Shown: one piece after another, positions 1 through 64,000 of the stretch
Layout of the letters: each line of letters opens with the position of its first letter
Numbering within the stretch: the stretch's first letter is position 1
Origin: an uncultured Gammaproteobacteria bacterium
GTDB lineage: Bacteria; Patescibacteriota; Microgenomatia; UBA10105; UBA927
Assembly: GCA_964349125.1 (NCBI GenBank)
Contig: CAYGFH010000002.1
Location: forward strand, 174,484 to 238,483
Reading direction: 5' to 3'
DNA: 64,000 nt
Notes under the pieces: generated by a model
Database searches by the model: none
Seen by the model: only the letters and a program-made list of their open reading frames with translations
What the model was told of the DNA's origin: nothing
Program-made: the position numbers and the translations under genes

Positions 1-3000
1 TTCTTGTGACCGACGATACATTTCCTTTTACAAATGCTGAAACCAAATTTCTACTGTTATTATCAATCACAGAGGCAGAAAGTGGAGTGTTCAGACTAGT
101 TGATTTCGCTATGTATGCGCCGTCCTCTGTGCTAAACCAAAGACGATCCAACTGCTCTTTCGGAAGATCAGAGAATGCACTGAGAATGACATCGATTTTG
201 CCGCTATTTGCTGTACGAGTTGCGCTTGAACGCGCAGTATTAAATACTACAATTACTCCTTGTGCAAGCAAATCACGCAACTGTTGTATAACTCTGCGAT
301 CAGTAGTACCGTCATAGTCAATACTTATAGCCTTGTATGGTCTGGCAAAAGCATTCTCTCTAAGAGTTTTTTCACTTGATATTGTTTGTGCAACTGATAG
401 TTTTTCCCAACCTAATCGACCAGCAACCTGGCTAGCTATCATTTGTTTCCAGACATCCTGCATAGTTTTTCCTACCTGACTTGTAATGCTCAGCCTGGAA
501 GGTTTTTCTATTTGCAGATATCCTTCTCCTTTCATATCCGGCGTTATATAAGAACTATCATCCGGGATTGATTTTTCTTCAGACAGCCATGGGTCCAAGA
601 CGGTTACATCCATATGGTGGGATCCGGGAATTACATCAACGAGTTTGGTACGTGCATCCCATTTGATATTTTTCATTTTTCCTTCAACACGGATTTTCAC
701 ATTTCCCAATGCTTTCTGCCTCCTCTGCAGGGAACCATACAGGGAAACAATTGAGCGTGGAGCGACTCTTGTCGATTCATCGACAAACAATATTTTCCCC
801 TGAAACATAGAGGCTAATTTCATGAACGATAGCACTACATTAAACCCTGCTGCATCCATTTCGGAGCTGGCATTGGTGGATGGGATTTTTAGACGATATA
901 TAGGAACTATTTCACCTTCTGATTGCAGATGTAATTTATCTATTATGTCCTTTGGAATCTGGTGTTGAACCGTTTCTCCGTTTATGAATTTACTATAAAG
1001 TCTATCGATATCAGCAGAATGTTCAATAATCCATGGGAATACGTCATCATAGGGCACTTGTTGTACAATCCCATTTCTCTGGGCGACTTCAGGCGAAAAA
1101 GCTTCCGCTGCCACATCTGCAGGAGCGGTTCGTTCGTTGGCAATAATAAATACCGGACTTTTTTTATCTTCATCTCGCAGAGCCAGTGCCAGCTTCCAAA
1201 TTGATAGTGACGCTTCCACATTATGAAACATTGACGCATTTGTCTGTTGTAAATCCAATTTACCCCGCCTCCCGCCAACCAAATCCACCGTCTGTCCCAT
1301 TTGAAGAATAGATATATCAGTCAGCGCATATGGATCATTTTTTTCAGCCGCATCAACGATGATATAACTGAATAAATACACAGCGAGCTCACGGTACGAT
1401 GTGACAGATTCTGAAAACCCTGCAACCAATTGAGCAGGTAATTCTACGTCTTTATTCTGTATGGTATAGCGTATATTTTTTTTGCTCCCGCAAACCAGCC
1501 GGCAAATATCTGTCAGAATATCTACTAATTCCGCTGATTGATATTCCGAATAGTCTTGCGTCACAACTCCCACTGAATTACGTAGCTCTTCGATTCTGGA
1601 ATTATATCGTTCAAGCAACAGTTCGGCTGAATCCAACTGAAGCATATCCTCATCCTTAAGGATGCGAATTTTTTGATACACAGCCATATAGTCGGTTATT
1701 GATTCGTTTTCAATTAATGATCTCAGGAATACTTCCTTTAATTTTTCACCGGATACTGAGTATGCAGATAATTCAAGCCGCAGCTGAATCGCATTATCAG
1801 GAGATATATTTTTATTTGCAGAGAGAGCGGAAATGAGTGTTGGATCCACACTCAGAAATGCTCTAACTCTTTCATTTGCTACGCTTACACCGTGATGTAC
1901 CAATATATGCAGCGCGTTTAATCCATCTGCAGCCTCTTCCGGGAATTTATCGATCCACAGCACGTAGCCGTCGTACACATCCTTAAAGTCCATTTCTAAA
2001 GCATCAAACGCGTCATGTAAAAACTTTTGACCATATATGTGTGTAAACTCATCAATTTGCGAAGGAGAAAGCTGTGCAGTGTTACTGTTTTGCAGTTTCT
2101 GTAACGTGGAAATAGTTGAAAATAGAGCGACTTCGCCTGGAAGAATTTCTCCCTGAACTCCCATAATTTCGGCAAGAGTATTTTGTATAATTCTAAATTT
2201 AAGATCATCCGGGAATGCAGCCACGGAGAGCTCTCTCACCAATGACTCATACCGGCTGTCTTTGGTTGCGGCTTCTATGCGCTCAAGCCTGTGAAAATTC
2301 AATCGCAAGAGCTCCTGCGCGTTTGATTCAGACACGTTATTCCGTTGGATCGATTGGGACAAAAGCCGTAAGTACTGATTATGTTTGAAAATATATTCCA
2401 TGTTCGTCTTATCATCCGAAGAGTCAGATAAAATGGTGGCTTCTGCAAATGCTTTCTTTGACATCTCCTGTGAAAGCACACGTTGTGATTCCCTATCCAG
2501 GAATAATCGCTTAACTGAATTAATTGCTTCAATCGGATCTTGTTGATCAAATACAAAATTAATAATTGCCAATTCAACATATAAGTCACTATCATCTGCG
2601 GCGGCGTTAATTTTGAATATCTCGTCAAAACCCAGTAGAATTTTTTGAACATTTTCTGGACTCAAATGCTGTGGGTTTGGCGTTCGTATCATGCTTTCCA
2701 GAATTGGCGCCCGATTTATATCCCTAACAGTTGCATCGTTTGTCAACTGGTCTACCCACTGTTGGATAAATGGTACGGCTAGCTCCGGTTTTGGTGCGCG
2801 CAGCATGCTAATGAATAAACCACTGCCTGATTGCGGGGAACCAAGCATATCTCTGGAGTCCATGCCGAATGTTCGCTGCAGCTCCGGAATAAGGCGTACG
2901 ATTTCCCGATTAACCACAAGCGGGAGTTGGGTAAAAATTTCAGATAAATAGTCGGATTGATCGTCGGTAAAGCCGTTATTTTTTGCATAAGCCACCAGCG

Positions 3001-6000
3001 TATTTAATTCGCGAAGCAGCTGGATTCTGTCCGGATTTTTCAGCAGTTTCTCAAATGCAGTAACCTGATTGTGATAATTCCTGACGGACTTTACAATGAC
3101 CGGAATCCCCTCAATAAGTTGCCATACTTCCCTCCCCTTTGCATACTTGGGAATAAGTTTAATCATTTCTAAAACATGCACATGTCGCCAATCTACCAAA
3201 AGAATCCGTAGAGGCCTGATAACAAAAAGCGCTGCATTGGTCAATGAATTTCCGCTTTGATTTAGTCTCTTTTCAGAGTCATCTGTAATTTCAATAGGAG
3301 AAACGTTCTCGATCGTCTGTTTTTGTGTATCTTCCTTTGTATTATTCTCTGATTTTTCAATAAAATCCCTATCAAAGGAAAGTGCCTTCTCCTGTTCAAA
3401 AAACTTCAATGTATCTACTTCGCTAGCGGGTTGAATTCTACCGGTTAAAAATACGTTGTACAAAATGGGACTGGGCAACTTCCCTTCTTTTTCATAAATC
3501 ATCTCCAGCATCTTCTGCTGGTATTGGTATAGAAACTGTCCGGCAAATATCCGTGCGAATTTTGGATCATTCCGTAGCGCCAGTAATTCTTCATAATATC
3601 CCTTCACTTCTTTTTGCCACTGGATTGATTCATCCAGAGCGTTAGTGCTCACGTACTGCTGTCTGAAAGGCAAATTCAGCATGTATGAAATGATAGATTC
3701 TGACGAGCCATTATGAGTCACGGGGCGCACCATTGGCTCAGATCGCTGATAAAACAACCTGCTAAGCTCCTTGAAATTCGGTATCAACTGCTCCATTTCC
3801 CCTATAAATTCGCTATCAGTAAGATCCAGCCTGTTCCAATACGGAAACAGTCTGTTGCGTAAATACTCTTCGGGATATGCATGAGTAATGAGGCCGCCAA
3901 GGGTAATAAAGTCTCGAATTTGAAACATCCCTTCATACAACAGCCTTATCTGCCATTTGTACCAACCTACAGTTTCAGGAATAGAATTTTCTCCCGCGGT
4001 TGCTTTGGGCTGTTGCCACTTGCGCCACTCGTTTATAATCTTCTTTTCTTCAGGAGTTTCAGGCTCTTTTATATACCCTGGCGGTAAAGCAGTCGAATTG
4101 TCGTACGGATCTTGAGGCAAAGATTCTACTTTTAGGACTGTAATTTGAAAATCAGGATCAGCCGTTTGAGTGGGATTCTGTTTCACAGATAGAGTCGATG
4201 CTGATCTGACCTGAGGATACTCTATAGGAGTAGGTTTCTCAGTACCCCGAGAATAAGCCAAAATATACTCAGTTCCTGCATACATTTGCTTATGTTCGAA
4301 TACGTAGTTGTCCTTATATGCTGGTGTGTATAACTCGAACAGATCTATATTGTCAGGTAGAATCTCATTTTTTGTACGATCATGTAGTGCAGCTGCGTGT
4401 GGCGGTAGTGATGGGGCTGCAACGGAAATAGTATTTGTTTGATCATCCCGAATTTTCACCGTGAAGTTGTAGGCAAATGCAGATTCCGTACGAGTGAAAT
4501 TAAAATTTAGGGCCGCGTTATTCAACTCAATTACAGGATAGGTACCATCGGGATACGTAACTCCTTCTAAACTCTTATAACTTATCCAAGTACCAGTTTT
4601 TGACGGATTTATATTCTCACTCACCGTGCCATCTTTCTTCAGCGTTAGTACATCCTCTATCCCTAGAGAAACCGTTTTTATATCCGATTGTGATCGCGCG
4701 TAAAGGAGAGCAGATCTATAGAGTAGCCTGCCGAGACCTCCGCCTCTGGTAGTAGGAGACACGTATACAAGACCGATATGCAGATCATCGGGTGATTTCC
4801 CTGGATTTAACCCAACAAACCCAAGCGGCACACCTTTTGCATCCGTAAGTTCCAGTACGACGGATCCAGGAATAGTGTCATCAAACGCCTCACCCGTAGA
4901 ACCAGGTGAAAATGCCTCCGGAACTTTTTTCACTACCGACACTTTCATACCATCTGGAGCATCTACTGCAAGTTCAGAAACGAGACTATCTGTGGGTTCG
5001 GACACTGCTTTTGATTGTTGCAGAAAATATTCTCTGAGTATCGCTATTTCGTTTTTATTCTCTGGATATACTTGTGAATACAATTCGAGAATGAAGTTTT
5101 TTCCGGTTGCTTCGTAGTACATCTTCAATAGTCCTTCATAATCAGCTCCAAACATCGCGATGGCCACTGCTTTATCTATCTCCGCTATCGTAAAGCGCTG
5201 AGTATTTTTTAATTCGTCAACTAACGCCATCGCTACACTGACTTCTTTACTATACGGAGTCCAAGAGCCAAATAATGAGAATATTTTGTTTGGTTTTTCT
5301 TTGCCAAATACTTCAAGTTTTCTTCTGGCGACCTCCGTTAACCCTTCATGTAACAGAGAATATGCCCCATTTATGACCTGCCTGGTTTCCTTGGTGCCTT
5401 CAGTAATCCCATCAATTCCAGCGACCTCAATTCTAGAAAGATTTTCTTCTATAACCCCTCGCTGGAGCGATGATTCGGATAAGGTAATATGCGACCTATT
5501 TGGATTATTTTGAGCCTGTATTCTGTGGATATCTTCATGCCGTTGTATTACCTTGTTTGTTATCAGCGTATATATATATGTTTTATCAATTAAAGGACTA
5601 TATGATGATGATCCCTTTGCGAGAAACAGTTGCCGTAAAAACCCTTGAAACCCACCTACGTGGATATACTGATCGGCTGAGGATCGTTCAACATTGATTT
5701 TCTCTTCAAGTCCGAGTGATGTTAAATATGCGCGTATATATTCAATTTGCTTATCTTGGATAACAAATTTTGCATACTGATGCGCTGTAATCCATTGCAG
5801 TATTCTGTTATGGATAGGATTTGCTACGGCTCCGATGAATGATCCTACTGGTCCAAAAGCACTCCCAATAACGGCTCCTATGACTACACTCGACACAGGA
5901 ACTGGTGACATTTTCTGAAGTATCTTCTCTCTAACATCTGAGACTGAAGGAGACACGTCAGATTGTTCATATGAATTCTTATCAGCAGGTTTTGTAGATA

Positions 6001-9000
6001 AATTTATCTTTATTGGGTGTAAATAGGATTCTCCATTTGTTTTTGCCGAGCGGAGGGTTGGATCAAAGACGACTGGCTCAAGGAATCTGTGTTTCTCTGC
6101 CACGTTTGCCGAAAAGAAATTGACCATATTCCCTAGAAGCTTTACGGATTGATTTTGGGTAATTATGCCAACAGCATTCGCTGATTGCATTGCGCTTTCT
6201 GCCAATAATTGAACACCATCTGCATACGATAATCCGTTCGGAATTTTATCCCGCTTCGGCAGTTGTTTATAAAATTCCAAGAAGGCATCTGCAGGAGAAA
6301 CACCCTTAGCAAGCGCACGAGTGATCAGTAATTCCCCAAACTGGCTTTGCTCCACCAGCTCAAAGTGTGCTGCATACTCTTTGGATACCATTGCAAGCAC
6401 TTCTTCCTTTGCCTGAGCGTATGACAATTCCGGATACTGCTTCATGAGAAGCGAAATCATAAATCCGGTCGCCATGCCTTCGTTCCATGCCTCGTTCATT
6501 ATCGGCCCCAGAAACCTCACCATGTCATGCCCTGCTTCATGTGCAGCCAACAGAAATTGTATGCGCTCAATATCTTTTAGATTTGCGCTCGCGCGAATGA
6601 CGTAGAGTCCCAGCCGCTCATCATAAAATGCCATCACGTTCTTTTGCTTCGGATAAAACAGTTCAAATTGTGCATCAGAATACACGACTGTGTTGTAGTG
6701 AATAGGATCTTTCTCTGCGAGTGGAAGCGGTAATTTGAGGTTGTTTAGAAGTGTTCGTATAGTTTCTACAATGCCAAGCACACGTGCACGGTTGAGTCTG
6801 TCCGGGTGAGCGTCATCAGGAGTCTGCTGCGATTCATACCATGCTTCTATCGCCTCTTTGCTTACGTCTGATAACTCTACTCCAGAGTCCTTGAGTGAGA
6901 GCGGATATCCCGCTGGATCTTTGATGTGTAAGGCTACATACCCTTTTGCCAGGCCGTTGTTTTGCCAAAACGGCTTTGTATAAAACTGTTTTAGTACTGC
7001 ATCCTGCCCGTCTTTTTGCTCCAATTGTGCTACCTTGAGCAGTGACCGTGTTACTGATTTTTTTGCTGCTGGCGTAATTGTCATGCGCATATCTGCAACA
7101 ACATCAGATGCTACTGCCGCCGGTGCTCTCATAATTTGCTTTGTGGCACGTGATGACAATAGCGCGGGCTCATCATGAATTCCCATGGATGCGAGGATCG
7201 CTTTACTCACTAAATGCGCAGGATCTATCGGGGGATTTACTTCATCCTTCAGGTATTCTGCAACTTCGTCAAATTCAGTTGCGGCTGACTTAAACGCTTC
7301 GGGTAATTCCGTACACCCAAGCACCACCTGTACATCCATTTCCTTCAATTCCTTCACCAGTGCCAACACTTCTTTATGCATTTCGTGCTTGCTGTTTATC
7401 GTATAGCCTATCTGATCGCGAATCTCATTTGGGACAAATGCATTGCCGACAGACACTTTATCCATCCATATGATTTTTTGCACACGGCTCATGACATTCT
7501 GCGGCAATGTATCTTTCTTTTTTTGCCTGTATGTCGTAAGGCCGTGTTTCTGTGACATGGTATTCATAAATACATCGGTTCCCAATATAATCACATCACT
7601 ATTATGTTTTGCGAAATTCACAATCTGATTGATGGTTAGGTAAAAGAGTGAATCACCTTCCCCCCACCGAATAGCCTTAAGTGCCACATCATGAAGCAAG
7701 CTGATAGTGTTACACGCGACAGAGAATTGACACCCGTACTGCTTGGCAAACAGGCGTAATTTTCCGTACAGTTGTGAGAGCCCGAGCCGAGCGTTAGTGT
7801 TGAGCATATCTGCTATCACAGTAGGCTTCATGCCTACCGCCGTCATAAGTTTTGCGACCCAATTTGGGATAATGCGCTGTGCTGCCCCAAAGTAAATGAG
7901 CGTCGCATTAATCCTCGGATCCAGCTCATCGGTAAAGGCAAATCCTGATCCGATATCTGGCGCCGCAATCCATGTCCGACCCGCAAGATTCGGGAACGGG
8001 AACGTTTCAATATCATTCACCAACTGCCAACTGCCATCTGCTTTTTTTGTATATACTGTGTCTCTATCCGCATTATTGTCTACTCTGATCCTGATGCGTG
8101 CACCCGGCTGTATGTGATGAAGCGGTAGCGCCTGATCCTCCAGAGGATACCGGATCCCTTTTTTCGGGAAAAAGAGAGCAAATTCTCTCGTAGTTGTTTC
8201 ATTTGGCAATACACCCTCCAACCACATAAACGCATCATGTTTCGCTCGCATCAAGCTGTCGGCAACCAAAGGCAACACTTGCATGCCAGGTCTGTAGGCT
8301 GTGAGTTTGGTGCGAACTTTAGAGAGGAACGCAGATGTATCCGCAGTACGAAGATCATATGTTGCGCCGACTGCATCCGCACCATCTCCATACAGCCTTG
8401 CCAACCGATTATATCCGCGTTTTTCGTCACCAAAATATTTCAACAGATACACATCCAAATCAGGCACGTTATTGTTGAGTTCTTTTTGCAATCCGGCGAG
8501 GTGGGCATCCGCACTGTTACTGCGTATCCTGTCCTGACTGGTGTACACCCATTTGGAGACAGTCGGAGCAAAATCATAGGCAACGCCGGGATGGAGGCGG
8601 AATGAATGCTTCTGATTATCCAATTTACTGGTATAGGTGTATGTATACGAAGAAAGGGCATCGGTAAATTTGCCTGCGAGGGCAAAGAATCCTTCCTGAG
8701 TAGTAGGTATTCTGGAGTTTTTTATCTGCGACAAGGTGACACCTATCGCTTCAGTTATGAGCTGATCCCCCAGTTCATGCCCTTCAGCATCCTGCAGAGC
8801 CTTGAGCTCTCCGGGAGAATCTATGGCTATCACATGAGCAGAGCCAGCCCTGCCGGGATAGGCAACATAGAGCTCTATCCCCCGTCTGAACGTAAGAATT
8901 TGTCCTGGTTGTATAGTGGCGAGCATCTGTTGGAATACCTCCATAGACCGGGTGGATATAATCGTCGGATCATTAGGACCATATCCAAGCTTCTTGACCT

Positions 9001-12000
9001 GTGCATCCACTACTGGATCGGTAAACGCAGCTACCATAATCCGTTTTGAAACCTGCTGATTATCCTGATTCGGATCCTTTGAAATTCTATCTGTGACAAA
9101 TTCACTGAGCATTTGTGCTATTCCCGGATATCCTTTTTTCAAAAGATCCTGAATTTGTAGGTCGGTAACCTTTGGCAACAAGTCACCGTTTGCATCGCGA
9201 ATTTCCGCATAAAATTTGGATGTAGACCAGGCAATTTTGATAGGCAATTTGGCAAGGCCTCCGGTTTTTGTGGCATACACCCACTCAAGTCCGTCCTGCA
9301 TGAATACATCTTTACCCGAAGCGGGATCAGTAGAATTAAATAGAGCCGTATGAATGCGTTTTTCCATTTCGACGCGTCTATCATCTGAGTGTTCTATCGC
9401 ATTGTTTAATTTTGTTATCTCAGATTGCAGCGTTCTGATCCGGATTTCCAATTCCAAAATTCTTTTGGTAGCTTCATTACTGTCTCCAGACGGTTGATCA
9501 GAAAGCTGTGATACTAACTCCCTCATTTGAGCTATGGTTTTTTCCAATATATCCTTCGATTGTTCACGCTGCATAACCATATCCATATCCTCAGAAAGCT
9601 CGATAATCAGATATTCATCTCCGCTTATTCCGGCGCGGACAATCACACACCGACCACAAATACCCTCTAACCGCTTCGATAACGCACCGATACCCACTCG
9701 AAGCAACATATCTCCCCCAACCATACCCAGAGGTGTTTCATTTGATTCACGAAGACTGGCAAAATCTACACGCCCAACCACTTTTCCTTTGAGTAAATCA
9801 AGAAAAATCTGTTGAGTAAAACTTGTGTACACAGATTGAGAATCTGCATATTCAGATGCTATTTTTTTAACATCCTGTAGAATAGGAATTCCGTTTGCAT
9901 ACTTTTCCCATATTGGCTCAACATCAATAAACTGTGCATGCATCGGATCGGTAATCAACTGCTTGCGCAGCATTTTCTCCTGCGTCGTCGGCAATATAAT
10001 ACCCCGTGATCTCAGTGTGCTTATAAACATGTCCGCTAGTCGCAAAGCTCCTTCTGTATTTTTTGTCTGTTCGTATGCGTTGGGTAGCTCAAAAAGCGCC
10101 GTATCCAGCTGAGAGAGCTCTGAAATCTGTTCCTCATTCACAAAAAGGGAGACCAATTTGTCCGATACCGTGTGATTTTTTGCCATGGCCCGCTTCATAG
10201 CGGTCAAAAATCCCTTCGGATACGATGTTCGCAACTTTTCATCATCTAATGCTCCCAAAAACATTTCACCGTTTTTGTAATCAAAAAAGTCATCTAAAGT
10301 ATCAAATTCGTCTATGAAATTATTTATGACAAACGGCTGATCAAGCTTTGTTTTTCTGTCTTCAAGTGAGTGGAATTTCTCGTAAAGATACGCAAGAACC
10401 GGATTGCGTTTAGGATTCGGTGAGTCCTCGGTATAGTGCGGATATGTGCCAATAACCGCGGCATTGATAGCAGCAGCAAGGCTGGTAATCGCCGTATTTC
10501 TTCCGGTAATATTTGCGGAAAACAACTCCTGTGATGAAGTGGATGCCTGATCACTGTTGAGTGTAGCTGAAAGCTCCTCCTGTGTCAGCTCTACTATAAG
10601 TTTCCACAGCGTGTCTGATATCTGAACTCCTGGAAACAGGTGCTCGCGCAGGTAGGGAGCATTATGAAGAACAGCCAGATTAAAAAGCTCAAGGGATCGA
10701 GCGGCCGCATGTTCGTATCGGGGAGTAGCAAATCTTCTCACTCCTCCATTAATGGATTCTGCATAGATACCGGTATCCCTATACAGAATTGTAAGCTTTG
10801 TGGATGCATATACGGCCTTTTTCAGATCTTCTTTTGGTAGTGTGTTACTGGCCGCATCACTGGTCAAAAACGAAACCTGCGAATAGACATCCGGATTATT
10901 CACCTGTTCAAGCAGTTCAAGCATTTTTTGTGTGCGGGTCACTATTTTCCCTTTTTGTGCAGCTATAACACCATGGAATCCCCCGCGCAGTGACTGAAAC
11001 ACATTTTGCAGTAGCTTCCCACGCTGGGATGTATCGTGCAGTAGTTGTTTAATAGTGTAGAAGTATGATCGCGTAATAAATGTTTCCGGATCTAATAACT
11101 CATCGTTATGTACAGATTCTGTAAGTGTTCCATCCTGTTCAAGAATGGGTTTGAGCGATGCAACCTTAGCTGTTTTGTTTGCATAAAACTTTGCATATCC
11201 GCTTTCCAATGCCTTTGATATCGGGTGTTCTGTCACATCCTGTGAAGTGGGTGCTTTCAATTGTCCTGATACAACCAAATCCGTCCCCTTTATCATCATA
11301 GTCGGTGTGATGTCTATATTTATCAGTGTTTTTGCGGATAACACCGGAGCAATCAGAATTGTATCTTCGGGTTTTCTGATAGTTGGCATGGTACCCCATG
11401 CATTCGGAACCAGTGGGCCCGATACATATGAGTATTTCTGATCCGGAGTATCTGCATGCCACCAGGTACCTGTGTCGGGTATATCGGCTGAGACAACCTG
11501 TTCATTCACTGTTCCGTCAGAATCTATTGTATGAATCGGATACTTGGATTTGTAGTTAATCACGCAGGTCTCCCCTGCCTCGCCCTGGGCAAAGACGGAG
11601 GGGAGGAATAGGGATGATAGTTTGCCACAATTATCTGTCAAGGCAATATCCTTCTGTACTTGTGGTTTTGGTCGAATTACCACACCCGAAATCTCCCTAA
11701 CTCCAGGCTTTCTAACACCCCCACCTATTTCCACATACGGATCTCCGAATACGGATTCCGGTATATCTACAGAGATATCTTGTTCTCGTATGTCAAACTG
11801 GTCAGAAATGCCTATATCCTCACTTTGCAGTAGTTTCATGAAATTATCTTTGCTCGTATTCGCGCTTAATAGGGCGGCATTACTGACGGACATATTCATA
11901 GGGATAGTTGGGAATTCTTTCTGTAAAGCCTGAAGCTTTTTAATAACCACTAATGTGTTCGCTGCCAAAACATCCGGTGTTTTCGTTTCGTATAACGTAT

Positions 12001-15000
12001 CAAGGACAAAAGATAATCCTCGCTTTCCTGACGCATCGGTGGTAGGAATCATCCATACGACTTGATCGGCCAAACTCCCAATATTCTGGTGACTCCCTTT
12101 TGTGTATATATACATTCGGAACGGCTCTGCAAACGTCAGATTCGTATCGTTATTTGCTCCGGGCTGTAATACAGCGAGACAGGCACGAATATTCTCTATG
12201 ATGCTGTCCATATCGTGTGTCATGACACTTGTGAGCAACTGTTTTCCGGTTTTTGCGTTTGTTAGTGCACGTATTTGATCAAGTTGTACTTGCAAATTTG
12301 GATTATCAGTTTTGATGTCACGCATTTTCTGAGCTACTGCGTATAATTGTTGTAAGATATTCTCTATCTTTACCACTTGTTTTTGGATGTTTATCAGATA
12401 CTCCGAGACAATACGTCGTTCTTCATCTGTCAAACTCGCACCTTGCTTGACCAATAATTGTTGCAGGTCGGCAATATCTTCTGAGAGAGCAAGTGCACCT
12501 GAACCGGTATGAAACTCCTGACCGATCTTTGAAAAAATTAACGAAACCCTGTCAGATGGAGCCAGTAAGTCTCTCAGAACTGTAAGTTCGTTTGAAGCCT
12601 GAAGAGCATCTGCCTGGCGGATCACAGTAACAGCTGTGGAGATTGTTTTCGCTGCTTTTTGCAATTGTAAAATTGTGGCCGGATCATCGAGCGCTTCTGG
12701 AGTATCAAGCACTCCTTCTAATGCACTACGCACGGCACGTTCACTCTCTGAGAATTCTACGTTTCTATTATTTGCGGTCTGATACATTTTCGAAAGCGTT
12801 GCGTTAAGCGGTATTCCCGGATCTTTTCGTAGAAGCGCAAATAGTTGCGATATGAGAACTGGAATGTGGGATGGTATCTTTTCATTCTTGTCTGGGATCG
12901 GGACATACAGATCAGGGTCGGCCAGTTTTTCAAAGTTCGATAAGAAATTTGCTAGCTCCTGATCCTTGGTTAATGTCGATCCTAACATAGTTGATTGCTC
13001 ATCCCGAGTTAGCATATCCATAAAATGATTTTTATCGTCGAGACTTAGCTCATATTCTTCAACTATAGACTGAAATATATCTTTTCGATTTTTTAGCAAT
13101 GAGGAAACGATTTGAGCTTTTTCTTCGGTCAAATACTCTGTGGGGTCTATAGAATCGCCATTGATAAGGCTATTCCACTTACCGTGCAATTGAACTGCAA
13201 GAAAATACCCGAGAAGAGCCTCTTTATCAGCATCACGGGCAGCAATATTTGAATAAAATATTGAAGTATTTATGATACTTTTTACCATCGCTTCTGATAA
13301 TTGGTTTGGAAGTGTTTTTATCCCAAATGTACTGCGGAAAAGCGCGGTCAAATCACGACGGTTTTTTTCGTTAAAGGCCGATATGACAGTTTCACTCTTA
13401 TCATTTTGCAGTGATCCTTTGAAAGCGGTAAGGTCCGCCAACAGCGTATCAGTTGATTCGTTTGCAGCTACCACTATTCCGAGCTCACGTTTTGTCGACA
13501 GCACAACTTTTGCTTTATACAAAGTATAGCCGCTTCGGATAAATTCCTTCACCTGGCTTTCAGTGGCACTTTCTAATGATTCTACAAGACGTATAAAAAT
13601 GCGTACATCCGTATTTATAATATCTATAGATGTCTCATAGAACAACGCGATTTCATCATCGCTCCAGTTTTCGGCTCGAAAACGGTTTTCCAATGCTTTT
13701 AATCGATTCATAAACACTTCTTTATCCGCCTTTTGCAGAGATGATGTATACAGTTGCATTATGAGCGATCTGGAAAAGCTCAGAAGTGAATTTGCTTTCG
13801 TCAGATACCCTGCTCCTCCGTACAACTTGCTCATGTACATACTTTGCACAAGCTGTTTCGGTACTATGTCAGATTTTCCGGAATTTATATATGACATCCA
13901 GTCGTTTCGCAGCTGTGTCCATATGAGATCCTTTGCTTCCCTTCCGGAGAAAATATCGTCAAGTTTTTGCTTATCTGCTTCACTAAAGCCAATTATATTC
14001 AGAGCATTTGCCCCATGTGTTTGCACAAATGCATAAAAAAGCTGCAGTACATTGTTCGTATCAATTTGTACTTCCCGATCCGACATCAATTGTGACTTTA
14101 CCGTCTGAAGCTGAGGAAGCACAGTGTCTATGGCATATGCGTTGAGCACATCCGTAAACATCGCAGTATCCTCTATATGGCCTAATCGTATACTCTCAGC
14201 TGTAATTTCTTCACTAAATCTCCGCATCTTCTCAACAACTCCGGAATTGCCATATTCAAGTTCTCTGGCGATTATCTTAAGAAGCTCAGGAGTGGCAGTT
14301 AAAATAGGTACTCTCTCGGTCTCTTCGGACGGAAATAGGAGGTTTAATTCAGCATTTGATAATCGTTGCAGGGCATTAAACACATCGCCCACTCTGTTTC
14401 CGATTGCAAACCATTGTTTCATATATCTGGCTAACAGCTTTTCTAATACCGGGTGTCTTTCCAAAAGGGACATATACGATTTCGCAATTTTTTCTGTGGT
14501 CGCACCCGATCGTCGCCATTCGGAAACGTGTTTCAGGCTTTCAAGATATATTTGGGCATGTGTGGTCGTGTTGCTTAGATAAAAAATATCTGAAATTGAC
14601 ACCCCTTCACGACTCCACTGGGGTATCCAACGCGTAAGCAGAGCTTCACGCAGGAACCGCTCCGGAATATTCGCAATAAGCTTTGCAAGGCTACCAATTT
14701 TGTAAGAGTCTTCCGCATCTGCTATACGTAAACTTGCCCGGATTATTGCAGCAAATTCATGCGGTGTATTATTGAACTTCATGTATGCGTCGGTTGGCTT
14801 TAGCTTATGATTTATATATGCTTTTGACCGCATATACGCCATAAAAATTTCCAGATCTTCATCGCTTATATTTGCCCATATTTCTGGTGTAGTTTTACTG
14901 TTTATTAGCGCTGCAACACCAAATTCTGCTCCCAAAATATTCAACTCACTCCTTCGTTTTTCAACCCGACTTGCTCGAGCAGCTTGAATCTGTTTTTGTA

Positions 15001-18000
15001 CGTCCTCAAATGATTCTGCGGATATATCGTTGGTTGTTATAACTCGTTGTACGATATCGTAGGGCTGCTGAGCCAACCACTGAATTGCAGCGCGCTGAGC
15101 TGAAGAAGGAAGTGAGGAAATTCTAGGAAGAATATCAGCCATATTCATAGCGTCCAGAAAAAATGAAACCTGATCGGAAGGATTTGGTATACCATCCACA
15201 ACTGATAATAGTTGCTTTGTTTGCTGCGGGTATTCACGCACGAAATTCAGTATGGTATAAATTCGTTCAATTTTTTCCTTAGATTCTATCCATCGGGTTA
15301 TATACGGCGTTATAGACTGAACCACTTCTGGGCTCATCGTCTCAAAGTGGCTTAACAACTCATTGAGATCCATAAACGAACGTATTGTTGTACGCCACTT
15401 GGTAATCTCAGTACCGAGTAGTTGTGCTACCGATGGGTTATGAATTAATCGGGTTAATAATTCTTCAACAATTCCTACTGTCCAACCCTTTTTTAACCAT
15501 TCAGTCACAAGTGGGGCGGTAGGATACATTTCAGGCATTCTCGCGTAGATTCGCAGTAAACGAGAGAGATCTGCGGTATTTACGCCATCAACTTCTATCC
15601 ACTGGTCTACAAATGAAGCTAACTCGGCAGCACGAGTTGGATTCAGTACGAATGCCTGGAATAACGAGTCATACAAATATCCATATTTCCTCCAAGCGCT
15701 CGACTTCGTTGTAAGAAAGTTGAGTAGCTCAGGGTTATCTTTGACATTCACCATTACCTCAGGCAACACATCAGCCGGATTTCCTGAATCACTGTATTCT
15801 TTAAGATATGGCAAAATCTGATCCTGCTGCTTTTGAGTTAACCCGATAAACTCTGGCGCTACTGCTGTTACAACAGGCACCGAGATACCACTTGAAAGCA
15901 GTTTATTTACCGTGTGTACATATTGTGTCGATTCGGCCTGATTATCTAAGAATGCCACCAGCTGAAACACATCAAAAATATTTTTTACATTGGATTTCCA
16001 GATGGTAAATACTTCGTCATAAATCATTGCTGAAACAGCGGGAGGAAGCGCATCTATTTTGCGTATGACTTTGGCACTTGCTATCGGATCGAATAGACTT
16101 GTACGATATGCCCATGCCCAAATTTCAAACCTACGAAATAACCGTACTATCCCTCTAAATGTATTTCTCGACTGTGGCGCGACAGCGATATTTGATGCTT
16201 GTGCTTGGGTTTGTCCATCATTCTCAGGATTATCTGCCACCCATTTCGCTATCGCTTGCTGTTCGTCATCGGTATTTATTGATAGTACCTGCGTATCAAT
16301 TGGATATAGTGTTCCATTCTCATCCCATGCCCAATTCCTGCTGTATGATGCTTCGTTCGGATCTAACAGCGCCGACAATTTTGTAGAAGATGTATCTTCA
16401 GGATTATACTCGGGATCAATTTTCTTAATCCACCTGGTAAAATGAGTATCTCCCGTTGATATATCCAGACTTATTCCGTTTGCATCAATGGTGCCAAGAC
16501 TCAGTGTTTCTCTTCCATCTTTTCCGTTTTTATCTAAATGCTCGCTGACTGACTCCAGTGCGCGTGTGACAGCAAAAATCTGATACGCACCGCTTTTGGT
16601 TTTATAAAATAACCACTGTGTATTTGGATAGACTATCCCCTTTTGTGTCAGATATCGCAGTACCCTCAAACTATTTACTGCCTGTTGTTGAGATTGAACT
16701 AGATGGTCAGGTTTTACATATAAATATGTGGTGCTCAGTGTCGATTTATATGTACCACCTCTACCAGGCTGTTCCAACGTATATCCCTGTTGTTTTTTAA
16801 ATTCCTCAAATTGTTCTTCTGTGAGAGTTTCATTTCTGATAGATGAGGTTATTTTTTGTTCGATTGTAGACAATCGATCTTCCCCATCGATCTTTATAGT
16901 GTCTGGAATATCCTGCGCTCGAATAGTTTTCAGTAGCCCGCCGCCAAAAAATGTGACGGATGATGACGGGAGAAGTTCCAAGTGATTTACTGTTTGTGTA
17001 TCAATTGTGTACCACTTGAATATGTTCCATCCTAGGAAATATCTACCAGATTTTGGAATCGTTACCTTTTCCCCACTTTGTAGTGTCAATGGCAAGCCAA
17101 AATAGATTAGTTTGCATGGATCTCCCGCTGCAAACACAGATGGGAATAGGCGGAAAAATCCAGCCTGTGGACCACAGTCTGTATCAGCAGTTGCTTGGGC
17201 ATTGATGACTCGTAGATTTCCTCCATCTTTTTCTACTTCATTCAGATATTGCGTTAATGGTAACACTTGCGCAGTCGGATCATATCCGGATAACTTAGCA
17301 ATCCTTCTTAGTCTGTTTGAGATAGCAAATGCGAAGAAATGATCCCGTATAAACGCCCCGCTTTCTACAGATGCCTCCCGTGTGGCATCCCGTATATCAG
17401 CATTTTCAATTTCAACTCCACTTCGACGAGTGAACCATAATTTTGGCTCTCTCAGATATTCGTCCAATACACCATGTTTTATATACACTTCGATTATTGT
17501 TGAGCCAAATCTTCTATACAGCTCTTTTTCTGACATAGAATAGGTAGCACCCTGAAATCGCATCGAATCCAGCTCTTTTTGTGCCTCACTAAACCTGCCA
17601 TTCCATTCTGCCGCAAATGCAGTGAAAATGTTCTCATAATACTGGATTCTTTCGGTCCGCACGTTCTCTTTCAATGATGATAACGACTGCTCTTTTTGCA
17701 GTTCCGTTATGATATCTATCGGCTTTTTATCAGCACCATTTATCGAAATACTTACGTTCTCCGGGAATGATTCAAATAACGAGATTATACGCGTTGCGGT
17801 TACGTTTACTATTGGTTTCCCATCTACCCAAAAATAATCCGGGAGGATATCACCTGTCGTTCGTATGTACTCAAAGTACGTATGTATACTCTCCGGAGAG
17901 GCAAAATCCATATCCCCCGATTGCAGTGAATACGTAATATTTTTTTTAGTATCATAAATCTGATTCGTTTTTCCAACTATATCAGTATCGCCATTTAGTG

Positions 18001-21000
18001 AGAGCGTGATTCCATCAGGGGATAAATACCGCGCTGCATGCCTCCGGAGTGAGAAATACCAATAATTTAACTTACTGTTACCCAACCGATACAACGTTCG
18101 AATTGCATTCGGACTATCTATTGCAACACGCACAAACGACATGCCGTCTTGTTTTAGAGCTGATAATGCGGCGATCCACCCTTCGGTTGCAGGCACGTTT
18201 TCTGAGGGGATAAAATAGACACCCACCATTCCCCGTTCTTCATTCCAATTTCGGATGGTTCCTATGATATGCCCCAGGATGACACCGTTTTTCCGTTTAA
18301 CCTCAAACACTGTTTTTCCATTTGATTGTTCTTTCTTCAAAAACTGTTCTACTTCAGATTCAAACCCACCATCGGTATCACTTGCGTATCGGCGAAGAGT
18401 CGCATCTTGTATAAGTTGTATTCGATTTGTCCCCATTGGTTGGAATTGCCCGTGAATTCTGTCATATAAATCTCCCAACACCCCAGAGAGCGCATCATTC
18501 ACGCGTGCAAGATCTTTTGAATCATAAGGAATAGCACGTTCCCGCAATGTTTCTATATAATAGGAAATAAAATCCTCTCTTGAAATTTCGGCATACAGTA
18601 CCGCTGGGGCATCTTCCTGAATTTGAGACAGTATATCTTTCAAGATGGTTAATGATTCTTTCCAGTATATTGAATCAACAACGTTGAGTACTCCCCTCAA
18701 ATGATCTTTGTTCGTAACAAATACAGATACCGCTTCAAAAATATCCTGAATATCAAACGTACTTAACGCTTCCTCAATTTGCGTGCCGTTACCCTCTAGT
18801 TCTTTAATCACCGCCTGTATTCGTTCAGATTGTTTTATCCACTCCAGAATGATCGGATGCTCGTCACTGTCACGTAACAGTTTATTTACATCCACAGTCA
18901 CACCATTTTTTGCCAGCATTGTACGAATCTGAGGCAGGGCTATGACCATCATTTGCTTTTTTAAATCCAGAGGGAATCGTTCGTTCATAAATAAACGTAC
19001 TATGCGAGTCAGCACTTCAGAACTTAATAATCTTCCTACGGTTGCTTCATTTGAATATTCAAGTGATTTTGCCGACATATATATATCCACTATCGATTCC
19101 CACGATACCGACTGTTTTCCTTGTGCGAAATCATTCATTTGTTCAAATCCGGACAATAATATTTTGTCCGACAACGAAGGGCTTCCTTTAGAAAATTCTT
19201 GTACAAAACGGGTGTATTGATCCATAATATTGACTTTGTCCTGATCAGACATATGTTGACCTGGTCCAAATGCAGATGCAGCAATCGCAAACTGTTCTCG
19301 CAATCGTTGAATACGATTATTCGGTCGTGTAGAAAATGTTGCTACCGCCGGATTAACTGATCGAGTCTCTTTATCAATGGCAATCGCGTATGAATTCGGT
19401 AAATCAAGTGTTTGTGCTATAACATGGTGCGACTGTTCGTGCGCGCTGATCTCGGATGTGTTTGCATCTGCCGTATACCCGTACATGTCAGGGTTGTCAT
19501 TCATATCCTCGAACACTGCAATTGCAGCCGCATCGGCCTCAAAAACAAATAGCTGATCAGATGAACGAAAAGAGATATATTTTGAGGCAATACTTCCCTC
19601 CGGCAACAACGCCATGATCCGTTCAGCATCCAGGGAATTCTTTTTATTTCGTACAAATTTTAGCAGTGTATGTATTTCCGATATGAACGCTTTTTTATCT
19701 TGTTCGAACTGTGCATACTGCTGTGTCGCATGATCACGATGCAACCAGGAAAAAGAATCAAATGCTATACCATATGCCTTCATGAGCCATGTGTTTAACG
19801 CAATCTGTTTATCCAATGTAACTTCTTTGAGCGCGTCTTTTAGTTCCACAGCAGCGAGCAATATCTGTTTTTTCTCATCAACCGAAGCTGTCTTATAATC
19901 CACAGATGCCTGGATGAACCGATGGAGCGATCGAGTCCACTGGACATCTTGGGGCTCACCAAACCATTGAGATGGATCTATGAGCATGGAGGGAGTAATA
20001 TTGGGCTCATAAGGTTGATCTGAGATCAGTGACCTGCTTATCTCACCTGCCAACACATGCCCTTCCAGAGCCAGAGAAACGTTTGTTTTCATAAATGCAG
20101 AGAGCTCCAACGCATATGCAGATCCCTGAACAGCATATCCGGACAAGAAATCACTTGCAGTCAAAATTTGTCCTAGCGATAAATATCGCTGAACCCTATT
20201 GTCCATCGGAATATTCTCTGCAAGTATCATCGATGCGATTTGCATTCTTCGGGATGCAAATGATGAAATGGCATTGACTCGACTATTCAACATATGCACG
20301 ACACTCCCATCTCTCATTTCCAATATTTCAAATATATCTAACGCATCGAGCTCATCTTTGCCTACTATATCTTGCAAAATCTGATACAGTGTTTTATTTT
20401 CCCTTTTACCCTGATATACAGACAGAATCGTGTCAACATCAGCAAGGACTGATAGAAATTGTTGCCCTGAATGCGGTGATTGCTTCAGCTGCTCAAGGAC
20501 ACGCATGGTGTACACAACGGGGGCGCTTTCCCGATAATTACTCACATGTTTTAACGCCAGCAAGAGGAGATCTATTCGTTTACTCGAGTCTATAGAACTC
20601 GATACCGCAGGCTCTGGCAGAGAATATTGAGAGGAGTCTGCTTCAATACTAAGTAGTAATCCTGAGTTCATCAGCACAGATTCCAATTCAAATAGAGCCT
20701 GTACGCTTTTGGATAACGCATCAAATCGATCCGAACGGTATTGGTCCTCATTTTGAATCTCAATGCTTCTCAGACGCTCTAATGCACCAAGCAATTGATC
20801 AGAAACCGCATTTTTCTGCTTTGTATATACCACTTTCCATTGACCCGGAGCGATTTTGGATATCGCAGGGACAGCAAATCCTTTTTTCGAAGCCTCCTTA
20901 TATGCGCTTTGAACCCGATTCATGTATTCATCTGCTTGCAACATACCGTCTTTCGTTGCTTTCACGAGCCAAACACTATCATCATCTTCCTTAAATCGCT

Positions 21001-24000
21001 CTGAAGTTATAAACGATACTGACGGTGGTGTTATCGTTTCCGTTACAATTGCCTGACTCGCAGTAACAGCAGGAAGCTGGGTGATTCGCTGTACCTGTTT
21101 TTCATAAATAGTTGGAACATCTACAATAAATGGTTGAATTTGACGTCCCTTTGCGTCTTTCGCTCCTTTTGGAGGAAACACTTTGACGTATTGCGTGGAC
21201 GGAATATTCTTGATTTGTTTCCCTACAGAACGGGTTCCTTCTTTGACACTTTTGAGTGATTCGAATGTCCCTATCATAAATGTGGATCCAGGCATTATTT
21301 GTGATGGCGTCGACGGAACTGGCTTTCCCTCAGGACCAGCCTTAACCGTCTCCACAGGATCCGCACCAACGTTCAGTACTATACATGGCGCTCCCGCCGC
21401 AAACACCTGAGGTAGGAAACGGAATGAGTCTTGTGGACCACAGTCTGTTTCTACAGCTGTTTTTCCATCATTGGCCTGTACGGATTCCTCGCGCGCAAGC
21501 AAGGCTTTTTGTGCCTGCACGTGTGCCACATCGTAGGACAAATCCTTCAGAATATCTGCTTGCCCAGATGCGCGGATGGCATCAATCGCAGCTGTGTTCA
21601 ATTTTGCAATACTGTAGGGAAACGCCCGATCATCTGTTCGACGTCCGCGACGCACTTTCGCTCCATCAGCTCGTTGCTTCATTTCACCACTCGCAAATAG
21701 TTTTTGCTGGTAATAACGATCCCCTGCTGTGATAAATGGATCTGCAAGAACTATATTTTCGACGACCAATACCTTTTTACCATCCACCGTCACGTTTGGA
21801 ATAGGATCACCTTCCAAAATGATATTGGGTTTATAGATATCATTGTGCGGAAGTCCACGCTTTTGCAGTGCTAAGACCCTCTTATATGCCTGTTCTTCAA
21901 CATCAGGAGGGATGAGGTAGTAGTAATCGCTGTCAGCAAAATATTCACCTAACGCTCCACCAACTATTGCTTTTTGCAGTATTCCTACCGGCTTCCCTTT
22001 CCAGTAGACGTATCCAACCACTTCGTAATAGAGCAATTTCCCATCAAGTGTTTCTCTGGCTTTTGATATAAACGCGGCTGTATCCTGCGGCAGATTTGGG
22101 TTCTTGCTGAGTATATCCGGATCGAAAAACTTTACTGCCAATGCAGTTGGTGATGGCCCATTCTCCCAAGCAAAGACGGCACCCGTTGCTCCCGAACCGA
22201 ATACTCGTAAACTGGATAGCGGCGGCACCGTGAAATTCGCAACTCCCATGCCACCTGTTTGAAATGCTTGTTCTTTCTCCATTTCTTGCAACCGTGATAT
22301 GACTTTTGTTTTTTTCGCATCTGAAAACGCTTTCCCAAGAGGCTCTTCTGTCTCCGGTTCATCCGGGTACTCAGTTATTGGATCTTCGGTCGGCGCGTTT
22401 TCTGTTGAAACAGCTTGTGGTGTCGGAGCGAGAGATTGCGGGTTTAGTTTCTTGTCAGTTTTTTTCAGATACTGTTCTATCACAGTAAGCATTTTTTCGT
22501 AGCCTTTGCCGGTGAGTAGCGTAACGTAATTGTCAAACCCTTTGGTTCTAAAATTTACTCCCGGATCATACAGTGGATACTTCTTTTTAAATTCATTAAG
22601 GGAAATGAGCTTTCCATTTCGTCCCGAGTGGGCTATGTCATAAAAAGTCTGGAATGCCTCACGAATATTTCCGTGGTTATGTAGTATCCAATTCTCTACT
22701 CCAATCCCTCCAAGCCCTCCATCTCCAAAATCATCAAATTTCTTATATGCATGACCCTCTTTTAGCAGTTTCTTCGCAAGCAATATATTTGCAATCACCT
22801 CTGCACGTTTAGATTCCTCAAGTGAATCTAACCTGCTTATCACAGCGTTATTGGACGCGAACAAGGCCTGATCTTCACGTGTTGTTATACCAATATCCAG
22901 ATCTATCGTGCGATCTCCAACTTTAACACTCTTCAGGCGTACTTGGAGCTGTTCGTCTCCCCCACCGGCTGCCACTTCCGATTCATGAGGAAACGCAGCT
23001 TTGAGGGCGGTGGCTATCTGACTTGCACGTTCAAAATCTTTTGCATTTACGCTTAGAGAGAAGTCAAAATCATAATCACCTATGACATTGGTATGCCGTC
23101 CTGAAGAGCCTATATTTGCAAGCTGTGCGAGGTGCACTTGTGTATCTTTTTGCTCTACCGCCATACCAATGCCCATGTCATTCAATGTCTTTTGGATAAC
23201 AGTTCGCACATCGGCATCAAGCTTCGACACAATGTCACTATCCGCATTTATGTTTGGGATGATTTCCTGGATATCCGCTGCGATAGGGTCAGACGGGGGT
23301 ATGAGCATTGCCTGAAACTTCCCGCCTGCAAATTCCTGAACACCTTCAAATGCTTCGCGTCGTACATCATACATCTCGGGTGTATATAATACGGTTCCAT
23401 CTTCATCTACAACCGGCACGTAATACCCATTTTTTGCGATAGACATGTAGAGGGTTTCCATAAATGGCTCATTTGCTCGTATAGTTTTTTTCGCTATGAT
23501 GGCATCAACTTCGCTCATCGGAAGCGCTGACCGTACACCCACATGATGCTCATTTATAGGCCCATTTATCAGGCCGTATTTTCGTATACTCTCAGTTTCA
23601 TTTGCTGCTCCATTCTCAAGATAAAACTGATCTCTATTTCTGACTAGCAGAATAAGTTCTCCATACTCGTTTGCTATTGAATTTTTCAGTTTGCCTCTGA
23701 ATGATTTTGATGATTCCGATGGTAAAATCTGGGAAAAGTCTGTATCCAGAGGGGTTGAATCAGTACCACTATCCCCCCCCATGAGCTCTCGAGCCCTAAG
23801 ACCACCCTGCAGAAGGTTTTCTATTGAAAATATAGTAATGGCGTTTTCTTTACTAATCGGGAACACTCCTTTGAGCAAATCTCCCGCAGACATAGAGATT
23901 TTTCCGAACCCGGCGCGTACTGCAATTCTATTTCGCTCATCTGCTGTTTTTCGAACCGATGACAGCTCGGTTTGCAACTCGTCCAGAGAACCATACCCAG

Positions 24001-27000
24001 TTTGCAGTAAAAACATCTGTGAAATTCTTCCGACTAATGTCTGGCCCTCGGATACCCGATAATCTGCGTAGAGACGGCGTATCTGTTCACGGACATACGA
24101 GTCCTCGGAGAGTCTTTTTACTTCCATCTGCTTCTTGGTACCTCTTCCAAGCAGAGAGGTACGATAGAGTACATCACCGCGTACTAAAAATAATTCCAGA
24201 TTTGACCGCTGCTGGGGGTTTAGTATTTCACCCTTCATAAACCTATCCGCCAAATCTGAGCCAGTACGCAAATGAGTAATATATTGATCCAATTCAAAGT
24301 TTCCGGAACGTACGGTAGACCGAAGTAAATCACGATAGATTATCTGTCGTTTGGCCAGTGGCGAGTTTGCGTTCTTTAACACTGGACTTATATTCTCGGA
24401 CTCTTTGAACATTTTCGAGAGGACGTCATCGGTATACAATATTTCAAAAACTCGGAATAATTTTGCAAAATACGGGATATTATTTTCTTCAAATATACTT
24501 CGAATCTTCTCAAAATCCGCTCTCGGGTCTTTCGCGTCTTTAAGGAGGTCCAATATCTGCAGCTGAAGCCTACGGAGCTCTTTGGAAGGACTATTCCCGA
24601 TTTGATCAAACAGATCCATATATACCCTATACTCACCTATCAGGGTTTTTGAAATCTTTTCTCCTTTGGCAATCCGGTCAAAGAAAATGCGTTGAATCTT
24701 TGCGGATTTGACTTTGGTTTGGTTAAACAGTTCCCAAAATTCCCGTTCATCAGCGCTCAGCTGTATTGACGTATCACTCGCAAGCAGTTTGCCATATGTA
24801 GCGATTATATTTCGATCCTCACGGAACATATTTTCGCGCTCATCGAAATTCATATCAGCCGCTTTTTTTCGCAGATATTTATGCACATAGCCAATCGTGT
24901 CAGGATTAGCGTGTCTGAATGTCATCATATACTGGTTAAATTCAATGCCTTTTAAAAGATCTCCAAATGATTGAGTCATCGCAGCAATCGCCTCTATTGT
25001 AGGAATGTCATACAGATCTACTGGCAGCGTTACTAGTTCCAAACTAGATTTATCTATCTTCCCTTTATATGTCTGAATAACCTTATAGAGGGACTGGAGA
25101 GCCGCTGGATCCCATCTGGCCAACTTGTTCAGAAGATCTAATGCCCACGTACCATTACTTCTAAGGAGTTTTAAAAGAAATGAACTTCGAATTGGGGAAT
25201 TAACTACAAACCTATCGATAAGGCTTGCTGAGATTTTCGTCCTTACGTTTGATTCACTCAGCAAGAGAACAGCGTTTGGACTGTACGTTATACTGCCACC
25301 GATTAGATTTAGTATGCGCAGTAAATTTCCAACCTCAGTAAATGTTGGATTAAGTATATTTTCTATAGCAGAAATTCGGGAAATTTTGTTACCGTCGCCT
25401 GCCTTATACATAAAATTAACGGCTTGAATTTTTTGAGGTGAAGCTGTTTCCAGCTGTGTAAGTATTCCCGATACGTCGACACTTTGGTAATCTTTTGTTA
25501 TTTGATCCTTAAGCTTTATACGGAGCGACTCGATTCGCAGTTTTTCTTTTTCCGGGGCAGGCAGAGACAGCTGACGCACCCATGATTGAAGTTTCCCGAC
25601 TACGGTTTTATTTGGCATTTCACCCGTCATACCTGTTTTTTGCAGCATCCACCCAATTACGCTACACACTTTTCCTTGTTTGTCTGCCGCGTAGACGGTT
25701 ACCAATGGTATTCTTGCCTGTTCTTCACAGCCTTCTGTCTGCCCATCTATCCATTCCTGCGCAGACTCTTCTATAGGTGTGCCCAGTAGAGATCCGGTAT
25801 GAGCAACCACTACGCCATTAAACTGAAATTCTCCCTTAATCCTGCCATAATTTCCGGGAACAAATTCGATATAGTGGTCACCTAAAGCCGAATCTCGAAT
25901 CGTGACGCTAATCTCAGACATATCAGAGACCGTAACATCATTATCGTTGGCAGCTTTCAATGAAGTCTCTAGAGATTCTTTGCTCGTTTTTGCCGTTGTC
26001 AGCGTAGACTCAGGAACAATGATCGATAATTTTATTCCTGGAATGCTTTTTTTTATCTCCGTGACTTTTTTGATCAGTACCTGAACATGGTTTTCCAATA
26101 CATCACTTGTTACTGAACCATACGGCCTATCCAATATAAATGCGATACCTTTTGTGCCATCCGGATATGTGACCGGCTCGAGATACACCAATTGGTCTGT
26201 GATGCTTCCACGGAGCTGTTTCCTCACCTTGCTGTATATAAAGAACATATTCCCGTCCCCCATCGTCAGATCCGTATCATTGTTGATACCCGATCCGCAG
26301 GAACTGTTCATAGCGAGACACTCTCGCATGTTTTCGGCAATATCATTTATATTGTTGGTAAATGTGCTCGTAAAAATTCTGGATGTAGATCCGCTCTCAA
26401 ATATATCGTCCATATAGGAAAGTATGCGAATGATATTTCCAAAACGTGCTTGTATTGCCTGTTGCTCGTCTTCTTTTTCTGATGGTTTTAATATGGATAG
26501 CGAGAGATATTTATCGTGAAGCTTGTTGTAAATATCCAAAAGTTTGACCGTCTGGGCTCTGGCCTCAGAGAGGTATGCATTTGCTGCGGCAAGATCATCT
26601 TCACCAATCTTACCCGAATTTTTGTCCAATATATCTTGCAGGCGCTCCAGATCTTCTGTGAGTGCATATGCTCCTGAGTCACTCTTAAATTCTTCCCCCA
26701 ATTTCGAAAAGATGCTGACCACCTGCTGAGAGGGTATAAGCAATCCCCGAAGCCGCCCTATTTCATCCGAAACATTGAGCTCATCCACATACTGGCTCAT
26801 GCTTGCGATAGTAATGAGTGGCTTCATATTTACCTGGAATACTTTGGTAAGATTCTGGACTGTATTCTCCAAACCCGATTCCTGCAAAATCCGCTCAATC
26901 TCCCTCAGAATTGCTTCACGCTGCTGTAGTTCGCCATCTGCAAACACCATTGCTGATGTTCCCTTAAGCTTCATTTGGATTGCGTGGGTAATCACCTTTG

Positions 27001-30000
27001 TCACTAGAGCGGTGGGATATCGATTTAACAGGCTTATAAGCAACTTATCCTGCTTACTTGCATAGGCCTCAGGATCCTGCAAATTCACAAGGGATCCGAT
27101 GATGTCTGTGAGCTTATAATCCACTGTCAGAACATTCCCTAACCGTTGTTCTGAAGCATCTTGTTGAAGAATTTCCATTACAGTTGCAAATTCTTTCGCA
27201 GACAATCCCGCATCTTCAGGAGTCACTGCAGGCATTTTTTGCCTGTTTTGCAGCGCTTCATCAACGTTCTTTGCCTTTTCTGCCACTAAATACTCTTTGG
27301 GATCGATATATTGCCCTTTACGAAACTCTAGCCATTTCCCGTTAATCATGAGGGCGAGATAATATCCTATGAGCTCCTGGTTCTGATCCTCCGACAACAC
27401 TGTCTTTGACTCTGAGTGTAGAAATGCCAAATACAATGACATATTCACGATTGACCGTGTCTGCTCCTCATTAAATACTTCGGGAGCCTTGATAATACCG
27501 AACTTATCTTTAAACAATGATTGAATGTCCGATAATATCTTCTTCCTATGAGTTGAGAACAAATCAGGTGTTGATTTATAGTTTGATTGAAACTCGCGTA
27601 TATCTTTTCTTATATTTAACAGTGCCGTCGTATTTGGAGTTTGTTCACCGGATCTGTTATATGTTTCGCTCAGCGCCAATTTTGCTTTATATAATGGGTA
27701 AATTTCTTTTGCAAAACGTTTAAAATCCTTTGGTGACATCGTCTGAATGAGAGAGAGAAAATCTCCAAATAGACTCGGTGCCGCCCGTAACACATCCTTA
27801 GAAATCGTATAAAATTCTGCCCGTTCATCTCCGCTCCATTTTTCCTTGGTCATTCTCTCTTCCACTGAGGCCACCCCCTGAAACAGCGCATTTATAGTGA
27901 CAGGAAGCGTTGTGGGAGAATGAACGGCATCATTAAATGCTCCTATAAACTGGCTTAGCGCCTCTATTTGACTAAAAAATGCTACGCCACCGGCCGCATC
28001 TATGAGATGAGGCAAAAATACCAGCTCAAATGGTGTTCCTGAGGTTTCGATTCCAGCGTGAAGATACTCGCTCCACGTTGTCAGTAATTTCTCAATAACA
28101 AAATCACGAAGGTCTTTTTGATTAGACAGGGCATCAACGAACTTAAAATCTTCTTCAGTGAACTCATACCCCTCTGCTTCTTCCACATCGTGCATTGCAG
28201 CCACAGCGGTAAAGAGTGCCAACCAGTTGTCATCTGTTACGGTTTGAAATTGTGGTTTCGCGAGCTGCTCTTTCAGATGCAGCAATTGCATTTTTGCTAT
28301 CATATCTACCTTATTCTGAAATGCTATTTCATCATTTGAGAAATTTTCGTTTAAGTATGTGGCTAATCGCTCACCCATCACCCTACTCGTCACTGGATCG
28401 GGCGATTGAAAATTAAACAAATAAGATCGCCAAAATTGAAAGTCGTCATCTGCCTGAAACAGCTTTGTTCCCATCAACTGCACGAACTCCCGAAGGTCAG
28501 GATTATTCCGATAACTCTTCCACAAAAACTGCATACGGGGAGTTGCATCTGCAAGCATTTCATCGGTAAAGTTAAATGTTTCAAGGATAGAGGGAGCAAG
28601 CTTAATAAATTCTGATTCTTTACTCTCTATAACAATTGTGGCGAAAATCGCATGATCGATATTCTCCGTTTTTTTGAGCTGTTCAGTGGCCGTAGTGATA
28701 TGAGTATAAATAAATTCTTGAATCCATGACCCTCTAAAAGACTCTGCTTGCAGCGCTGCTTTCATGGTCTCTTTATCGTCTTGTGTCATCTGTGGAAAAA
28801 CTCCCAAATAATTCGAGAGCATTTTCCATGTATCCGGAGGAATTGGCGGATAATTCCCTTGATCATCAGTCATGTCCAAGATAAAAAACTTGACCCTCTC
28901 AGATGCGCCTACTATATCAAAACGATCATTAAGCGCGCGCATGATGTTAGTAAGATCTCCGTCATGAAATTTAATCCCACTGTTCAGAAGTGATTTTTCG
29001 AGTGCTACAAGGGGAATAAGCTTTGCGATGTTCTCGTTTAATAACGTATCGTCTTTTATAACAGCGATGATTTTCGCCAAAGCGCTCATGGCACCTTTTC
29101 GCTGTAAAAGCCTAAGGGTATTTTCTTCTCCCAATGATCTGAATAATCCGCCGTAATATACTTTTGCCCCTACAATAGATCTGACAAATTCAGGAAATTC
29201 TTCAAGTATTGCATTGGAAAGTAATGCTGTATTGGGGCCGATAGTAGTTTTATCAAATCCCGCTTCTTTCACGAAGGCGAGCATCTGTTGCAGCTCATAT
29301 ATTTCTTTCCCGCCACTTTGGACAAAGGCCTCAACAATGTTCAGTATTTTGTCCGAATTCGGGATGACAAAAATTTCTTTCCAGTGTATAGGGTTATCAT
29401 TAATCTGATTCAACAACGCGACGGTTTTTTTTGTATCTCCCTCATCCCATACAAACGGCATATATCCATATTCAAATCCCACTCGGTATGAGATGAGTAA
29501 GTCAGCTATTTTTTTGTTTGTCATACCAGGGATGCTCTGAAGGATTCGGATAGCATCTTTCAAATTTTTGATAGCATTGGGTTTTTCTGATAGATCAGCT
29601 ATATATTTCCGAAATAAGCTCGAACCCACTATAAAGTTCAAATTATCCATACTTTTTGTCGCATCTATAAATCCAATGACGGTTTGGATAACTTTTGCAT
29701 CCGTTTCGTCTGATCCGAACGACATGATCATATGCTCCAAAGTACTCACATCAACAGTGTCATATGCGGCATATGCTGTAAGAATTTTTTCCAGATTAGA
29801 TTGACCCTGGCTGGATTTGCTGTAAATAAAGAGTAGATTTTGGATATATGATGTGTCTGTTTTCCCATTGAGTGATTCACCAGACAATTGAAGCGTATTC
29901 ATGAGCCCAAGTAATGTTGACATTCTGGTAAATGATTCTCTTACTGAAGTGGTATCCAACGGTACGCTATTTGATAATTTACTGATAATAATTTGAATGA

Positions 30001-31946: not shown

Positions 31947-34900
31947 TTACACCGCGCAGTAATTTGGAGTATCTTTAAACGCCCGATATATACCCATCAA
32001 GCCGTTGGCAACCAAAGCCTTCACACCGTTTCTGAGGATTGTTATAAACGCATTTGCACTCTTTACAATCCCACCCCAGAAATCTTGCATAGCGGTCATT
32101 ACAGTGCCTGATTGTGCCCCTTCTGATACGGGTTGGATCTCTTCTATAATCGGCATGATGTCTGATCCCTTGATATCCTGCCTACCTCGCAGACTCCATA
32201 CGGTTATCGTCGCAGTATTGCCGAATATTATCTTGTCAGAACCGTTGAAAAAATGAGGCAGTATACTTCCCTTTTCAAAAAATATACCTGAGGATGGCAT
32301 TTCTCCAAGCTTGTTTCCATCCGGAGAATAATATGGTTTTCCTGAGTATAGATAAATACAACCTGTATTTGATTGAGCAAACACAGTAGAGAGCAATCGG
32401 AACGAAACCCTTGGTGTCGTGCACGAATCCACAGTTGCTGATGATTTTAGTGTAGTGGTTGATAAGTGTTTAAACGTGATTTTTATTGTAGGCAAGATAT
32501 TTTTTCTTACTACGGGGTCTTTTTCCTGTTCCAGTGATATGAGGACAGGATACTCATTTGAACCTGCTACATCCAGTCCAATATGTATTGTCGGCTTTTT
32601 GCCGATAGTATCGTTTATCTTTACTATTGCGTCACGAAGCAGTTGTTTTATCGATGCATCAGTATTGTCTGTGGCAAACACATACTCCCCCACTTCATTC
32701 ATGGAGTACCAATACTTCACAGCCTGTGCCCCTGTCCGCTTCTCAAAAGATCGTATATGCAATAATGCTCGGTTCACAAAGTTATCAATACGGCGTTCAC
32801 GTTCCGCCGGGTTTGCAGGTGTTGAATCAAGTGTCTCGTTTACAAATGTCATATTTGTAGCTCCACCAGGCACTATCGAATTAGTTCCGGAAGGCCGCAG
32901 CATCGCCAAAGCTATGTCTTGAGCTTGAGAAGGCGCGTACAGCAGTGCTCGGGTTACTGCTTCCTGCGGATCCTCAACTCCCGCAACTGTTGCAAATATT
33001 TTTTTCAACTCATCAGCCAAACGAGATGATAATGATGGGGACGCAATGGCAAACCATGCATTAGACATTTGAACCTTTCTCACACGCACGGCTTCAGCAG
33101 GCTCCCCTTTTTCACTCACAGGCGGTTGTACGCGTTGTACACCCTGACGATCAACACGCAGCAAACCTGTTTCACCCGGCTGATACCCGATTTCTATGGT
33201 TATGACTGTCGGTGATGATGCCAATGGATCAGGATATGTTGCTATAATTTTTATATCATCCAGCATTCCTCGTATATCTGGATCCGCAGCAGTATCAATA
33301 CGGTATTGTAATTCTATTATGCGCTGTGCGATAAGAGGTGTTCCACCGGCATCTGATTTACGGGATTCTGTAAGTAAATGAAAATAGTAATTTTCGACCA
33401 CATATTCCAGGATAGATTCAGGAATAATGCCATTTTCTCTAATTTTGTCCGCATTCGGTATCGTCATTACCAGAGAAATACTGTTTTCGGGGTCAGAGAG
33501 TAATAACGTCTCGTCCGTAATAGAAATTGTTACACCGGGAATTTTATCCAATGAAACGACCTGCGTCTTTTCGGATTTTGGCAACAGAGCACCAGATACC
33601 GGATATGTGCTGGGATCCGACGAGATTGCCTCATTTTCAGCTTCAGCCTGCATTGATGATGCGTCTAGGTTTGCACTCTGCAGCGCGGATGACCCTTCGA
33701 ATATAAGTTCTATTTTGTTACCGTACCGGGTCATTCTGCCTATCGGTACACCCTGATACGAGACGATGAACGGTGCTTCACCGCTTACTATATCAAAGTC
33801 TTTTCCTGCCGCAAGCGCCACCAATGGTATCGCTGTGGAATCCCGCGGTACCTCCCGTTGGATCATCAGAAGCTGGTATGGTATTTCCGGATGATACCGA
33901 GAAATGACACGTTTCAAGTTCGTCTGGGTGGTATTGGAGACGCTCAGATAGGCTGTTCGTGTAGGCTGATTGAGATAATCCCCATCACTGGGAATTCCGC
34001 TGACAATGCCTCTTGGACGGATTTGCGCCCCTGTTTTCGTGTGTTCAAATACGATACCAGAGCTGCTATCCACTCTCACTCTATACTGATCGGAATCGCC
34101 AAAGGAAATTGTATCTCCGGGAAATAGCGTGACAGCGCTGTTCACGATCTGTCCATTTATCGCCACCGGCTGTGTCTCAGTGCCGGTTTTCTGGATAACA
34201 ATATTTATTTTCCCTGATGCGTCCATTCGGTTTACAACATACAATGGCAGAGCTTTTAGATCGCTTATTGTTTCGGTTTCAGCGATCGGATCAACAGTGA
34301 TCAATGTATGTGCTGTCTTTGGTATGGCAAATAGCGCAGGCCAGGGCCTGTCATGAACATATGGACCGGTATATACACTTGCGAGACGTTCGAGCTGCCA
34401 TAAGATCCATTCACCAGCTCGTTGGTACCACGGAATCGGTGTCGGCCACTCAAACGATTCTCCATTTTTCACCAGATTATAGTACTTGGCAAAAGCTTCC
34501 CGGGTACGTGCCGCGATTTCCGGATTTCCGAAACCATTGGATGTAATAAATGCTGTTCCATTCGTTGTATCGGTCATTATTGCCATGTTAAAGGCATAAT
34601 CACCGGTCTGATTGATAGTGGTTAACCCGTGCGGAACTCCATCGTACTTGTCACTAATATTTGTCAGGAGCGGTCCTCTCAAAATTCCTTGGGTGCCGTT
34701 AATAAACGGCGAAGCCATCACAATATTGGTAAAGAACCACTCCATCCACGATGGTATCTTCCCTCGATATGCTGTATATATCCTCTGTAAGAGGCTTTTT
34801 CCGGCTCTCCCTTCAGTGATCAAATTCTGAAGTTCCTGTCTGGAAACTTGTCGAAGGGCAGAAATAGCGACCGGAACCACCTGACCGTTTTTCGTCAGCG

Positions 34901-37900
34901 TCAATTTATTGTCTTTATCCAGACCCGGTACTCCCACCATGGTAGACACGGCGGTTCTCCCGCCGATCCTGGACGCTGCGGCCATCGCAATTGTTGCCGC
35001 ATAAAAGTCAATTGCTCCTCCGGGAACCTCGTCTATGAAAATGGTATTTTTATACCGTGTATCATCCTGGATATATGGTCTATTTCGAAGCGTAGAGATA
35101 TCCCCCACAACGCCGAGCGCAGATTTGAGATCTCGCATCATTCTGTTTGCATAATACCCATGAGCGATGATATGGTCATTGGCCACCATTGGCCAACCCT
35201 TCGCATCTTTTCCTACCACTATCGGCGCACCAGTCCTCGCGACCCAATCGCGCTGGGCTTCCCCCTGGGTTGAAGGATCGTCCCAATACGCAAATGATAT
35301 ATGCTTTGGTGCTTTTGTGGATGCTACTGCAGAGGATAATTCAGCCCGTATATAGGCATCTAATTGTGATTGGATGCTCACGAGTGATTCAGGTGTGGCG
35401 GCATCAAATGATTCGAATAACTTCGTTAACATCGAATATGGTATATTCACCGTTTTCCAGGATTTGGTGGATTTTGCATATACTCCAACAACGACATTTT
35501 GTTCTGTTTTCTTTGATACCGGCGGATGACCTTTTTGCGTAAAGTCCATGTTCAATATCCATTGCTGGGGGAATTCATGCAGATACATATCTTGTGAGAA
35601 TCCGAGTGTCACCAGGGCAGAAAGTGCCCTTGACGGCTCTATATTCACATCATCCTGTGCCACAAATTCTGTAATTACTCTGTCTGCTGTGCGACCAATC
35701 AAAGGTGGGGTAGCTGCGTTCATTTCGGCTTCGAACCCATTCATCTCAGTGTCATCTATCCGGTTAGCATTTAGCTTATATTTACTTTTTCCAAATAACC
35801 GCTCAAGAACGGGCATTAAAAATCGCTCCAATTTTGTAACACTCCCTTTATGATGATTATCTATCTGATACGCTATTGACCAGTTGTCATTTTCCTTATC
35901 CCCAAGGACCATATCAAGCGCTTTATCCTCACTAGATTCAGATGTCAAAATCGCGCGCATGAATACGTCCGTATACTCCTGAGGAGATTCAGTATTCGGA
36001 TTGAATTGCTTTACAAGTGAAGGTGTATCCCGAAGTAATTCTCTAAACCAACTCCACTTCCATGGCTCCACCTCCTGAAAATTATTTGTGAGCGCTTTTC
36101 GAATCTGCTGCCTGGTGCGAAGACCTATTTCATCGTCCAGTGTGGCTTTTACATCTAAAAATGTCTCCAACAACGGACGGCCATCCTCAGTCGGAATCGG
36201 CTGCATAGCTACAACAGGAATACGCAGGTAAGATCGTTCTGAACCGGATGGAGTGTATGCCTTGGCAGAATTGCCGAACACCGATTGCAGATGCGTGGAA
36301 ACCTCATTTTTATTAAATGGAAACGTTGACTGTGCAAACAGGTAGAATTCACTCGTTCCGGGAGGATGATAGATTATAATATTTTTGAATAACAGTTTTC
36401 TGGTGGCAACATCGTTTATTTTGCGCAGCATATCTTTCAACATTTCATCCGCCACTTTTTTGGATTCGTGCGTATACGCTAACCCTAGAGACGGATCATC
36501 TATACGAATTACAGACACCTTCTCAAATGTGCGAACCGCATCTTCAAGGGCATCAGACGCGTCAGGATACACGGTATAGGAGTATGATGGATCATCCGCA
36601 AATTTCTGATTTTCTTTTTCTATCTCAAGAGAGGTTTCCACAACCGCATCTTCAACAACCAAGTGAACCAATAGCGAACGAATTCTGTCAATAAACTCAG
36701 GACCTGCTGCCGGTAGTGCATCCTCTTCTATTACACCCCGAAGCAGAGTATCCAAAGAACCATAGTGTGTCACCAGATTTTTATACAACGGATTATTTGC
36801 TGGGATTTGTACGGCTCCATCCTTTGTAAGCAACCCGCGCTCGTACTGTTCGGGGGCAAAGAGCGCCGTCAAAAATTCATCCGGCTCCGTGATAATTGGC
36901 TGAACAGGTGATATCGCTATACCTGATTTACCCGGGAGTACAGCATCCAGATTTTTATATTCTGTTTTATTAAATAATTTTTCCAACTCCGGATAGGTGA
37001 ACGATTCATCAAACGAAACAATTGCATATCTATTTGCAGAAACTCTCACGACCTCAAAATTTGTGAGGGCACCTTTATTTTCCTTCAATACCTTTTGCAT
37101 TACGTATGCCCGGGCACGGAGAACCAACTGAGATTCCGGGCTATTTCCGCTTACAGCCAATCCGTCTAACTCGCGCAGATATACTGTTCCTATAAGCTTT
37201 CCTCCTAACCCGGAAAGCATTGAGATGGCATCCTGTCCCCAAATGCGCTGCTGTGAACGTACCGTATACTCCTGTTCAAGTTTTTTTATAATACTCACGT
37301 CTGTATTCTGACTGAGTTCAATATTCGGCAATTCAACCATTTCATCATGGTCCAATAGACTGCGCTTAAAGAATATAAAGATCTCTTGCAGAGATTTTGA
37401 TTCGACTAACGTTCTGGCTGCAGCATCATATAGTCGTTTGTTACTTGATTCGCTCAGACCCAGGACACGCAGGAATATCTTTGAAATTTCATAATCCCGG
37501 GCTCGTTCGTACGATGAAACCAGTCGTTTTGAAGAAATACGGGTAGTTTGGCCGGATGATGCGGATTCATCTTTTACGACTGTCGGAGCGCTCATAGGAG
37601 ATATATGCGAAGACGTTCTGTTCGTCGTATACATGCCGGGCTCTATATTTGCAGTATATAGGTCTGCCGGAGACGTACTAATTGTCCCCACCTGTTGATC
37701 CCCGACTATGATTTCCAACGATTGTGTGGTATCAAATGCTGCAAGTATTGCTTTGAAATCCGTGTGCGAAGTATAGAGTGAAAGCCGCCGTTCTATGGCA
37801 TCACCACCCGCTTTTGGCATTCCTTTTAGCATCACGCTGTCCCCCTCTGCAGCCAGCGCCAGTTTACCCCGCATGCGGTAGTAGTTTTCGGCTTCCACGT

Positions 37901-40900
37901 TCAGAGCTTCTGTCCATTCCCCGGATGTAGGCACCTGTTTTTTTGGGTATTCGACAGGTTGGACCCTACCAACAGGTTCAAACCCTATCTCACTGGAAGC
38001 ATCGTGTGATACCGTCACGATATATTGATGTGCAGCTGCATCATGCGGCGCTCGTTCGAAGGTGAGTACATCACCAGGTCGGATTTGATAGGCAACTTCG
38101 TTTCTCAAGAGTTCTGACCCAATGTAGACACTTTGTGTAAATTCTTTTGGCAGACGGAGCCACATGGCGTCACCTGAAACCCCCATGTATACATATCCCC
38201 CATTGATCACTGATGGATCTGGAAGGCCATCCGAAGGAGTAGCGATCTGGTTTGCTACAGAGGTAAATCTCACGACTTCGTCGGGCGCATCTTGCGTAAA
38301 CCTGAATCCGTTAAAACTTTTTGTGAATGTGTCTGTGACAACATCATGATCCAAAGCCACTTCTACTGCTTTTCCATCAACAGTATAGGTAGCCTTCGTT
38401 ATGCTCATTTTTTCCAAAATTTCAGTAAATTTGGTTCGCAGCTGCAAGCCCACAGATATATCCGTTTTATTTGTTTCCACTGCTTGAGGATTGATGTCTT
38501 TTGTCAGATTGAAAAATTCCATAATCTGAGCAATTCGATTATTTGTGGATGTATCCAGCTTAAATAATGTCCCAATCACACTGTCCTCAAACGCGATAAA
38601 GTGAGATTTATATTCAGGAGACACGAAGTCATTGAGTACCTGTTCTCTAGCCTGCTTCCAGTATGTGCCATCTGTATCAGGAGTTTTACCAGCTTCCTGC
38701 AGCTCATACGCGCGACGAGCTATCATGAAAGTAATGGAGAGCGCTTCATTTGCCTCGCGGGTAAGCCAAGGCTCATACCTCGTTGTCATACTGTGACCAA
38801 ATTCATGCGCCACAAGATCGTCAAGAAACGCCTGTATTTTTTCGTCAGATTTTGCGAGCACAGCTGCACTCGCACGAAGAACAACCATATCAAAATCATG
38901 GTCATAAAATCCGGGGATTGTTTGGGTATACTCCGTAATCTGAGAATCTGTAGGATTTACCACACCATCAAGCCGCAGTTTTCTTCTGGCAAATGCACGA
39001 AGTTCCCGGTCAAACGATACATCATCAAGCACAGCAACTGTCCGCTGCAATACAGTGCTGTCCGATGGGACACGTGCAGCTTTGGCAAACGCAACGACTT
39101 TATCGACAGATTGCTGCACTATGCTACGCTCCAACACTTCCTGCTGAGTCAGCCACCGCAGCAGTGCCTCCTCGGTCTTTGATGATAAGACATTTCCGTT
39201 TCTTTCAATAGGATAATTATCAGGATCATAGATGTGTTGCCTGTAATACCCCTTGATTGAATGGTCAATTACCGCAGTATCAGGATCCGAAAGCGCGACG
39301 CTCTGCAGCGCAAACTTAGCCTGTATGAATGCGGGCGATTTACCGATATTCCGGATTGTCCTGTATGTTGGATAGAGAAACATCAAGAATTGATCCATGA
39401 GGTTTGCTTTTTCCCGCAATTGACCCGTCTTTTTGTCATATATTCGTCGATCGTTTATGACGGTTGACACATCTGAGACAATCTGCCCAACTGTGGCGCT
39501 CATTTTCATGAGTTTTACGGCTATGGAATCGTTGGCTTGCAATGGTGAAACTGCTTGCGATTGACTTCGTGCTACTCCCACTTCACTGTTCAATGTGGGT
39601 TGAACACCTACCTTGTTCATTGCGTCGATTATCACATTCCAATCTTCCGGCGGCGGATAATGACCGCTTGTCCTTCTGGTCATAAACGATGATCTATTCG
39701 GCAGCGGTGGCTCGATATTCTTCATATCCCATGCAAGCACAAACGTAAAAAAGCTGTTCAAAATATGATCAATACTTTTTGCTGTTTTTTCTTCCGAATC
39801 CGGCACTACCAGTTGTAATCTACCCTGATTTACCAGTTCACGCATCTGGGTTTTATACTTGAAAAGATCCTCAAGTGATGCAAGCATAACCAGATCCTTC
39901 CCGGCCATTTCCGGGTTCTTGCGTTCGGTAGCTGTGTGTACTGAGCGGGAGGTCACGATATGAAACCCGTCTGAATACACATCCAGATTGTCATATATGC
40001 GTCCGAGTAGACTGGTCCATTTCCCTTCATACCTCAGTACAGGCAGGCTTCCGATAGACATAAAGAATCGCCTCCAAGATGCCGGAAATACGGGATTATT
40101 AAATACTCTGGTTGCCCATTTGAGAAATTTATCCGCTCGTAAAGCGTTACCTTTGAGTTTTGTATCCGGATACAATAATGACAAATGATTGGGATTATTA
40201 TTTACAACAGACGCATCGCCTACGAAGCGCACATTTTTATACCGTTCATCTTTATATGTTTCAATACCAAACATTTCTACCGTGTAGGCACCGTAAGAAT
40301 GGCCTAGCATCAGTTCGATCTGTTCAGAATCTATGCCCAAGGCGGCGTTACCGATCTTTATCTGCCTGATCACATCCTGCACCACATATCGTCGACTCCC
40401 GCGAAGAATTGGAGGTTTCGCTTTATTTAACGCCCAATATGCTAATTTGCCAACATCTGTTACGTTATACCACCATGCCTGCAATCCGGTGATCCGTTTG
40501 TAATTCCCATCACTATCAAGCACGGGTTTTCCATCCTGCGTCGTCTCCACCACCCAGCTTTTCTTGCGCGCGGTTTGTTCTGCCCCACGAAGCGATTTGG
40601 CATCAGCAAATACAGGATTTTCTAGCGTAGATTCAGGAATGGCAAATTTCGAGAACAAGCGGAACACTTCCTTTGACGCATGGAATCCGTGGATAAAAAT
40701 GCGGACTTTCTTATTTTTATTTGCCAACATTACAGTTATTCTGTTTAGAAATTCCGGATGATCATTTTGTTGCAGACGTTGTAGCTCTAGGAGCGTTTCA
40801 GTCGGTAGTCGGATGGTAAGTAAATCAGCCGAATACTCTGCGCTGGGATCTTCAACATCAGATGAAATGGTTTCAAACTGAAAAATTCCGGCCCGAGGAT

Positions 40901-43900
40901 CAATAAACGCTGACTCTTGAACATAATATGCTCCTGGAGCAATTTGCATACTTACTGTCATCGTTTTTTTGGCTGCTTCTATGCGTTTTGCCGCGCCTTC
41001 TATTTGTGCATCGGCTTTGAGCTGTTCTTCACCGAGTCTCCTTTTTCGATAATCCAATAGCGCCCTTCCCACTAATCCCTTTTTTACACCAAAAAAATCT
41101 TTTTTCGTGAATTTCGATTCCACATCTGCATTCCAATACTCAGCGAGATTTGTCATATTTCTCTCTGTTAAGCCCAGTCGTTCCAGTACTATGCGCCCTC
41201 TTTGTGATGATGGATTCAGCAGTTCGTACACGGCCTTACTTTCATCGGACGTTGGTTCATGCCCTTGAGGGTCATTGGCAAAGTCTACAAATCGTCTGAT
41301 AATGTCCATAACCTGCGCATCCAGAGCGGGCTCATCCAAAGAATCAAACGCCCGTTGATAACCCACTTCCATATCTTCATGAGATGTCGCGCCTGGCTGT
41401 TGTTCGGATTGATCCAAAACAATAGGCTCAGCTGTAACCGTAACAGTTGCCAGACCTGTTCTCCCTATATATTTTTCACGCATATGTTCCGGGAGTTTTG
41501 ACAGAGAGAGCGCAATATTGCTATATGTGCTGTCGGGCACCAGGAGATACCATGCACTTGCCTCTGCGTCATACACCGCCGTTACATCAATATCTGGCAC
41601 AAGTGTGCGTAGATACTCAATGATTGTCTTAAACGCAGCACGCTGAGATTCATCTGACTTGCCATTTTGTGAGGTATCCTCCACACCAATGCGAACTGCT
41701 GTTACAAAATTATTATTTGCTTTGCGCCTGACGTACGAAATAGCATCTGCCCCGGTATGAAATACCCGAACTTTCGGCAGTCCCTGCTCCATAGATGAGT
41801 TAACAGTCAGTTGTGAAATCCGATCTACAATTTTCTTACGAACAGCATCAACATCGACCTTGGGGTTCGTTCCGGAAGCCATTTCGATTAATGGCAGGAT
41901 TGCTGCCTGTATATCCGGCGGAAACGTCGTATAAAAATCACTTACTCTTCCTATGAGAGATGTATTGGATCTCACAAGAGGGCTTGTCTGCGATGTCTCA
42001 AACTCTCTTTTATTTTTTATCGCAAATTGCAACTCCCTATTTACCCGTCTTCCATCTATGATAGCCGGAACTTGTAATCCATTTCTAAAGAATGTTCCTC
42101 CGAGGTATTTTCTTAATGCTGCGCTCACATCAGTCGGAATTTGCGTATCGCTGGCATTGTCAGATAATATAACGAACTCCACACTCGCAGGGCTCTGCCT
42201 CACTACGATTTGATAGGTGCTAGATGAACGGGTTGTACGTGCCAGTTCGGACTCTATGCGATGGGCTATCATACGTAACACCGTATCTCGAAGCATGGAA
42301 TTTTTTGGCATTGCAGCGACGATCTGATCAATGTTTTTTATAAGCAGACTGCCTACAACAGTCTGTCCCCCATCCCGAATCAAACCATCAAGAGCTACTT
42401 CATTAAACAATAAAGATTGTAATGCTTCTCGTGAATTTTTTGCTTCACGCATGAATGTGAACAACCGACCAGACTGATACCATGGGAAATGCGCACTGAC
42501 ATCTGATTCCTCTAGTACCTGCTCTGATGGATCGTTTAACGTATGATGTATTCTCGACGCCAAGCTGTTCAGGATAGATTGCACGGTCGAATCTCCAGTA
42601 GTACTTGGAAAAAGTGTTCTGAGGCTGGAAACTAATTCCGTCCCCAACCATTTTTCAGCCAGATCGCGTTGTTGGGAGGTGCTGACAAGCGGTGCTGACG
42701 GCGCTATGGGAGCATTCTGTGATGGCGCACTGACTGATTGCGTTGGCAGCCGTATTGCATCTCCCTGTCTTAAATTTTCATTTTTTTTTTGACGTATTGT
42801 CTCCGCCCGAGTTTCTATCGATGACAGTGTCTTTTCCATTGGAGCCAACACAGCATCTATGGTGTTTAATACTGCCTGTAGCGCTGCCCCCTGTGTGTCA
42901 CCGTTTCCTTCATATCCTAAGACCAGGAAATTCACAAACGATGCGCGATCATATGATCCTGACTTCACCGCAGTACCGATGGCGGTAAACAACGCATCGG
43001 GATTTATCCCAGACTCCAACAGCACATCATATCCGATAGCCGAAAAAATCATTTGCTGTTTCTCGCCTACTCCAATATTTGTTGCTGTGACGATATCTCG
43101 TGCATCTTGCAACCGACGCTTCAAAGTAAAAAACGATTCTCTAATGAGTGCAATTTTATCCGGTATCTGCTCTACAGGGATTTTCTCGAGGTCTGGAATA
43201 AATGTCGCCGGGAAAATCCATGGAGTACCGCCCTGAAATCCTTCTTTTAAGGCTGCTTCTATATCGCTTTTTGCGAGCGTGGATTGGTTTTGATTCAAGA
43301 GCAGGGCGCTATCGGGAGTAATTGCCTGCGCCACTTTTTGTCCAAACCCTTCCATATTACCCTCGTACTCGGGTGTGAATTCAATAACAGGTACGTTTCC
43401 CGCATTCGCTTTAATTCGGGCAATCTGTGCTTCAGGCAGACTATTAGCAACCACTATGGCATCAAGTGTTTGCAAATACGCCAAATCCCTATCCGCAATT
43501 GCCAGTGTCGTACTTGCATTCGCGCCGTCAAACTGGAGGCTTTGGACAATTCCTGAACCATGAACTGAAGCCGGATCTACAACCAGAATTTTTTTGTTTG
43601 CCAACAGCCCACTAGACACGGGTATTGCTTCAGCCTGGTTACCAGGAATCGTCGAGTCCTCCAAATCCGCCTCATCACCGGCATTTTTATATGCATTCGT
43701 TGTATAGTACGAGGCATCTGAAAAATTACTGCTAAACTTTGATCCGAACTTTCCATCGCCGAATGTTGCATTATACGCACGTTCAAATGGCGTGATATCT
43801 CCGGACAGTGCTGCGTCAAAAAATAGCGACCACACCTCTTGTTCGCCCAGTTTCGAACTGGCTGCCAAGCGAATAACTTGCTGGATCAATTGAATTGTTC

Positions 43901-46900
43901 CGCGTTGGTATACGCTCGCTATATCAATAACAGCATCGTTCAGATATCGTTCTACATCCGATATTTTTGGACGCTGTGTTCCGGTTTGAAATATGGTCAA
44001 TTTTTTCCCTTTTTGTTGTGCTATCGCGATATACACCATCGCCTCATCCAGAATCTCTTTATATGTTGGATTATTTCCGGGATAACGCTGCGACGATGTT
44101 CCTTTTTGCGGTATATGGAGCCTCTCATGTAAAAATACGTGAATTAAGGCAGCTATCTGCTTTTCCTGTGACATTTTCGCTATTTCTGTATAGTTTATAA
44201 ACAATTCGGATACATCATCATCAGCATGTCTATGCAATCCGGTAAAGCCATCCGAGTACAGCTTTTTTGCCAATTCATTACTTACTGGATTTATGACCAC
44301 ACCCTTAAGATACTTTTCTCGTTCTTTGAGCGTGACCGCTGTGGAGGGTGGTTTTTCAAATAAGGATGAACGACTCTTACCGGTAAGACTTTCCACTGCA
44401 TCACCGAGTGAGTCAACTAACGCATCTGTATTGTTTAGCAACGATTTCTTGCCTGCAAATTCGGTTAAAGTGTCAATTGCAGCCAGTGTATGTCCGAGAA
44501 GCAAGTATATTTCTCCTTCACTGAGCTGATCAATTTTCTTTATCCCTTTCCCTTTATAATCTGATGTTCTTGTTATCAAACTATCTATTCTTGTTCTCAT
44601 CCCAATATCAAATACGGGGAGGACATGTTCTCCCATATCCAAACGGCCTATGACATATCGATAGGTTCGGTCAAGCCGCGTGAGCTTGTCTTTTTTGACC
44701 ACTCCAGAAAGCATTTTTTTTGCGTCATCTATAGAAATACTTCCAGCCTGATTATTATTTTCCTCTCGCACTTTTCTGACTTCCTCCGACAATATTTTAC
44801 GCAAACCGGACTGGGTATCCGCGCGCTGAAGTGTAAGTTCTTGCCTGTTTCTACTCAATTGCGCAACTATGCTCACACCGTTTGTGAGCGTAATTATTGA
44901 CTTATTATAAAGTGTGGTTACCTTTGCTTTTGTCTTTATCTTTTTCCCATCCACCAAAATTCCATTAGTAGATACGTCACGTACATACCACACACCGTCA
45001 TTGACAAATATTTCTAGGTGCCGTGCATCTATCGTTTGATCGTTGCCGTCCAATATTATATTGCTCACGTTTGCAGAAGAACCCAATGAGGCTATAGTCG
45101 ACCGGACATCGTTTTTATTTAACTTCGTTGTTGCGCCGTCTGTTAATATTTTTGTAGCTGTATCTTGTGAATATGAACGGATACTACCTGCTGACCCAAA
45201 AAATGCAACCTCTTTTCCACTCTTCTCATCTATCAACTGCATCCCACTGGATCCCTTGCTCACAATAAACGATGTGCCCCCAATGGTAAGTACATCCCGA
45301 TCGTTTAATAGCGTTTCTGAATTATACGCTTTTACAACAAGATTTATGTCGATCTGTGATTCTGTACTGACGTTTTTCACATACCAGTTTCCGTCTGCTT
45401 TTCGTACTATATTTACGCTCACAGCAGCTATATCAGTGTCCCCGCTGACTATGATGTCCGCTTGATTTCCTTTGCCGAGTGTAAATACGCTACGGATAGA
45501 GGGGTCTGCATACGTTTGCAACACGGATTCCCCGGTTTTATTCACGAACGCGTCTCTCCCATACCGCCCGATGAACGCAGGCGTCAACCGGATACCCGCT
45601 TCCTGCATAAATAGCGCAACGTCCGTGCGATAATCAAATGTAGTCTGATTCTTCGCACGACCGCTTATGATCCCTATATCTACAGCGTGGTCCTTTAATT
45701 TTTCTGCCTGTAAATCCTGTATGCCATACGACCACTGTTCTATATGCATAAGCGCTACGTTTCGCAACTGATCCATGGTCAATTTGGATATATCAGTGTT
45801 TCCAAGCATGAGTGTGCCTTTCAGATGCTGCGATGAATTTTCGAATCGTAACCCATTTTCGGGATCAAGCGTGTTTTTTCCTTCATCAACAAGCATACCT
45901 ACCCCTTCGGCAATTTCTTCTGCGTTCGATTTAGATAACTGAGAAATGACTTCCTCATATTTACCTGATTTCATCATTTCGATTGCCTGTTTTACATGAT
46001 TAATATATTTTTTCTCTCGTGCGTTCCATTTTGCAGACGAAAGCAGTGCTGGAAACGGATCTTTGAGCACCTTTGCCGAAGGCATAAGGGAGTCAATTTG
46101 AGCGTTCACGTCCGCAATCACAGCCCGTACCTGACTGACACCTCGTGCCAATCTGGCAATAGGCAGAACTGCCCCTTCCAGCGCATACCTGATATGCTCT
46201 AGTGCGCTCAGATTCCCCTGTGCTTTTTTGATCGCCTTCTCATAAAACTTCAACGACTGTTGTATGAATTTTGTTTGCGCCGTTCGTTTCGCGTCCCCTG
46301 TGAGGATCTGTCCCAATGTCTCTTCATTATATTTTGGAATATCCATCCCCAGATAATCCGTCAATTGCCCCATAGGCAGGAGATAGGTACTCATAGCTAA
46401 GATCTGTTCAGCGGAGGCACGAAGCGCTGCTTCTTTATTTTTGGGGAGCGATCCACCCATATACTCACCGTACGCAGCTTTTCCTGCTGCCATAAGCTCA
46501 TCTACTTGTACGCTTTGAATACCATTCAACACATCTGCCGGACCCGATTGCGCGCTAAACGATTGCTTCAGTGACTCCAGTAATTTTGCGTACATGGTCG
46601 CACCCATGATACTGTCGATTCCGTCGGCTGATATTTTTGTTTTGTTATCCAGCGCATCTACAGCCGCAGTTAACTTATCTACATCTGCTCCTGCGGATAC
46701 CACAGATGAGACCAATCTCACATTGAGCGATTCGATAAATTTGATGATTTGAGCAGGATCACTAGGTACATCAAACCCCAGATCAGAAAGTGCTATACCG
46801 ATCGCTTTGACATCTGCTGCATATGCGTCTGGGGCGATAATTCCGTTTGCGACTAAAGCCTGTATTTTTGAAAATATTCCTTTTTGATTCCCATCTGTTA

Positions 46901-49900
46901 ATCGTTTGTACTGAACTAATATGCTAGCCTCTACCCCAGATTTATTGAGAAATCCGTTTTCATCAACATCATCAGCTATTATCCCTGCTTGCAATCGTTT
47001 AATTTTCCCGTTAATGCTGTTTGTCAGCTTCACTATATCCTCTGCCCTACCAATCATGTCAGTCAATGGAGAAAGCCCGGTCATGACTACCTTGCGTATC
47101 TGTTCAGCTCGATCAACCGTTTGAGAGCGTCCAATGGCTCTAAAAAACGCCGGAAGAATTAATGAACTGGTATAGTCTTGAATTCCCCGTACGTTTCCAC
47201 CTATCTGCGTAATGATCGGCCAAATAACATTACTCCCGATTTTTGTAAGTTCCATTAATGAAGCTAAATCCACGGTGGCCACTGAATATCTTTGTAGTGC
47301 AATCGAGGCATCGATTGCTTCATTCATATCGGTGGCTGATATAGAGGTGAGTTCTGGTCTGAATTCCTGAAGCTGACTCTTGAAGACGTCACGTACCTTT
47401 TTTTTATCAATTTTATTTAGTGCGTCCAATTTTTCCTGAATTGTTACAGGTTTTGGCCGTGTTCTGTTCATCTGACTCACTATTTCTTCTTTGATAGTGG
47501 TAAATACCGTCAGGTGGTAACCGTCTTTTGCTTTTTCATCTGTCCATTGCAGGAAATTTTTGACGGCTTTGGCAAATGGCTTGGTTGCAGAATCTGCCGT
47601 CATGGCGGATGAGAATTGTGCTTTATCCAGCTTTCGTATATACGAAGCAAGTCCGGTATAGGTCGTTGCACTTGTCTTCGCCAGACCTAATGATTCCAGT
47701 TCGTCCGCCAGTTTTCTCAGATCAGCCGTTGCCCATTCTTTATTAAGTAATTTTTGAGAATCTGATAACCCTTCAAGCGCTGTGAGATTATTTCTGACGG
47801 CAAGAAAATCTTCATAGACTTCATTCACTTTATCGGTTTTCGACGCCTTTGGAGGGGATGCCTTTGGCTTAGCCACTTTCGTGTCATACTGGTCGCGCGC
47901 CTTGGTTTCCATACTTATTGCTACCTTATCTACCCAAGCTTCATATACATCATCTGACACAGATCCCTTCGCGACAGCATTCCGTATCTGTGTAGTTAGA
48001 CTTCCAAAAATGAGCTTCCTTCCACTTTCCAATAGAGATACACCATACGCAATAATTTTATTTTGTTCTGCACTGGTCCATGCGCTTGAAAGCGCTCCAA
48101 CATCCTGCACAATACTGTTTAGTTCCGCAGTCAGGAATGTATCTACCTTTGCGGTAGGATCTACTGCCAAAAGAGCAGCGAATTCATCTGTAGCCTCGTA
48201 CTCTGCTCTCCGATCCCGTACAATCGTTGGAACAGAGCGTTTTGTAGACAAAACATCCTCAATAAAATCCCCTCTATATTCAGCTACATATTCGGCAAAC
48301 GCGGTGCGCGCGGCATCCTTTGCAGTGTTTGCAGCAGCAGGTCCAGGTATCTCTGTGACCGGAATTTGCACGAAATCACCATATTGTATATTTCGCAGTT
48401 GTAGCGGTGTAGCACCATTCATTTTTTGATATCTGGCGGGAGCAAGCAATTTATTCGCCGGATCGATAATAAATGCGATCAGATTGATATTTATCGTATC
48501 TTCCGCTGATGATAGTGTGCCATTTTTCACATAATTCATTTCGGTCTCAAATATATTTGCCGCTATGTCTTTCAATTGTTGTTTGTTTACTTCCGTGCTA
48601 CTAAGATCTCCGAACCCTCTTTGAATTTTTATACGAATATCGTCATTCAATACGCTCGTAAATCTCGTTGAGGTTGAAGGTAGACTCGCGGCATCAGCAG
48701 CGGCGATAGCCATATCTGAAGCTAACAGCCCCTGATATAGAGTGAATGCATCCTGCGCGGTCAGATCACCCGGGAGCTTGTTTTGATTCACTATCACCTG
48801 TGCCTTATCCATAAGCAACTTTCGTCCTGTCGGTGTCGCGTAATTACCACCTACTATAGCTGCGGGTGTGACCGCTTTTGCCGGTAATTTAGACAGTTCC
48901 GCCGCTTTTCTGTCCAGCCAAACGAGGAAAAGTTGGCGCGTAACATCTGTGGCTTTCGGTTGATCTGCGATAGCACTCAATAATGCAGCTTTCGTATCTG
49001 CTATGGATTGCCCCTGATTCACAGTTCCAGCTGCCACCGCTCTATCGGACGCCTCATTTAACACCGAAAGCTGTGCAATAATTCCTTCTGTAAATTGCAG
49101 TGCGTAGATCATTTTTTGGTCTTTATCAAAAACTGTATTGGTCCGATCCGGGTTTGTTGATCCGGGTACTGTCATCAGAAGGTTGACGATATCCAAGGTT
49201 GCTTTATCCGGTGTTTTTTTCAGGATTCCTTCTTCGATCATAGAAAGTAGCTTACCAACATTTTTTGCATCCGCGATATATTTTATCCACGCTGTTTTGA
49301 GATCGAACATCACCTGTGCTCTCTTTTTTGTCGGAGCATCTGTCAGAGCGTCCAATTCCTTTTTGTCTATCGCTTTATTGGCAAAATTTATCGCTTCTAA
49401 GGTGGTTGGCTTCGCAACCAATGCATCAAGTTCTGCCGTGGCCGCCAGATTTGACAGCGTTCCTTTTTGATTATATGGATCGGACGACCAGTACTCGAAA
49501 TATCCTCCGGGGGTAACCGATGAACGAAATAGATCAAATAGTATAAGTCCCAGACTTACTTTCGGTACCATGATAAGCGGCAATCCTCTACTTCCCAAGA
49601 ACCAGCCGGTTTTATTTCTCGGCGTTGAGAAGAGTAATTTACTAAACCATGAGTCAGTAACTTTCCATAAATTCTGCTTCCATTGTGGTAAATCATCAAA
49701 TGATGCAGGTGCAGGAGCAAATCCCGGAATGATTTTACCCACCGCTTCGCGCCAGGGAACATTTGCCCCAGTTGTATATACGGCAGGTGCTGCGGCGCCG
49801 GTATTCATATATCGGTCTACCCAGCGCATCACATCCATGATAGGAAGCCACCACTGTTGTGCGCCAAAGGCCACAAAGAATCGGGTAACTCCCCACACCG

Positions 49901-52900
49901 GCCATTTGAGCACATTGATAACAGGGTGCACTGTCGGATCATTCCACTGCGTCGGGAATAGCAGTTCGTTTGTATCGAGCAAGAATCTCCATGGAGAATC
50001 TTTAGGAATTTTCTCCAGGAAATGTCTACTTTCTTGGAGGAGCCAGAATGGCAACCCAGCGTGCAAGCTCACGGCACCCTTTGTGAACGTAAATGCTGTC
50101 CACCAGTACGATCCTCGGATGCCTGCCGGTACCAGCTGGGCTAACCATTCTATCCCGTTTGCACGAGGCCAGGATACGCCGTATGAACCAAGGAGTGAGG
50201 TAACTTTAGACCAGAAAGTATCTTTTACTTCATATGTACTATCTGAAAGCGTAGTAGTGACCCCAGCTCCACCGGTTGTTCCCGGGGTGGTATGTTGTAC
50301 TGCAGCAGGTGTCCGATTTCTGAAACGGTTGTTTATGACCATATTCAATACGTCCGTACCTATGAGTATGGGATTAAATCCTGATAGGCTCCAGCGGGTT
50401 ACAAGAGACACCGTTTTTATGACACCCCATGTCGGTGTTTCATTGTTCCCTAGCGGATTAGGCGACAAGATATATGCATGGATACCGTATAGATTTTTAT
50501 TGCGATCAGGAGCACTATCTGCAGGCTTTGGTATTACATTAATCATCGAAATGATGTTAGAGAAAATAAACAGTGACGTAAGCAAAGTAAATCCCCTAGC
50601 CCAAACAGTTGTCGAAACTGCTGTACCTGTGCTTACCGCTGTGGAAATGACAGGTGCAACTGCAAAGGCAATTGAGATGGCGTTTAATGTCAGGGACAGA
50701 CCGGCAATTGTGGCAAAAGCCCCAATTGTCCATCCACCCCATATCGTTATCTTTGCAAGTGTTTTTTGAAATCCGGTAAAACTATCTGACCAATCCATTG
50801 TTTGAGCGAACAGAGCTTGAATCGATTCTGCTGTTCCAGCAAATACATCCGCCACGAATCGTGCCCCGTCGTGAATAAGAGTCGGGATTATCAACTGTGG
50901 CACAAAGAGGCCTCCGACAAATCTGGTGCCTACCCATGAAACGGTTTTCCAGAATCGTGCCGGCGGCGTCAGGCCCTTTGCCCAGAAATTTGGGAAAAGG
51001 ATATTATCCCCTATCCAGGCGTGTGTAGTCTTAAATGTTGGATTATCGGAAAGATGAACTGATGTATTGTATACATCGTATGCAAGCCAGGGAACACCCA
51101 GTCCAAATGTCTTTGTAATGATAAAGACTGCTGTTCGCCCGGCTGAAATAGCAATTTGTCCCCATTGGAATTTCTTTGTAGTACCGTCATACAACTGAGG
51201 ACGCACCACTGCGTTTATGATACTCCCAAGCCATGAACCAGCCTTTGCGACTGCACCTGTGACGGTTGATTTTGTTGAAGCAGGAGCCACGGGAGAGGAC
51301 GAAAATATACCAAACACATAATTTGTCGGCACTTTTGTATCCACAGATTGAAGAACATTTGCATCGTACGCGTAGGTATAGGTCGTGACGTCAACTGGTT
51401 TTGAATCTATGGTCGTTCTTCCGGCAATTCGTGTCGTCCCAATGAACCGACTGTTGGCATCTCTATACGCTGCGCTCAGTCCGACATCCAGACCTACTAC
51501 GGTTCCGTTATGATACACCGGATCTTTGAGAATGTTATGACCATGATACAGGACGGGTGCGGTAAATATGCCACGATATGCATCAGAAATCGCACGACTG
51601 GAACTGAATTGACCATGATGCGTCAAACTGCGAAACAGCGTACGCAGTTGAGGCACGCTTGCTAGCCGTATTTGTGCCCGAATACCGGCATTTATCCGTC
51701 TAACCACGTCTTCCGGAGTCAGTTTTTCTGCTTTAACTCGCGCTGCAATTCTGTTTATATCGTTTATATCCAATTCATCATAATCCTGCACGGCGGCTAT
51801 GTCATCACTAAATATAAACTTTGCATAAATAGCGGTATCGGTATGTTGCATGACTGATTTATCTGAGCGAAGCGATATCCAAGATAGGTTTTCCAACCAT
51901 CCGCGGATTAATCCAAGGTGCTTCTTTGCGATCGCTACTTCTCTCCTTGAAACACCGTTTCTTTGGAATAAATCCCATCTTGGCGAATTATCCGGCTCAA
52001 ACATCGCCCAGAGGAATTCCACTTCATGGTTGCCGCCAAGCATGGTAAATTCTGATCCTGCAGCTTCAGCCTGAGACTTGAGTGCCGTTAGACGATTGAG
52101 TATTTCAAGGCCGGGATAATACTTATCTTTTTTGCGGGCCGGATCGTTTTCCAAGAAAGCCTGTATGTTGCCATCTTTATCTACACCACGGTCCATATAA
52201 TCGCCGAGGAATATCACCTTCGCGCTATTGCCCCCTACCCACTCCCAACTGCCGTCAGATTTCACGGTAATCAGATTATCGGCCTCGAGCATCTGTTGAA
52301 GCTTGGTTACATCTGAATGATAATCCGCATACATATACCTGAGCGTTTCCGCCTGTGTTTCGGTAACTTTGACTGTTTTTTGTGTTACTGTCTTTGTGCT
52401 CGTCAAACCGGCCATAATTGCCGTCGTGATTGTGGCAAAGTTCGGATCGACAACCTTTGTGACAAACTCATCGTACGCTGCTTTCGCTTCGGCCTGCGTC
52501 AATCCTGCGGCGGTCAGCTTCGCCAGTATAGTTGTAGTATATGCAGTATTACTAAATCCACTCTTAAATATCCCGGACCTGACAATGACCTCCACCTGCT
52601 CTGCTGCCTCATCAGGACGAAGCGGTGTATCTTTGAGCTTGGCAACTTCTGCAAGGATAGCTGCCCGCTGTGAGGCAATCAGTTCAGCATAGGCCGTTCG
52701 TAGAATCGCGAGCGCGTCCGTATTCTTTTTAGCTTTCTCGGCCGCAATTGCAGGATCCACCACAGGGGCAACGACTGGTGGCGCAGAGATTGGTGGTGCT
52801 GAAACTGGCGGTGTAGTGACTTTTACAGAATTTAACACCGGCTGTGTCAATGAGTCTAACCATGCAGTATAGTCGATAACTGTTGCATCACTCTGCAATT

Positions 52901-55900
52901 TCGGCAGAGATGCCAACAACGTTTCTTTTCCTGCGAATTTTGCCTCCATATAGGCTCGGATATTTGCGTCTTCGTCAATTGGCACATCATCCCGCGCTTT
53001 AGCCATCACACGTGCTTGAAATATAGCGACCAATTCATCATCATCGGTCAACAAAGACCCAGTTAATCCAAGTCTCGTAAACTCGGTCTGTAATGATTCT
53101 TTAATCACTTCAATGTATGCAGTGTAGAGCGTCGTCAAATTTATAGTTGTTTGGAGAGTACTGTTTGAGGCGACCAGCTTTTGGTATGCATCATTGGCTT
53201 CGATAACCGATGGAGCATAGACAGATCTTCGAATGTGTGCACCGGAATCTGCATCGCTAACACGCGCAAGCAACTTCCCACCCAGTATTCCTAGTGGTTT
53301 TTTACGGCCACTTTTCTCTGCATAAAATACGATCGTGTCATCAAAATTTAGCACTCCCCCGTTTGTTGGTATTCTCCGTCTTGTTGTATCAGTTCCGATT
53401 GTGTACCACACATCTCTATCAAGCGTCAGGGCGATCACATTCCCTTTTCCGCTGACCACATCTACAACAGGTATCACATCACCTTGGCGCAAGCTTCGTT
53501 TCGCCGCTTTTTGGAGGGAGACATTCCCGGCATTTGCTGATTGCGCATCTACAACGGCTTCCCATGCAGTGGCAAGCGCATCTTGTTCTGGCAATGCTTC
53601 AATTTGGGCGGCTATAAGCCCTGTCAAAATATCGGAGCGCTGTTGTGGGGTCTTCGTGCCTGTGATTCCAGCCGCGGCAATACCCTGCGCAATTGCGGCA
53701 GCACGAACAGCAGCGTCTGATAATGTCGTATCAATAGGTACACCTGCAACAGGTGGGATAACTGTCGCTGGGGCACCAAGTGGTGGCACAATTGTCGTAC
53801 CGCCGATGCCTTGCAACTCTCTGCGAACTCGAGCAGCATCTGCAAGCATGCCGCCAATCCTGGAATATCCTGTGTTATGTTGCCTTGCATCTATAAGGTA
53901 ATGCACAACATCGACGATAAATCCGACGCCACCGGTGGCAAATTGCCTGACTATGAGCGCCCTCCACTGTCTCGTGCGCTCTGCGGCTGACCATTTTGGA
54001 TTCCATGGTGATGGCAATAGTACGTAGTTCATGAGCATGTCTCGAACAGATGTGGTAGGAACAGAAATGCCGACGATGCCACTTATGTCAGCCATAGGCA
54101 CTGAGGAGACTCTCGCAGCCGCTATTTGTGCGACGCTGACCGCAGACCCTAGCGCATCACCTAGCAGCTGCGCTCGAAGGCCATCTTCACCCATAGCTCT
54201 CACAGTGGATAATCGTGTTGCAGTAAATAGTGCATGTACTTCTTTATCAAATGAGGCTTTTGCAGATGGATTCACTAATGTTTCCAGTACCTCCGGAGTG
54301 ATATTCGGATTGCTGTTTCGTTGCGCAGCTTGCTGTATAGCATCAATATAGGCGACAGTTGCGTTTTCCAATGCCGTAGTTGACTGAGAGCTACCGGTAA
54401 ACACCTGTCTGACACGCCCTCTGATATCCTGATCAAATATCTGATCAAAAGCTATAACTTGGGCCTCTGCTCTATCTACTGTTTCCTGCGCGATGGCTAT
54501 ATCACCAAATGCAGTCGCAGCAGAAGAGACATTTGATCGTTGTATGGTCGATGATGGCTTAATTTCTACCGTATTTGCGCTTCTTTGGAGCGCGCGAATC
54601 TTTGCTGCGCGACTACCCTTTAGAGTTGGTTTTCTGGTACCCGGCTTTATGTAAAATGTTGCGTAGGTGTCGAAATCACCTAATGTCATAGCACTGACTG
54701 AGATTTCGGTTACGCCGCCTCGTGGTCCGACGAGTATCATGCGGCCGTCATCTGCCACCGGTATATTACTTATTCTATCACCTGTCTCAAAAATCTTCCC
54801 GACCATATCTATGCCTTTTACCGTGGCGACCTGGGTACCCGCAGTTTGCGCAAGTGCATCGCGGTTTCTTTCTGCGGATATTTGAAGTGAAAGCGCTGCA
54901 GCACGACCGGCCATAAATGTATTTCGCTCTTCATCTGTGATTTGCTGGCCGGTTCTGATTTTCTCCGCCACTGCCATCGCTGCGGTAATATATCCTGCCT
55001 GAACTTGCGCGGACTCGAATGCTGAGATGCTTCCTCGAGAGAGTGACGAGCTTATTTCCATATCAGAGTCAATTCGTTGAAGCGCAGGCAGCACGACCGG
55101 CCTCGGCCGCCAAATAAGATTTGCTACAAATGGAGCTCTGGCTTCCATAAATGTTCTAAATCCTGATTTGGCTACTGGTGTGGCTTGCTTCTGTACGACC
55201 GGCTTTATGTCCGGTTTACCTGATCCGGCTAATTGCTGCGCTTCTGAAGATGCCTTGACCGTGGCATTGTGTGCTCGTTGATACTCTCCCAGGTCACGAG
55301 CCAATAATGGTGGATCTTTACTGTCTATTTGCACACCTTCCGCAAGATAACTCAGTGGATTTGTTCCTGTATTTCCATTCATCACATCCCGATTGATTGT
55401 CAAACGCTTAAACAAATCCGGGCTGGAACGCTCAATTATGTCTAGATACGGTTTGTTTGCAGGATCGTCAAACAGTGCTTGGAATGATTTGGTCATTTGT
55501 GCGAATTGCTCGTTTCTGGCCTCGAGTGTACTTCTGGCGCTTGAAGTTGTACGGACGTCTCTACCGCTCGCACCTGAGGATAGATCTAAGAGCTTCACAG
55601 ATGCCCACTCGGCGATCCGCTGTGCTGCAGGATCTGAGGAGGATCTGTATCGCAAGATAATGTCTTCGAGCGGCTTCTTTGCGGCTGACTCAAGTCCTAG
55701 AGAATTAGCCTGTGCTGTGTTGAATTTTTCCAGCGTTGTTTGTGCATCGGCAATCGATTGTTTAAATGCAGCAAACTGCGTATCATTCATCTGGGCACGT
55801 GAAAGTGTAGAGAATTGTCCTGCCGTGTCATCAACAACGATGAGATATTGCGTGGCAATCCATTCTTTCCGATCAAGCCTACTGGCACCCTGAACGACAA

Positions 55901-58900
55901 CTCCTTGAGCCGTGTCTTTTGTCGTGATGGTAATACCCGGGATATTCTCTGGCGTTGGAATGTTATCTCCTGTTGCGCCTCCCCGACTGATGACGACGTT
56001 GAGATTTGCTTCACCACTGGCGAATCGTTGTGCCAGCTTTCCTGATCCTCCTGTCGCATCCGGAATTCGTTGTGACAGATTTCCCGTCGCATCTGTATAC
56101 CCAGCCTGAATGGATCCATCCGCGTTAAACTTCACGTCATAATACTCAGATCCTCCAACTTGAACAACCCACGGCGTATCTTTGGGATATTTTCCGCTCA
56201 TTTGCTGTCTTCTGGCGTACTCGATCGTGCTCATGTTGAGGTCGCCTGCAAGGACATGTTTTGCACTTCCATTGGAAGCCAGGCCATTCGGGCCACTTGA
56301 ATCAAGCTTCTTTCCTGATCTGATTGCAGCAGCTATATCGATAAACCCATCGCCTGAGGCACGATATGACCTATCCGCAGTTAGTCTTGGAGGATTACCA
56401 TCAGCACCGTTAAATATCTTGTCAAACGTTGCGCTGCTCTTGGTAACACCAAGTTGGTATGAGTTCTGCAATACGCCTGCTTGTTCTGCAATGCTTCCTG
56501 TCACGGCTCGGACCGCTCCGTTGGCGTACCCGGAGATGTCTGATATTACGTCGTGGAATCCTGACTTATATGCACGATCTGGAGCCACTTCCAATCCTTC
56601 AAAGTTTGGAGGCGTTTTCCCAAATGCAGTTGCACCGATAGCCTCCATAACAGCCTGCATTCGTGAATTATACGTTTGCCCTTCACTCATGGATCCGGAA
56701 TTCCCAGGGATTGTCACTAATCTTCCTTTTGCATCAAATCCTCTAAAGAATTCGGTGTCATACGACATGGTAAGCCCTGATGCATAGCGATTGGTCGCAT
56801 CCACTAGATCAAGCACTTTTGCGATATCTCCTTGGGGAATACCTAATTTCTGCGCTTCAACTGCTAATTGGGCCGGGTTAGCGCTTGCGGTATTAAGCAC
56901 CTCGGCATTATCGACAATCTTCATAAAGACATCGGTCGGGATTCCTTTTTTCTGTGCGAGCTTTGTGTATATGAGTGTTTGTGCTTCCTTGCTAAATCGG
57001 GCGTCTTTAACGACAACGCCGTTTGCATCGATCACTTTCACGATAGCTGGCTTCCCTCCAATCGTTTTTTTCACGCCTTGATCGGGTACGCCTTGCTTCA
57101 TAATGGCTACGTCGTCAGCGATCAATACGTCATACACATCTTTGGCGGCTCCGACTACCTCAGGCGGCACAACAGCTCTCGCCGATGAGGCTGGGTTTAT
57201 CATCTGAATAGACGGATCAAATGCAAGCTGGAGTTCATCCACGCCGAGTGCGACATTTGCAGTTGCGAGTCTATATATGTCGCCTATAAGTGAGCCTTTT
57301 TTTGCATCCAGCCCGTATGTCTCCAATGCCATGTTTCTGATAAAGGCAAGGTCTTCCGGTTCTGTCAGTAGGATTTTTCCGGATGAAAGTTGATCGTGAA
57401 TTCGTTGCAGATCAGCAATATCTCCTCGCAAATCATCTGATTTTAGCCTCACTACTGACTCCTCACCATTTGGCATAAGTGTGCGCAGTTGCTGTAAAAA
57501 TGCGTCTGCCTGCCCTTTTCTGGCCACGTAAATACCACGTTCACGACCGAATACTTCCACATCTACTCGCAACATAGCCGTAAGAACCACTGTTTTTCCT
57601 CCCGATGTGACAAGTTCCACGGCTCTCGCATTATCCCCCAACAGGGACATCATGGTGTCTATTTGATTGTTTTTCCATGAACGATATTCACCGTCGAGCA
57701 ACCCTAATCGAAGTTCGGTATCACCCATGATTGTTTCAAACGCAAGCCCTGCAGATTCATCTAACCCCTTGGGGAACACAACCTCCTGGGCACTCATTTG
57801 ATCAGCAAGGCGCTTTGTTAGACTGGCTATGAGCTTGCTGTCACGAGATTTTCCTTTTATCGCCAACGCGGCATCCAACTGGGATTTCGTAACCTGTATA
57901 TCCCCCAACAGGCCTAGTTTTTTGATAGCTGATTGTACATCTCTCAACTGGGAAAGCGCCTGTACACGCTCCCCTGCGGGCGCATTGGACGCAAGTTCCT
58001 GCGCCCTGGTGAGCGTTGTGCCAAGCGTATCCATTTCTGTCTTGATCTGAGCGTTGAAATCCTTTTGAATCTGATCCCTTTGTGCTCCATCTGTGGTTTT
58101 GCGTAACTGAGTATCCCGCTCGATTTGCAGGTCTGTAATTTTCTGTCTACTCGCAGCTGCCTGCTCAACAATCGAAGCTGCATCCCGAGCATTCGGTCCA
58201 CCCGCATCTACAATCTGTTTGGATGCGTCTATTCTCAATGCGACGTGCGCCTCCTTGATTTTGGCGATTGTAGTCATTTTCGCCACATCTGACGGATCAA
58301 TCAGAGAACGAACGCTCCCTTGTGTTTCACGAATAAGTGTGGCCTGCTCTTTCAATAACGCTCGTTTCTTTGTTTGAGACGGCGAACCGGCCAATTCCCT
58401 GTCTATACCGGTAAGCCTATCCAGCTTATTGGATATTGTTATGAAATTTGATTCCATGTATGCAAATTGCACCATGTTTTTGGTATTGTTCACTTGCGTT
58501 TCGGCAGCCCGGGCAATACTGTCAGCTGCTTTATTGATGTATTTACTGTCGGTGTACCCTGCGCTTTCAAGTGACTTCTTGGCACGCTCGAACGCGAGTG
58601 TGTATAATTCGCTTTCACCCGTTACGCCTCGTTTTTGAGACATCTCAGTATAGACATCACTGATTGCCTTTTGGACCGCATCTACATCTCCTGTATTTGT
58701 GCCTATTTTTGCTTTTATGCGGGCGCTTACCTCTCCGGCTGCAAGATCAGTCGCCACTATTTGCTCTGTGCGCTTTTGCACAAACGCATCATTGACTTGA
58801 GTCAGTTCATTTTGTGTTGTTCTCCCAATACGTATTGCGCCCGTACCATCCGGTCGTCCGATAAATCTCTCTCGGACAGCAGCTATGATGCGCTGAACAC

Positions 58901-61900
58901 CGCGTGCGGTATTGCGAGCCACAGTCAATTCTTGAACTTTGGAATTCAACAATGACACATCTGCGCTTAAGACAGATAGTTGCTCTTTCTTAAGCTGTAA
59001 TTTCAATTTAGCGTCAGGATCATTTGATCGTATACCATCAGCTAATAATTTGATCTCGGTTGCACGCAATACTTCAGACTGAAGAGTTGCGATACGAGTA
59101 TCCAGTACTGCCCGTCTCTGTGACAAGGCAAGTTGTTGCTGTGCTACTACATCCGGAAGAACGGCATCTCCAGTTACTACGCCCTGCGCATCCACAGTCT
59201 TCCATACATACTGACCACCTTCTTGAACTGCCTTAAATCCGTTCAAAACGGTAGCGTCTATCTCAACTGTTCCTACATTCCAAACGCCTTTGGCGGCATC
59301 CCAAACTGGTGCTCTTGAGGAATCCCCAAGCGTGTTGCGCGCCGAGACGGCAGCCTGTAATTCGTTTTGGGCATCTATGACGGCTTGTTGCGCTTTCGCC
59401 CCGCTTTCATCCTGAATTCTTAGAACTTCGTTCAGCAACTGTGCCCGATCTCTGGATAATGCAGCTATCTGATCCTGACGGGTTATAATATCTTCCTGAA
59501 TTACCAACTGCCTGGAAGTTAACCCGATGGATTCAACTTTCTGTCTCGCTCGAGATAATTGTTGCAGTGCAGCATCATATTCCGCGGTACCTACCGAGTA
59601 GTCTTTGGCGACGCCCATGAATTTTTCCTGGGCGGCAACATATTCTTGCTGTATAGTTCTCGAACCTTCACTTAACCCATCAAGAAGTCGTTGTGCGGCA
59701 TTTCTGGGATTTTGCATGAGTGCGCGTTCAGCCTCGACAGACGATCGATATATGAGTAAATCATTGGTAGCTGATTGGTAATCACGAAGTGCCTGTGCAT
59801 ACGCAGCAGCATCTGGAGAGAGTGCTTTTAGGGCTTCTTGCGAGAGTAAATATTTGGATTGCGCTTCTTTAAATTTCAGTGCAGAGGGCACATCATCGGC
59901 AATATTGGTTAGCGCTTGTTTTGCAAGCGCGAGCTCATAGCCCTGTGCTCTGATAGCAGTCCGTAGCTGCGTCATAGCAGCAAGCTCTTGTTCAGCCATG
60001 ACAGTGGGTAAACGATTTCCGTTTGCATCGTACATTGACTGTAGCGAGCGACTAGCTGCATCTAGCTGTACAGCTGCGCCGTCTTCGCTGGCCTGTACCC
60101 TTGGACCTCCAGATGTTGGAGTTTTCAGCCCAACACCAAAACCTACTGTTGCCAACGTCGCTTGTGATATAGATTGAGCACATGCACTCGCATCTAACCG
60201 TGCCGCACCAGAAAAACATGCGATACCAGCTTGTAGCGCGCCGCCGCCAGCGTCACCCGCATCAGCAATCTGATTTGTCACAAGCGCGGTTCGAGCTATG
60301 GAGGCTGGATTATTGGCACTAGAGATTAGTGATGCCCCGGATGAAACGATGCGGAATATAGATCCTGCAACCGCCACAGAGTTTGCAGCACAACTCATCG
60401 CATCTTTTTGTCGCCCACCGTTCCCATCATCATAGCCGATAAAACATGCGTTAATGGCTTCGCGGCCCGAGATTATTCCACCCGCGGCACTGAGAGCTAT
60501 GTTGCTATATTGAATCCCACGCCCTGCGCTCATTGTTAATTCTGCCGTTGTTGCAAGAGCGGCACCATTTGCCAGATTTTTGGCATTGTTCACCAGCTCT
60601 ACTCCTTGCGCGGCATTAATTGCAGCATCTGATACTTGAACAGTTTTTTGTATCGCCTGCTGTCCTAAGCTATATGTGCCGGCTATTGCACTAAACGGTA
60701 TCGATGCTGCCTGCACGGCAGTATTGAGACTTGCCCACCGACAGTCAGTCGATGCCACTTGACCTGGCACACACGCAGTTGCGGTACGCTCTAAACTGGC
60801 GGTTGTTCCAATAACGCTTGCACCGACACCGGCTACCGTCAGATATGTCATTGTGGTACCGGCTCCGGCAGCAATCAGCGGCGCAGCTGCCCACGGAGCA
60901 AGCGCTACTGCAGCAACTGCTACTGGAACTGCGGCAACAGGAGCACCTTTTATGAGTGACCCCTGACGGAATTCCGCCATTATCTGCTTTTCTTCTGCGT
61001 TTCCAGCGACTGAATTATAAATTGCGCGTGGTATGTTAAATGCATTTGCTGTCATAACAAGGTTTGTCATCCCTTGACTATCTGCATACCATGCATCTTT
61101 ATGCAGCTCCTGATATTGAGTAACTGCATTCATCTGAATATCATTTCCGCGCTTTACCGCCCCGCTGGTGAAATTATTTAATACGTTCCAAAATTTCATC
61201 CCGACACTAAAATCGTCAATAACTTTTTCTACATCGGTTGCGATCAATTCCCCTCTTTGGAATTGTTCGTATGCCTGCTGATATCCTTCTTCTCCTTTAA
61301 TATTTTGATACGTTGGCGCGACGTCTTCCCATGCGCGAATCTGTTCATTTTGGAAATCTTCGAATGTACCTGTGGGATTGTCTTTCTTATATGCATCAAA
61401 TGCCTTAAGGTAATTTGCATGATACCCATTTGCAGGATCAGAGAGATATGTCCTGACAGCTTCATCTCTTGCTTTTTCAAACTCTCTACGCTCTGCTTCT
61501 GTCTTGAACGTTGACGGATCTATTATTGCTTCGAAGTGTGCGTCTTTTCCTTTTCCTACCAATACAGGGACATAGTTAACCTGCATACCAGAATATGGAT
61601 CAATTCCGCTGCATGTTTTTTCATCAACAGTACAAAATCGTCTGGCACCTGTGTTTGCATCGTAGATAATCGCCCCATCGATACAGGCGCCGCCTCCGCA
61701 GGCTCCATTGCATTGTTTTGTGCTGACAACAGCACCGTCACCACGCTGTCCAGCTGTTGGATTGAATGTTTCTACAGAGTTTCCATCTTCTGAGCATCGG
61801 TTGTATGCGGTAGATTGCCACATTCCAAAAATACCACCTACTTTTACTTCCACTTGCCCGCTTCCTGCCCCAATTACAGGACATCCGTCTGCTCCTTCCA

Positions 61901-64000
61901 CGAGTGCATACGGACTTGTGATGTCGACTTTTTGCTCAGATACTTTTCCGTTTGTCCCTGTGGTTGCCACATATCTGTCAGATCCTTTACAGTACGGTTT
62001 TCCTGCGAGCACGGTAATTGTTTGGGCACTCCCGCCGGTTGCCGATGGTATGGTAACACGTAAGGTTGGGATATCCGCTTTTAAGTCGGCGGGAAGATTG
62101 TTTAATAGTGTCTGTTTTGCCTGCTCAACGTTACCACACTCAGCCACGCGGGAAGTTTTAGAGCCTCCCTCGACTAATCTGCAGCGCTCTAATATTTCCA
62201 TATCTGTACCCGCAAGCGCTTCCATGGTGATCAACGCAGTACTTCGACTAGAAAACGCCAGACGATCAGATGCGCTCAATGTTGGTGAAATAATTAATTT
62301 AGCAAACGTCATGTCACCGCACCTAGCCTGATCAGCAGCGCTCTCGACAAGAATCTGACACGCGCTAACCACATCTGCAAACGAACCTTTGACTGCTGCA
62401 TTGCTTATATATGAATTGAAGCTGTCTCGAAATGCCTGTTTTTCCTCTGTTGTACCGTTGAACTGTAAGAGAAGCTGCTCACGAATTTTATTTGGGTCGC
62501 AAACTTTCGGATCTTTTCCTGCACAGAGTTCTGCGTTCGTTGCAAAATACTTATCTTCAAGTACCGTAAATCGTTCATATTTTTGTGTGATCTGTGTTAC
62601 GCAACTGTTGGTGCTTTGTATAACCGTGCCTCGTTCTCCTCCGCTACTCACTTCGCTGCACAAACCATCCAATTGTTTTAAGTTAGCGAGTAATTGATTT
62701 GGATTAGTTACATTTGCACATTGCGTGGCTCCAGGTTGCTGACATCGTTCCCACTCTGCTACAGCATGCGAGTATTCAACGTAATATGTATCTTGCAGAT
62801 ACTTTGCGAAATTTGCATCCAATCCTGACGTATCCATACCGTATGCTCCACCGGTTTGGATAAACGCCTGTTTCATGGCTACTTCATATCCTCCGCACCG
62901 CGCGGCAGCATTTGATTCACCATACTGGGCTTTGCAGCGCTCATAGAGTTCCTTCTGCTTATAGTAATCACCTACTGCGTCGATTGATGTACGTGATTCG
63001 ACAAATTGTGATCTGAGTATCAAAGAGGCTTCAGATCCACCGTACGCCTTAACCGCCTTCTGTGCACATACTGCCGCACTCGTATCCGTAAGCAGACATG
63101 CATCATAGTCAGATTGAATTGTACCGACTTTTTTTTGCTTTGCAGCATACGCAGCGGCAAGGATAGGATCTGTAATGACATAGAATGTATTTCCGGATTT
63201 TATGCATGTTCCTGCAGCCAATTCATTTTCAGTACAAGAACCAACAGACTTTCTCGCATAGTCCGGAATATTAGTAATATCGGGTACGCACATTACGTCT
63301 TTTTCAGGATTACACGTTACCCAGACAGGATTCCCGGCAGCATTGGCACTACAGACGTATCCACCCATGACGACAGTGCCCACTCCGAAACTGGTACCAT
63401 CTGAGCCGCTACAGGAACCCTTTGGAATACTTATCTCCTCACCGGCTTCCTTAGTATTAAGTCTTGCAGCTTCAAATTGTGCAACTTGCACTGAATTTTG
63501 CGTCTGGGAACCCACATACCAACTTGGTATATATTTATCGGTCAAATCGGCTTCTGTAATACCCACGTTTGCATTCGTCAAGTCTATATACGTACCGGTT
63601 CGCCCATCACATCCGTATAAATGATGTCCTTCTCCGATAACAACAGCGCCGGCTTCTATACCTCCACAACTCTGATTCCCTTTTTTCAGGTCTGTCAAAA
63701 TCGCAGGAGGGGCGGATGGTGCTACAGAGGTCGCACTCGCAGGTGGAGGTGTGGTTCCCGGTACTATCGCGGCTGTTGGATTCGCAGAAGGAACAGTACC
63801 ACTCACGCCAAACCTTCTGTTGCATTCATCAATGTTTCCGGGCACTCCCCTCGCACCATACATACACATGTTATATGCCAGTTGCTGCGCTGCCGTTAAT
63901 GTAGGTGCTACTGTTGGAACCGCAGTTGTTGGCTTCGGATTCTGGGCAATACATTTAGTAATCTCTGCCTGTACTCCGCCGGCTTTTTGTATACATTCTC
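31947..64000 (-). CDS. Giant multidomain protein, gene A. It is 5'-partial: the frame is open to the window edge, the first in-window Met is at 63869 and the stop is at 31947-31949. More than 10,680 codons are visible. Predicted to be a secreted or surface-anchored mosaic protein with embedded metallophosphatase-like, lipase/esterase-like and HExxH metalloprotease-like segments and an internal polytopic membrane domain.
   Basis: The six-frame track gives a single 10,640 aa minus-strand ORF, 31947..63869. I checked by hand that the same frame stays open from 63870 to 64000 (...PTTAVPTVAPTLTAAQQLAYN-MCMYGARG...), so the true start is upstream of the window. The C-terminal codons and the TAA at 31947-49 were verified codon by codon. 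The protein has a non-random composition with Cys-rich, coiled-coil, TM and motif-bearing segments. All long plus-strand ORFs in this span are antisense shadows. Confidence 0.9.
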   Translation of the reverse strand, partial: ECIQKAGGVQAEITKCIAQNPKPTTAVPTVAPTLTAAQQLAYNMCMYGARGVPGNIDECNRRFGVSGTVPSANPTAAIVPGTTPPPASATSVAPSAPPAILTDLKKGNQSCGGIEAGAVVIGEGHHLYGCDGRTGTYIDLTNANVGITEADLTDKYIPSWYVGSQTQNSVQVAQFEAARLNTKEAGEEISIPKGSCSGSDGTSFGVGTVVMGGYVCSANAAGNPVWVTCNPEKDVMCVPDITNIPDYARKSVGSCTENELAAGTCIKSGNTFYVITDPILAAAYAAKQKKVGTIQSDYDACLLTDTSAAVCAQKAVKAYGGSEASLILRSQFVESRTSIDAVGDYYKQKELYERCKAQYGESNAAARCGGYEVAMKQAFIQTGGAYGMDTSGLDANFAKYLQDTYYVEYSHAVAEWERCQQPGATQCANVTNPNQLLANLKQLDGLCSEVSSGGERGTVIQSTNSCVTQITQKYERFTVLEDKYFATNAELCAGKDPKVCDPNKIREQLLLQFNGTTEEKQAFRDSFNSYISNAAVKGSFADVVSACQILVESAADQARCGDMTFAKLIISPTLSASDRLAFSSRSTALITMEALAGTDMEILERCRLVEGGSKTSRVAECGNVEQAKQTLLNNLPADLKADIPTLRVTIPSATGGSAQTITVLAGKPYCKGSDRYVATTGTNGKVSEQKVDITSPYALVEGADGCPVIGAGSGQVEVKVGGIFGMWQSTAYNRCSEDGNSVETFNPTAGQRGDGAVVSTKQCNGACGGGACIDGAIIYDANTGARRFCTVDEKTCSGIDPYSGMQVNYVPVLVGKGKDAHFEAIIDPSTFKTEAERREFEKARDEAVRTYLSDPANGYHANYLKAFDAYKKDNPTGTFEDFQNEQIRAWEDVAPTYQNIKGEEGYQQAYEQFQRGELIATDVEKVIDDFSVGMKFWNVLNNFTSGAVKRGNDIQMNAVTQYQELHKDAWYADSQGMTNLVMTANAFNIPRAIYNSVAGNAEEKQIMAEFRQGSLIKGAPVAAVPVAVAAVALAPWAAAPLIAAGAGTTMTYLTVAGVGASVIGTTASLERTATACVPGQVASTDCRWASLNTAVQAASIPFSAIAGTYSLGQQAIQKTVQVSDAAINAAQGVELVNNAKNLANGAALATTAELTMSAGRGIQYSNIALSAAGGIISGREAINACFIGYDDGNGGRQKDAMSCAANSVAVAGSIFRIVSSGASLISSANNPASIARTALVTNQIADAGDAGGGALQAGIACFSGAARLDASACAQSISQATLATVGFGVGLKTPTSGGPRVQASEDGAAVQLDAASRSLQSMYDANGNRLPTVMAEQELAAMTQLRTAIRAQGYELALAKQALTNIADDVPSALKFKEAQSKYLLSQEALKALSPDAAAYAQALRDYQSATNDLLIYRSSVEAERALMQNPRNAAQRLLDGLSEGSRTIQQEYVAAQEKFMGVAKDYSVGTAEYDAALQQLSRARQKVESIGLTSRQLVIQEDIITRQDQIAALSRDRAQLLNEVLRIQDESGAKAQQAVIDAQNELQAAVSARNTLGDSSRAPVWDAAKGVWNVGTVEIDATVLNGFKAVQEGGQYVWKTVDAQGVVTGDAVLPDVVAQQQLALSQRRAVLDTRIATLQSEVLRATEIKLLADGIRSNDPDAKLKLQLKKEQLSVLSADVSLLNSKVQELTVARNTARGVQRIIAAVRERFIGRPDGTGAIRIGRTTQNELTQVNDAFVQKRTEQIVATDLAAGEVSARIKAKIGTNTGDVDAVQKAISDVYTEMSQKRGVTGESELYTLAFERAKKSLESAGYTDSKYINKAADSIARAAETQVNNTKNMVQFAYMESNFITISNKLDRLTGIDRELAGSPSQTKKRALLKEQATLIRETQGSVRSLIDPSDVAKMTTIAKIKEAHVALRIDASKQIVDAGGPNARDAASIVEQAAASRQKITDLQIERDTQLRKTTDGAQRDQIQKDFNAQIKTEMDTLGTTLTRAQELASNAPAGERVQALSQLRDVQSAIKKLGLLGDIQVTKSQLDAALAIKGKSRDSKLIASLTKRLADQMSAQEVVFPKGLDESAGLAFETIMGDTELRLGLLDGEYRSWKNNQIDTMMSLLGDNARAVELVTSGGKTVVLTAMLRVDVEVFGRERGIYVARKGQADAFLQQLRTLMPNGEESVVRLKSDDLRGDIADLQRIHDQLSSGKILLTEPEDLAFIRNMALETYGLDAKKGSLIGDIYRLATANVALGVDELQLAFDPSIQMINPASSARAVVPPEVVGAAKDVYDVLIADDVAIMKQGVPDQGVKKTIGGKPAIVKVIDANGVVVKDARFSKEAQTLIYTKLAQKKGIPTDVFMKIVDNAEVLNTASANPAQLAVEAQKLGIPQGDIAKVLDLVDATNRYASGLTMSYDTEFFRGFDAKGRLVTIPGNSGSMSEGQTYNSRMQAVMEAIGATAFGKTPPNFEGLEVAPDRAYKSGFHDVISDISGYANGAVRAVTGSIAEQAGVLQNSYQLGVTKSSATFDKIFNGADGNPPRLTADRSYRASGDGFIDIAAAIRSGKKLDSSGPNGLASNGSAKHVLAGDLNMSTIEYARRQQMSGKYPKDTPWVVQVGGSEYYDVKFNADGSIQAGYTDATGNLSQRIPDATGGSGKLAQRFASGEANLNVVISRGGATGDNIPTPENIPGITITTKDTAQGVVVQGASRLDRKEWIATQYLIVVDDTAGQFSTLSRAQMNDTQFAAFKQSIADAQTTLEKFNTAQANSLGLESAAKKPLEDIILRYRSSSDPAAQRIAEWASVKLLDLSSGASGRDVRTTSSARSTLEARNEQFAQMTKSFQALFDDPANKPYLDIIERSSPDLFKRLTINRDVMNGNTGTNPLSYLAEGVQIDSKDPPLLARDLGEYQRAHNATVKASSEAQQLAGSGKPDIKPVVQKQATPVAKSGFRTFMEARAPFVANLIWRPRPVVLPALQRIDSDMEISSSLSRGSISAFESAQVQAGYITAAMAVAEKIRTGQQITDEERNTFMAGRAAALSLQISAERNRDALAQTAGTQVATVKGIDMVGKIFETGDRISNIPVADDGRMILVGPRGGVTEISVSAMTLGDFDTYATFYIKPGTRKPTLKGSRAAKIRALQRSANTVEIKPSSTIQRSNVSSAATAFGDIAIAQETVDRAEAQVIAFDQIFDQDIRGRVRQVFTGSSQSTTALENATVAYIDAIQQAAQRNSNPNITPEVLETLVNPSAKASFDKEVHALFTATRLSTVRAMGEDGLRAQLLGDALGSAVSVAQIAAARVSSVPMADISGIVGISVPTTSVRDMLMNYVLLPSPWNPKWSAAERTRQWRALIVRQFATGGVGFIVDVVHYLIDARQHNTGYSRIGGMLADAARVRRELQGIGGTTIVPPLGAPATVIPPVAGVPIDTTLSDAAVRAAAIAQGIAAAGITGTKTPQQRSDILTGLIAAQIEALPEQDALATAWEAVVDAQSANAGNVSLQKAAKRSLRQGDVIPVVDVVSGKGNVIALTLDRDVWYTIGTDTTRRRIPTNGGVLNFDDTIVFYAEKSGRKKPLGILGGKLLARVSDADSGAHIRRSVYAPSVIEANDAYQKLVASNSTLQTTINLTTLYTAYIEVIKESLQTEFTRLGLTGSLLTDDDELVAIFQARVMAKARDDVPIDEDANIRAYMEAKFAGKETLLASLPKLQSDATVIDYTAWLDSLTQPVLNSVKVTTPPVSAPPISAPPVVAPVVDPAIAAEKAKKNTDALAILRTAYAELIASQRAAILAEVAKLKDTPLRPDEAAEQVEVIVRSGIFKSGFSNTAYTTTILAKLTAAGLTQAEAKAAYDEFVTKVVDPNFATITTAIMAGLTSTKTVTQKTVKVTETQAETLRYMYADYHSDVTKLQQMLEADNLITVKSDGSWEWVGGNSAKVIFLGDYMDRGVDKDGNIQAFLENDPARKKDKYYPGLEILNRLTALKSQAEAAGSEFTMLGGNHEVEFLWAMFEPDNSPRWDLFQRNGVSRREVAIAKKHLGLIRGWLENLSWISLRSDKSVMQHTDTAIYAKFIFSDDIAAVQDYDELDINDINRIAARVKAEKLTPEDVVRRINAGIRAQIRLASVPQLRTLFRSLTHHGQFSSSRAISDAYRGIFTAPVLYHGHNILKDPVYHNGTVVGLDVGLSAAYRDANSRFIGTTRIAGRTTIDSKPVDVTTYTYAYDANVLQSVDTKVPTNYVFGIFSSSPVAPASTKSTVTGAVAKAGSWLGSIINAVVRPQLYDGTTKKFQWGQIAISAGRTAVFIITKTFGLGVPWLAYDVYNTSVHLSDNPTFKTTHAWIGDNILFPNFWAKGLTPPARFWKTVSWVGTRFVGGLFVPQLIIPTLIHDGARFVADVFAGTAESIQALFAQTMDWSDSFTGFQKTLAKITIWGGWTIGAFATIAGLSLTLNAISIAFAVAPVISTAVSTGTAVSTTVWARGFTLLTSLFIFSNIISMINVIPKPADSAPDRNKNLYGIHAYILSPNPLGNNETPTWGVIKTVSLVTRWSLSGFNPILIGTDVLNMVINNRFRNRTPAAVQHTTPGTTGGAGVTTTLSDSTYEVKDTFWSKVTSLLGSYGVSWPRANGIEWLAQLVPAGIRGSYWWTAFTFTKGAVSLHAGLPFWLLQESRHFLEKIPKDSPWRFLLDTNELLFPTQWNDPTVHPVINVLKWPVWGVTRFFVAFGAQQWWLPIMDVMRWVDRYMNTGAAAPAVYTTGANVPWREAVGKIIPGFAPAPASFDDLPQWKQNLWKVTDSWFSKLLFSTPRNKTGWFLGSRGLPLIMVPKVSLGLILFDLFRSSVTPGGYFEYWSSDPYNQKGTLSNLAATAELDALVAKPTTLEAINFANKAIDKKELDALTDAPTKKRAQVMFDLKTAWIKYIADAKNVGKLLSMIEEGILKKTPDKATLDIVNLLMTVPGSTNPDRTNTVFDKDQKMIYALQFTEGIIAQLSVLNEASDRAVAAGTVNQGQSIADTKAALLSAIADQPKATDVTRQLFLVWLDRKAAELSKLPAKAVTPAAIVGGNYATPTGRKLLMDKAQVIVNQNKLPGDLTAQDAFTLYQGLLASDMAIAAADAASLPSTSTRFTSVLNDDIRIKIQRGFGDLSSTEVNKQQLKDIAANIFETEMNYVKNGTLSSAEDTININLIAFIIDPANKLLAPARYQKMNGATPLQLRNIQYGDFVQIPVTEIPGPAAANTAKDAARTAFAEYVAEYRGDFIEDVLSTKRSVPTIVRDRRAEYEATDEFAALLAVDPTAKVDTFLTAELNSIVQDVGALSSAWTSAEQNKIIAYGVSLLESGRKLIFGSLTTQIRNAVAKGSVSDDVYEAWVDKVAISMETKARDQYDTKVAKPKASPPKASKTDKVNEVYEDFLAVRNNLTALEGLSDSQKLLNKEWATADLRKLADELESLGLAKTSATTYTGLASYIRKLDKAQFSSAMTADSATKPFAKAVKNFLQWTDEKAKDGYHLTVFTTIKEEIVSQMNRTRPKPVTIQEKLDALNKIDKKKVRDVFKSQLQEFRPELTSISATDMNEAIDASIALQRYSVATVDLASLMELTKIGSNVIWPIITQIGGNVRGIQDYTSSLILPAFFRAIGRSQTVDRAEQIRKVVMTGLSPLTDMIGRAEDIVKLTNSINGKIKRLQAGIIADDVDENGFLNKSGVEASILVQYKRLTDGNQKGIFSKIQALVANGIIAPDAYAADVKAIGIALSDLGFDVPSDPAQIIKFIESLNVRLVSSVVSAGADVDKLTAAVDALDNKTKISADGIDSIMGATMYAKLLESLKQSFSAQSGPADVLNGIQSVQVDELMAAGKAAYGEYMGGSLPKNKEAALRASAEQILAMSTYLLPMGQLTDYLGMDIPKYNEETLGQILTGDAKRTAQTKFIQQSLKFYEKAIKKAQGNLSALEHIRYALEGAVLPIARLARGVSQVRAVIADVNAQIDSLMPSAKVLKDPFPALLSSAKWNAREKKYINHVKQAIEMMKSGKYEEVISQLSKSNAEEIAEGVGMLVDEGKNTLDPENGLRFENSSQHLKGTLMLGNTDISKLTMDQLRNVALMHIEQWSYGIQDLQAEKLKDHAVDIGIISGRAKNQTTFDYRTDVALFMQEAGIRLTPAFIGRYGRDAFVNKTGESVLQTYADPSIRSVFTLGKGNQADIIVSGDTDIAAVSVNIVRKADGNWYVKNVSTESQIDINLVVKAYNSETLLNDRDVLTIGGTSFIVSKGSSGMQLIDEKSGKEVAFFGSAGSIRSYSQDTATKILTDGATTKLNKNDVRSTIASLGSSANVSNIILDGNDQTIDARHLEIFVNDGVWYVRDVSTNGILVDGKKIKTKAKVTTLYNKSIITLTNGVSIVAQLSRNRQELTLQRADTQSGLRKILSEEVRKVREENNNQAGSISIDDAKKMLSGVVKKDKLTRLDRTYRYVIGRLDMGEHVLPVFDIGMRTRIDSLITRTSDYKGKGIKKIDQLSEGEIYLLLGHTLAAIDTLTEFAGKKSLLNNTDALVDSLGDAVESLTGKSRSSLFEKPPSTAVTLKEREKYLKGVVINPVSNELAKKLYSDGFTGLHRHADDDVSELFINYTEIAKMSQEKQIAALIHVFLHERLHIPQKGTSSQRYPGNNPTYKEILDEAMVYIAIAQQKGKKLTIFQTGTQRPKISDVERYLNDAVIDIASVYQRGTIQLIQQVIRLAASSKLGEQEVWSLFFDAALSGDITPFERAYNATFGDGKFGSKFSSNFSDASYYTTNAYKNAGDEADLEDSTIPGNQAEAIPVSSGLLANKKILVVDPASVHGSGIVQSLQFDGANASTTLAIADRDLAYLQTLDAIVVANSLPEAQIARIKANAGNVPVIEFTPEYEGNMEGFGQKVAQAITPDSALLLNQNQSTLAKSDIEAALKEGFQGGTPWIFPATFIPDLEKIPVEQIPDKIALIRESFFTLKRRLQDARDIVTATNIGVGEKQQMIFSAIGYDVLLESGINPDALFTAIGTAVKSGSYDRASFVNFLVLGYEGNGDTQGAALQAVLNTIDAVLAPMEKTLSSIETRAETIRQKKNENLRQGDAIRLPTQSVSAPSQNAPIAPSAPLVSTSQQRDLAEKWLGTELVSSLRTLFPSTTGDSTVQSILNSLASRIHHTLNDPSEQVLEESDVSAHFPWYQSGRLFTFMREAKNSREALQSLLFNEVALDGLIRDGGQTVVGSLLIKNIDQIVAAMPKNSMLRDTVLRMIAHRIESELARTTRSSSTYQIVVRQSPASVEFVILSDNASDTQIPTDVSAALRKYLGGTFFRNGLQVPAIIDGRRVNRELQFAIKNKREFETSQTSPLVRSNTSLIGRVSDFYTTFPPDIQAAILPLIEMASGTNPKVDVDAVRKKIVDRISQLTVNSSMEQGLPKVRVFHTGADAISYVRRKANNNFVTAVRIGVEDTSQNGKSDESQRAAFKTIIEYLRTLVPDIDVTAVYDAEASAWYLLVPDSTYSNIALSLSKLPEHMREKYIGRTGLATVTVTAEPIVLDQSEQQPGATSHEDMEVGYQRAFDSLDEPALDAQVMDIIRRFVDFANDPQGHEPTSDESKAVYELLNPSSQRGRIVLERLGLTERNMTNLAEYWNADVESKFTKKDFFGVKKGLVGRALLDYRKRRLGEEQLKADAQIEGAAKRIEAAKKTMTVSMQIAPGAYYVQESAFIDPRAGIFQFETISSDVEDPSAEYSADLLTIRLPTETLLELQRLQQNDHPEFLNRITVMLANKNKKVRIFIHGFHASKEVFRLFSKFAIPESTLENPVFADAKSLRGAEQTARKKSWVVETTQDGKPVLDSDGNYKRITGLQAWWYNVTDVGKLAYWALNKAKPPILRGSRRYVVQDVIRQIKIGNAALGIDSEQIELMLGHSYGAYTVEMFGIETYKDERYKNVRFVGDASVVNNNPNHLSLLYPDTKLKGNALRADKFLKWATRVFNNPVFPASWRRFFMSIGSLPVLRYEGKWTSLLGRIYDNLDVYSDGFHIVTSRSVHTATERKNPEMAGKDLVMLASLEDLFKYKTQMRELVNQGRLQLVVPDSEEKTAKSIDHILNSFFTFVLAWDMKNIEPPLPNRSSFMTRRTSGHYPPPEDWNVIIDAMNKVGVQPTLNSEVGVARSQSQAVSPLQANDSIAVKLMKMSATVGQIVSDVSTVINDRRIYDKKTGQLREKANLMDQFLMFLYPTYRTIRNIGKSPAFIQAKFALQSVALSDPDTAVIDHSIKGYYRQHIYDPDNYPIERNGNVLSSKTEEALLRWLTQQEVLERSIVQQSVDKVVAFAKAARVPSDSTVLQRTVAVLDDVSFDRELRAFARRKLRLDGVVNPTDSQITEYTQTIPGFYDHDFDMVVLRASAAVLAKSDEKIQAFLDDLVAHEFGHSMTTRYEPWLTREANEALSITFMIARRAYELQEAGKTPDTDGTYWKQAREQVLNDFVSPEYKSHFIAFEDSVIGTLFKLDTSTNNRIAQIMEFFNLTKDINPQAVETNKTDISVGLQLRTKFTEILEKMSITKATYTVDGKAVEVALDHDVVTDTFTKSFNGFRFTQDAPDEVVRFTSVANQIATPSDGLPDPSVINGGYVYMGVSGDAMWLRLPKEFTQSVYIGSELLRNEVAYQIRPGDVLTFERAPHDAAAHQYIVTVSHDASSEIGFEPVGRVQPVEYPKKQVPTSGEWTEALNVEAENYYRMRGKLALAAEGDSVMLKGMPKAGGDAIERRLSLYTSHTDFKAILAAFDTTQSLEIIVGDQQVGTISTSPADLYTANIEPGMYTTNRTSSHISPMSAPTVVKDESASSGQTTRISSKRLVSSYERARDYEISKIFLRVLGLSESSNKRLYDAAARTLVESKSLQEIFIFFKRSLLDHDEMVELPNIELSQNTDVSIIKKLEQEYTVRSQQRIWGQDAISMLSGLGGKLIGTVYLRELDGLAVSGNSPESQLVLRARAYVMQKVLKENKGALTNFEVVRVSANRYAIVSFDESFTYPELEKLFNKTEYKNLDAVLPGKSGIAISPVQPIITEPDEFLTALFAPEQYERGLLTKDGAVQIPANNPLYKNLVTHYGSLDTLLRGVIEEDALPAAGPEFIDRIRSLLVHLVVEDAVVETSLEIEKENQKFADDPSYSYTVYPDASDALEDAVRTFEKVSVIRIDDPSLGLAYTHESKKVADEMLKDMLRKINDVATRKLLFKNIIIYHPPGTSEFYLFAQSTFPFNKNEVSTHLQSVFGNSAKAYTPSGSERSYLRIPVVAMQPIPTEDGRPLLETFLDVKATLDDEIGLRTRQQIRKALTNNFQEVEPWKWSWFRELLRDTPSLVKQFNPNTESPQEYTDVFMRAILTSESSEDKALDMVLGDKENDNWSIAYQIDNHHKGSVTKLERFLMPVLERLFGKSKYKLNANRIDDTEMNGFEAEMNAATPPLIGRTADRVITEFVAQDDVNIEPSRALSALVTLGFSQDMYLHEFPQQWILNMDFTQKGHPPVSKKTEQNVVVGVYAKSTKSWKTVNIPYSMLTKLFESFDAATPESLVSIQSQLDAYIRAELSSAVASTKAPKHISFAYWDDPSTQGEAQRDWVARTGAPIVVGKDAKGWPMVANDHIIAHGYYANRMMRDLKSALGVVGDISTLRNRPYIQDDTRYKNTIFIDEVPGGAIDFYAATIAMAAASRIGGRTAVSTMVGVPGLDKDNKLTLTKNGQVVPVAISALRQVSRQELQNLITEGRAGKSLLQRIYTAYRGKIPSWMEWFFTNIVMASPFINGTQGILRGPLLTNISDKYDGVPHGLTTINQTGDYAFNMAIMTDTTNGTAFITSNGFGNPEIAARTREAFAKYYNLVKNGESFEWPTPIPWYQRAGEWILWQLERLASVYTGPYVHDRPWPALFAIPKTAHTLITVDPIAETETISDLKALPLYVVNRMDASGKINIVIQKTGTETQPVAINGQIVNSAVTLFPGDTISFGDSDQYRVRVDSSSGIVFEHTKTGAQIRPRGIVSGIPSDGDYLNQPTRTAYLSVSNTTQTNLKRVISRYHPEIPYQLLMIQREVPRDSTAIPLVALAAGKDFDIVSGEAPFIVSYQGVPIGRMTRYGNKIELIFEGSSALQSANLDASSMQAEAENEAISSDPSTYPVSGALLPKSEKTQVVSLDKIPGVTISITDETLLLSDPENSISLVMTIPNADKIRENGIIPESILEYVVENYYFHLLTESRKSDAGGTPLIAQRIIELQYRIDTAADPDIRGMLDDIKIIATYPDPLASSPTVITIEIGYQPGETGLLRVDRQGVQRVQPPVSEKGEPAEAVRVRKVQMSNAWFAIASPSLSSRLADELKKIFATVAGVEDPQEAVTRALLYAPSQAQDIALAMLRPSGTNSIVPGGATNMTFVNETLDSTPANPAERERRIDNFVNRALLHIRSFEKRTGAQAVKYWYSMNEVGEYVFATDNTDASIKQLLRDAIVKINDTIGKKPTIHIGLDVAGSNEYPVLISLEQEKDPVVRKNILPTIKITFKHLSTTTLKSSATVDSCTTPRVSFRLLSTVFAQSNTGCIYLYSGKPYYSPDGNKLGEMPSSGIFFEKGSILPHFFNGSDKIIFGNTATITVWSLRGRQDIKGSDIMPIIEEIQPVSEGAQSGTVMTAMQDFWGGIVKSANAFITILRNGVKALVANGLMGIYRAFKDTPNYCAV
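38794..38808 (-). other. Gene A HExxH site 2 (DDLVAHEFGHSMTTRYEPW), a zincin-like metalloprotease motif
   Basis: The plus strand gtgaccaaattcatg reverse-complements to H-E-F-G-H. It is flanked by AH...GH and a downstream EPW, typical of minimal zincins. Confidence 0.45.
40280..40720 (-). other. Gene A alpha/beta-hydrolase (lipase/esterase, PGAP1/DUF676-like) segment: IFIHGF oxyanion motif, then GHSYG nucleophile elbow
   Basis: GHSYG is encoded at about 40286-40303 (plus strand gtaggcaccgtaagaatggcc). KVRIFIHGFHAS lies about 140 aa upstream in the same ORF. The order and the G-H-S-x-G pentapeptide match serine hydrolases. Confidence 0.45.
42781..42790 (-). repeat. Homopolymer T10 (A10 on the coding strand) inside gene A, encoding QKKNEN
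   Basis: The plus strand has tttttttttt at 42781-42790. The reverse complement is cgt caa aaa aaa aat gaa, which matches the ORF-track protein ETIRQKKNENLRQ. Confidence 0.8.
44115..44129 (-). other. Gene A HExxH site 1 (IHVFLHERLHIPQ)
   Basis: The plus strand atggagcctctcatg reverse-complements to H-E-R-L-H. The context AALIHVFLHERLH was confirmed by reverse-complement. Confidence 0.3.
49527..51290 (-). other. Gene A internal polytopic, Trp-rich membrane domain (about 590 aa, at least 6 predicted TM helices)
   Basis: Several uncharged 20-45 residue hydrophobic helices were read directly. One is ITIWGGWTIGAFATIAGLSLTLNAISIAFAVAPVISTAVSTGTAV at about 50590-50760. Others include GFTLLTSLFIFSNIISMINVI, RFVGGLFVPQLIIPTLI, FFVAFGAQQWWLPIM and LPLIMVPKVSLGLILFDLF. 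Trp-dense loops lie between them (GSYWWTAFTF, VLKWPVWGVT). Boundaries are at GAVAKAGSWLG (about 51290) and LILFDLF (about 49527). The 399 aa plus-strand ORF 49570..50769 is its antisense shadow. Confidence 0.6.
52023..52205 (-). other. Gene A calcineurin-like / PPP metallophosphoesterase motifs II and III (GDYMDRG ... GNHE)
   Basis: GNHE is encoded at 52023-52034 (plus strand ttcatggttgcc). FLGDYMDRG is encoded at about 52185-52211. The two lie about 50 aa apart in the order expected for PF00149-type phosphoesterases. A canonical motif I (GDxHG) was not found upstream; SDGSWEW occupies its place. Confidence 0.5.
52740..52830 (-). other. Gene A Pro-rich interdomain linker (VTTPPVSAPPISAPPVVAPVVDP)
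   Basis: Located by reverse-complement of plus 52740-52830. It lies just C-terminal to the phosphatase-like block. Confidence 0.6.
57450..60050 (-). other. Gene A extended alpha-helical / coiled-coil stalk (about 850 aa)
   Basis: The protein between QELAAMTQLRTAIRAQ... and ...LTKRLADQMSAQE is dominated by Q/E/A/L/R/K heptad-like sequence with few Pro or Gly. An example is LQSEVLRATEIKLLADGIRSNDPDAKLKLQLKKEQLSVLSADVSLLNSKVQELTVARN. Confidence 0.5.
60800..60950 (-). other. Gene A Ala-rich hydrophobic segment (AAVPVAVAAVALAPWAAAPLIAAGAGTTMTYLTVAGVGASVIG), a putative membrane anchor
   Basis: A run of about 45 apolar residues follows the Cys-rich region immediately. It was located by reverse-complement at about 60800-60950. 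Confidence 0.45.
61000..64000 (-). other. Gene A N-terminal Cys-rich (about 5 percent Cys) presumably extracellular region with a Pro/Ala/Ser/Thr-rich linker
   Basis: The ORF-track protein has about 40 Cys in the first about 750 in-window residues (CSGSDG, VTCNPEKDVMC, TKQCNGACGGGAC, among others). A low-complexity TTPPPASATSVAPSAPP linker lies near 63700-63780. Confidence 0.5.

Follow-up and report, generated by a model that had tools for sequence, protein, structure and literature searches.

Of the bacterial proteins that reach 10,000 amino acids or more, 94% carry a signal peptide or transmembrane (TM) helices, and the average helix count is 22 (West-Roberts et al. 2023, bioRxiv 10.1101/2023.11.21.568195; 2026 preprint 10.64898/2026.06.07.730766). 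Giants with internal clusters of TM helices are best described in Omnitrophota, 80% are singletons, and 'most' full-length giants contain a SecA_DEAD-like domain; the known producers are predatory or host-associated, and TM predictions for these proteins are conceded to be unreliable (10.1101/2023.11.21.568195; 10.64898/2026.06.07.730766). For the most part, giant bacterial proteins are 'dark matter' that lacks annotation, and how polypeptides of at least 10,000 aa are placed in or across membranes is an open question.

A locus with two giant genes

The 64-kb window, by which we mean the whole stretch of DNA analysed, holds two tandem giant genes only, A and B (~21,000 residues), and a search of it for marker genes and tRNAs found none. 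Gene A passes 10,000 codons in a single ORF (at least 10,683) and continues past the window edge, and we number its residues from the first in-window ATG (position 63869), which with the stop at 31947-31949 gives 10,640 aa; the 43 codons upstream of this ATG are coding-like and carry a further Cys pair. No internal repeats were found in gene A, and no related contig in genome, metagenome or viral collections; judged by sequence comparison, its product is an orphan, with no detectable relatives in the collections searched. The features of gene A outside the block described below are as follows.

31947..63998, minus strand: giant ORF of gene A, at least 10,683 open codons, reaching the right window edge
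60180..63998, minus strand: Cys-pair region, aa 1-1230 plus the upstream extension, with Pro/Ala/Thr linkers
60792..60947, minus strand: second apolar stretch, aa 975-1026, 52 uncharged residues rich in Ala, Val, Gly and Pro
44886..45086, minus strand: FHA domain, aa 6262-6328, ~1,480 residues C-terminal of the block
38562..39254, minus strand: HExxH-then-NE domain, aa 8206-8436, AHEFGHSM...REANEALS

The upstream Cys residues, 38 in number and mostly in pairs spaced 8-20 residues, are confined to aa 2-1230; 9,250 consecutive Cys-free residues follow (aa 1231-10482), spanning both sides of the block, and then a C-terminal Cys-loop motif (aa 10483-10504) that is also found in the part of gene B presumed to be exported. 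The FHA domain (PF00498) passes the Pfam gathering threshold of 20.7 bits with a score of 52.7 (E=6e-14), and there is also a weak TagH-type match. The HExxH domain is the sole region common to genes A and B (28-30% identity, E=2e-12), with a conserved motif pair, HEFGH...NEA in A and HEAGH...NEG in B; it has no Pfam match, and its AlphaFold2 model (pLDDT 58) has no significant Foldseek match, the best peptidase being at E=0.6, so that we call it a putative metalloprotease on its motif only. In gene B, a signal anchor lies at the N-terminus (aa 65-83), Cys pairs run along the greater part of the product, and a second hydrophobic segment (aa 8548-8574) precedes a GNAT domain (aa 8896-8965).

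A Trp-rich, low-charge block in the middle of gene A

49527..51290, minus strand: Trp-rich, low-charge hydrophobic block, aa 4194-4781 of gene A, 588 aa

An earlier note on this DNA had pointed to a mid-gene, Trp-rich block at these coordinates; the block is real, and the motifs named there are present (YWW at 4588-4590, WPVWG at 4656-4660 and QQWWLP at 4671-4676). The note had, however, swapped the ends of the protein in placing the block ~4,100-4,700 residues from the C-terminus: counted from the in-window ATG it occupies residues 4,194-4,781, which puts it towards the N-terminal side, and its distance to the C-terminus is 5,860-6,447 residues. Its flanks, described as soluble, are not entirely so, with the uncharged apolar stretch at aa 975-1026 being a possible membrane hairpin that has Cys pairs on either side.

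Set against every other window of 588 aa in genes A and B, the block contains 31 Trp (5.3%), where the mean elsewhere is 5.2 (sd 3.0, maximum 16; binomial P ~1e-14); its charged residues (D, E, K, R) number 76 (mean elsewhere 137, minimum 91) and its Glu eight (mean elsewhere 36). No other part of the ~21,000 residues of the two products deviates as strongly in composition. By codon score, the sense frame of the block (+0.17 bits/codon) stands above the other five (-0.086 or less), and its GC3 (0.41) is close to that of the remainder of gene A (0.40); with the sense frame coding and GC3 like that of the gene, nothing points to foreign or non-coding DNA. The block genuinely exceeds chance fluctuation and is coding in its sense frame.

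Hydropathy and parts of the block

Kyte-Doolittle, Eisenberg and Wimley-White scans each single out the block. It has eight non-overlapping 19-mers with Kyte-Doolittle values of at least 1.2, where 0.63 are expected per 588 aa elsewhere, and three at 1.6 or above, where 0.09 are expected; the sites in gene A reaching 1.6 are 4390, 4428, 4763 and 978, and the Wimley-White and Eisenberg scales agree. Ten block segments have an Eisenberg <H> of at least 0.5; gene A has 127 windows at this level, and 59 fall in the block. Of the 21 windows of gene A whose Wimley-White interfacial sum is under -4 kcal/mol, 17 fall there as well. Four parts can be told apart.

50802..51263, minus strand: N-terminal part, aa 4203-4356, four weaker hydrophobic or amphipathic segments
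50529..50750, minus strand: core, aa 4374-4447, a 51-aa uncharged stretch, Arg4425 and a 22-aa uncharged helix (4426-4447)
49584..50528, minus strand: Trp/Pro-rich region, aa 4448-4762, 20 Trp, strongly favourable interfacial partitioning
49527..49583, minus strand: last hydrophobic helix, aa 4763-4781, LPLIMVPKVSLGLILFDLF, one Lys and one Asp

The segments of the N-terminal part (4205-4222, 4239-4264, 4310-4334 and 4338-4355) carry one or two charges each, with Kyte-Doolittle values of 0.96-1.36 and a hydrophobic moment of up to 0.53. The core reaches Kyte-Doolittle values of 1.83-1.87, a Wimley-White octanol sum of down to -10.9 kcal/mol and an Eisenberg <H> of 0.65-0.72, and its uncharged stretch, previously counted as 45 residues, extends over 51 (4374-4424), which would form a helical hairpin (4374-4394 and 4395-4416) with a turn at Asn4396; amphipathic segments with hydrophobic moments of 0.47-0.57 are present as well as this uncharged core of 51 and 22 aa. 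In the Trp/Pro-rich region, which includes segments such as SYWWTAFTF and KWPVWGVTRFFVAFGAQQWWLPIMDVMRW, Wimley-White interface sums are -4 to -7.7 kcal/mol per 19-mer, and there are marginal hydrophobic segments at 4494-4512, 4593-4611 and 4650-4681. The last helix (Kyte-Doolittle 1.89, octanol sum -6.4) is probably a fourth TM helix.

Only three helices are both charge-free and TM-grade (4374-4394, 4395-4416 and 4426-4447); apart from these and the probable fourth, the segments are amphipathic or interfacial. Where at least six long apolar helices had been proposed, three or four are TM-grade and the others carry one or two charges; the label of a polytopic, Trp-rich membrane domain suits the 3-4 predicted TM helices and the interfacial aromatic segments on every hydropathy measure applied, but not in the sense of a large transporter-like bundle. 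We predict three, four or more membrane spans, and a hand count by the positive-inside rule gives no clear answer.

Searches with the block found no homologue in any searchable collection. Queried with aa 4094-4881 at E<=10, Pfam and NCBIfam returned only spurious matches (VHP, TMEM43 and DUF2842), all far under their cut-offs and none to the toxin translocation or RND/MMPL models that the earlier note had suggested checking; PDB sequences gave none at E<=1. No sequence match at E<=10 was seen to the models for TcdA_TcdB_pore, diphtheria T, colicin pore, RTX and type III secretion system (T3SS) translocators. Nor does the block fit an RND/MMPL transporter, which has ~12 TM helices and two large loops: there is no ACR_tran or MMPL Pfam match and only 3-4 helices are TM-grade. 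An AlphaFold2 model of the block made without an alignment, from the single sequence, has a pLDDT of 33 and is uninformative.

A proposed membrane anchor threading the gene A product

The best explanation, to which we give an even chance of being right, is that the block is a membrane-embedded anchor module within an orphan giant that exceeds 10,683 aa. It would be inserted co-translationally in the producer's cytoplasmic membrane, with anchoring as its most likely function. The three uncharged helices would span the bilayer as a core, joined probably by helix 4763-4781, with the Trp/Pro/Phe-rich segments between and around the core helices sitting in the membrane interface and the four weaker helices of aa 4203-4356 packing on the core or resting on the membrane surface. 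The giant polypeptide would then be threaded, its N-terminal part with the disulfide-type Cys pairs outside and at least the FHA-containing downstream part inside. Composition, hydropathy, coding frame, the singularity of the block in its locus, the lack of detectable homologues and the FHA domain with its position are observations; we infer membrane spanning itself, the number of spans, the identity of the membrane and the sidedness of the flanks.

Short-range Cys pairs are typical of oxidised extracytoplasmic proteins, and FHA is a phosphothreonine-binding module that is normally cytoplasmic; the 38 Cys upstream of the block and the FHA domain downstream of it are consistent with an anchor, as are the three concordant scans and the extreme statistics relative to the other ~20,500 residues of the locus. 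Gene B is comparable, its signal anchor and Cys pairs being followed by a second hydrophobic segment and then the GNAT domain, and GNAT domains require acetyl-CoA. Against an anchor, Cys is absent and bulk composition similar on either side of the block (aa 1231-10482), with no compositional compartment change across it; the C-terminal Cys-loop motif, since gene B has it too in a part presumed to be exported, would put the end of the gene A product outside and call for further spans; and the structure prediction, at pLDDT 33, does not help. The suggestion in the earlier note of an anchor that splits the protein fits its context, with Cys pairs upstream and FHA downstream, better than a pore does. 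With few candidate spans, Cys pairs on one side and FHA on the other, the locus is a compact case in which giant-protein topology could be tested by a few reporter fusions.

Alternative readings of the block

A possible, though unlikely, alternative is that the block is a facultative insertion, pore-forming or translocation module of a secreted giant protein, acting on a target or host membrane. A buried hydrophobic hairpin and the Trp-rich interfacial segments would insert there and either perforate the membrane or deliver the C-terminal part (FHA and HExxH) to the target cytoplasm, as in AB toxins; such a device would define a new translocation module. The pore regions of colicins, diphtheria T and large clostridial toxins (LCT) have a long uncharged hairpin with amphipathic helices, and the putative hairpin of the block (51 + 22 uncharged aa), with candidate amphipathic helices on its flanks, would match this general layout; its 19-mers with extreme interfacial energies resemble the membrane-proximal Trp-rich segments of fusion proteins. 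The 9,250 Cys-free residues around the block are expected of a polypeptide passing a narrow channel unfolded, the FHA, HExxH and gene B GNAT domains would be useful in a target cell, and known giant-protein producers are predatory or host-associated. However, an ordinary anchor predicts the same pattern equally, the block resembles no toxin translocation, pore or translocator family at E<=10 and no PDB sequence, Pfam recognises no receptor-binding or processing domains, and immunity and secretion genes are not visible in a window of two giant genes only. The pore-forming or translocation role raised in the earlier note has no positive support, with Pfam, NCBIfam and PDB searches null and a pLDDT of 33.

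We consider it improbable that the block instead forms the hydrophobic, aromatic-rich interior of a large domain, soluble or on the surface, such as a module that binds carbohydrate or lipid, or a helical solenoid, with its apolar stretches buried. Seven of the ~11 hydrophobic segments carry charged residues, with Kyte-Doolittle values of only 1.0-1.4, and the summed Hessa dG, on a position-independent scale, is positive in all windows (+2 to +11 kcal/mol); glycan-binding domains typically have Trp-rich surfaces, which would fit as well, and published TM predictions for giant proteins are admittedly unreliable. Yet charge-free stretches of 51 and 22 aa at Kyte-Doolittle values of 1.8-1.9 are rare in soluble proteins, and elsewhere in the 20,500 residues they occur only at A 975-1026, B 65-83 and B 8548-8574, all candidate membrane segments; moreover, the charge of the block is half the locus norm across nearly 600 residues.

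More speculatively, and with little probability in our view, the block could be a new type of self-contained, Trp/Pro-rich device for membrane insertion and translocation, unrelated in sequence to toxin T-domains, in a mega-toxin that is secreted; it would bring the ~5,900-residue Cys-free C-terminal part of that toxin (FHA and HExxH) through the membrane of a prey or host. If so, the tandem of A and B would represent a new class of giant AB-like effectors.

49570..50769, plus strand: antisense ORF of 399 aa, inside the open stretch 49471-50766

This ORF is almost certainly not a gene and, as previously advised, should not be annotated, although the composition of the block explains its openness only partly: ~10.8 stops are expected in the 433 antisense codons, a number lowered to ~6.1 by the amino-acid sequence of the block and the codon usage of the gene, and none is observed (P ~4e-4); shuffling of codon order expects 8.7, with 0 of 5,000 shuffles stop-free, and the next longest stop-free gap in the same antisense frame of gene A is 222 codons. 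A true overlapping gene, with dual coding shaping part of the block composition, is nonetheless highly improbable, given a negative codon score of -0.086 bits/codon, close to that of the same frame in control regions (-0.155 and -0.169), a product that departs from A and B in its 2.3% Cys, its 3.2% His and its scarcity of acidic residues, no Pfam match, no record as a called gene, no Shine-Dalgarno-like sequence, and a chance, roughly estimated, of a few percent for one such gap anywhere in the 64-kb window.

Comparison with known systems

The hydrophobic regions of chlamydial Inc proteins and T3SS translocators are 40-60 uncharged residues long and form two helices, and the uncharged stretch of the block can similarly be read as two helices with a tight turn, like the Inc bilobed domains and the translocator two-helix regions. 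Inc proteins and translocators are, however, a few hundred residues long with an N-terminal secretion signal, whereas the gene A product is a giant, with no homology found to them and no T3SS context in the window. Staphylococcus aureus Ebh, the type of a group of giant surface proteins, which is Sec-exported, is also ~10,000 aa with a hydrophobic anchor; it is built of repeats and held near its C-terminus by a membrane-spanning anchor, unlike the gene A product, which has no internal repeats and ~5,860 more residues after the block.

With the hydrophobic pore-forming or delivery regions of large AB toxins (the TcdA/TcdB delivery domain, the diphtheria T domain and the colicin pore domain) the block shares a position in mid-protein between large soluble parts, and its putative central uncharged hairpin with amphipathic helices around it would be a further likeness. 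It matches none of their Pfam models at E<=10, exceeds them 3-4 times in length and has far more Trp and Pro, and no receptor-binding, autoprotease or catalytic toxin domain was recognised.

The Omnitrophota-type giants are closer. They differ in that SecA_DEAD, peptidase C39, dockerin and TSP3 domains are absent from the ~21,000 visible residues of A and B (Pfam, with the SecA_DEAD-like search run on whole products and in 1,000-aa chunks), which run past the window, where such a domain could lie. The density of TM helices is also low, with ~5-8 candidates per 10,640 aa against a mean of 22, and the block has a marked Trp enrichment, a trait not described in the text searched of the West-Roberts giant-protein literature ('tryptophan', 0 occurrences). 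Like these giants, the gene A product exceeds 10,000 aa, has scarce Pfam content and no sequence relatives, carries internal predicted TM helices thousands of non-membrane residues apart along with occasional enzyme or signalling domains, and is encoded next to a second giant gene. A block at this position, which had seemed unusual, is less so when most bacterial proteins of at least 10,000 aa carry many internal TM helices. It is a new orphan example of a described pattern, that of membrane-helix clusters in giant bacterial proteins, rather than a new kind.

A Trp-rich hydrophobic block within a giant gene

The window contains two tandem giant ORFs only, both on the minus strand. The block of interest lies within gene A, whose residues are numbered here from its first in-window ATG (63869); gene B is the second giant ORF, in the left part of the window.

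31950-63998 (right edge), minus strand: gene A, at least 10,683 codons, 10,640 aa from the ATG at 63869
63870-63998, minus strand: upstream extension of gene A, 43 open codons with an extra Cys pair (ECIQKAGGVQAEITKCIAQ)
49527-51290, minus strand: the block, gene A aa 4194-4781
31553-31946: spacer between genes A and B, ~400 nt, AT-rich
31552 to the left edge, minus strand: gene B, open for at least 10,517 codons

Because the 43 codons preceding the first ATG are coding-like and the frame is open to the edge, gene A almost certainly starts outside the window; translation probably does not begin at 63869, and the protein is probably longer than 10,640 aa. The spacer has no terminator-like hairpin, and its sigma-70-like sites are not above those in shuffles. 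Candidate starts for gene B are ATGs at ~31527, ~31456, and ~31356, with no Shine-Dalgarno-like sequence ahead of any of them, and the true start is uncertain. No Rfam family is found within the window, and its ~21,000 coding residues include two Pfam domains and no internal repeats.

An earlier note placed a Trp-rich membrane domain at 49527-51290, and both the location and the aromatic composition hold: the segment corresponds to aa 4194-4781, contains all of the motifs quoted for it, and has 31 Trp (binomial P ~1e-14), where the other 588-aa windows average 5.2 (sd 3.0) and never exceed 16. The distance given from the C-terminus (4,100-4,700 residues) had the ends swapped: counted from the N-side, the block is at ~4,200-4,800 residues, and counted back from the C-terminus, at 5,860-6,450. 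It is the strongest compositional outlier among the ~21,000 residues of genes A and B, with 76 charged residues (mean 137, minimum 91 in other 588-aa windows) and eight Glu (mean 36). Non-overlapping 19-mers with Kyte-Doolittle values of at least 1.2 number eight, with 0.63 expected, and three 19-mers reach at least 1.6, with 0.09 expected. The block also accounts for 59 of the 127 gene A windows with Eisenberg <H> of at least 0.5, and for 17 of the 21 with a Wimley-White interfacial sum below -4 kcal/mol.

The block is clearly coding in the sense frame, scoring +0.17 bits/codon versus -0.086 or lower in every other frame, and its GC3 (0.41) is that of the remainder of gene A (0.40); together these exclude foreign, inserted, or non-coding DNA. 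There are no repeats within the block and no paralogous segments in A or B; the sole nearby tandem DNA repeat (18 nt, a two-copy 9-mer at 51753-51770) is outside it.

Anatomy of the block

Four parts can be distinguished along the block.

aa 4203-4356: part 1, four weaker hydrophobic or amphipathic helices
aa 4374-4447: part 2, the core, a 51-aa uncharged stretch, Arg4425, and a 22-aa apolar helix containing Ser, Thr, and Asn
aa 4448-4762: part 3, rich in Trp, Pro, and Phe, with 19-mer interfacial sums to -7.7 kcal/mol and recurrent PW and WP pairs
aa 4763-4781: part 4, a final hydrophobic helix

The uncharged stretch in the core, previously put at 45 residues, spans 51 (aa 4374-4424), and is most simply a hairpin with its turn at Asn4396. 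Of the six or more long apolar helices proposed in the earlier note, three are charge-free and of transmembrane (TM) grade (4374-4394, 4395-4416, and 4426-4447) and 4763-4781 is a probable fourth; the remaining segments have one or two charges each and are amphipathic or marginal. The positive-inside rule favors neither the three- nor the four-helix model, as the hand-counted charges are balanced in both.

An open antisense frame opposite the block

The ORF opposite the block (49570-50769, plus strand, 399 aa) lies in a frame that is stop-free for 433 codons (49471-50766, plus strand); elsewhere in gene A, the same frame has no stop-free gap longer than 222 codons. From the frame offset, and as checked by counts, antisense stops arise only from a sense Tyr following a codon ending in T or C, or from His or Gln following a codon ending in T. 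Gln and Tyr are scarce in the block, and given this composition the stops expected in 433 codons fall from ~10.8 to 6.1. Zero stops is nonetheless improbable (P ~4e-4 by synonymous resampling; 0 of 5,000 codon-order shuffles), so composition, to which the openness had been attributed, is only part of the explanation. The rest is most simply, and probably, chance; by a rough estimate, the likelihood of one such gap window-wide is a few percent. The predicted product is alien in composition, at 2.3% Cys and 3.2% His, its codon score is negative, and we found no family match, no ribosome-binding-site-like sequence, and nothing in an exact-sequence look-up. We agree that this ORF should not be annotated.

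Features elsewhere in genes A and B

Recognizable features outside the block are few.

60792-60947, minus strand: gene A aa 975-1026, another apolar stretch, free of charge over 52 aa, in which Ala, Val, Gly, and Pro are abundant and Kyte-Doolittle values peak at 2.0
44886-45086, minus strand: gene A aa 6262-6328, FHA domain (PF00498, E=6e-14); a YscD/TagH-type match is weaker
31304-31360, minus strand: gene B aa 65-83, signal-anchor-like N-terminal helix, preceded by a very basic stretch
5831-5911, minus strand: gene B aa 8548-8574, Gly-rich hydrophobic segment just upstream of the GNAT domain
4658-4867, minus strand: gene B aa 8896-8965, GNAT acetyltransferase domain (E=2e-8), acetyl-CoA-dependent
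38562-39254 (gene A aa 8206-8436) and 6326-6946 (gene B aa 8203-8409): HExxH region, 28-30% identity, E=2e-12
32277-32450 (gene A aa 10474-10531), 21293-21472 (gene B aa 3361-3420), and 17036-17206 (gene B aa 4783-4839): Cys-bracketed motif

The block had been described as flanked by thousands of soluble residues, but the stretch at aa 975-1026 departs from this and may be a membrane hairpin. The distribution of Cys in gene A is very uneven, with 38 in aa 2-1230 (within 60180-63869), mostly as pairs 8-20 residues apart, none over the ~9,250 residues of aa 1231-10482 (32424-60179) on either side of the block, and three near the C-terminus (10483, 10504, and 10638). Cys pairs at short range characteristically mark disulfide loops of proteins that are exported, and the N-terminal part of gene A is therefore probably extracytoplasmic. 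Cys pairs flank aa 975-1026 on both sides, and the ~200 residues following it are low in charge (9.5%). Downstream of the block, at a distance of ~1,480 residues, is the FHA domain, the sole Pfam domain in >10,600 residues of gene A; domains of this type recognize phosphothreonine and function in a cytoplasm.

Gene B has 22 Cys, mostly in short-range pairs, spread along most of its length. The only stretch common to A and B is the HExxH region, located at near-equal distances from the in-window starts, with a conserved HExxH and an NE ~19 residues downstream (AHEFGHSM...NEALS in A, AHEAGHDM...NEGMA in B), a putative gluzincin-like zinc-protease signature. The region has no Pfam match, and an AlphaFold2 model of the domain from the two-sequence alignment (pLDDT 58) gave no significant Foldseek match in the PDB. 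The motif D-C-x(6-7)-F-x-[RF]-L-x(2-3)-V-F-A-x(4-5)-C, with one copy in A and two in B, is probably a small disulfide-loop module common to both.

Searches for relatives

An exhaustive phmmer search with a 788-aa query (aa 4094-4881) against 1.84 billion representatives returned no matches at E≤0.001. Word-seeded searches of 5.8 billion protein clusters with the block, aa 2901-5600, and aa 7401-10100 gave no homologues; at most 8,000 candidates were considered, a ceiling that probably lowers sensitivity for the long queries. Back-translated pattern scans, using the block or the A/B alignment, of species-representative genomes, JGI metagenomes, and IMG/VR found nothing, nor did tblastn against phages and plasmids or sequence searches of the PDB. 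Across the 21,000 residues, whole or in 1,000-aa chunks, PHROGs, NCBIfam, and Pfam gave only FHA and GNAT. At E≤10 the block has no meaningful match in Pfam or NCBIfam, including the toxin-translocation and RND/MMPL models suggested for it earlier, and an RND/MMPL-like transporter is rejected both on this ground and by its having too few helices. The collections searched are also without the window's own sequence, and the searchable protein and contig collections hold no detectable relatives of its ~21,000 residues. Without an alignment, AlphaFold2 modelled the block at pLDDT 33, which is uninterpretable.

Possible roles of the block

The reading we place first, although with only even confidence, is that the block is an anchor in the cytoplasmic membrane of the producer. 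It would be inserted co-translationally, its Trp-rich segments would lie at the membrane interface as an aromatic belt, and the giant polypeptide would be split between compartments. The N-terminal Cys pairs of A, the FHA domain downstream, and the parallel layout of gene B suggest that A and B are proteins threaded through the membrane with parts on both sides. Two observations argue against a plain division into two compartments: the regions on both sides of the block are free of Cys and similar in bulk composition, and the C-terminal Cys-loop of A (10483-10504) recurs in a presumably exported part of B.

The main rival, which we regard as unlikely, is a facultative insertion or translocation module resembling those of toxins; the layout of a buried hairpin with amphipathic helices, interfacial energies as extreme as these, and the lack of Cys in the flanks would all suit it, but neither homology nor the locus lends it support. 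That the block is the hydrophobic core of a non-membrane domain is more doubtful still, given 73 nearly contiguous uncharged residues with Kyte-Doolittle values of 1.8-1.9.

Comparison with known giant proteins

Internal TM clusters are already documented in giant bacterial proteins. Among those surveyed, 15% are without any domain match, and 80% of proteins of at least 10,000 aa are sequence singletons (10.64898/2026.06.07.730766). The described subtypes typically have SecA_DEAD, C39, and dockerin domains, none of which is found in the visible parts of A and B, and the Trp richness of the block is not a reported feature of described giant proteins. Gene A and its block nonetheless fit the descriptive class of giant bacterial proteins with internal TM clusters.

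Follow-up and report, generated by a model that had tools for sequence, protein, structure and literature searches.

Shewanella-like ('Shelph' or SLP) phosphatases have their prototype in the CAPTPase/PPI of Shewanella sp. (PDB 1V73, 2Z72 and 2ZBM), an enzyme of ~340 residues. The PPP fold is also used in proteins acting on another cell, namely WipA and WipB of Legionella pneumophila (PDB 5N6X and 5NNY). In plants, the kinase-associated protein phosphatase KAPP consists of an FHA and a PP2C domain, so that a single polypeptide contains both a phosphothreonine reader and a protein phosphatase. The PPP family is recognized by the signatures GDxHG (motif I), GDxxDRG (motif II) and GNH(E/D) (motif III) (Andreeva & Kutuzov 2004, PMC535813). 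Additionally, an (I/L/V)D(S/T)G motif, whose Val/Phe variant is common among Shelphs, and characteristic motif II changes of ApaH-type enzymes were defined in the same work (PMC535813). Giant proteins have also been described from bacteria such as Omnitrophota, and Ser/Thr phosphatase domains are reported among their domains (West-Roberts et al., bioRxiv 10.1101/2023.11.21.568195).

The window analysed here, a stretch of 64,000 nt, contains two neighbouring giant genes, g1 and g2. The g1 ORF comprises 10,640 codons counted from the first in-window ATG, and because its frame is open up to 63998, the gene must start outside the window; collinearity with the ORF of the giant homologue L005 suggests that ~100 N-terminal residues are missing. 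Like the Omnitrophota giants, to which they are likened by description, g1 and g2 are very long, largely unannotatable and clustered, whereas they have far fewer recognizable domains, and their relatives are labelled Patescibacteria or, doubtfully, Gammaproteobacteria. Based on sequence and a predicted model, residues 3845-4143 of g1 are likely a complete PPP-family phosphatase domain with a binuclear metal centre, for which the Shelph branch is the closest match (Table 1). The enzyme portion is ordinary; the unusual part is its housing in a protein of >10,600 residues, and the context of two giant genes is more unusual than the motif question raised in the preliminary description.

Table 1. 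Positions in the window of g1, its predicted domains and the conserved elements of the phosphatase domain
Feature	Position	Strand	Basis
Giant gene g1, domain host	31947..63869	-	ORF analysis; collinearity with L005
Putative PPP Shewanella-like metallophosphatase catalytic domain, g1 residues 3845-4143	51441..52337	-	Profile, AF2, Foldseek
Motif I ADYHSD (GDxHG variant), g1 3848-3853; Asp3849 and His3851 putative metal ligands	52311..52328	-	Alignments, AF2
KSDGSWEW, within a beta-hairpin inserted between helix 1 and strand 2	52239..52262	-	Alignment, AF2
Motif II GDYMDRG, g1 3889-3895; Asp3890 (putative bridging ligand), Asp3893, Arg3894	52185..52205	-	G55, D56, D59, R60 invariant
Insert 1, 25 residues, VDKDGNIQAFLENDPARKKDKYYPG	52110..52184	-	Giant-type copies only; gapped in all small relatives
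Motif III GNHE, g1 3946-3949; Asn3947 (putative ligand), His3948 (putative general acid)	52023..52034	-	G112, N113, H114 invariant
Motif IV QHTD; His4009 (putative ligand); counterpart of H(A/G)G in other PPPs	51837..51848	-	H175, D177 invariant
Motif V HGHN; His4111 (putative ligand); counterpart of GH in lambda phosphatase	51534..51545	-	G276, H277 invariant
LDVG, g1 4127-4130; bacterial-type (I/L/V)D(S/T)G motif with Val/Phe substitution	51480..51491	-	D294 invariant
FHA domain of g1, residues 6262-6328	44886..45086	-	Pfam PF00498, E 7e-14

Conserved motifs of the g1 phosphatase domain

All six conserved elements were present in g1 and in the correct order: A-D3849-Y-H3851-S, G-D3890-YM-D3893-R3894-G, G-N3947-H3948-E, Q-H4009-TD, HG-H4111-N and L-D4128-VG. 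Among 12 aligned sequences, the invariant columns were D15, H17, G55, D56, D59, R60, G112, N113, H114, H175, D177, G276, H277 and D294, and the two columns of motif I (D15 and H17) were invariant in the alignments A1, A2, A3 and A4. The preliminary description had recognized motifs II and III and considered motif I to be absent and replaced by KSDGSWEW. However, ADYHSD lies at 52311-52328, just outside the interval then considered, and KSDGSWEW belongs to a hairpin typical of the family. A literal GDxHG is unmatched in g1, in which both glycines are substituted (by A and S) and the Asp and His are kept. With high posterior probability, Asp3849 and His3851 match the GDxHG Asp and His of ~24 standalone Metallophos proteins. 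Because motif I is present, the two alternatives proposed earlier, metal ligands supplied in a different way or a pseudo-phosphatase scaffold, lose their premise.

Motif I precedes motif II by 40 rather than ~25 residues, owing to the inserted hairpin that includes KSDGSWEW. In A1 and A3, the hairpin Trp (W41) is an invariant column, and the octapeptide aligns with 'DSDGNWAF' in the Shewanella phosphatase and with 'xxxxWiGG' in the small relatives. In the AF2 model, strands E33-35 and E41-43 occupy this region, and strand E10-13 ends at motif I, where the blocks have pLDDT values of 84-95, whereas insert 1 was modelled at low confidence (pLDDT 53-59).

In the C-terminal half, motif IV aligns with QHaD of the small relatives in a context that differs from H(A/G)G, and motif V aligns with vhGHT of the small-protein profile. 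H4009 and H4111 correspond to the ligand set of the C-terminal subdomain (H139 and H186 in lambda phosphatase). The counterpart of LDVG in L005 is LDFH. An Arg that the small relatives conserve ('tDaR', between motifs IV and V) lies opposite a His or a gap in g1, so that one phosphate-binding contact may differ.

Homology and predicted fold

A test profile built exclusively from standalone Metallophos proteins of ~260 residues, with no giant sequence included, aligned g1 residues 3845-4143 with profile positions 5-255 of 266 (63 bits, E 1.4e-21). All motifs (DxH, GDxxDRG, GNHE, QH(T)D, HGH and LDVG) were placed by this profile, with ADYHSD on GDvHGd at high posterior probability. In contrast, Pfam PF00149 scored 18.2 bits (E 0.0035; gathering threshold 21.5 bits) over profile positions 34-124 of 191. 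The PF00149 alignment proposed as a check thus covered motif II to motif IV and left motif I outside at a score below the cut-off, which makes the earlier doubt about motif I understandable. An HMM alignment that stops at the two short motifs, named earlier as a refuting outcome, did not result: the family profile spans the whole domain. The small relatives tested were full-length PF00149 matches (49-61 bits, E 1e-12 to 3e-16), and since their family profile reaches g1, the gap between the Pfam model and g1 is bridged.

The word-indexed homologue search with a 567-residue region returned no match, and an exhaustive search was required. Exhaustive phmmer identified two giant homologues (E 3e-54 and 1e-27), and the remaining matches were mostly metallophosphatases, including all of those of ~250-280 residues. 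No close relatives were retrieved by single-sequence searches of genome, viral and metagenome collections, and NCBIfam returned only noise on the phosphatase domain. NKG2-D and chitotriosidase, which appeared in a single-sequence phmmer search against PDB, were spurious chance matches over the SDGSWEW stretch. The closest non-giant relatives were the standalone Metallophos proteins (P0005-P0018 and P0021-P0033), which align end to end with the g1 domain at 23-29% identity. They share with g1 the QH(A/S)D motif, HGHT, the xDGxxSxxY tail and a W-containing hairpin, but they are uncharacterised single-domain proteins with a canonical GDIHGD motif I and neither insert. Their sequences come from MAGs titled Deinococcales, Dermatophilaceae, Campylobacterales and others.

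The AF2 model of the domain (pLDDT 75.9, pTM 0.78), obtained by the structure prediction suggested earlier, has a metallophosphatase fold on which the six motifs are seated as predicted, and the two lineage-specific inserts were modelled at low confidence. Foldseek against PDB ranked the Shewanella cold-active protein-tyrosine phosphatase first (1V73/2ZBM/2Z72; E 1e-8, TM 0.50), followed by ApaH, PP2A, WipB/WipA, Pnkp, PP1, PP5 and calcineurin. The same enzyme (2Z72) was first in the profile search against PDB sequences, with an E of 1.5e-31 when all relatives were used and 2e-4 with a giants-only profile, which aligned motif I to SDVHG. The putative Shelph placement is a similarity ranking, with the Shewanella enzyme on top by profile and fold by a wide margin, at 18-19% identity.

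GDYMDRG, GNHE and KSDGSWEW each occur once in the ~21,000 residues of both giant ORFs. That two short motifs arose by chance, with no domain behind them, could be argued from the great length of the ORF and from the Pfam E value alone, but this idea is refuted by the 63-bit full-length profile alignment, the homologues at E 3e-54, the confident fold model and the PDB fold matches, and its probability is negligible. The earlier recognition of GDYMDRG and GNHE as a real PPP / calcineurin-like module, on the minus strand and in the frame of a giant gene, thus stands.

The g1 domain and the Shewanella enzyme are alike in motif order, in the hairpin between motifs I and II (SDGSWEW versus SDGNWAF) and in a motif I that does not start with Gly (ADYHS versus SDVHG). 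They differ in motif IV (QHTD versus MHGG), in the two extra inserts of g1 after motif II and after motif IV, and in setting, since the g1 domain begins at residue ~3850 of its giant protein. The comparison with ApaH and lambda phosphatase that had been called for showed PPP core motifs and fold in common; these enzymes and PrpE are clearly more distant than the Shewanella enzyme (ApaH: profile E 6.5e-11, fold E 2e-5; lambda phosphatase: profile E 1e-6). The bacterial-type PPP domains of WipA and WipB were weak matches by fold and profile (TM 0.33-0.36). Both serve a gammaproteobacterial pathogen as substrates of type IV secretion, whereas export of g1 is not implied by its sequence. Bacterial PPPs include non-protein phosphatases, for example ApaH and Pnkp.

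Catalytic competence and substrate

Judging from its sequence, the g1 domain is probably an active, divergent Shelph-type PPP phosphatase rather than a pseudo-enzyme or an enzyme with an altered metal site. Two metal ions would be bound by D3849, H3851, D3890, N3947, H4009 and H4111, in a geometry taken from the alignment only. As in lambda phosphatase and PP1, metal-activated water would hydrolyse the phosphomonoester, with H3948/D3893 serving as the acid pair. The losses of Gly in motif I, the Foldseek TM of 0.50 and the PF00149 score below the cut-off count against this reading.

The first and last of these points would fit a pseudo-phosphatase, in which the fold was kept as a binding or scaffold module and catalysis was lost. 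In addition, the second phosphate-binding Arg of the small relatives is not clearly kept in g1, and the g1 FHA domain lost its canonical ligand-binding residues, making a decay of signalling modules in g1 conceivable. However, all metal ligands and the His/Asp acid pair are kept in g1 and, wherever covered, in homologues of 35-42% identity, whereas pseudo-enzymes normally lose some of these residues. Moreover, the first Gly is also missing from the active and structurally solved Shewanella enzyme (SDVHG), and few stretches of the giants are as well conserved as this domain. Loss of catalysis is accordingly considered very improbable.

For an active Shelph-type phosphatase, the most likely substrate is a phosphoprotein, in which pSer/pThr or pTyr would be dephosphorylated. 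A non-protein substrate, such as a dinucleoside polyphosphate (as for ApaH/PrpE), a 2',3'-cyclic or 3'-phosphate polynucleotide end (as for Pnkp) or another small phosphoester, is unlikely. In its favour, ApaH and Clostridium thermocellum Pnkp are among the next-best matches by sequence and fold, the g1 FHA domain looks degenerate, and the specificity of bacterial PPPs is broad or unpredictable (PMC535813). Nevertheless, protein phosphatases were the best matches by a wide margin (the Shewanella PTPase, and also WipB/WipA, PP2A and PP1), and motif II is a canonical GDxxDRG without the ApaH-type changes (PMC535813). In the giant homologue P0002, a canonical FHA domain is found close to the phosphatase, which also argues for a protein substrate.

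The motif question itself carries modest weight: it revealed no new metal-site chemistry but a divergent Shewanella-like PPP that is partly missed by generic Pfam models. In very divergent lineages, complete catalytic domains can hide behind failed literal GDxHG matches and sub-threshold Pfam scores.

Giant relatives, FHA domains and the neighbouring gene

Besides g1, four giant-type copies were found, one of them in a record labelled Patescibacteria. Across the five copies (35-42% identity), motif I reads ADYHS, ADVHS, ADIHS, GDVHS and GDTHA, with DxH invariant; the other ligands are kept in three of the four further copies, which are those covering the whole domain. Among these giants, which can otherwise barely be aligned, the phosphatase block ranks first or second in conservation. 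This points to where their function lies, and the block offers a concrete enzymatic handle on an almost unannotatable protein family.

An FHA domain accompanies the phosphatase in g1 and in all long homologues (P0001, P0002 and L005), which fits a phosphorylation-dependent regulatory role that the phosphatase may have within the giant protein. The order and spacing of the two domains vary among the giants, from 60 to 2,100 residues, and in P0002 the FHA domain lies only ~60 residues past the phosphatase. In an alignment with reference FHA sequences, the canonical Arg and Ser appear to be replaced in the g1 FHA (GS, DARH) and present in P0001 and P0002; for g1, this weakens a coupling of phosphothreonine reading to the phosphatase. 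The co-occurrence in g1, P0001, P0002 and L005 resembles KAPP, but the KAPP phosphatase is a PP2C (PPM) enzyme rather than a PPP, and the FHA domain of g1 lacks the canonical binding residues. PADLOC gave no match on g1, NCBIfam gave weak FHA-type matches only, and our literature search turned up no report on Patescibacteria proteins of this giant FHA/phosphatase type. A Kyte-Doolittle hydropathy scan, which is a crude view of g1 topology, showed a pattern of hydrophobic segments weakly suggesting that the phosphatase module is cytoplasmic.

The phosphatase had also been paired with a kinase-like module in the neighbouring gene, and only the phosphatase half of this pairing was borne out. The g2 module, around residues 3100-3300, contains the kinase-like motifs GSGATGAV, AVK, HNDIYKPN and DPF, but no Pfam match, PDB sequence match or homologue was found for it, and its single-sequence AF2 model was poor (pLDDT 37), so the pairing is unproven. 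All of the best 50 Foldseek matches of this model were protein kinases, but at no better than E 0.06-0.6 and TM 0.12-0.17, which is a hint rather than evidence that the module is kinase-like.

On a wider and unlikely reading, the phosphatase would be one working part of a two-gene apparatus of ~21,000 residues, a membrane-anchored, self-contained platform for signalling or host manipulation in an ultra-small, host-dependent Patescibacteria-like bacterium. In such an apparatus, g1 might contribute the Shelph-type phosphatase and FHA-like domains, and g2 might add the kinase-like module together with a GNAT module and a possible nucleotidyltransferase motif. If this were true, the role of the phosphatase would be comparable to that of the Legionella effectors WipA and WipB, and the giant proteins would account for several per cent of the sequence in a genome of ~1 Mb.

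In the public records, the homologues carry the titles Patescibacteria, Gammaproteobacteria and Pseudomonadales, and the sole named one found is an 'FHA domain-containing protein'.

Motifs of the phosphatase domain

Minus-strand translation confirmed KSDGSWEW, GDYMDRG and GNHE, each found once in ~21,000 residues and together marking g1 ~3870-3949. The preliminary description had judged metallophosphoesterase motif I to be missing here and KSDGSWEW to stand in its place. On generic Pfam evidence, this doubt was reasonable, because PF00149 (Metallophos) matched g1 weakly (E 0.0035; 18.2 bits, below the gathering threshold of 21.5 bits) and only partially (profile 34-124 of 191, from motif II to just beyond motif IV). 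However, in MAFFT alignments YADYHSD of g1 aligned to IGDIHGD of the small standalone relatives, and the idea of an active site without motif I was therefore wrong. KSDGSWEW instead belongs to a hairpin inserted between motifs I and II, which accounts for their spacing of 40 residues in g1, compared with ~25. Its counterparts in the alignments are DSDGNWAF in the Shewanella enzyme and, among the small relatives, an 'xxWiGG' element; the Trp is invariant.

As an independent test, an HMM was built from 24 small relatives, with the giant sequences left out. It aligned g1 3845-4143 at positions 5-255 of 266 (63 bits, conditional E 1.4e-21), well beyond the two short motifs, and placed ADYHSD onto GDvHGd with high posterior probability. 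In the five giant-type copies, motif I reads ADYHS, ADVHS, ADIHS, GDVHS and GDTHA, with DxH unvarying. The invariant columns among 12 aligned sequences were D15, H17, G55, D56, D59, R60, G112, N113, H114, N137, G138, H175, D177, G276, H277 and D294 (column number + 3834 gives the g1 residue). The remaining g1 motifs were QH4009TD (on QHAD), HGH4111N (on HGHT) and LD4128VG. The last is of the bacterial type, (I/L/V)D(S/T)G, and carries the Val/Phe replacement described for most Shewanella-like phosphatases (Andreeva & Kutuzov, PMC535813). The giant-type domains have two inserts that the small relatives lack, and a second Arg conserved in those relatives ('tDaR') was not clearly kept in g1.

Coordinates of features in the window and in the giant homologues
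Feature	Protein	Residues	Window position	Remark
Giant gene g1	g1		31947..63869 (-)	10,640 codons counted from first in-window ATG
Giant gene g2, open frame	g2		2..31552 (-)	10,517 codons; runs off left window edge
g1/g2 spacer			31358-31946	~590 bp, 35% G+C
Motif I, YADYHSD	g1	3847-3853
KSDGSWEW	g1		52239-52262
GDYMDRG	g1		52185-52205
GNHE	g1		52023-52034
Insert after motif II	g1	3896-3920
Insert after motif IV	g1	~4016-4052
FHA	g1	6262-6328	44886-45086
FHA-like copy	g1	6110-6225	45195-45542
Block shared with P0002	g1	1911-2912	55134-58139	P0002 1879-2872
N-terminal collinear region	g1	64-204		L005 ORF 169-312
Second hydrophobic segment	g1	972-996
Hydrophobic cluster	g1	~4240-4780	~49500-51200	100-600 residues after phosphatase
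Block shared with g2	g1	8206-8436	38562-39254
Block shared with g1	g2	8203-8409	6326-6946
Kinase-like module	g2	~3115-3290	21683-22210
GSSGRHTNVIGDYDFDF	g2	~2815-2830	23063-23110
GNAT acetyltransferase	g2	~8896-8964	4661-4867
FHA, then phosphatase	P0001	~3317-3382; 3762-4079
Phosphatase, then FHA	P0002	5434-5702		canonical FHA about 60 residues on
Phosphatase; FHA	L005	~3340-3650; ~5149-5231

Predicted fold, class and catalysis

The AF2 model of the phosphatase domain, built on a 16-sequence alignment, had a pLDDT of 75.9 and a pTM of 0.78, with pLDDT 84-95 from strand 1/motif I through strand 2 and lower values in the inserts. Foldseek against the PDB ranked the Shewanella cold-active protein-tyrosine phosphatase first (1V73, 2ZBM and 2Z72; E 1e-8, TM 0.50), followed by ApaH, PP2A, Legionella WipB and WipA, Pnkp, PP1, PP5 and calcineurin. 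An ApaH-type enzyme is argued against by the canonical GDxxDRG kept in g1. In PDB-sequence searches, the whole-family profile matched 2Z72 with E 1.5e-31 over profile 3-242, and 2Z72 was still top for the giants-only profile (E 2e-4). The latter aligned 'aDvHs' to 'SDVHG', and thus the Shewanella enzyme, a protein-tyrosine phosphatase in PDB records, also departs from literal GDxHG. In the PDB profile and fold rankings the nearest branch is the Shewanella-like one, of which the g1 domain is a candidate member. By its motif set, the domain belongs with the bacterial-type PPP phosphatases and would work like them. Within them it is a divergent newcomer, falling under the Pfam gathering threshold although family profiles link it to Pfam members.

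The PPP-type motif set is complete on the predicted metallophosphatase fold and is kept across homologues at 35-42% identity. The roles of the metal ligands, the acid pair and the phosphate-contacting Arg are established for lambda phosphatase and PP1. By analogy with these enzymes, D3849, H3851, D3890, N3947, H4009 and H4111 would be the ligands of two metal ions, the general acid pair would consist of H3948 and D3893, and R3894 would contact phosphate. Bacterial PPPs may be Tyr-specific, broad or nucleotide-acting (PMC535813), and because of this variety the substrate class is unreadable from the g1 sequence.

Giant homologues and their FHA domains

A word-indexed homologue search gave no match, and exhaustive phmmer with g1 3835-4160 against 1.84 billion representatives recovered 20 proteins. 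These included the giants P0001 (4,366 aa; E 3e-54, 43% identity across query 2-314) and P0002 (6,618 aa; E 1e-27), the fragment P0003, standalone proteins of ~250-280 residues and a few longer ones, several with unrelated repeat domains. The four standalone proteins tested (P0005, P0006, P0012 and P0018) matched PF00149 over its full length (E 1e-12 to 3e-16, profile 2-188). Scanning GTDB genomes with a profile brought in L005 as the fourth giant-type copy; its ORF is open across the entire 16.9-kb locus (35% identity). The scan of metagenome contigs yielded no new giant-type copy, returning the P0003 contig and many small relatives.

The giants are otherwise barely alignable, and the phosphatase block was the best-conserved stretch of g1 against P0001 and L005 and the second-best against P0002. 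Such conservation argues for selection on function. A catalytically dead pseudo-enzyme is judged very improbable. The strongest g1/P0002 similarity was a ~1,000-residue block (31% identity, E 3e-108) with no Pfam or NCBIfam match.

FHA (E 7e-14) was the only other Pfam domain in g1, and every long homologue combined phosphatase and FHA in variable order. The FHA domains of P0001 and P0002 have canonical residues. Judged against reference sequences, the g1 FHA has GS and DARH in place of GR and SxxH, and would thereby lack the Arg and Ser that contact phosphothreonine. A short way upstream of it is another FHA-like copy, yet more degenerate. Phosphothreonine reading coupled to the phosphatase is plausible family-wide and, because of this loss, doubtful for g1 itself. 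Giant proteins with Ser/Thr phosphatase domains have already been noted (bioRxiv 10.1101/2023.11.21.568195); the giant FHA/phosphatase proteins, non-repetitive and rare as a family (five copies found including g1), keep some interest.

P0001, from SAG AM-311-P01, is NCBI MFC1653394.1 with the title 'FHA domain-containing protein, partial [Patescibacteria group bacterium]'. The giant homologue records P0002 and L005 (titles of loci L005 and L006) are labelled uncultured Pseudomonadales and uncultured Gammaproteobacteria, in conflict with the Patescibacteria label of the syntenic SAG copy, and one of the two sets of labels is probably wrong. The window itself is accordingly placed as Patescibacteria-like only tentatively. 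The P0001 and P0002 loci (L001 1-10000 and L002 1-9131) share, next to the giant gene, lepA, rpsT, murJ, pilN-pilO and a gene for a Pur_ac_phosph_N/fn3 protein; their synteny is kept although LepA is only 49% identical.

By hydropathy, the homologues have a hydrophobic segment at the N-terminus and another at ~1,000-1,250, the latter with a counterpart in g1. The phosphatase might tentatively be placed in the cytoplasm. A hydrophobic cluster follows the g1 domain and is strongest ~250-630 residues after it; similar segments were seen in L005 (4084-4149) and none in P0001 or P0002. In g1 and L005 alike, such segments come ~250-450 residues beyond the phosphatase.

The two giant genes and the kinase-like module

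The 64-kb window (G+C 44%) is filled by two giant minus-strand ORFs, and a tandem of two genes, each >10,000 codons, is of some interest. Self-BLAST detected no internal repeats in either. The g2 start is likely the Met at 31357, giving about 10,450 or more codons, and a hydrophobic segment directly follows it. No stop interrupts the g1 frame as far as the window edge at 63998. Collinearity with L005 suggests that ~100 N-terminal residues lie beyond the window (63870-63998 being the last open stretch), probably including a signal or anchor.

The kinase-like module proposed earlier for the neighbouring gene was recovered as an ordered series in g2 (GSGATGAV, AVK, HNDIYKPN and LADPF), with no Pfam match, PDB sequence match or homologue. 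Its single-sequence AF2 model was poor (pLDDT 37), and the top 50 Foldseek hits were all protein kinases at non-significant scores (E 0.06-0.6, TM 0.12-0.17). A kinase-like module paired with the g1 phosphatase is suggestive only. About 300 residues upstream, GSSGRHTNVIGDYDFDF resembles by eye the polymerase-beta-type nucleotidyltransferase signature G[GS]...DxD; Pfam gave no match there.

The sole detectable similarity between g1 and g2 is one block (28% identity, E 4e-12). Its near-equal distance from the N-terminus in both proteins hints at an old duplication of a giant gene. The GNAT domain (PF00583, E 9e-7) is the only g2 Pfam match that reaches the curated score cut-off.

Follow-up and report, generated by a model that had tools for sequence, protein, structure and literature searches.

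A giant gene with a cysteine-rich head and a cysteine-free body in a Gottesmanbacteria-like CPR bacterium: a candidate host-interface protein

Introduction

CPR bacteria are presumed to be host-dependent. One architecture with which a giant protein of such a bacterium can be compared is that of contact-dependent and polymorphic toxins (CdiA, Rhs, MARTX), in which a binding region, a hydrophobic insertion region and an enzymatic C-terminal part follow one another. Hydrophobic helical hairpins are also a feature of pore-forming colicins and of the translocation domains of toxins. Giant proteins proper have been described from several groups of bacteria. Those of the Omnitrophota exceed 10,000 aa, are mostly without recognisable domains and for the most part were reported with a SecA_DEAD domain; the CPR does not figure among the phyla that the study lists for their many proteins of 10,000 aa or more (West-Roberts et al., bioRxiv 10.1101/2023.11.21.568195). 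In Vampirococcus lugosii, a predator belonging to the CPR, the longest proteins (1,392–4,163 aa) are membrane-located, contain WD40, PKD, saposin and other interaction domains, and are thought to form a fibrous surface that binds the host (PMC8080830). In Apilactobacillus kunkeei, whose genome is small, tandem giant genes (Giant1-5) account for about 6% of it. Their products are extracellular, with a binding domain at the N-terminus and long alpha-helical regions after it; they are built from Ala-rich sequence repeats, have a beta-solenoid head and a C-terminal SH3b-like wall anchor, and lack transmembrane segments (PMC12863079).

The window analysed here, that is, the whole stretch of 64,000 nucleotides, holds two giant genes, A and B (Table 1). 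Gene A resembles the Omnitrophota giants in its length of at least 10,683 aa, its origin in an ultra-small bacterium, the succession of hydrophobic segments and an ATPase-like block, and the presence of a methyltransferase-like module in a relative. It differs from them in phylum (CPR) and in what appear, on crude scales, to be far fewer hydrophobic segments; no sequence similarity to them was detected, and SecA_DEAD was undetected in gene A by HMM, profile-profile and pairwise comparison. The partition of cysteines reported below is not described in the Omnitrophota study, whose text does not mention cysteine (bioRxiv 10.1101/2023.11.21.568195). Set against the Vampirococcus giants, with the comparison made by description only, gene A is longer (at least 10,683 aa) and has a head without a known domain. 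The A. kunkeei proteins appear to be the best real-world analogue of a fibre that carries a head, and about 64 kb in a genome of roughly 1.2 Mb would be a similar genome share; gene A, however, is without repeats or a recognisable wall anchor, and it has a Cys-paired head and hydrophobic hairpins.

Two giant frames and a rare gene family

The codons of gene A occupy positions 31950–63998 of the minus strand and its stop positions 31947–31949; from base composition, the chance of an open frame of this length is ln P ~ −666. The frame is open at the right window edge and runs past it, so the N-terminus is missing, as the original prediction had supposed. An ATG at 63869 was rejected as the true start because the frame stays open further upstream and homology to the relative P0001 begins upstream of it. 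An exact 50-mer taken at the window edge had no match in collections of genome, metagenome and viral contigs. BLAST self-comparison found no internal repeats in gene A, which ends in ...DTPNYCAV; its last 1,083 aa had no Pfam match, and no C-terminal LPXTG, beta-barrel or SH3b anchor was recognised. The next gene downstream is the giant gene B, with no small immunity gene. Gene B encodes a hydrophobic segment at its N-terminus, and its sparse Cys occur only as close pairs.

A full HMMER scan was needed to recover the family because the word index misses it: two single-sequence queries of the word-index search returned nothing and a profile query returned P0006 only. Only seven relatives of gene A were found, all from Candidatus Gottesmanbacteria, which are its nearest relatives, or from unclassified metagenomes. 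The family is represented by six matches in 1.84 billion representative proteins, by one locus in the GTDB species genomes and by one more in the JGI metagenomes, the latter two being the yield of second scans of the genome and metagenome collections. Gene A is collinear with P0001, a homologue whose contig carries it as two separate ORFs, with P0002 and with G, the giant ORF of locus L004. Homology with G ends at aa 3444 of gene A and that with P0002 is patchy past about aa 4850; the family diverges fast, and its C-terminal two-thirds are variable. A LysM/Peptidase_M23 gene always lies upstream of the giant gene, an order conserved in five loci; rho also lies upstream in three of the five (L002, L003, L006) and DUF2298 in three (L002, L003, L007). 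One Gottesmanbacteria homologue sits in the chromosome, in a contig of 1.22 Mb.

The sequences of P0001, P0002, P0005, G and L006 start with a strongly hydrophobic anchor, and so does P0006. This Sec-type signal-anchor is situated 400–700 residues upstream of the position that corresponds to the window edge. Its dGapp (the apparent free energy of insertion into a membrane, here a rough sum over crude hydrophobicity scale values) is −0.9 to +0.3. The N-terminal regions of the homologues also carry Pro/Thr linkers. Since the homologues begin in this way, a missing N-terminus with an export signal is supported for gene A; the signal peptide predicted ahead of the head thus finds its counterpart in five homologues, the gene's own site being off-window. 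A type IV pilin-like (class III) signal, which has a leader ending in Gly, Phe at +1 and Glu at +5, was not recognised in the homologues: they read G↓F(V/I)Q(F/V)LPL..., where position +5 is Leu. In G, a HINT domain was found at aa 318–470 (best match Pretoxin-HINT; PT-HINT 26.0 bits vs a cut-off of 27.7). This part of G corresponds to gene A sequence beyond the window.

Table 1. Features of the two giant genes, with residues numbered along the gene A frame and positions given in the window.
Feature	Residues	Position	Strand	Basis
Gene A, giant open frame, 10,683 codons + stop		31947..63998	minus	collinear homology to P0001, P0002, G
Two small Cys-pair modules (C2/C16, C45/C59) with Pro/Thr/Ala-rich linkers between	1-100	63699..63998	minus	sequence
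Conserved Gly-rich head module, motif GHH(L/I)(Y/F)GCDG, five Cys pairs	101-290	63129..63698	minus	alignments
Apparently helical modules (by eye), Cys-pair-closed short loop linking two helical stretches	291-640	62079..63128	minus	alignments
Conserved Cys-knot module, spacing includes C-x3-C-x4-C-x16-C-x6-C	660-800	61599..62021	minus	alignment A7
Cys-free, aromatic-rich, apparently helical region adjoining the membrane, conserved terminal motif F-x-R-G-x-L-I	801-1012	60963..61598	minus	sequence, alignment
Conserved charge-free stretch of ~50 residues, Ala/Val/Pro/Gly-rich, ending GVGxxVIGTTxSL	1018-1069	60792..60947	minus	hydrophobicity, alignments
Ala/Gly/Ser-rich low-charge amphipathic helices, three conserved Cys loops (1076/1086, 1185/1203, 1261/1273)	1070-1300	60099..60791	minus	alignments
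Cys-free, non-repetitive alpha-helical spacer	1301-2090	57729..60098	minus	periodicity, AlphaFold, repeat tests
Block of highest conservation (58% identical to P0001 and to G)	2091-2790	55629..57728	minus	alignments
Second hydrophobic hairpin, Lys/Arg on both flanks	4424-4490	50529..50729	minus	hydrophobicity
FHA domain, second matched stretch nearby	6305-6371	44886..45086	minus	Pfam PF00498, E 7.9e-13 and 4.5e-15
Domain with AHEFGH (HExxH), common to gene B and P0002	8249-8479	38562..39254	minus	motif
Gene B, the other giant open frame (10,517 codons or more), runs off left edge		2..31552	minus	ORF scan

The cysteine-rich head and the partition of cysteines

The cysteines of gene A are distributed very unevenly. 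Forty of the 43 fall in aa 1–1273 (binomial P ~1e-33), 34 of them in aa 1–800, and 18 of 20 consecutive pairs are no more than 21 residues apart (random mean 9.7; none of 20,000 permutations reached 18). The Cys-rich region predicted for this part of the gene is thereby borne out, with a close pairing beyond chance. These residues are conserved across P0001, P0002, G, P0004 and P0005, and the pairs 45/59 and 255/265 are each lost jointly among the homologues, the latter being absent in P0003 and G. The Cys-rich part is very probably extracytoplasmic because its conserved Cys are paired and were twice lost as pairs, and because Pro/Thr-rich linkers run between the modules. The residues beyond it, aa 1274–10525 (about 9,250 residues), contain not a single Cys, where about 40 would be expected (P ~6e-18) at the rate of 0.43% found in 14 cytoplasmic-type proteins of related contigs. 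A Cys-free stretch also occurs in P0002 (none in ~5,390 aa) and in G (none in ~2,970 aa); in gene A a close pair, 10526/10547, reappears near the C-terminus. Export of the whole chain gains support from this complete exclusion of Cys from the ~9,250 residues that follow the head.

Aligned with P0001 aa ~396–470, the first two small modules of gene A (aa 1–100) are predicted to be the continuation of an ectodomain that begins off-window. The Gly-rich module after them looks beta-rich by eye and is also present in P0006, a secreted-type protein of 677 aa, where it is fused to a papain-like peptidase. In the apparently helical modules the loops are closed by the pairs 301/311, 355/368, 419/427, 447/466, 492/500, 547/560 and 606/621, and the Cys-knot module, again beta-rich by eye, has seven invariant Cys columns among the five sequences of alignment A7. 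Searches of Pfam (including a permissive run), PHROGs, NCBIfam and the PDB (by sequence and profile) found no adhesin, lectin, fibre or other known domain in the head. An origin from phage tail fibres was considered and rejected, since neither tblastn against 50,697 phage records nor the PHROG search gave a match. Repeats were found neither in the head nor in the helical region, as window-versus-window Smith-Waterman scores were no higher than those of shuffles.

Hydrophobic hairpins and topology

The charge-free stretch at aa 1018–1069 is conserved and long enough to cross the membrane twice, and a two-pass hairpin is the best reading of it; hydrophobicity is much lower in the helices that follow (crude dGapp +5 to +8). 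An Ala-rich anchor had been predicted among the features at 61000–64000, and it is indeed present, at aa 1013–1069, but occupies about 60792–60960 of the window, just outside that range. The charge-free, Ala/Gly/Val-rich 40–50 residues, flanked by low-charge amphipathic helices, recall colicins in a likeness that is compositional only; a Foldseek match to colicin Ia is meaningless because its TM-score is ~0.07–0.10 on a low-confidence model. The AlphaFold confidence over the amphipathic helices with their three Cys loops (aa 1070–1300) is very low. A three-pass model, in which the helix past the last Cys loop makes the third pass, was rejected, that helix being short and polar and its hydrophobicity not conserved.

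On crude scales, the hydrophobic regions of gene A amount to two hairpins and one weaker segment in 10,683 aa. The second hairpin has a counterpart in P0002 (3836–3893), likewise with Lys/Arg-rich flanks on both sides, and G has a single strong transmembrane segment with an Arg-rich N-flank. By the positive-inside rule, these flanks suggest that the middle of the body is cytoplasmic. The indications for the ~9,000 residues of the body are divided: the exclusion of Cys and the even number of passes in the predicted hairpin argue for the outside, whereas the FHA domain and the positive hairpin flanks argue for the inside.

The helical region

The original prediction saw in the region after the anchor a coiled coil of about 850 aa serving as the stalk of a fibre or adhesin. 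The region at aa 1301–2090 is indeed alpha-helical and Cys-free, but the coiled-coil signal is weak. Its heptad score is barely above the shuffled control, and its hydrophobic periodicity is modestly raised and equal at periods of 3.5, 3.6 and 3.8 (z ~3). Thirteen prolines are scattered through it, and no segment free of Pro and Gly exceeds 49 residues. An AlphaFold model of low to medium confidence breaks it into about 25 separate helices, each 17–53 residues long, and a small beta insert that occupies aa 1565–1611 (window 59166–59306). The charged share (D+E+K+R) of 0.25 is close to that of the rest of gene A. Over aa 1000–2130 (alignment A6), identity is 38% to P0001 and 28% to P0004. The AlphaFold models were built from three-sequence alignments, with a pLDDT of 44 for the conserved block and of 48.5 for the anchor and helical region; Foldseek matches obtained with them (MakB; MukB, catenin, colicin Ia) had TM-scores below 0.1 and were discarded.

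The predicted position of a binding head at the distal end of this stalk does not agree with the order along the chain, which is N-terminal anchor, linkers, head, hairpin and helical region. By this order the head adjoins the membrane element and the helical region is located beyond it. The fibre or adhesin character is not upheld either, as the helical region is neither one continuous coiled coil nor repetitive and adhesin, lectin and fibre domains were undetected. What gene A encodes is not a plain coiled-coil fibre tipped by a head.

The conserved block and the modules of the body

The most conserved block (aa 2091–2790) has a T-S-G-G-K-T at aa 2131–2136 (window 57591–57608) that looks Walker-A-like by eye, and V-D-E-L at aa 2253, and is a putative NTPase. 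Motifs resembling those of SecA were seen by eye (xxTxxGKT, VDE.., TGxxAE, GATGDNI, QGxSRxxR), with an insertion at the position of the SecA preprotein-binding domain. Pfam searches up to E 10 in four family members gave no match to SecA or helicase domains, and a profile search of the PDB was non-significant. Comparison of the block with E. coli SecA gave an hhalign probability of 0.3% and a Smith-Waterman z of at most 2.4 against shuffles. A SecA-like motor was thus rejected as a resemblance of motifs by eye only, and SecA identity is not claimed because all tests of similarity were non-significant.

Outside the head and helical region, two stretches matched FHA (PF00498; 49.1 and 56.3 bits vs a cut-off of 20.7), the only significant domain in gene A. 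The AHEFGH domain is a putative zinc peptidase, judged by its motif, which was picked out by eye. In the short homologue P0004, a SAM methyltransferase directly follows the helical region. The original prediction took enzymatic modules further C-terminal to be cargo of the fibre. The FHA domain and this methyltransferase would fit a cytoplasmic body equally well, since both are domains of intracellular type.

Discussion

Gene A probably encodes a part of a cell-surface or host-contact machinery. Its product may, more specifically, be an exported host-interface protein of a Gottesmanbacteria-like member of the CPR/Patescibacteria, which from sequence evidence we regard as quite possible, if a little short of probable. 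Under such a scheme, the off-window signal-anchor would direct Sec to thread the chain outward, and consecutive Cys would be oxidised as they emerge, locking the small modules into the head, a stable ectodomain. The stretch of 50 residues would then insert as a two-pass hairpin and return the chain to the outside, so that the Cys-free body downstream would be extracytoplasmic. The body and the gene B product would form part of a cell-surface or host-contact apparatus, with the head and hairpin serving as its contact and membrane-insertion module. The body would be kept free of disulfides, being either exposed outside or translocation-competent, for example to present or deliver FHA and HExxH domains at the host interface. 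Modules of ectodomain type do occur in homologues, HINT in G and the papain-like peptidase in P0006. An exported body is opposed by the intracellular type of FHA and of the P0004 SAM methyltransferase, by the ATP that the Walker-A-like block would need and by the Lys/Arg flanks of the second hairpin; the AlphaFold models are of low confidence, and the head matches no known adhesin fold.

The same evidence can be read as that of a trans-envelope receptor, which we consider possible but rather unlikely. The outer part would then be limited to the Cys-rich head and the three Cys loops, and the Ala-rich region would make an odd number of membrane crossings. Seven weakly hydrophobic helices, for instance, would leave each Cys loop on the outside, and everything from the spacer onward, including the Walker-A block and FHA, would be cytoplasmic. 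The head would act as a surface sensor or binder, coupled by the helical region to the cytoplasmic modules. An ectodomain, a transmembrane part, a long helical part and an enzyme domain are the usual layout of bacterial membrane receptors, and a receptor would account for the FHA domains, the methyltransferase directly after the helical region in P0004, the Walker-A-like motif and the positive charges that flank the second hairpin and the transmembrane segment of G. A seven-helix parse puts all three conserved Cys loops outside and none on inner loops, but this argument from alternation is weak because the same pattern of helix, Cys loop and helix recurs in the clearly soluble part of the head. 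A receptor would, moreover, need Arg- and Glu-containing transmembrane helices whose crude dGapp is +5 to +8, and it offers no reason for the lack of Cys over 9,250 residues vs 0.43% in related cytoplasmic proteins. A housekeeping envelope scaffold independent of any host, such as a wall or division protein working with the LysM/M23 peptidase, would suit the gene order of LysM/Peptidase_M23 and giant gene in five loci and the chromosomal position in the 1.22-Mb contig. It is nevertheless improbable and is disfavoured because the rarity of the family and its fast divergence, with variable C-terminal two-thirds, would be unexpected for a core function.

We think it very improbable that gene A forms a classical coiled-coil fibre, dimeric or trimeric, in which some 850 residues connect a distal Cys-rich head and an Ala-rich anchor. 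The helical, Cys-free region is of the right length, the head appears to be exported, and there are giant rod-like adhesins that have their binding domain at the N-terminus (PMC12863079). However, a heptad score close to that of shuffled sequences, a periodicity that is not specific for 3.5, the 13 prolines, the longest Pro/Gly-free run of 49 residues and the division into ~25 helices with a beta insert are at variance with a continuous rod, and neither repeats nor an adhesin or lectin domain were found. The head is also N-terminal and the helical region C-terminal to the hydrophobic element, and with this order along the chain the helical region is unable to hold the head at a distance from the anchor. 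An assembly artefact or a decaying pseudogene with no functional product could be suspected from the split of the P0001 homologue into two ORFs. Such an origin has a negligible likelihood in view of the stop-free frame of 32 kb (ln P ~ −666), the 38–58% identity to independent contigs over thousands of residues and the conservation of Cys and motifs across these contigs.

Returning to the exported host-interface protein, a bolder form of it, in our opinion unlikely, would make gene A a single-polypeptide, contact-dependent delivery device of a CPR episymbiont. Its disulfide-locked head would bind the host surface, its conserved hydrophobic hairpin and Ala-rich amphipathic helices would insert into a membrane, and its non-repetitive, Cys-free chain of about 9,000 residues, with FHA, HExxH and the putative NTPase, would be threaded or presented across the interface. 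A possible likeness to contact-dependent toxins lies in the order of binding, hydrophobic and enzymatic parts, in the conserved N-terminal third with a variable remainder, in the Cys-free, translocatable body and in the HINT domain of G, slightly under the Pfam cut-off. Gene A differs from these toxins in having no TPS, FHA-1/2 repeats, RHS, RTX or known toxin domain detectable with Pfam and NCBIfam, and no small immunity gene downstream. If gene A were such a device, the exclusion of Cys would be the mark left in its sequence by the need to thread or present the chain.

To our knowledge, the way in which CPR/Patescibacteria attach to their hosts and exploit them is largely unknown beyond a few cultivated Saccharibacteria. 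Genes A and B, non-repetitive and each of more than 10,500 codons, would take up about 5–6% of the genome, an exceptional outlay, if it were sized like the 1.22-Mb Gottesmanbacteria contig. The partition of paired Cys and ~9,000 Cys-free residues, conserved in the homologues, provides a searchable signature and a testable handle on which parts of a giant protein are outside the cell, a question left open by the Omnitrophota study (bioRxiv 10.1101/2023.11.21.568195). Giant proteins that are exported or translocated could be picked out by the same signature in further uncultivated lineages.

Extent of gene A and its relatives

Six-frame analysis showed that two minus-strand open frames, the giant genes A and B, occupy the entire 64-kb window, separated by an AT-rich spacer of approximately 400 bp. 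The base composition gives a stop-free frame of 10,683 codons a ln P of about -666. Residue i of gene A starts at window base 63998-3(i-1) and is read downwards, so residues 1-1000 cover the range 61000-64000, in which the head of a surface fibre had been proposed. The frame is still open at base 63998. An ATG at 63869, given as the start by an ORF lister (window 63867-63998), was rejected, as other proteins align with gene A from further upstream; on a fragment of this kind, automated gene calling would shorten the protein at this codon. In alignments, the window start falls at about aa 400-470 of the homologues P0001 and P0002 and at about aa 700 of G, a giant homologous ORF described below, so that 400-700 residues of gene A fall past the window edge. 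The N-terminus thus lies outside the window, as the original prediction held. A plus-strand open frame antisense to gene A matched no family and is probably a by-product of codon usage.

Features of genes A and B (residue numbers refer to gene A unless stated)
Feature	Window position	Strand	Residues	Remarks
Gene A	31950-63998	-		10,683 codons; stop 31947-31949
Gene B	2-31552	-		≥10,517 codons; open at the left edge
Uncharged Ala-rich stretch		-	1018-1069	52 residues
Helical region		-	1301-2090	Cys-free
Second hydrophobic hairpin		-	4424-4490	Lys/Arg-rich flanks
FHA domain	44886-45086	-	~6305-6371	two matched stretches, significant
HExxH-motif domain	38562-39254	-	8249-8479	also in gene B, aa 8203-8409
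Late close Cys pair	32358-32423	-	10526/10547	
Last Cys	31950-31958	-		three residues from the C-terminus (…NYCAV)
Antisense open frame	49471-50766	+		432 codons

Word-index searches recovered no relatives of gene A, and a full HMMER scan, run with aa 1-1010 against 1.84 billion representative proteins, returned six: P0001 (3,178 aa), P0002 (7,292 aa, with a 6,923-aa gene after it on the same contig), the fragment P0003, P0004 (2,042 aa), P0005 (1,239 aa, partial, annotated at NCBI as Candidatus Gottesmanbacteria) and P0006 (677 aa). The ORF that follows P0001 (L003:16759-20568) extends the homology to gene A (aa 2965-3394), indicating that a frameshift or an assembly error has divided a giant gene on this contig. 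When GTDB species were scanned, each represented by one genome, a single locus turned up, on a 1.22-Mb contig of a Candidatus Gottesmanbacteria MAG; its giant ORF, G, exceeds 6,872 aa and shares 43 % identity with gene A over aa 662-3444. One further short contig came from a scan of metagenomes. The giant gene is preceded by a LysM/Peptidase_M23 gene on five independent contigs (L002, L003, L004, L006 and L007), with rho also upstream in L002, L003 and L006 and DUF2298 in L002, L003 and L007. Together with the scan results, this neighbourhood shows the family to be chromosomal, rare and lineage-specific. An exact 50-mer from the window edge had no match in genome, metagenome and viral contig collections, so the window derives from a relative of these organisms and not from one of them. 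Homology to gene A runs unbroken to about aa 3444 in G and in patches to about aa 4850 in P0002; beyond that, only modules are shared.

A cysteine-rich head with paired cysteines

The predicted Cys-rich head is borne out by the distribution of cysteines, 40 of the 43 in gene A lying within aa 1-1273 (binomial P ~1e-33) and none between aa 1274 and 10525. They form consecutive close pairs, with a median spacing of 13 residues within pairs and 44 between them; in 18 of the 20 pairs the two cysteines are no more than 21 residues apart (random mean 9.7), a count reached in none of 20,000 permutations. The typical module runs helix, C-x8-15-C, helix, as in ERC KAQYGESNAAAR CGG, and Pro/Thr/Ala-rich linkers separate the modules at the very start of the window. 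These cysteines are kept column by column in the relatives, and where a pair is lost both partners go together (45/59 in P0002, 255/265 in P0003 and G), as would be expected if the two form a disulfide.

All full-length relatives have a strongly hydrophobic segment at their N-terminus (insertion free energy, crudely estimated, -0.9 to +0.3), which supports the guess that a signal lies beyond the window. P0001, P0002, P0005, P0006 and G share the N-terminal motif GF(V/I)Q(F/V)LPL(I/V)LLA…, which is pilin-like (G|F) except that Glu at +5 is missing, and which may be cut by a signal peptidase. Approximately 12 residues past the hydrophobic core the relatives conserve Q-(D/E)-x-R-S-(R/K)-A, followed by Cys-pair modules with Pro/Thr linkers. 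Between anchor and head, G carries a HINT/intein-like domain (aa 318-470, L004:2675-3133; Pretoxin-HINT is the best match, its 26.0 bits falling slightly short of the cut-off), which could release the protein from its N-terminal anchor; in gene A the corresponding stretch lies outside the window. In P0006 (L008:10001-12034), a papain-like peptidase (Peptidase_C70/C39_2) is fused to an N-terminal anchor and the GxxIYGCDG head module, so the head module is portable. Taken together, the hydrophobic N-termini, the conservation and joint loss of cysteines, the HINT domain and the P0006 peptidase make it very likely that the head is extracytoplasmic. Pfam (also at permissive settings), PHROGs, NCBIfam, PDB sequence and profile searches and phage tblastn matched it to no adhesin, lectin, fibre or any other known family.

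Probable membrane hairpin and helical spacer

The Ala-rich hydrophobic anchor assigned to gene A is indeed present as a stretch with no charged residue and 33 % Ala, ending GVGASVIGTTASL; about 230 low-charge Ala/Gly/Ser-rich residues with three further Cys pairs follow. P0001, G and P0004 retain this charge-free stretch of about 50 residues, P0002 does so more weakly, and the three Cys loops are conserved likewise. Its length fits a two-pass hairpin, which would put the Cys loop 1076/1086, directly after it, on the side of the head. Later Ala-rich helices are far less hydrophobic (crude sums +5 to +8, with Arg and Glu inside) and are modelled by AlphaFold at pLDDT 22-38.

The 850-aa coiled coil proposed as a stalk holds only in part: the region is helical and Cys-free, and several results argue against one continuous coiled coil. 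Mean heptad occupancy is 0.26-0.38, against 0.24 ± 0.15 in the shuffled control; hydrophobic periodicity is modestly raised, alike at 3.5, 3.6 and 3.8 (z ~3); there are 13 prolines and the longest Pro/Gly-free run is 49 residues. In the AlphaFold model (3-sequence alignment, pLDDT 55-79) the region consists of about 25 helices, each 17-53 residues long, with a small beta domain at aa 1565-1611, and no internal repeats were found in this region. Since the helical region lies beyond the membrane element, which the head itself adjoins, it cannot hold the head off the anchor as a stalk would, and the picture of a fibre with a distal head finds no support.

Downstream modules and the topology of the body

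The best-conserved block of gene A (58 % identity to P0001 and G) comes after the helical spacer and contains T-S-G-G-K-T and V-D-E-L motifs, suggesting a putative NTPase. A SecA motor, as in the Omnitrophota giant proteins, was considered for this block on a likeness seen by eye and rejected, all statistical tests being negative and the model unusable. FHA domains occur further on, as they do in P0002. The HExxH-motif domain is the only similarity between genes A and B; both share AHE[FA]GH and a downstream NE with P0002, and the motif suggests a putative zinc peptidase. Gene B has a hydrophobic N-terminal segment (aa 65-83), no Pfam matches and sparse cysteines, almost all in close pairs (8/19 gaps of at most 21 residues, random mean 0.76). 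The enzymatic modules of gene A might hypothetically be cargo, as originally suggested.

On which side of the membrane does this body lie? In exported proteins, cysteines are expected to be paired or absent. Fourteen cytoplasmic-type proteins from related contigs (DnaK, DnaJ, GrpE, HrcA, NusA, Rho, a UvrD-like helicase and others) contain 22 Cys in 5,137 residues (0.43 %), a rate at which aa 1274-10525 should hold about 40; none is observed (P ~6e-18), and P0002 (0 in ~5,390 aa) and G (0 in ~2,970 aa) show the same exclusion. This exclusion, the close pair among the three late cysteines of gene A, the pairing in gene B, and the fact that only the even-pass hairpin is convincingly hydrophobic all argue for a body outside the cell, and we tentatively favour an exported protein at the host interface. 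The same two features, Cys exclusion and hydrophobicity limited to the hairpin, count against a receptor-like protein with a cytoplasmic body, an arrangement we regard as less likely. For a cytoplasmic body speak the FHA domains, the possible NTPase and a SAM methyltransferase after the helical region of P0004, all of intracellular type. So do the Lys/Arg-rich sequences flanking the second hairpin and the one strong transmembrane segment of G, which are of the kind that the positive-inside rule predicts on the cytoplasmic side.

The exported model builds on demonstrated parts: a paired-Cys ectodomain, a conserved hairpin with Cys loops, a multi-helix spacer, downstream Cys exclusion and a signal-anchor in relatives. 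The chain would be threaded in a Sec-dependent manner from its N-terminal anchor, with consecutive cysteines oxidised as they emerge; the hairpin would then insert and return the chain to the outside. Head and hairpin would form a contact and membrane-insertion module, and the very large disulfide-free body would be displayed at the surface with the gene B product as host-contact or surface machinery. The intracellular-type modules would do their work once delivered to a partner cell, or may not be what they seem.

Comparison with known systems and significance

The large and giant proteins of Omnitrophota (bioRxiv 10.1101/2023.11.21.568195) are nearest in kind, although their SecA_DEAD hallmark was not found when tested in gene A and no sequence similarity is evident. 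The giant membrane proteins of Vampirococcus (PMC8080830) are a CPR precedent but are three times shorter and have known domains. Giant1-5 of A. kunkeei, tandem genes taking up about 6 % of the genome and encoding an N-terminal binding head and an alpha-helical rod, match the original head-plus-rod picture; unlike gene A, they are built of repeats, contain no transmembrane segment and carry a wall anchor (PMC12863079). Polymorphic toxins appear to share with the gene A family the order of binding, membrane insertion and variable enzymatic part. One relative has a HINT domain; gene A has no defining module of these toxins and no immunity gene.

From the comparison with these four systems we class gene A, a member of no named family, among the giant surface or host-interface proteins of host-dependent bacteria. 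Its function and topology are what we infer; the conserved partition of cysteines is a striking and testable signature of this rare and unannotated family, whose coding cost is very high for a genome of such size.
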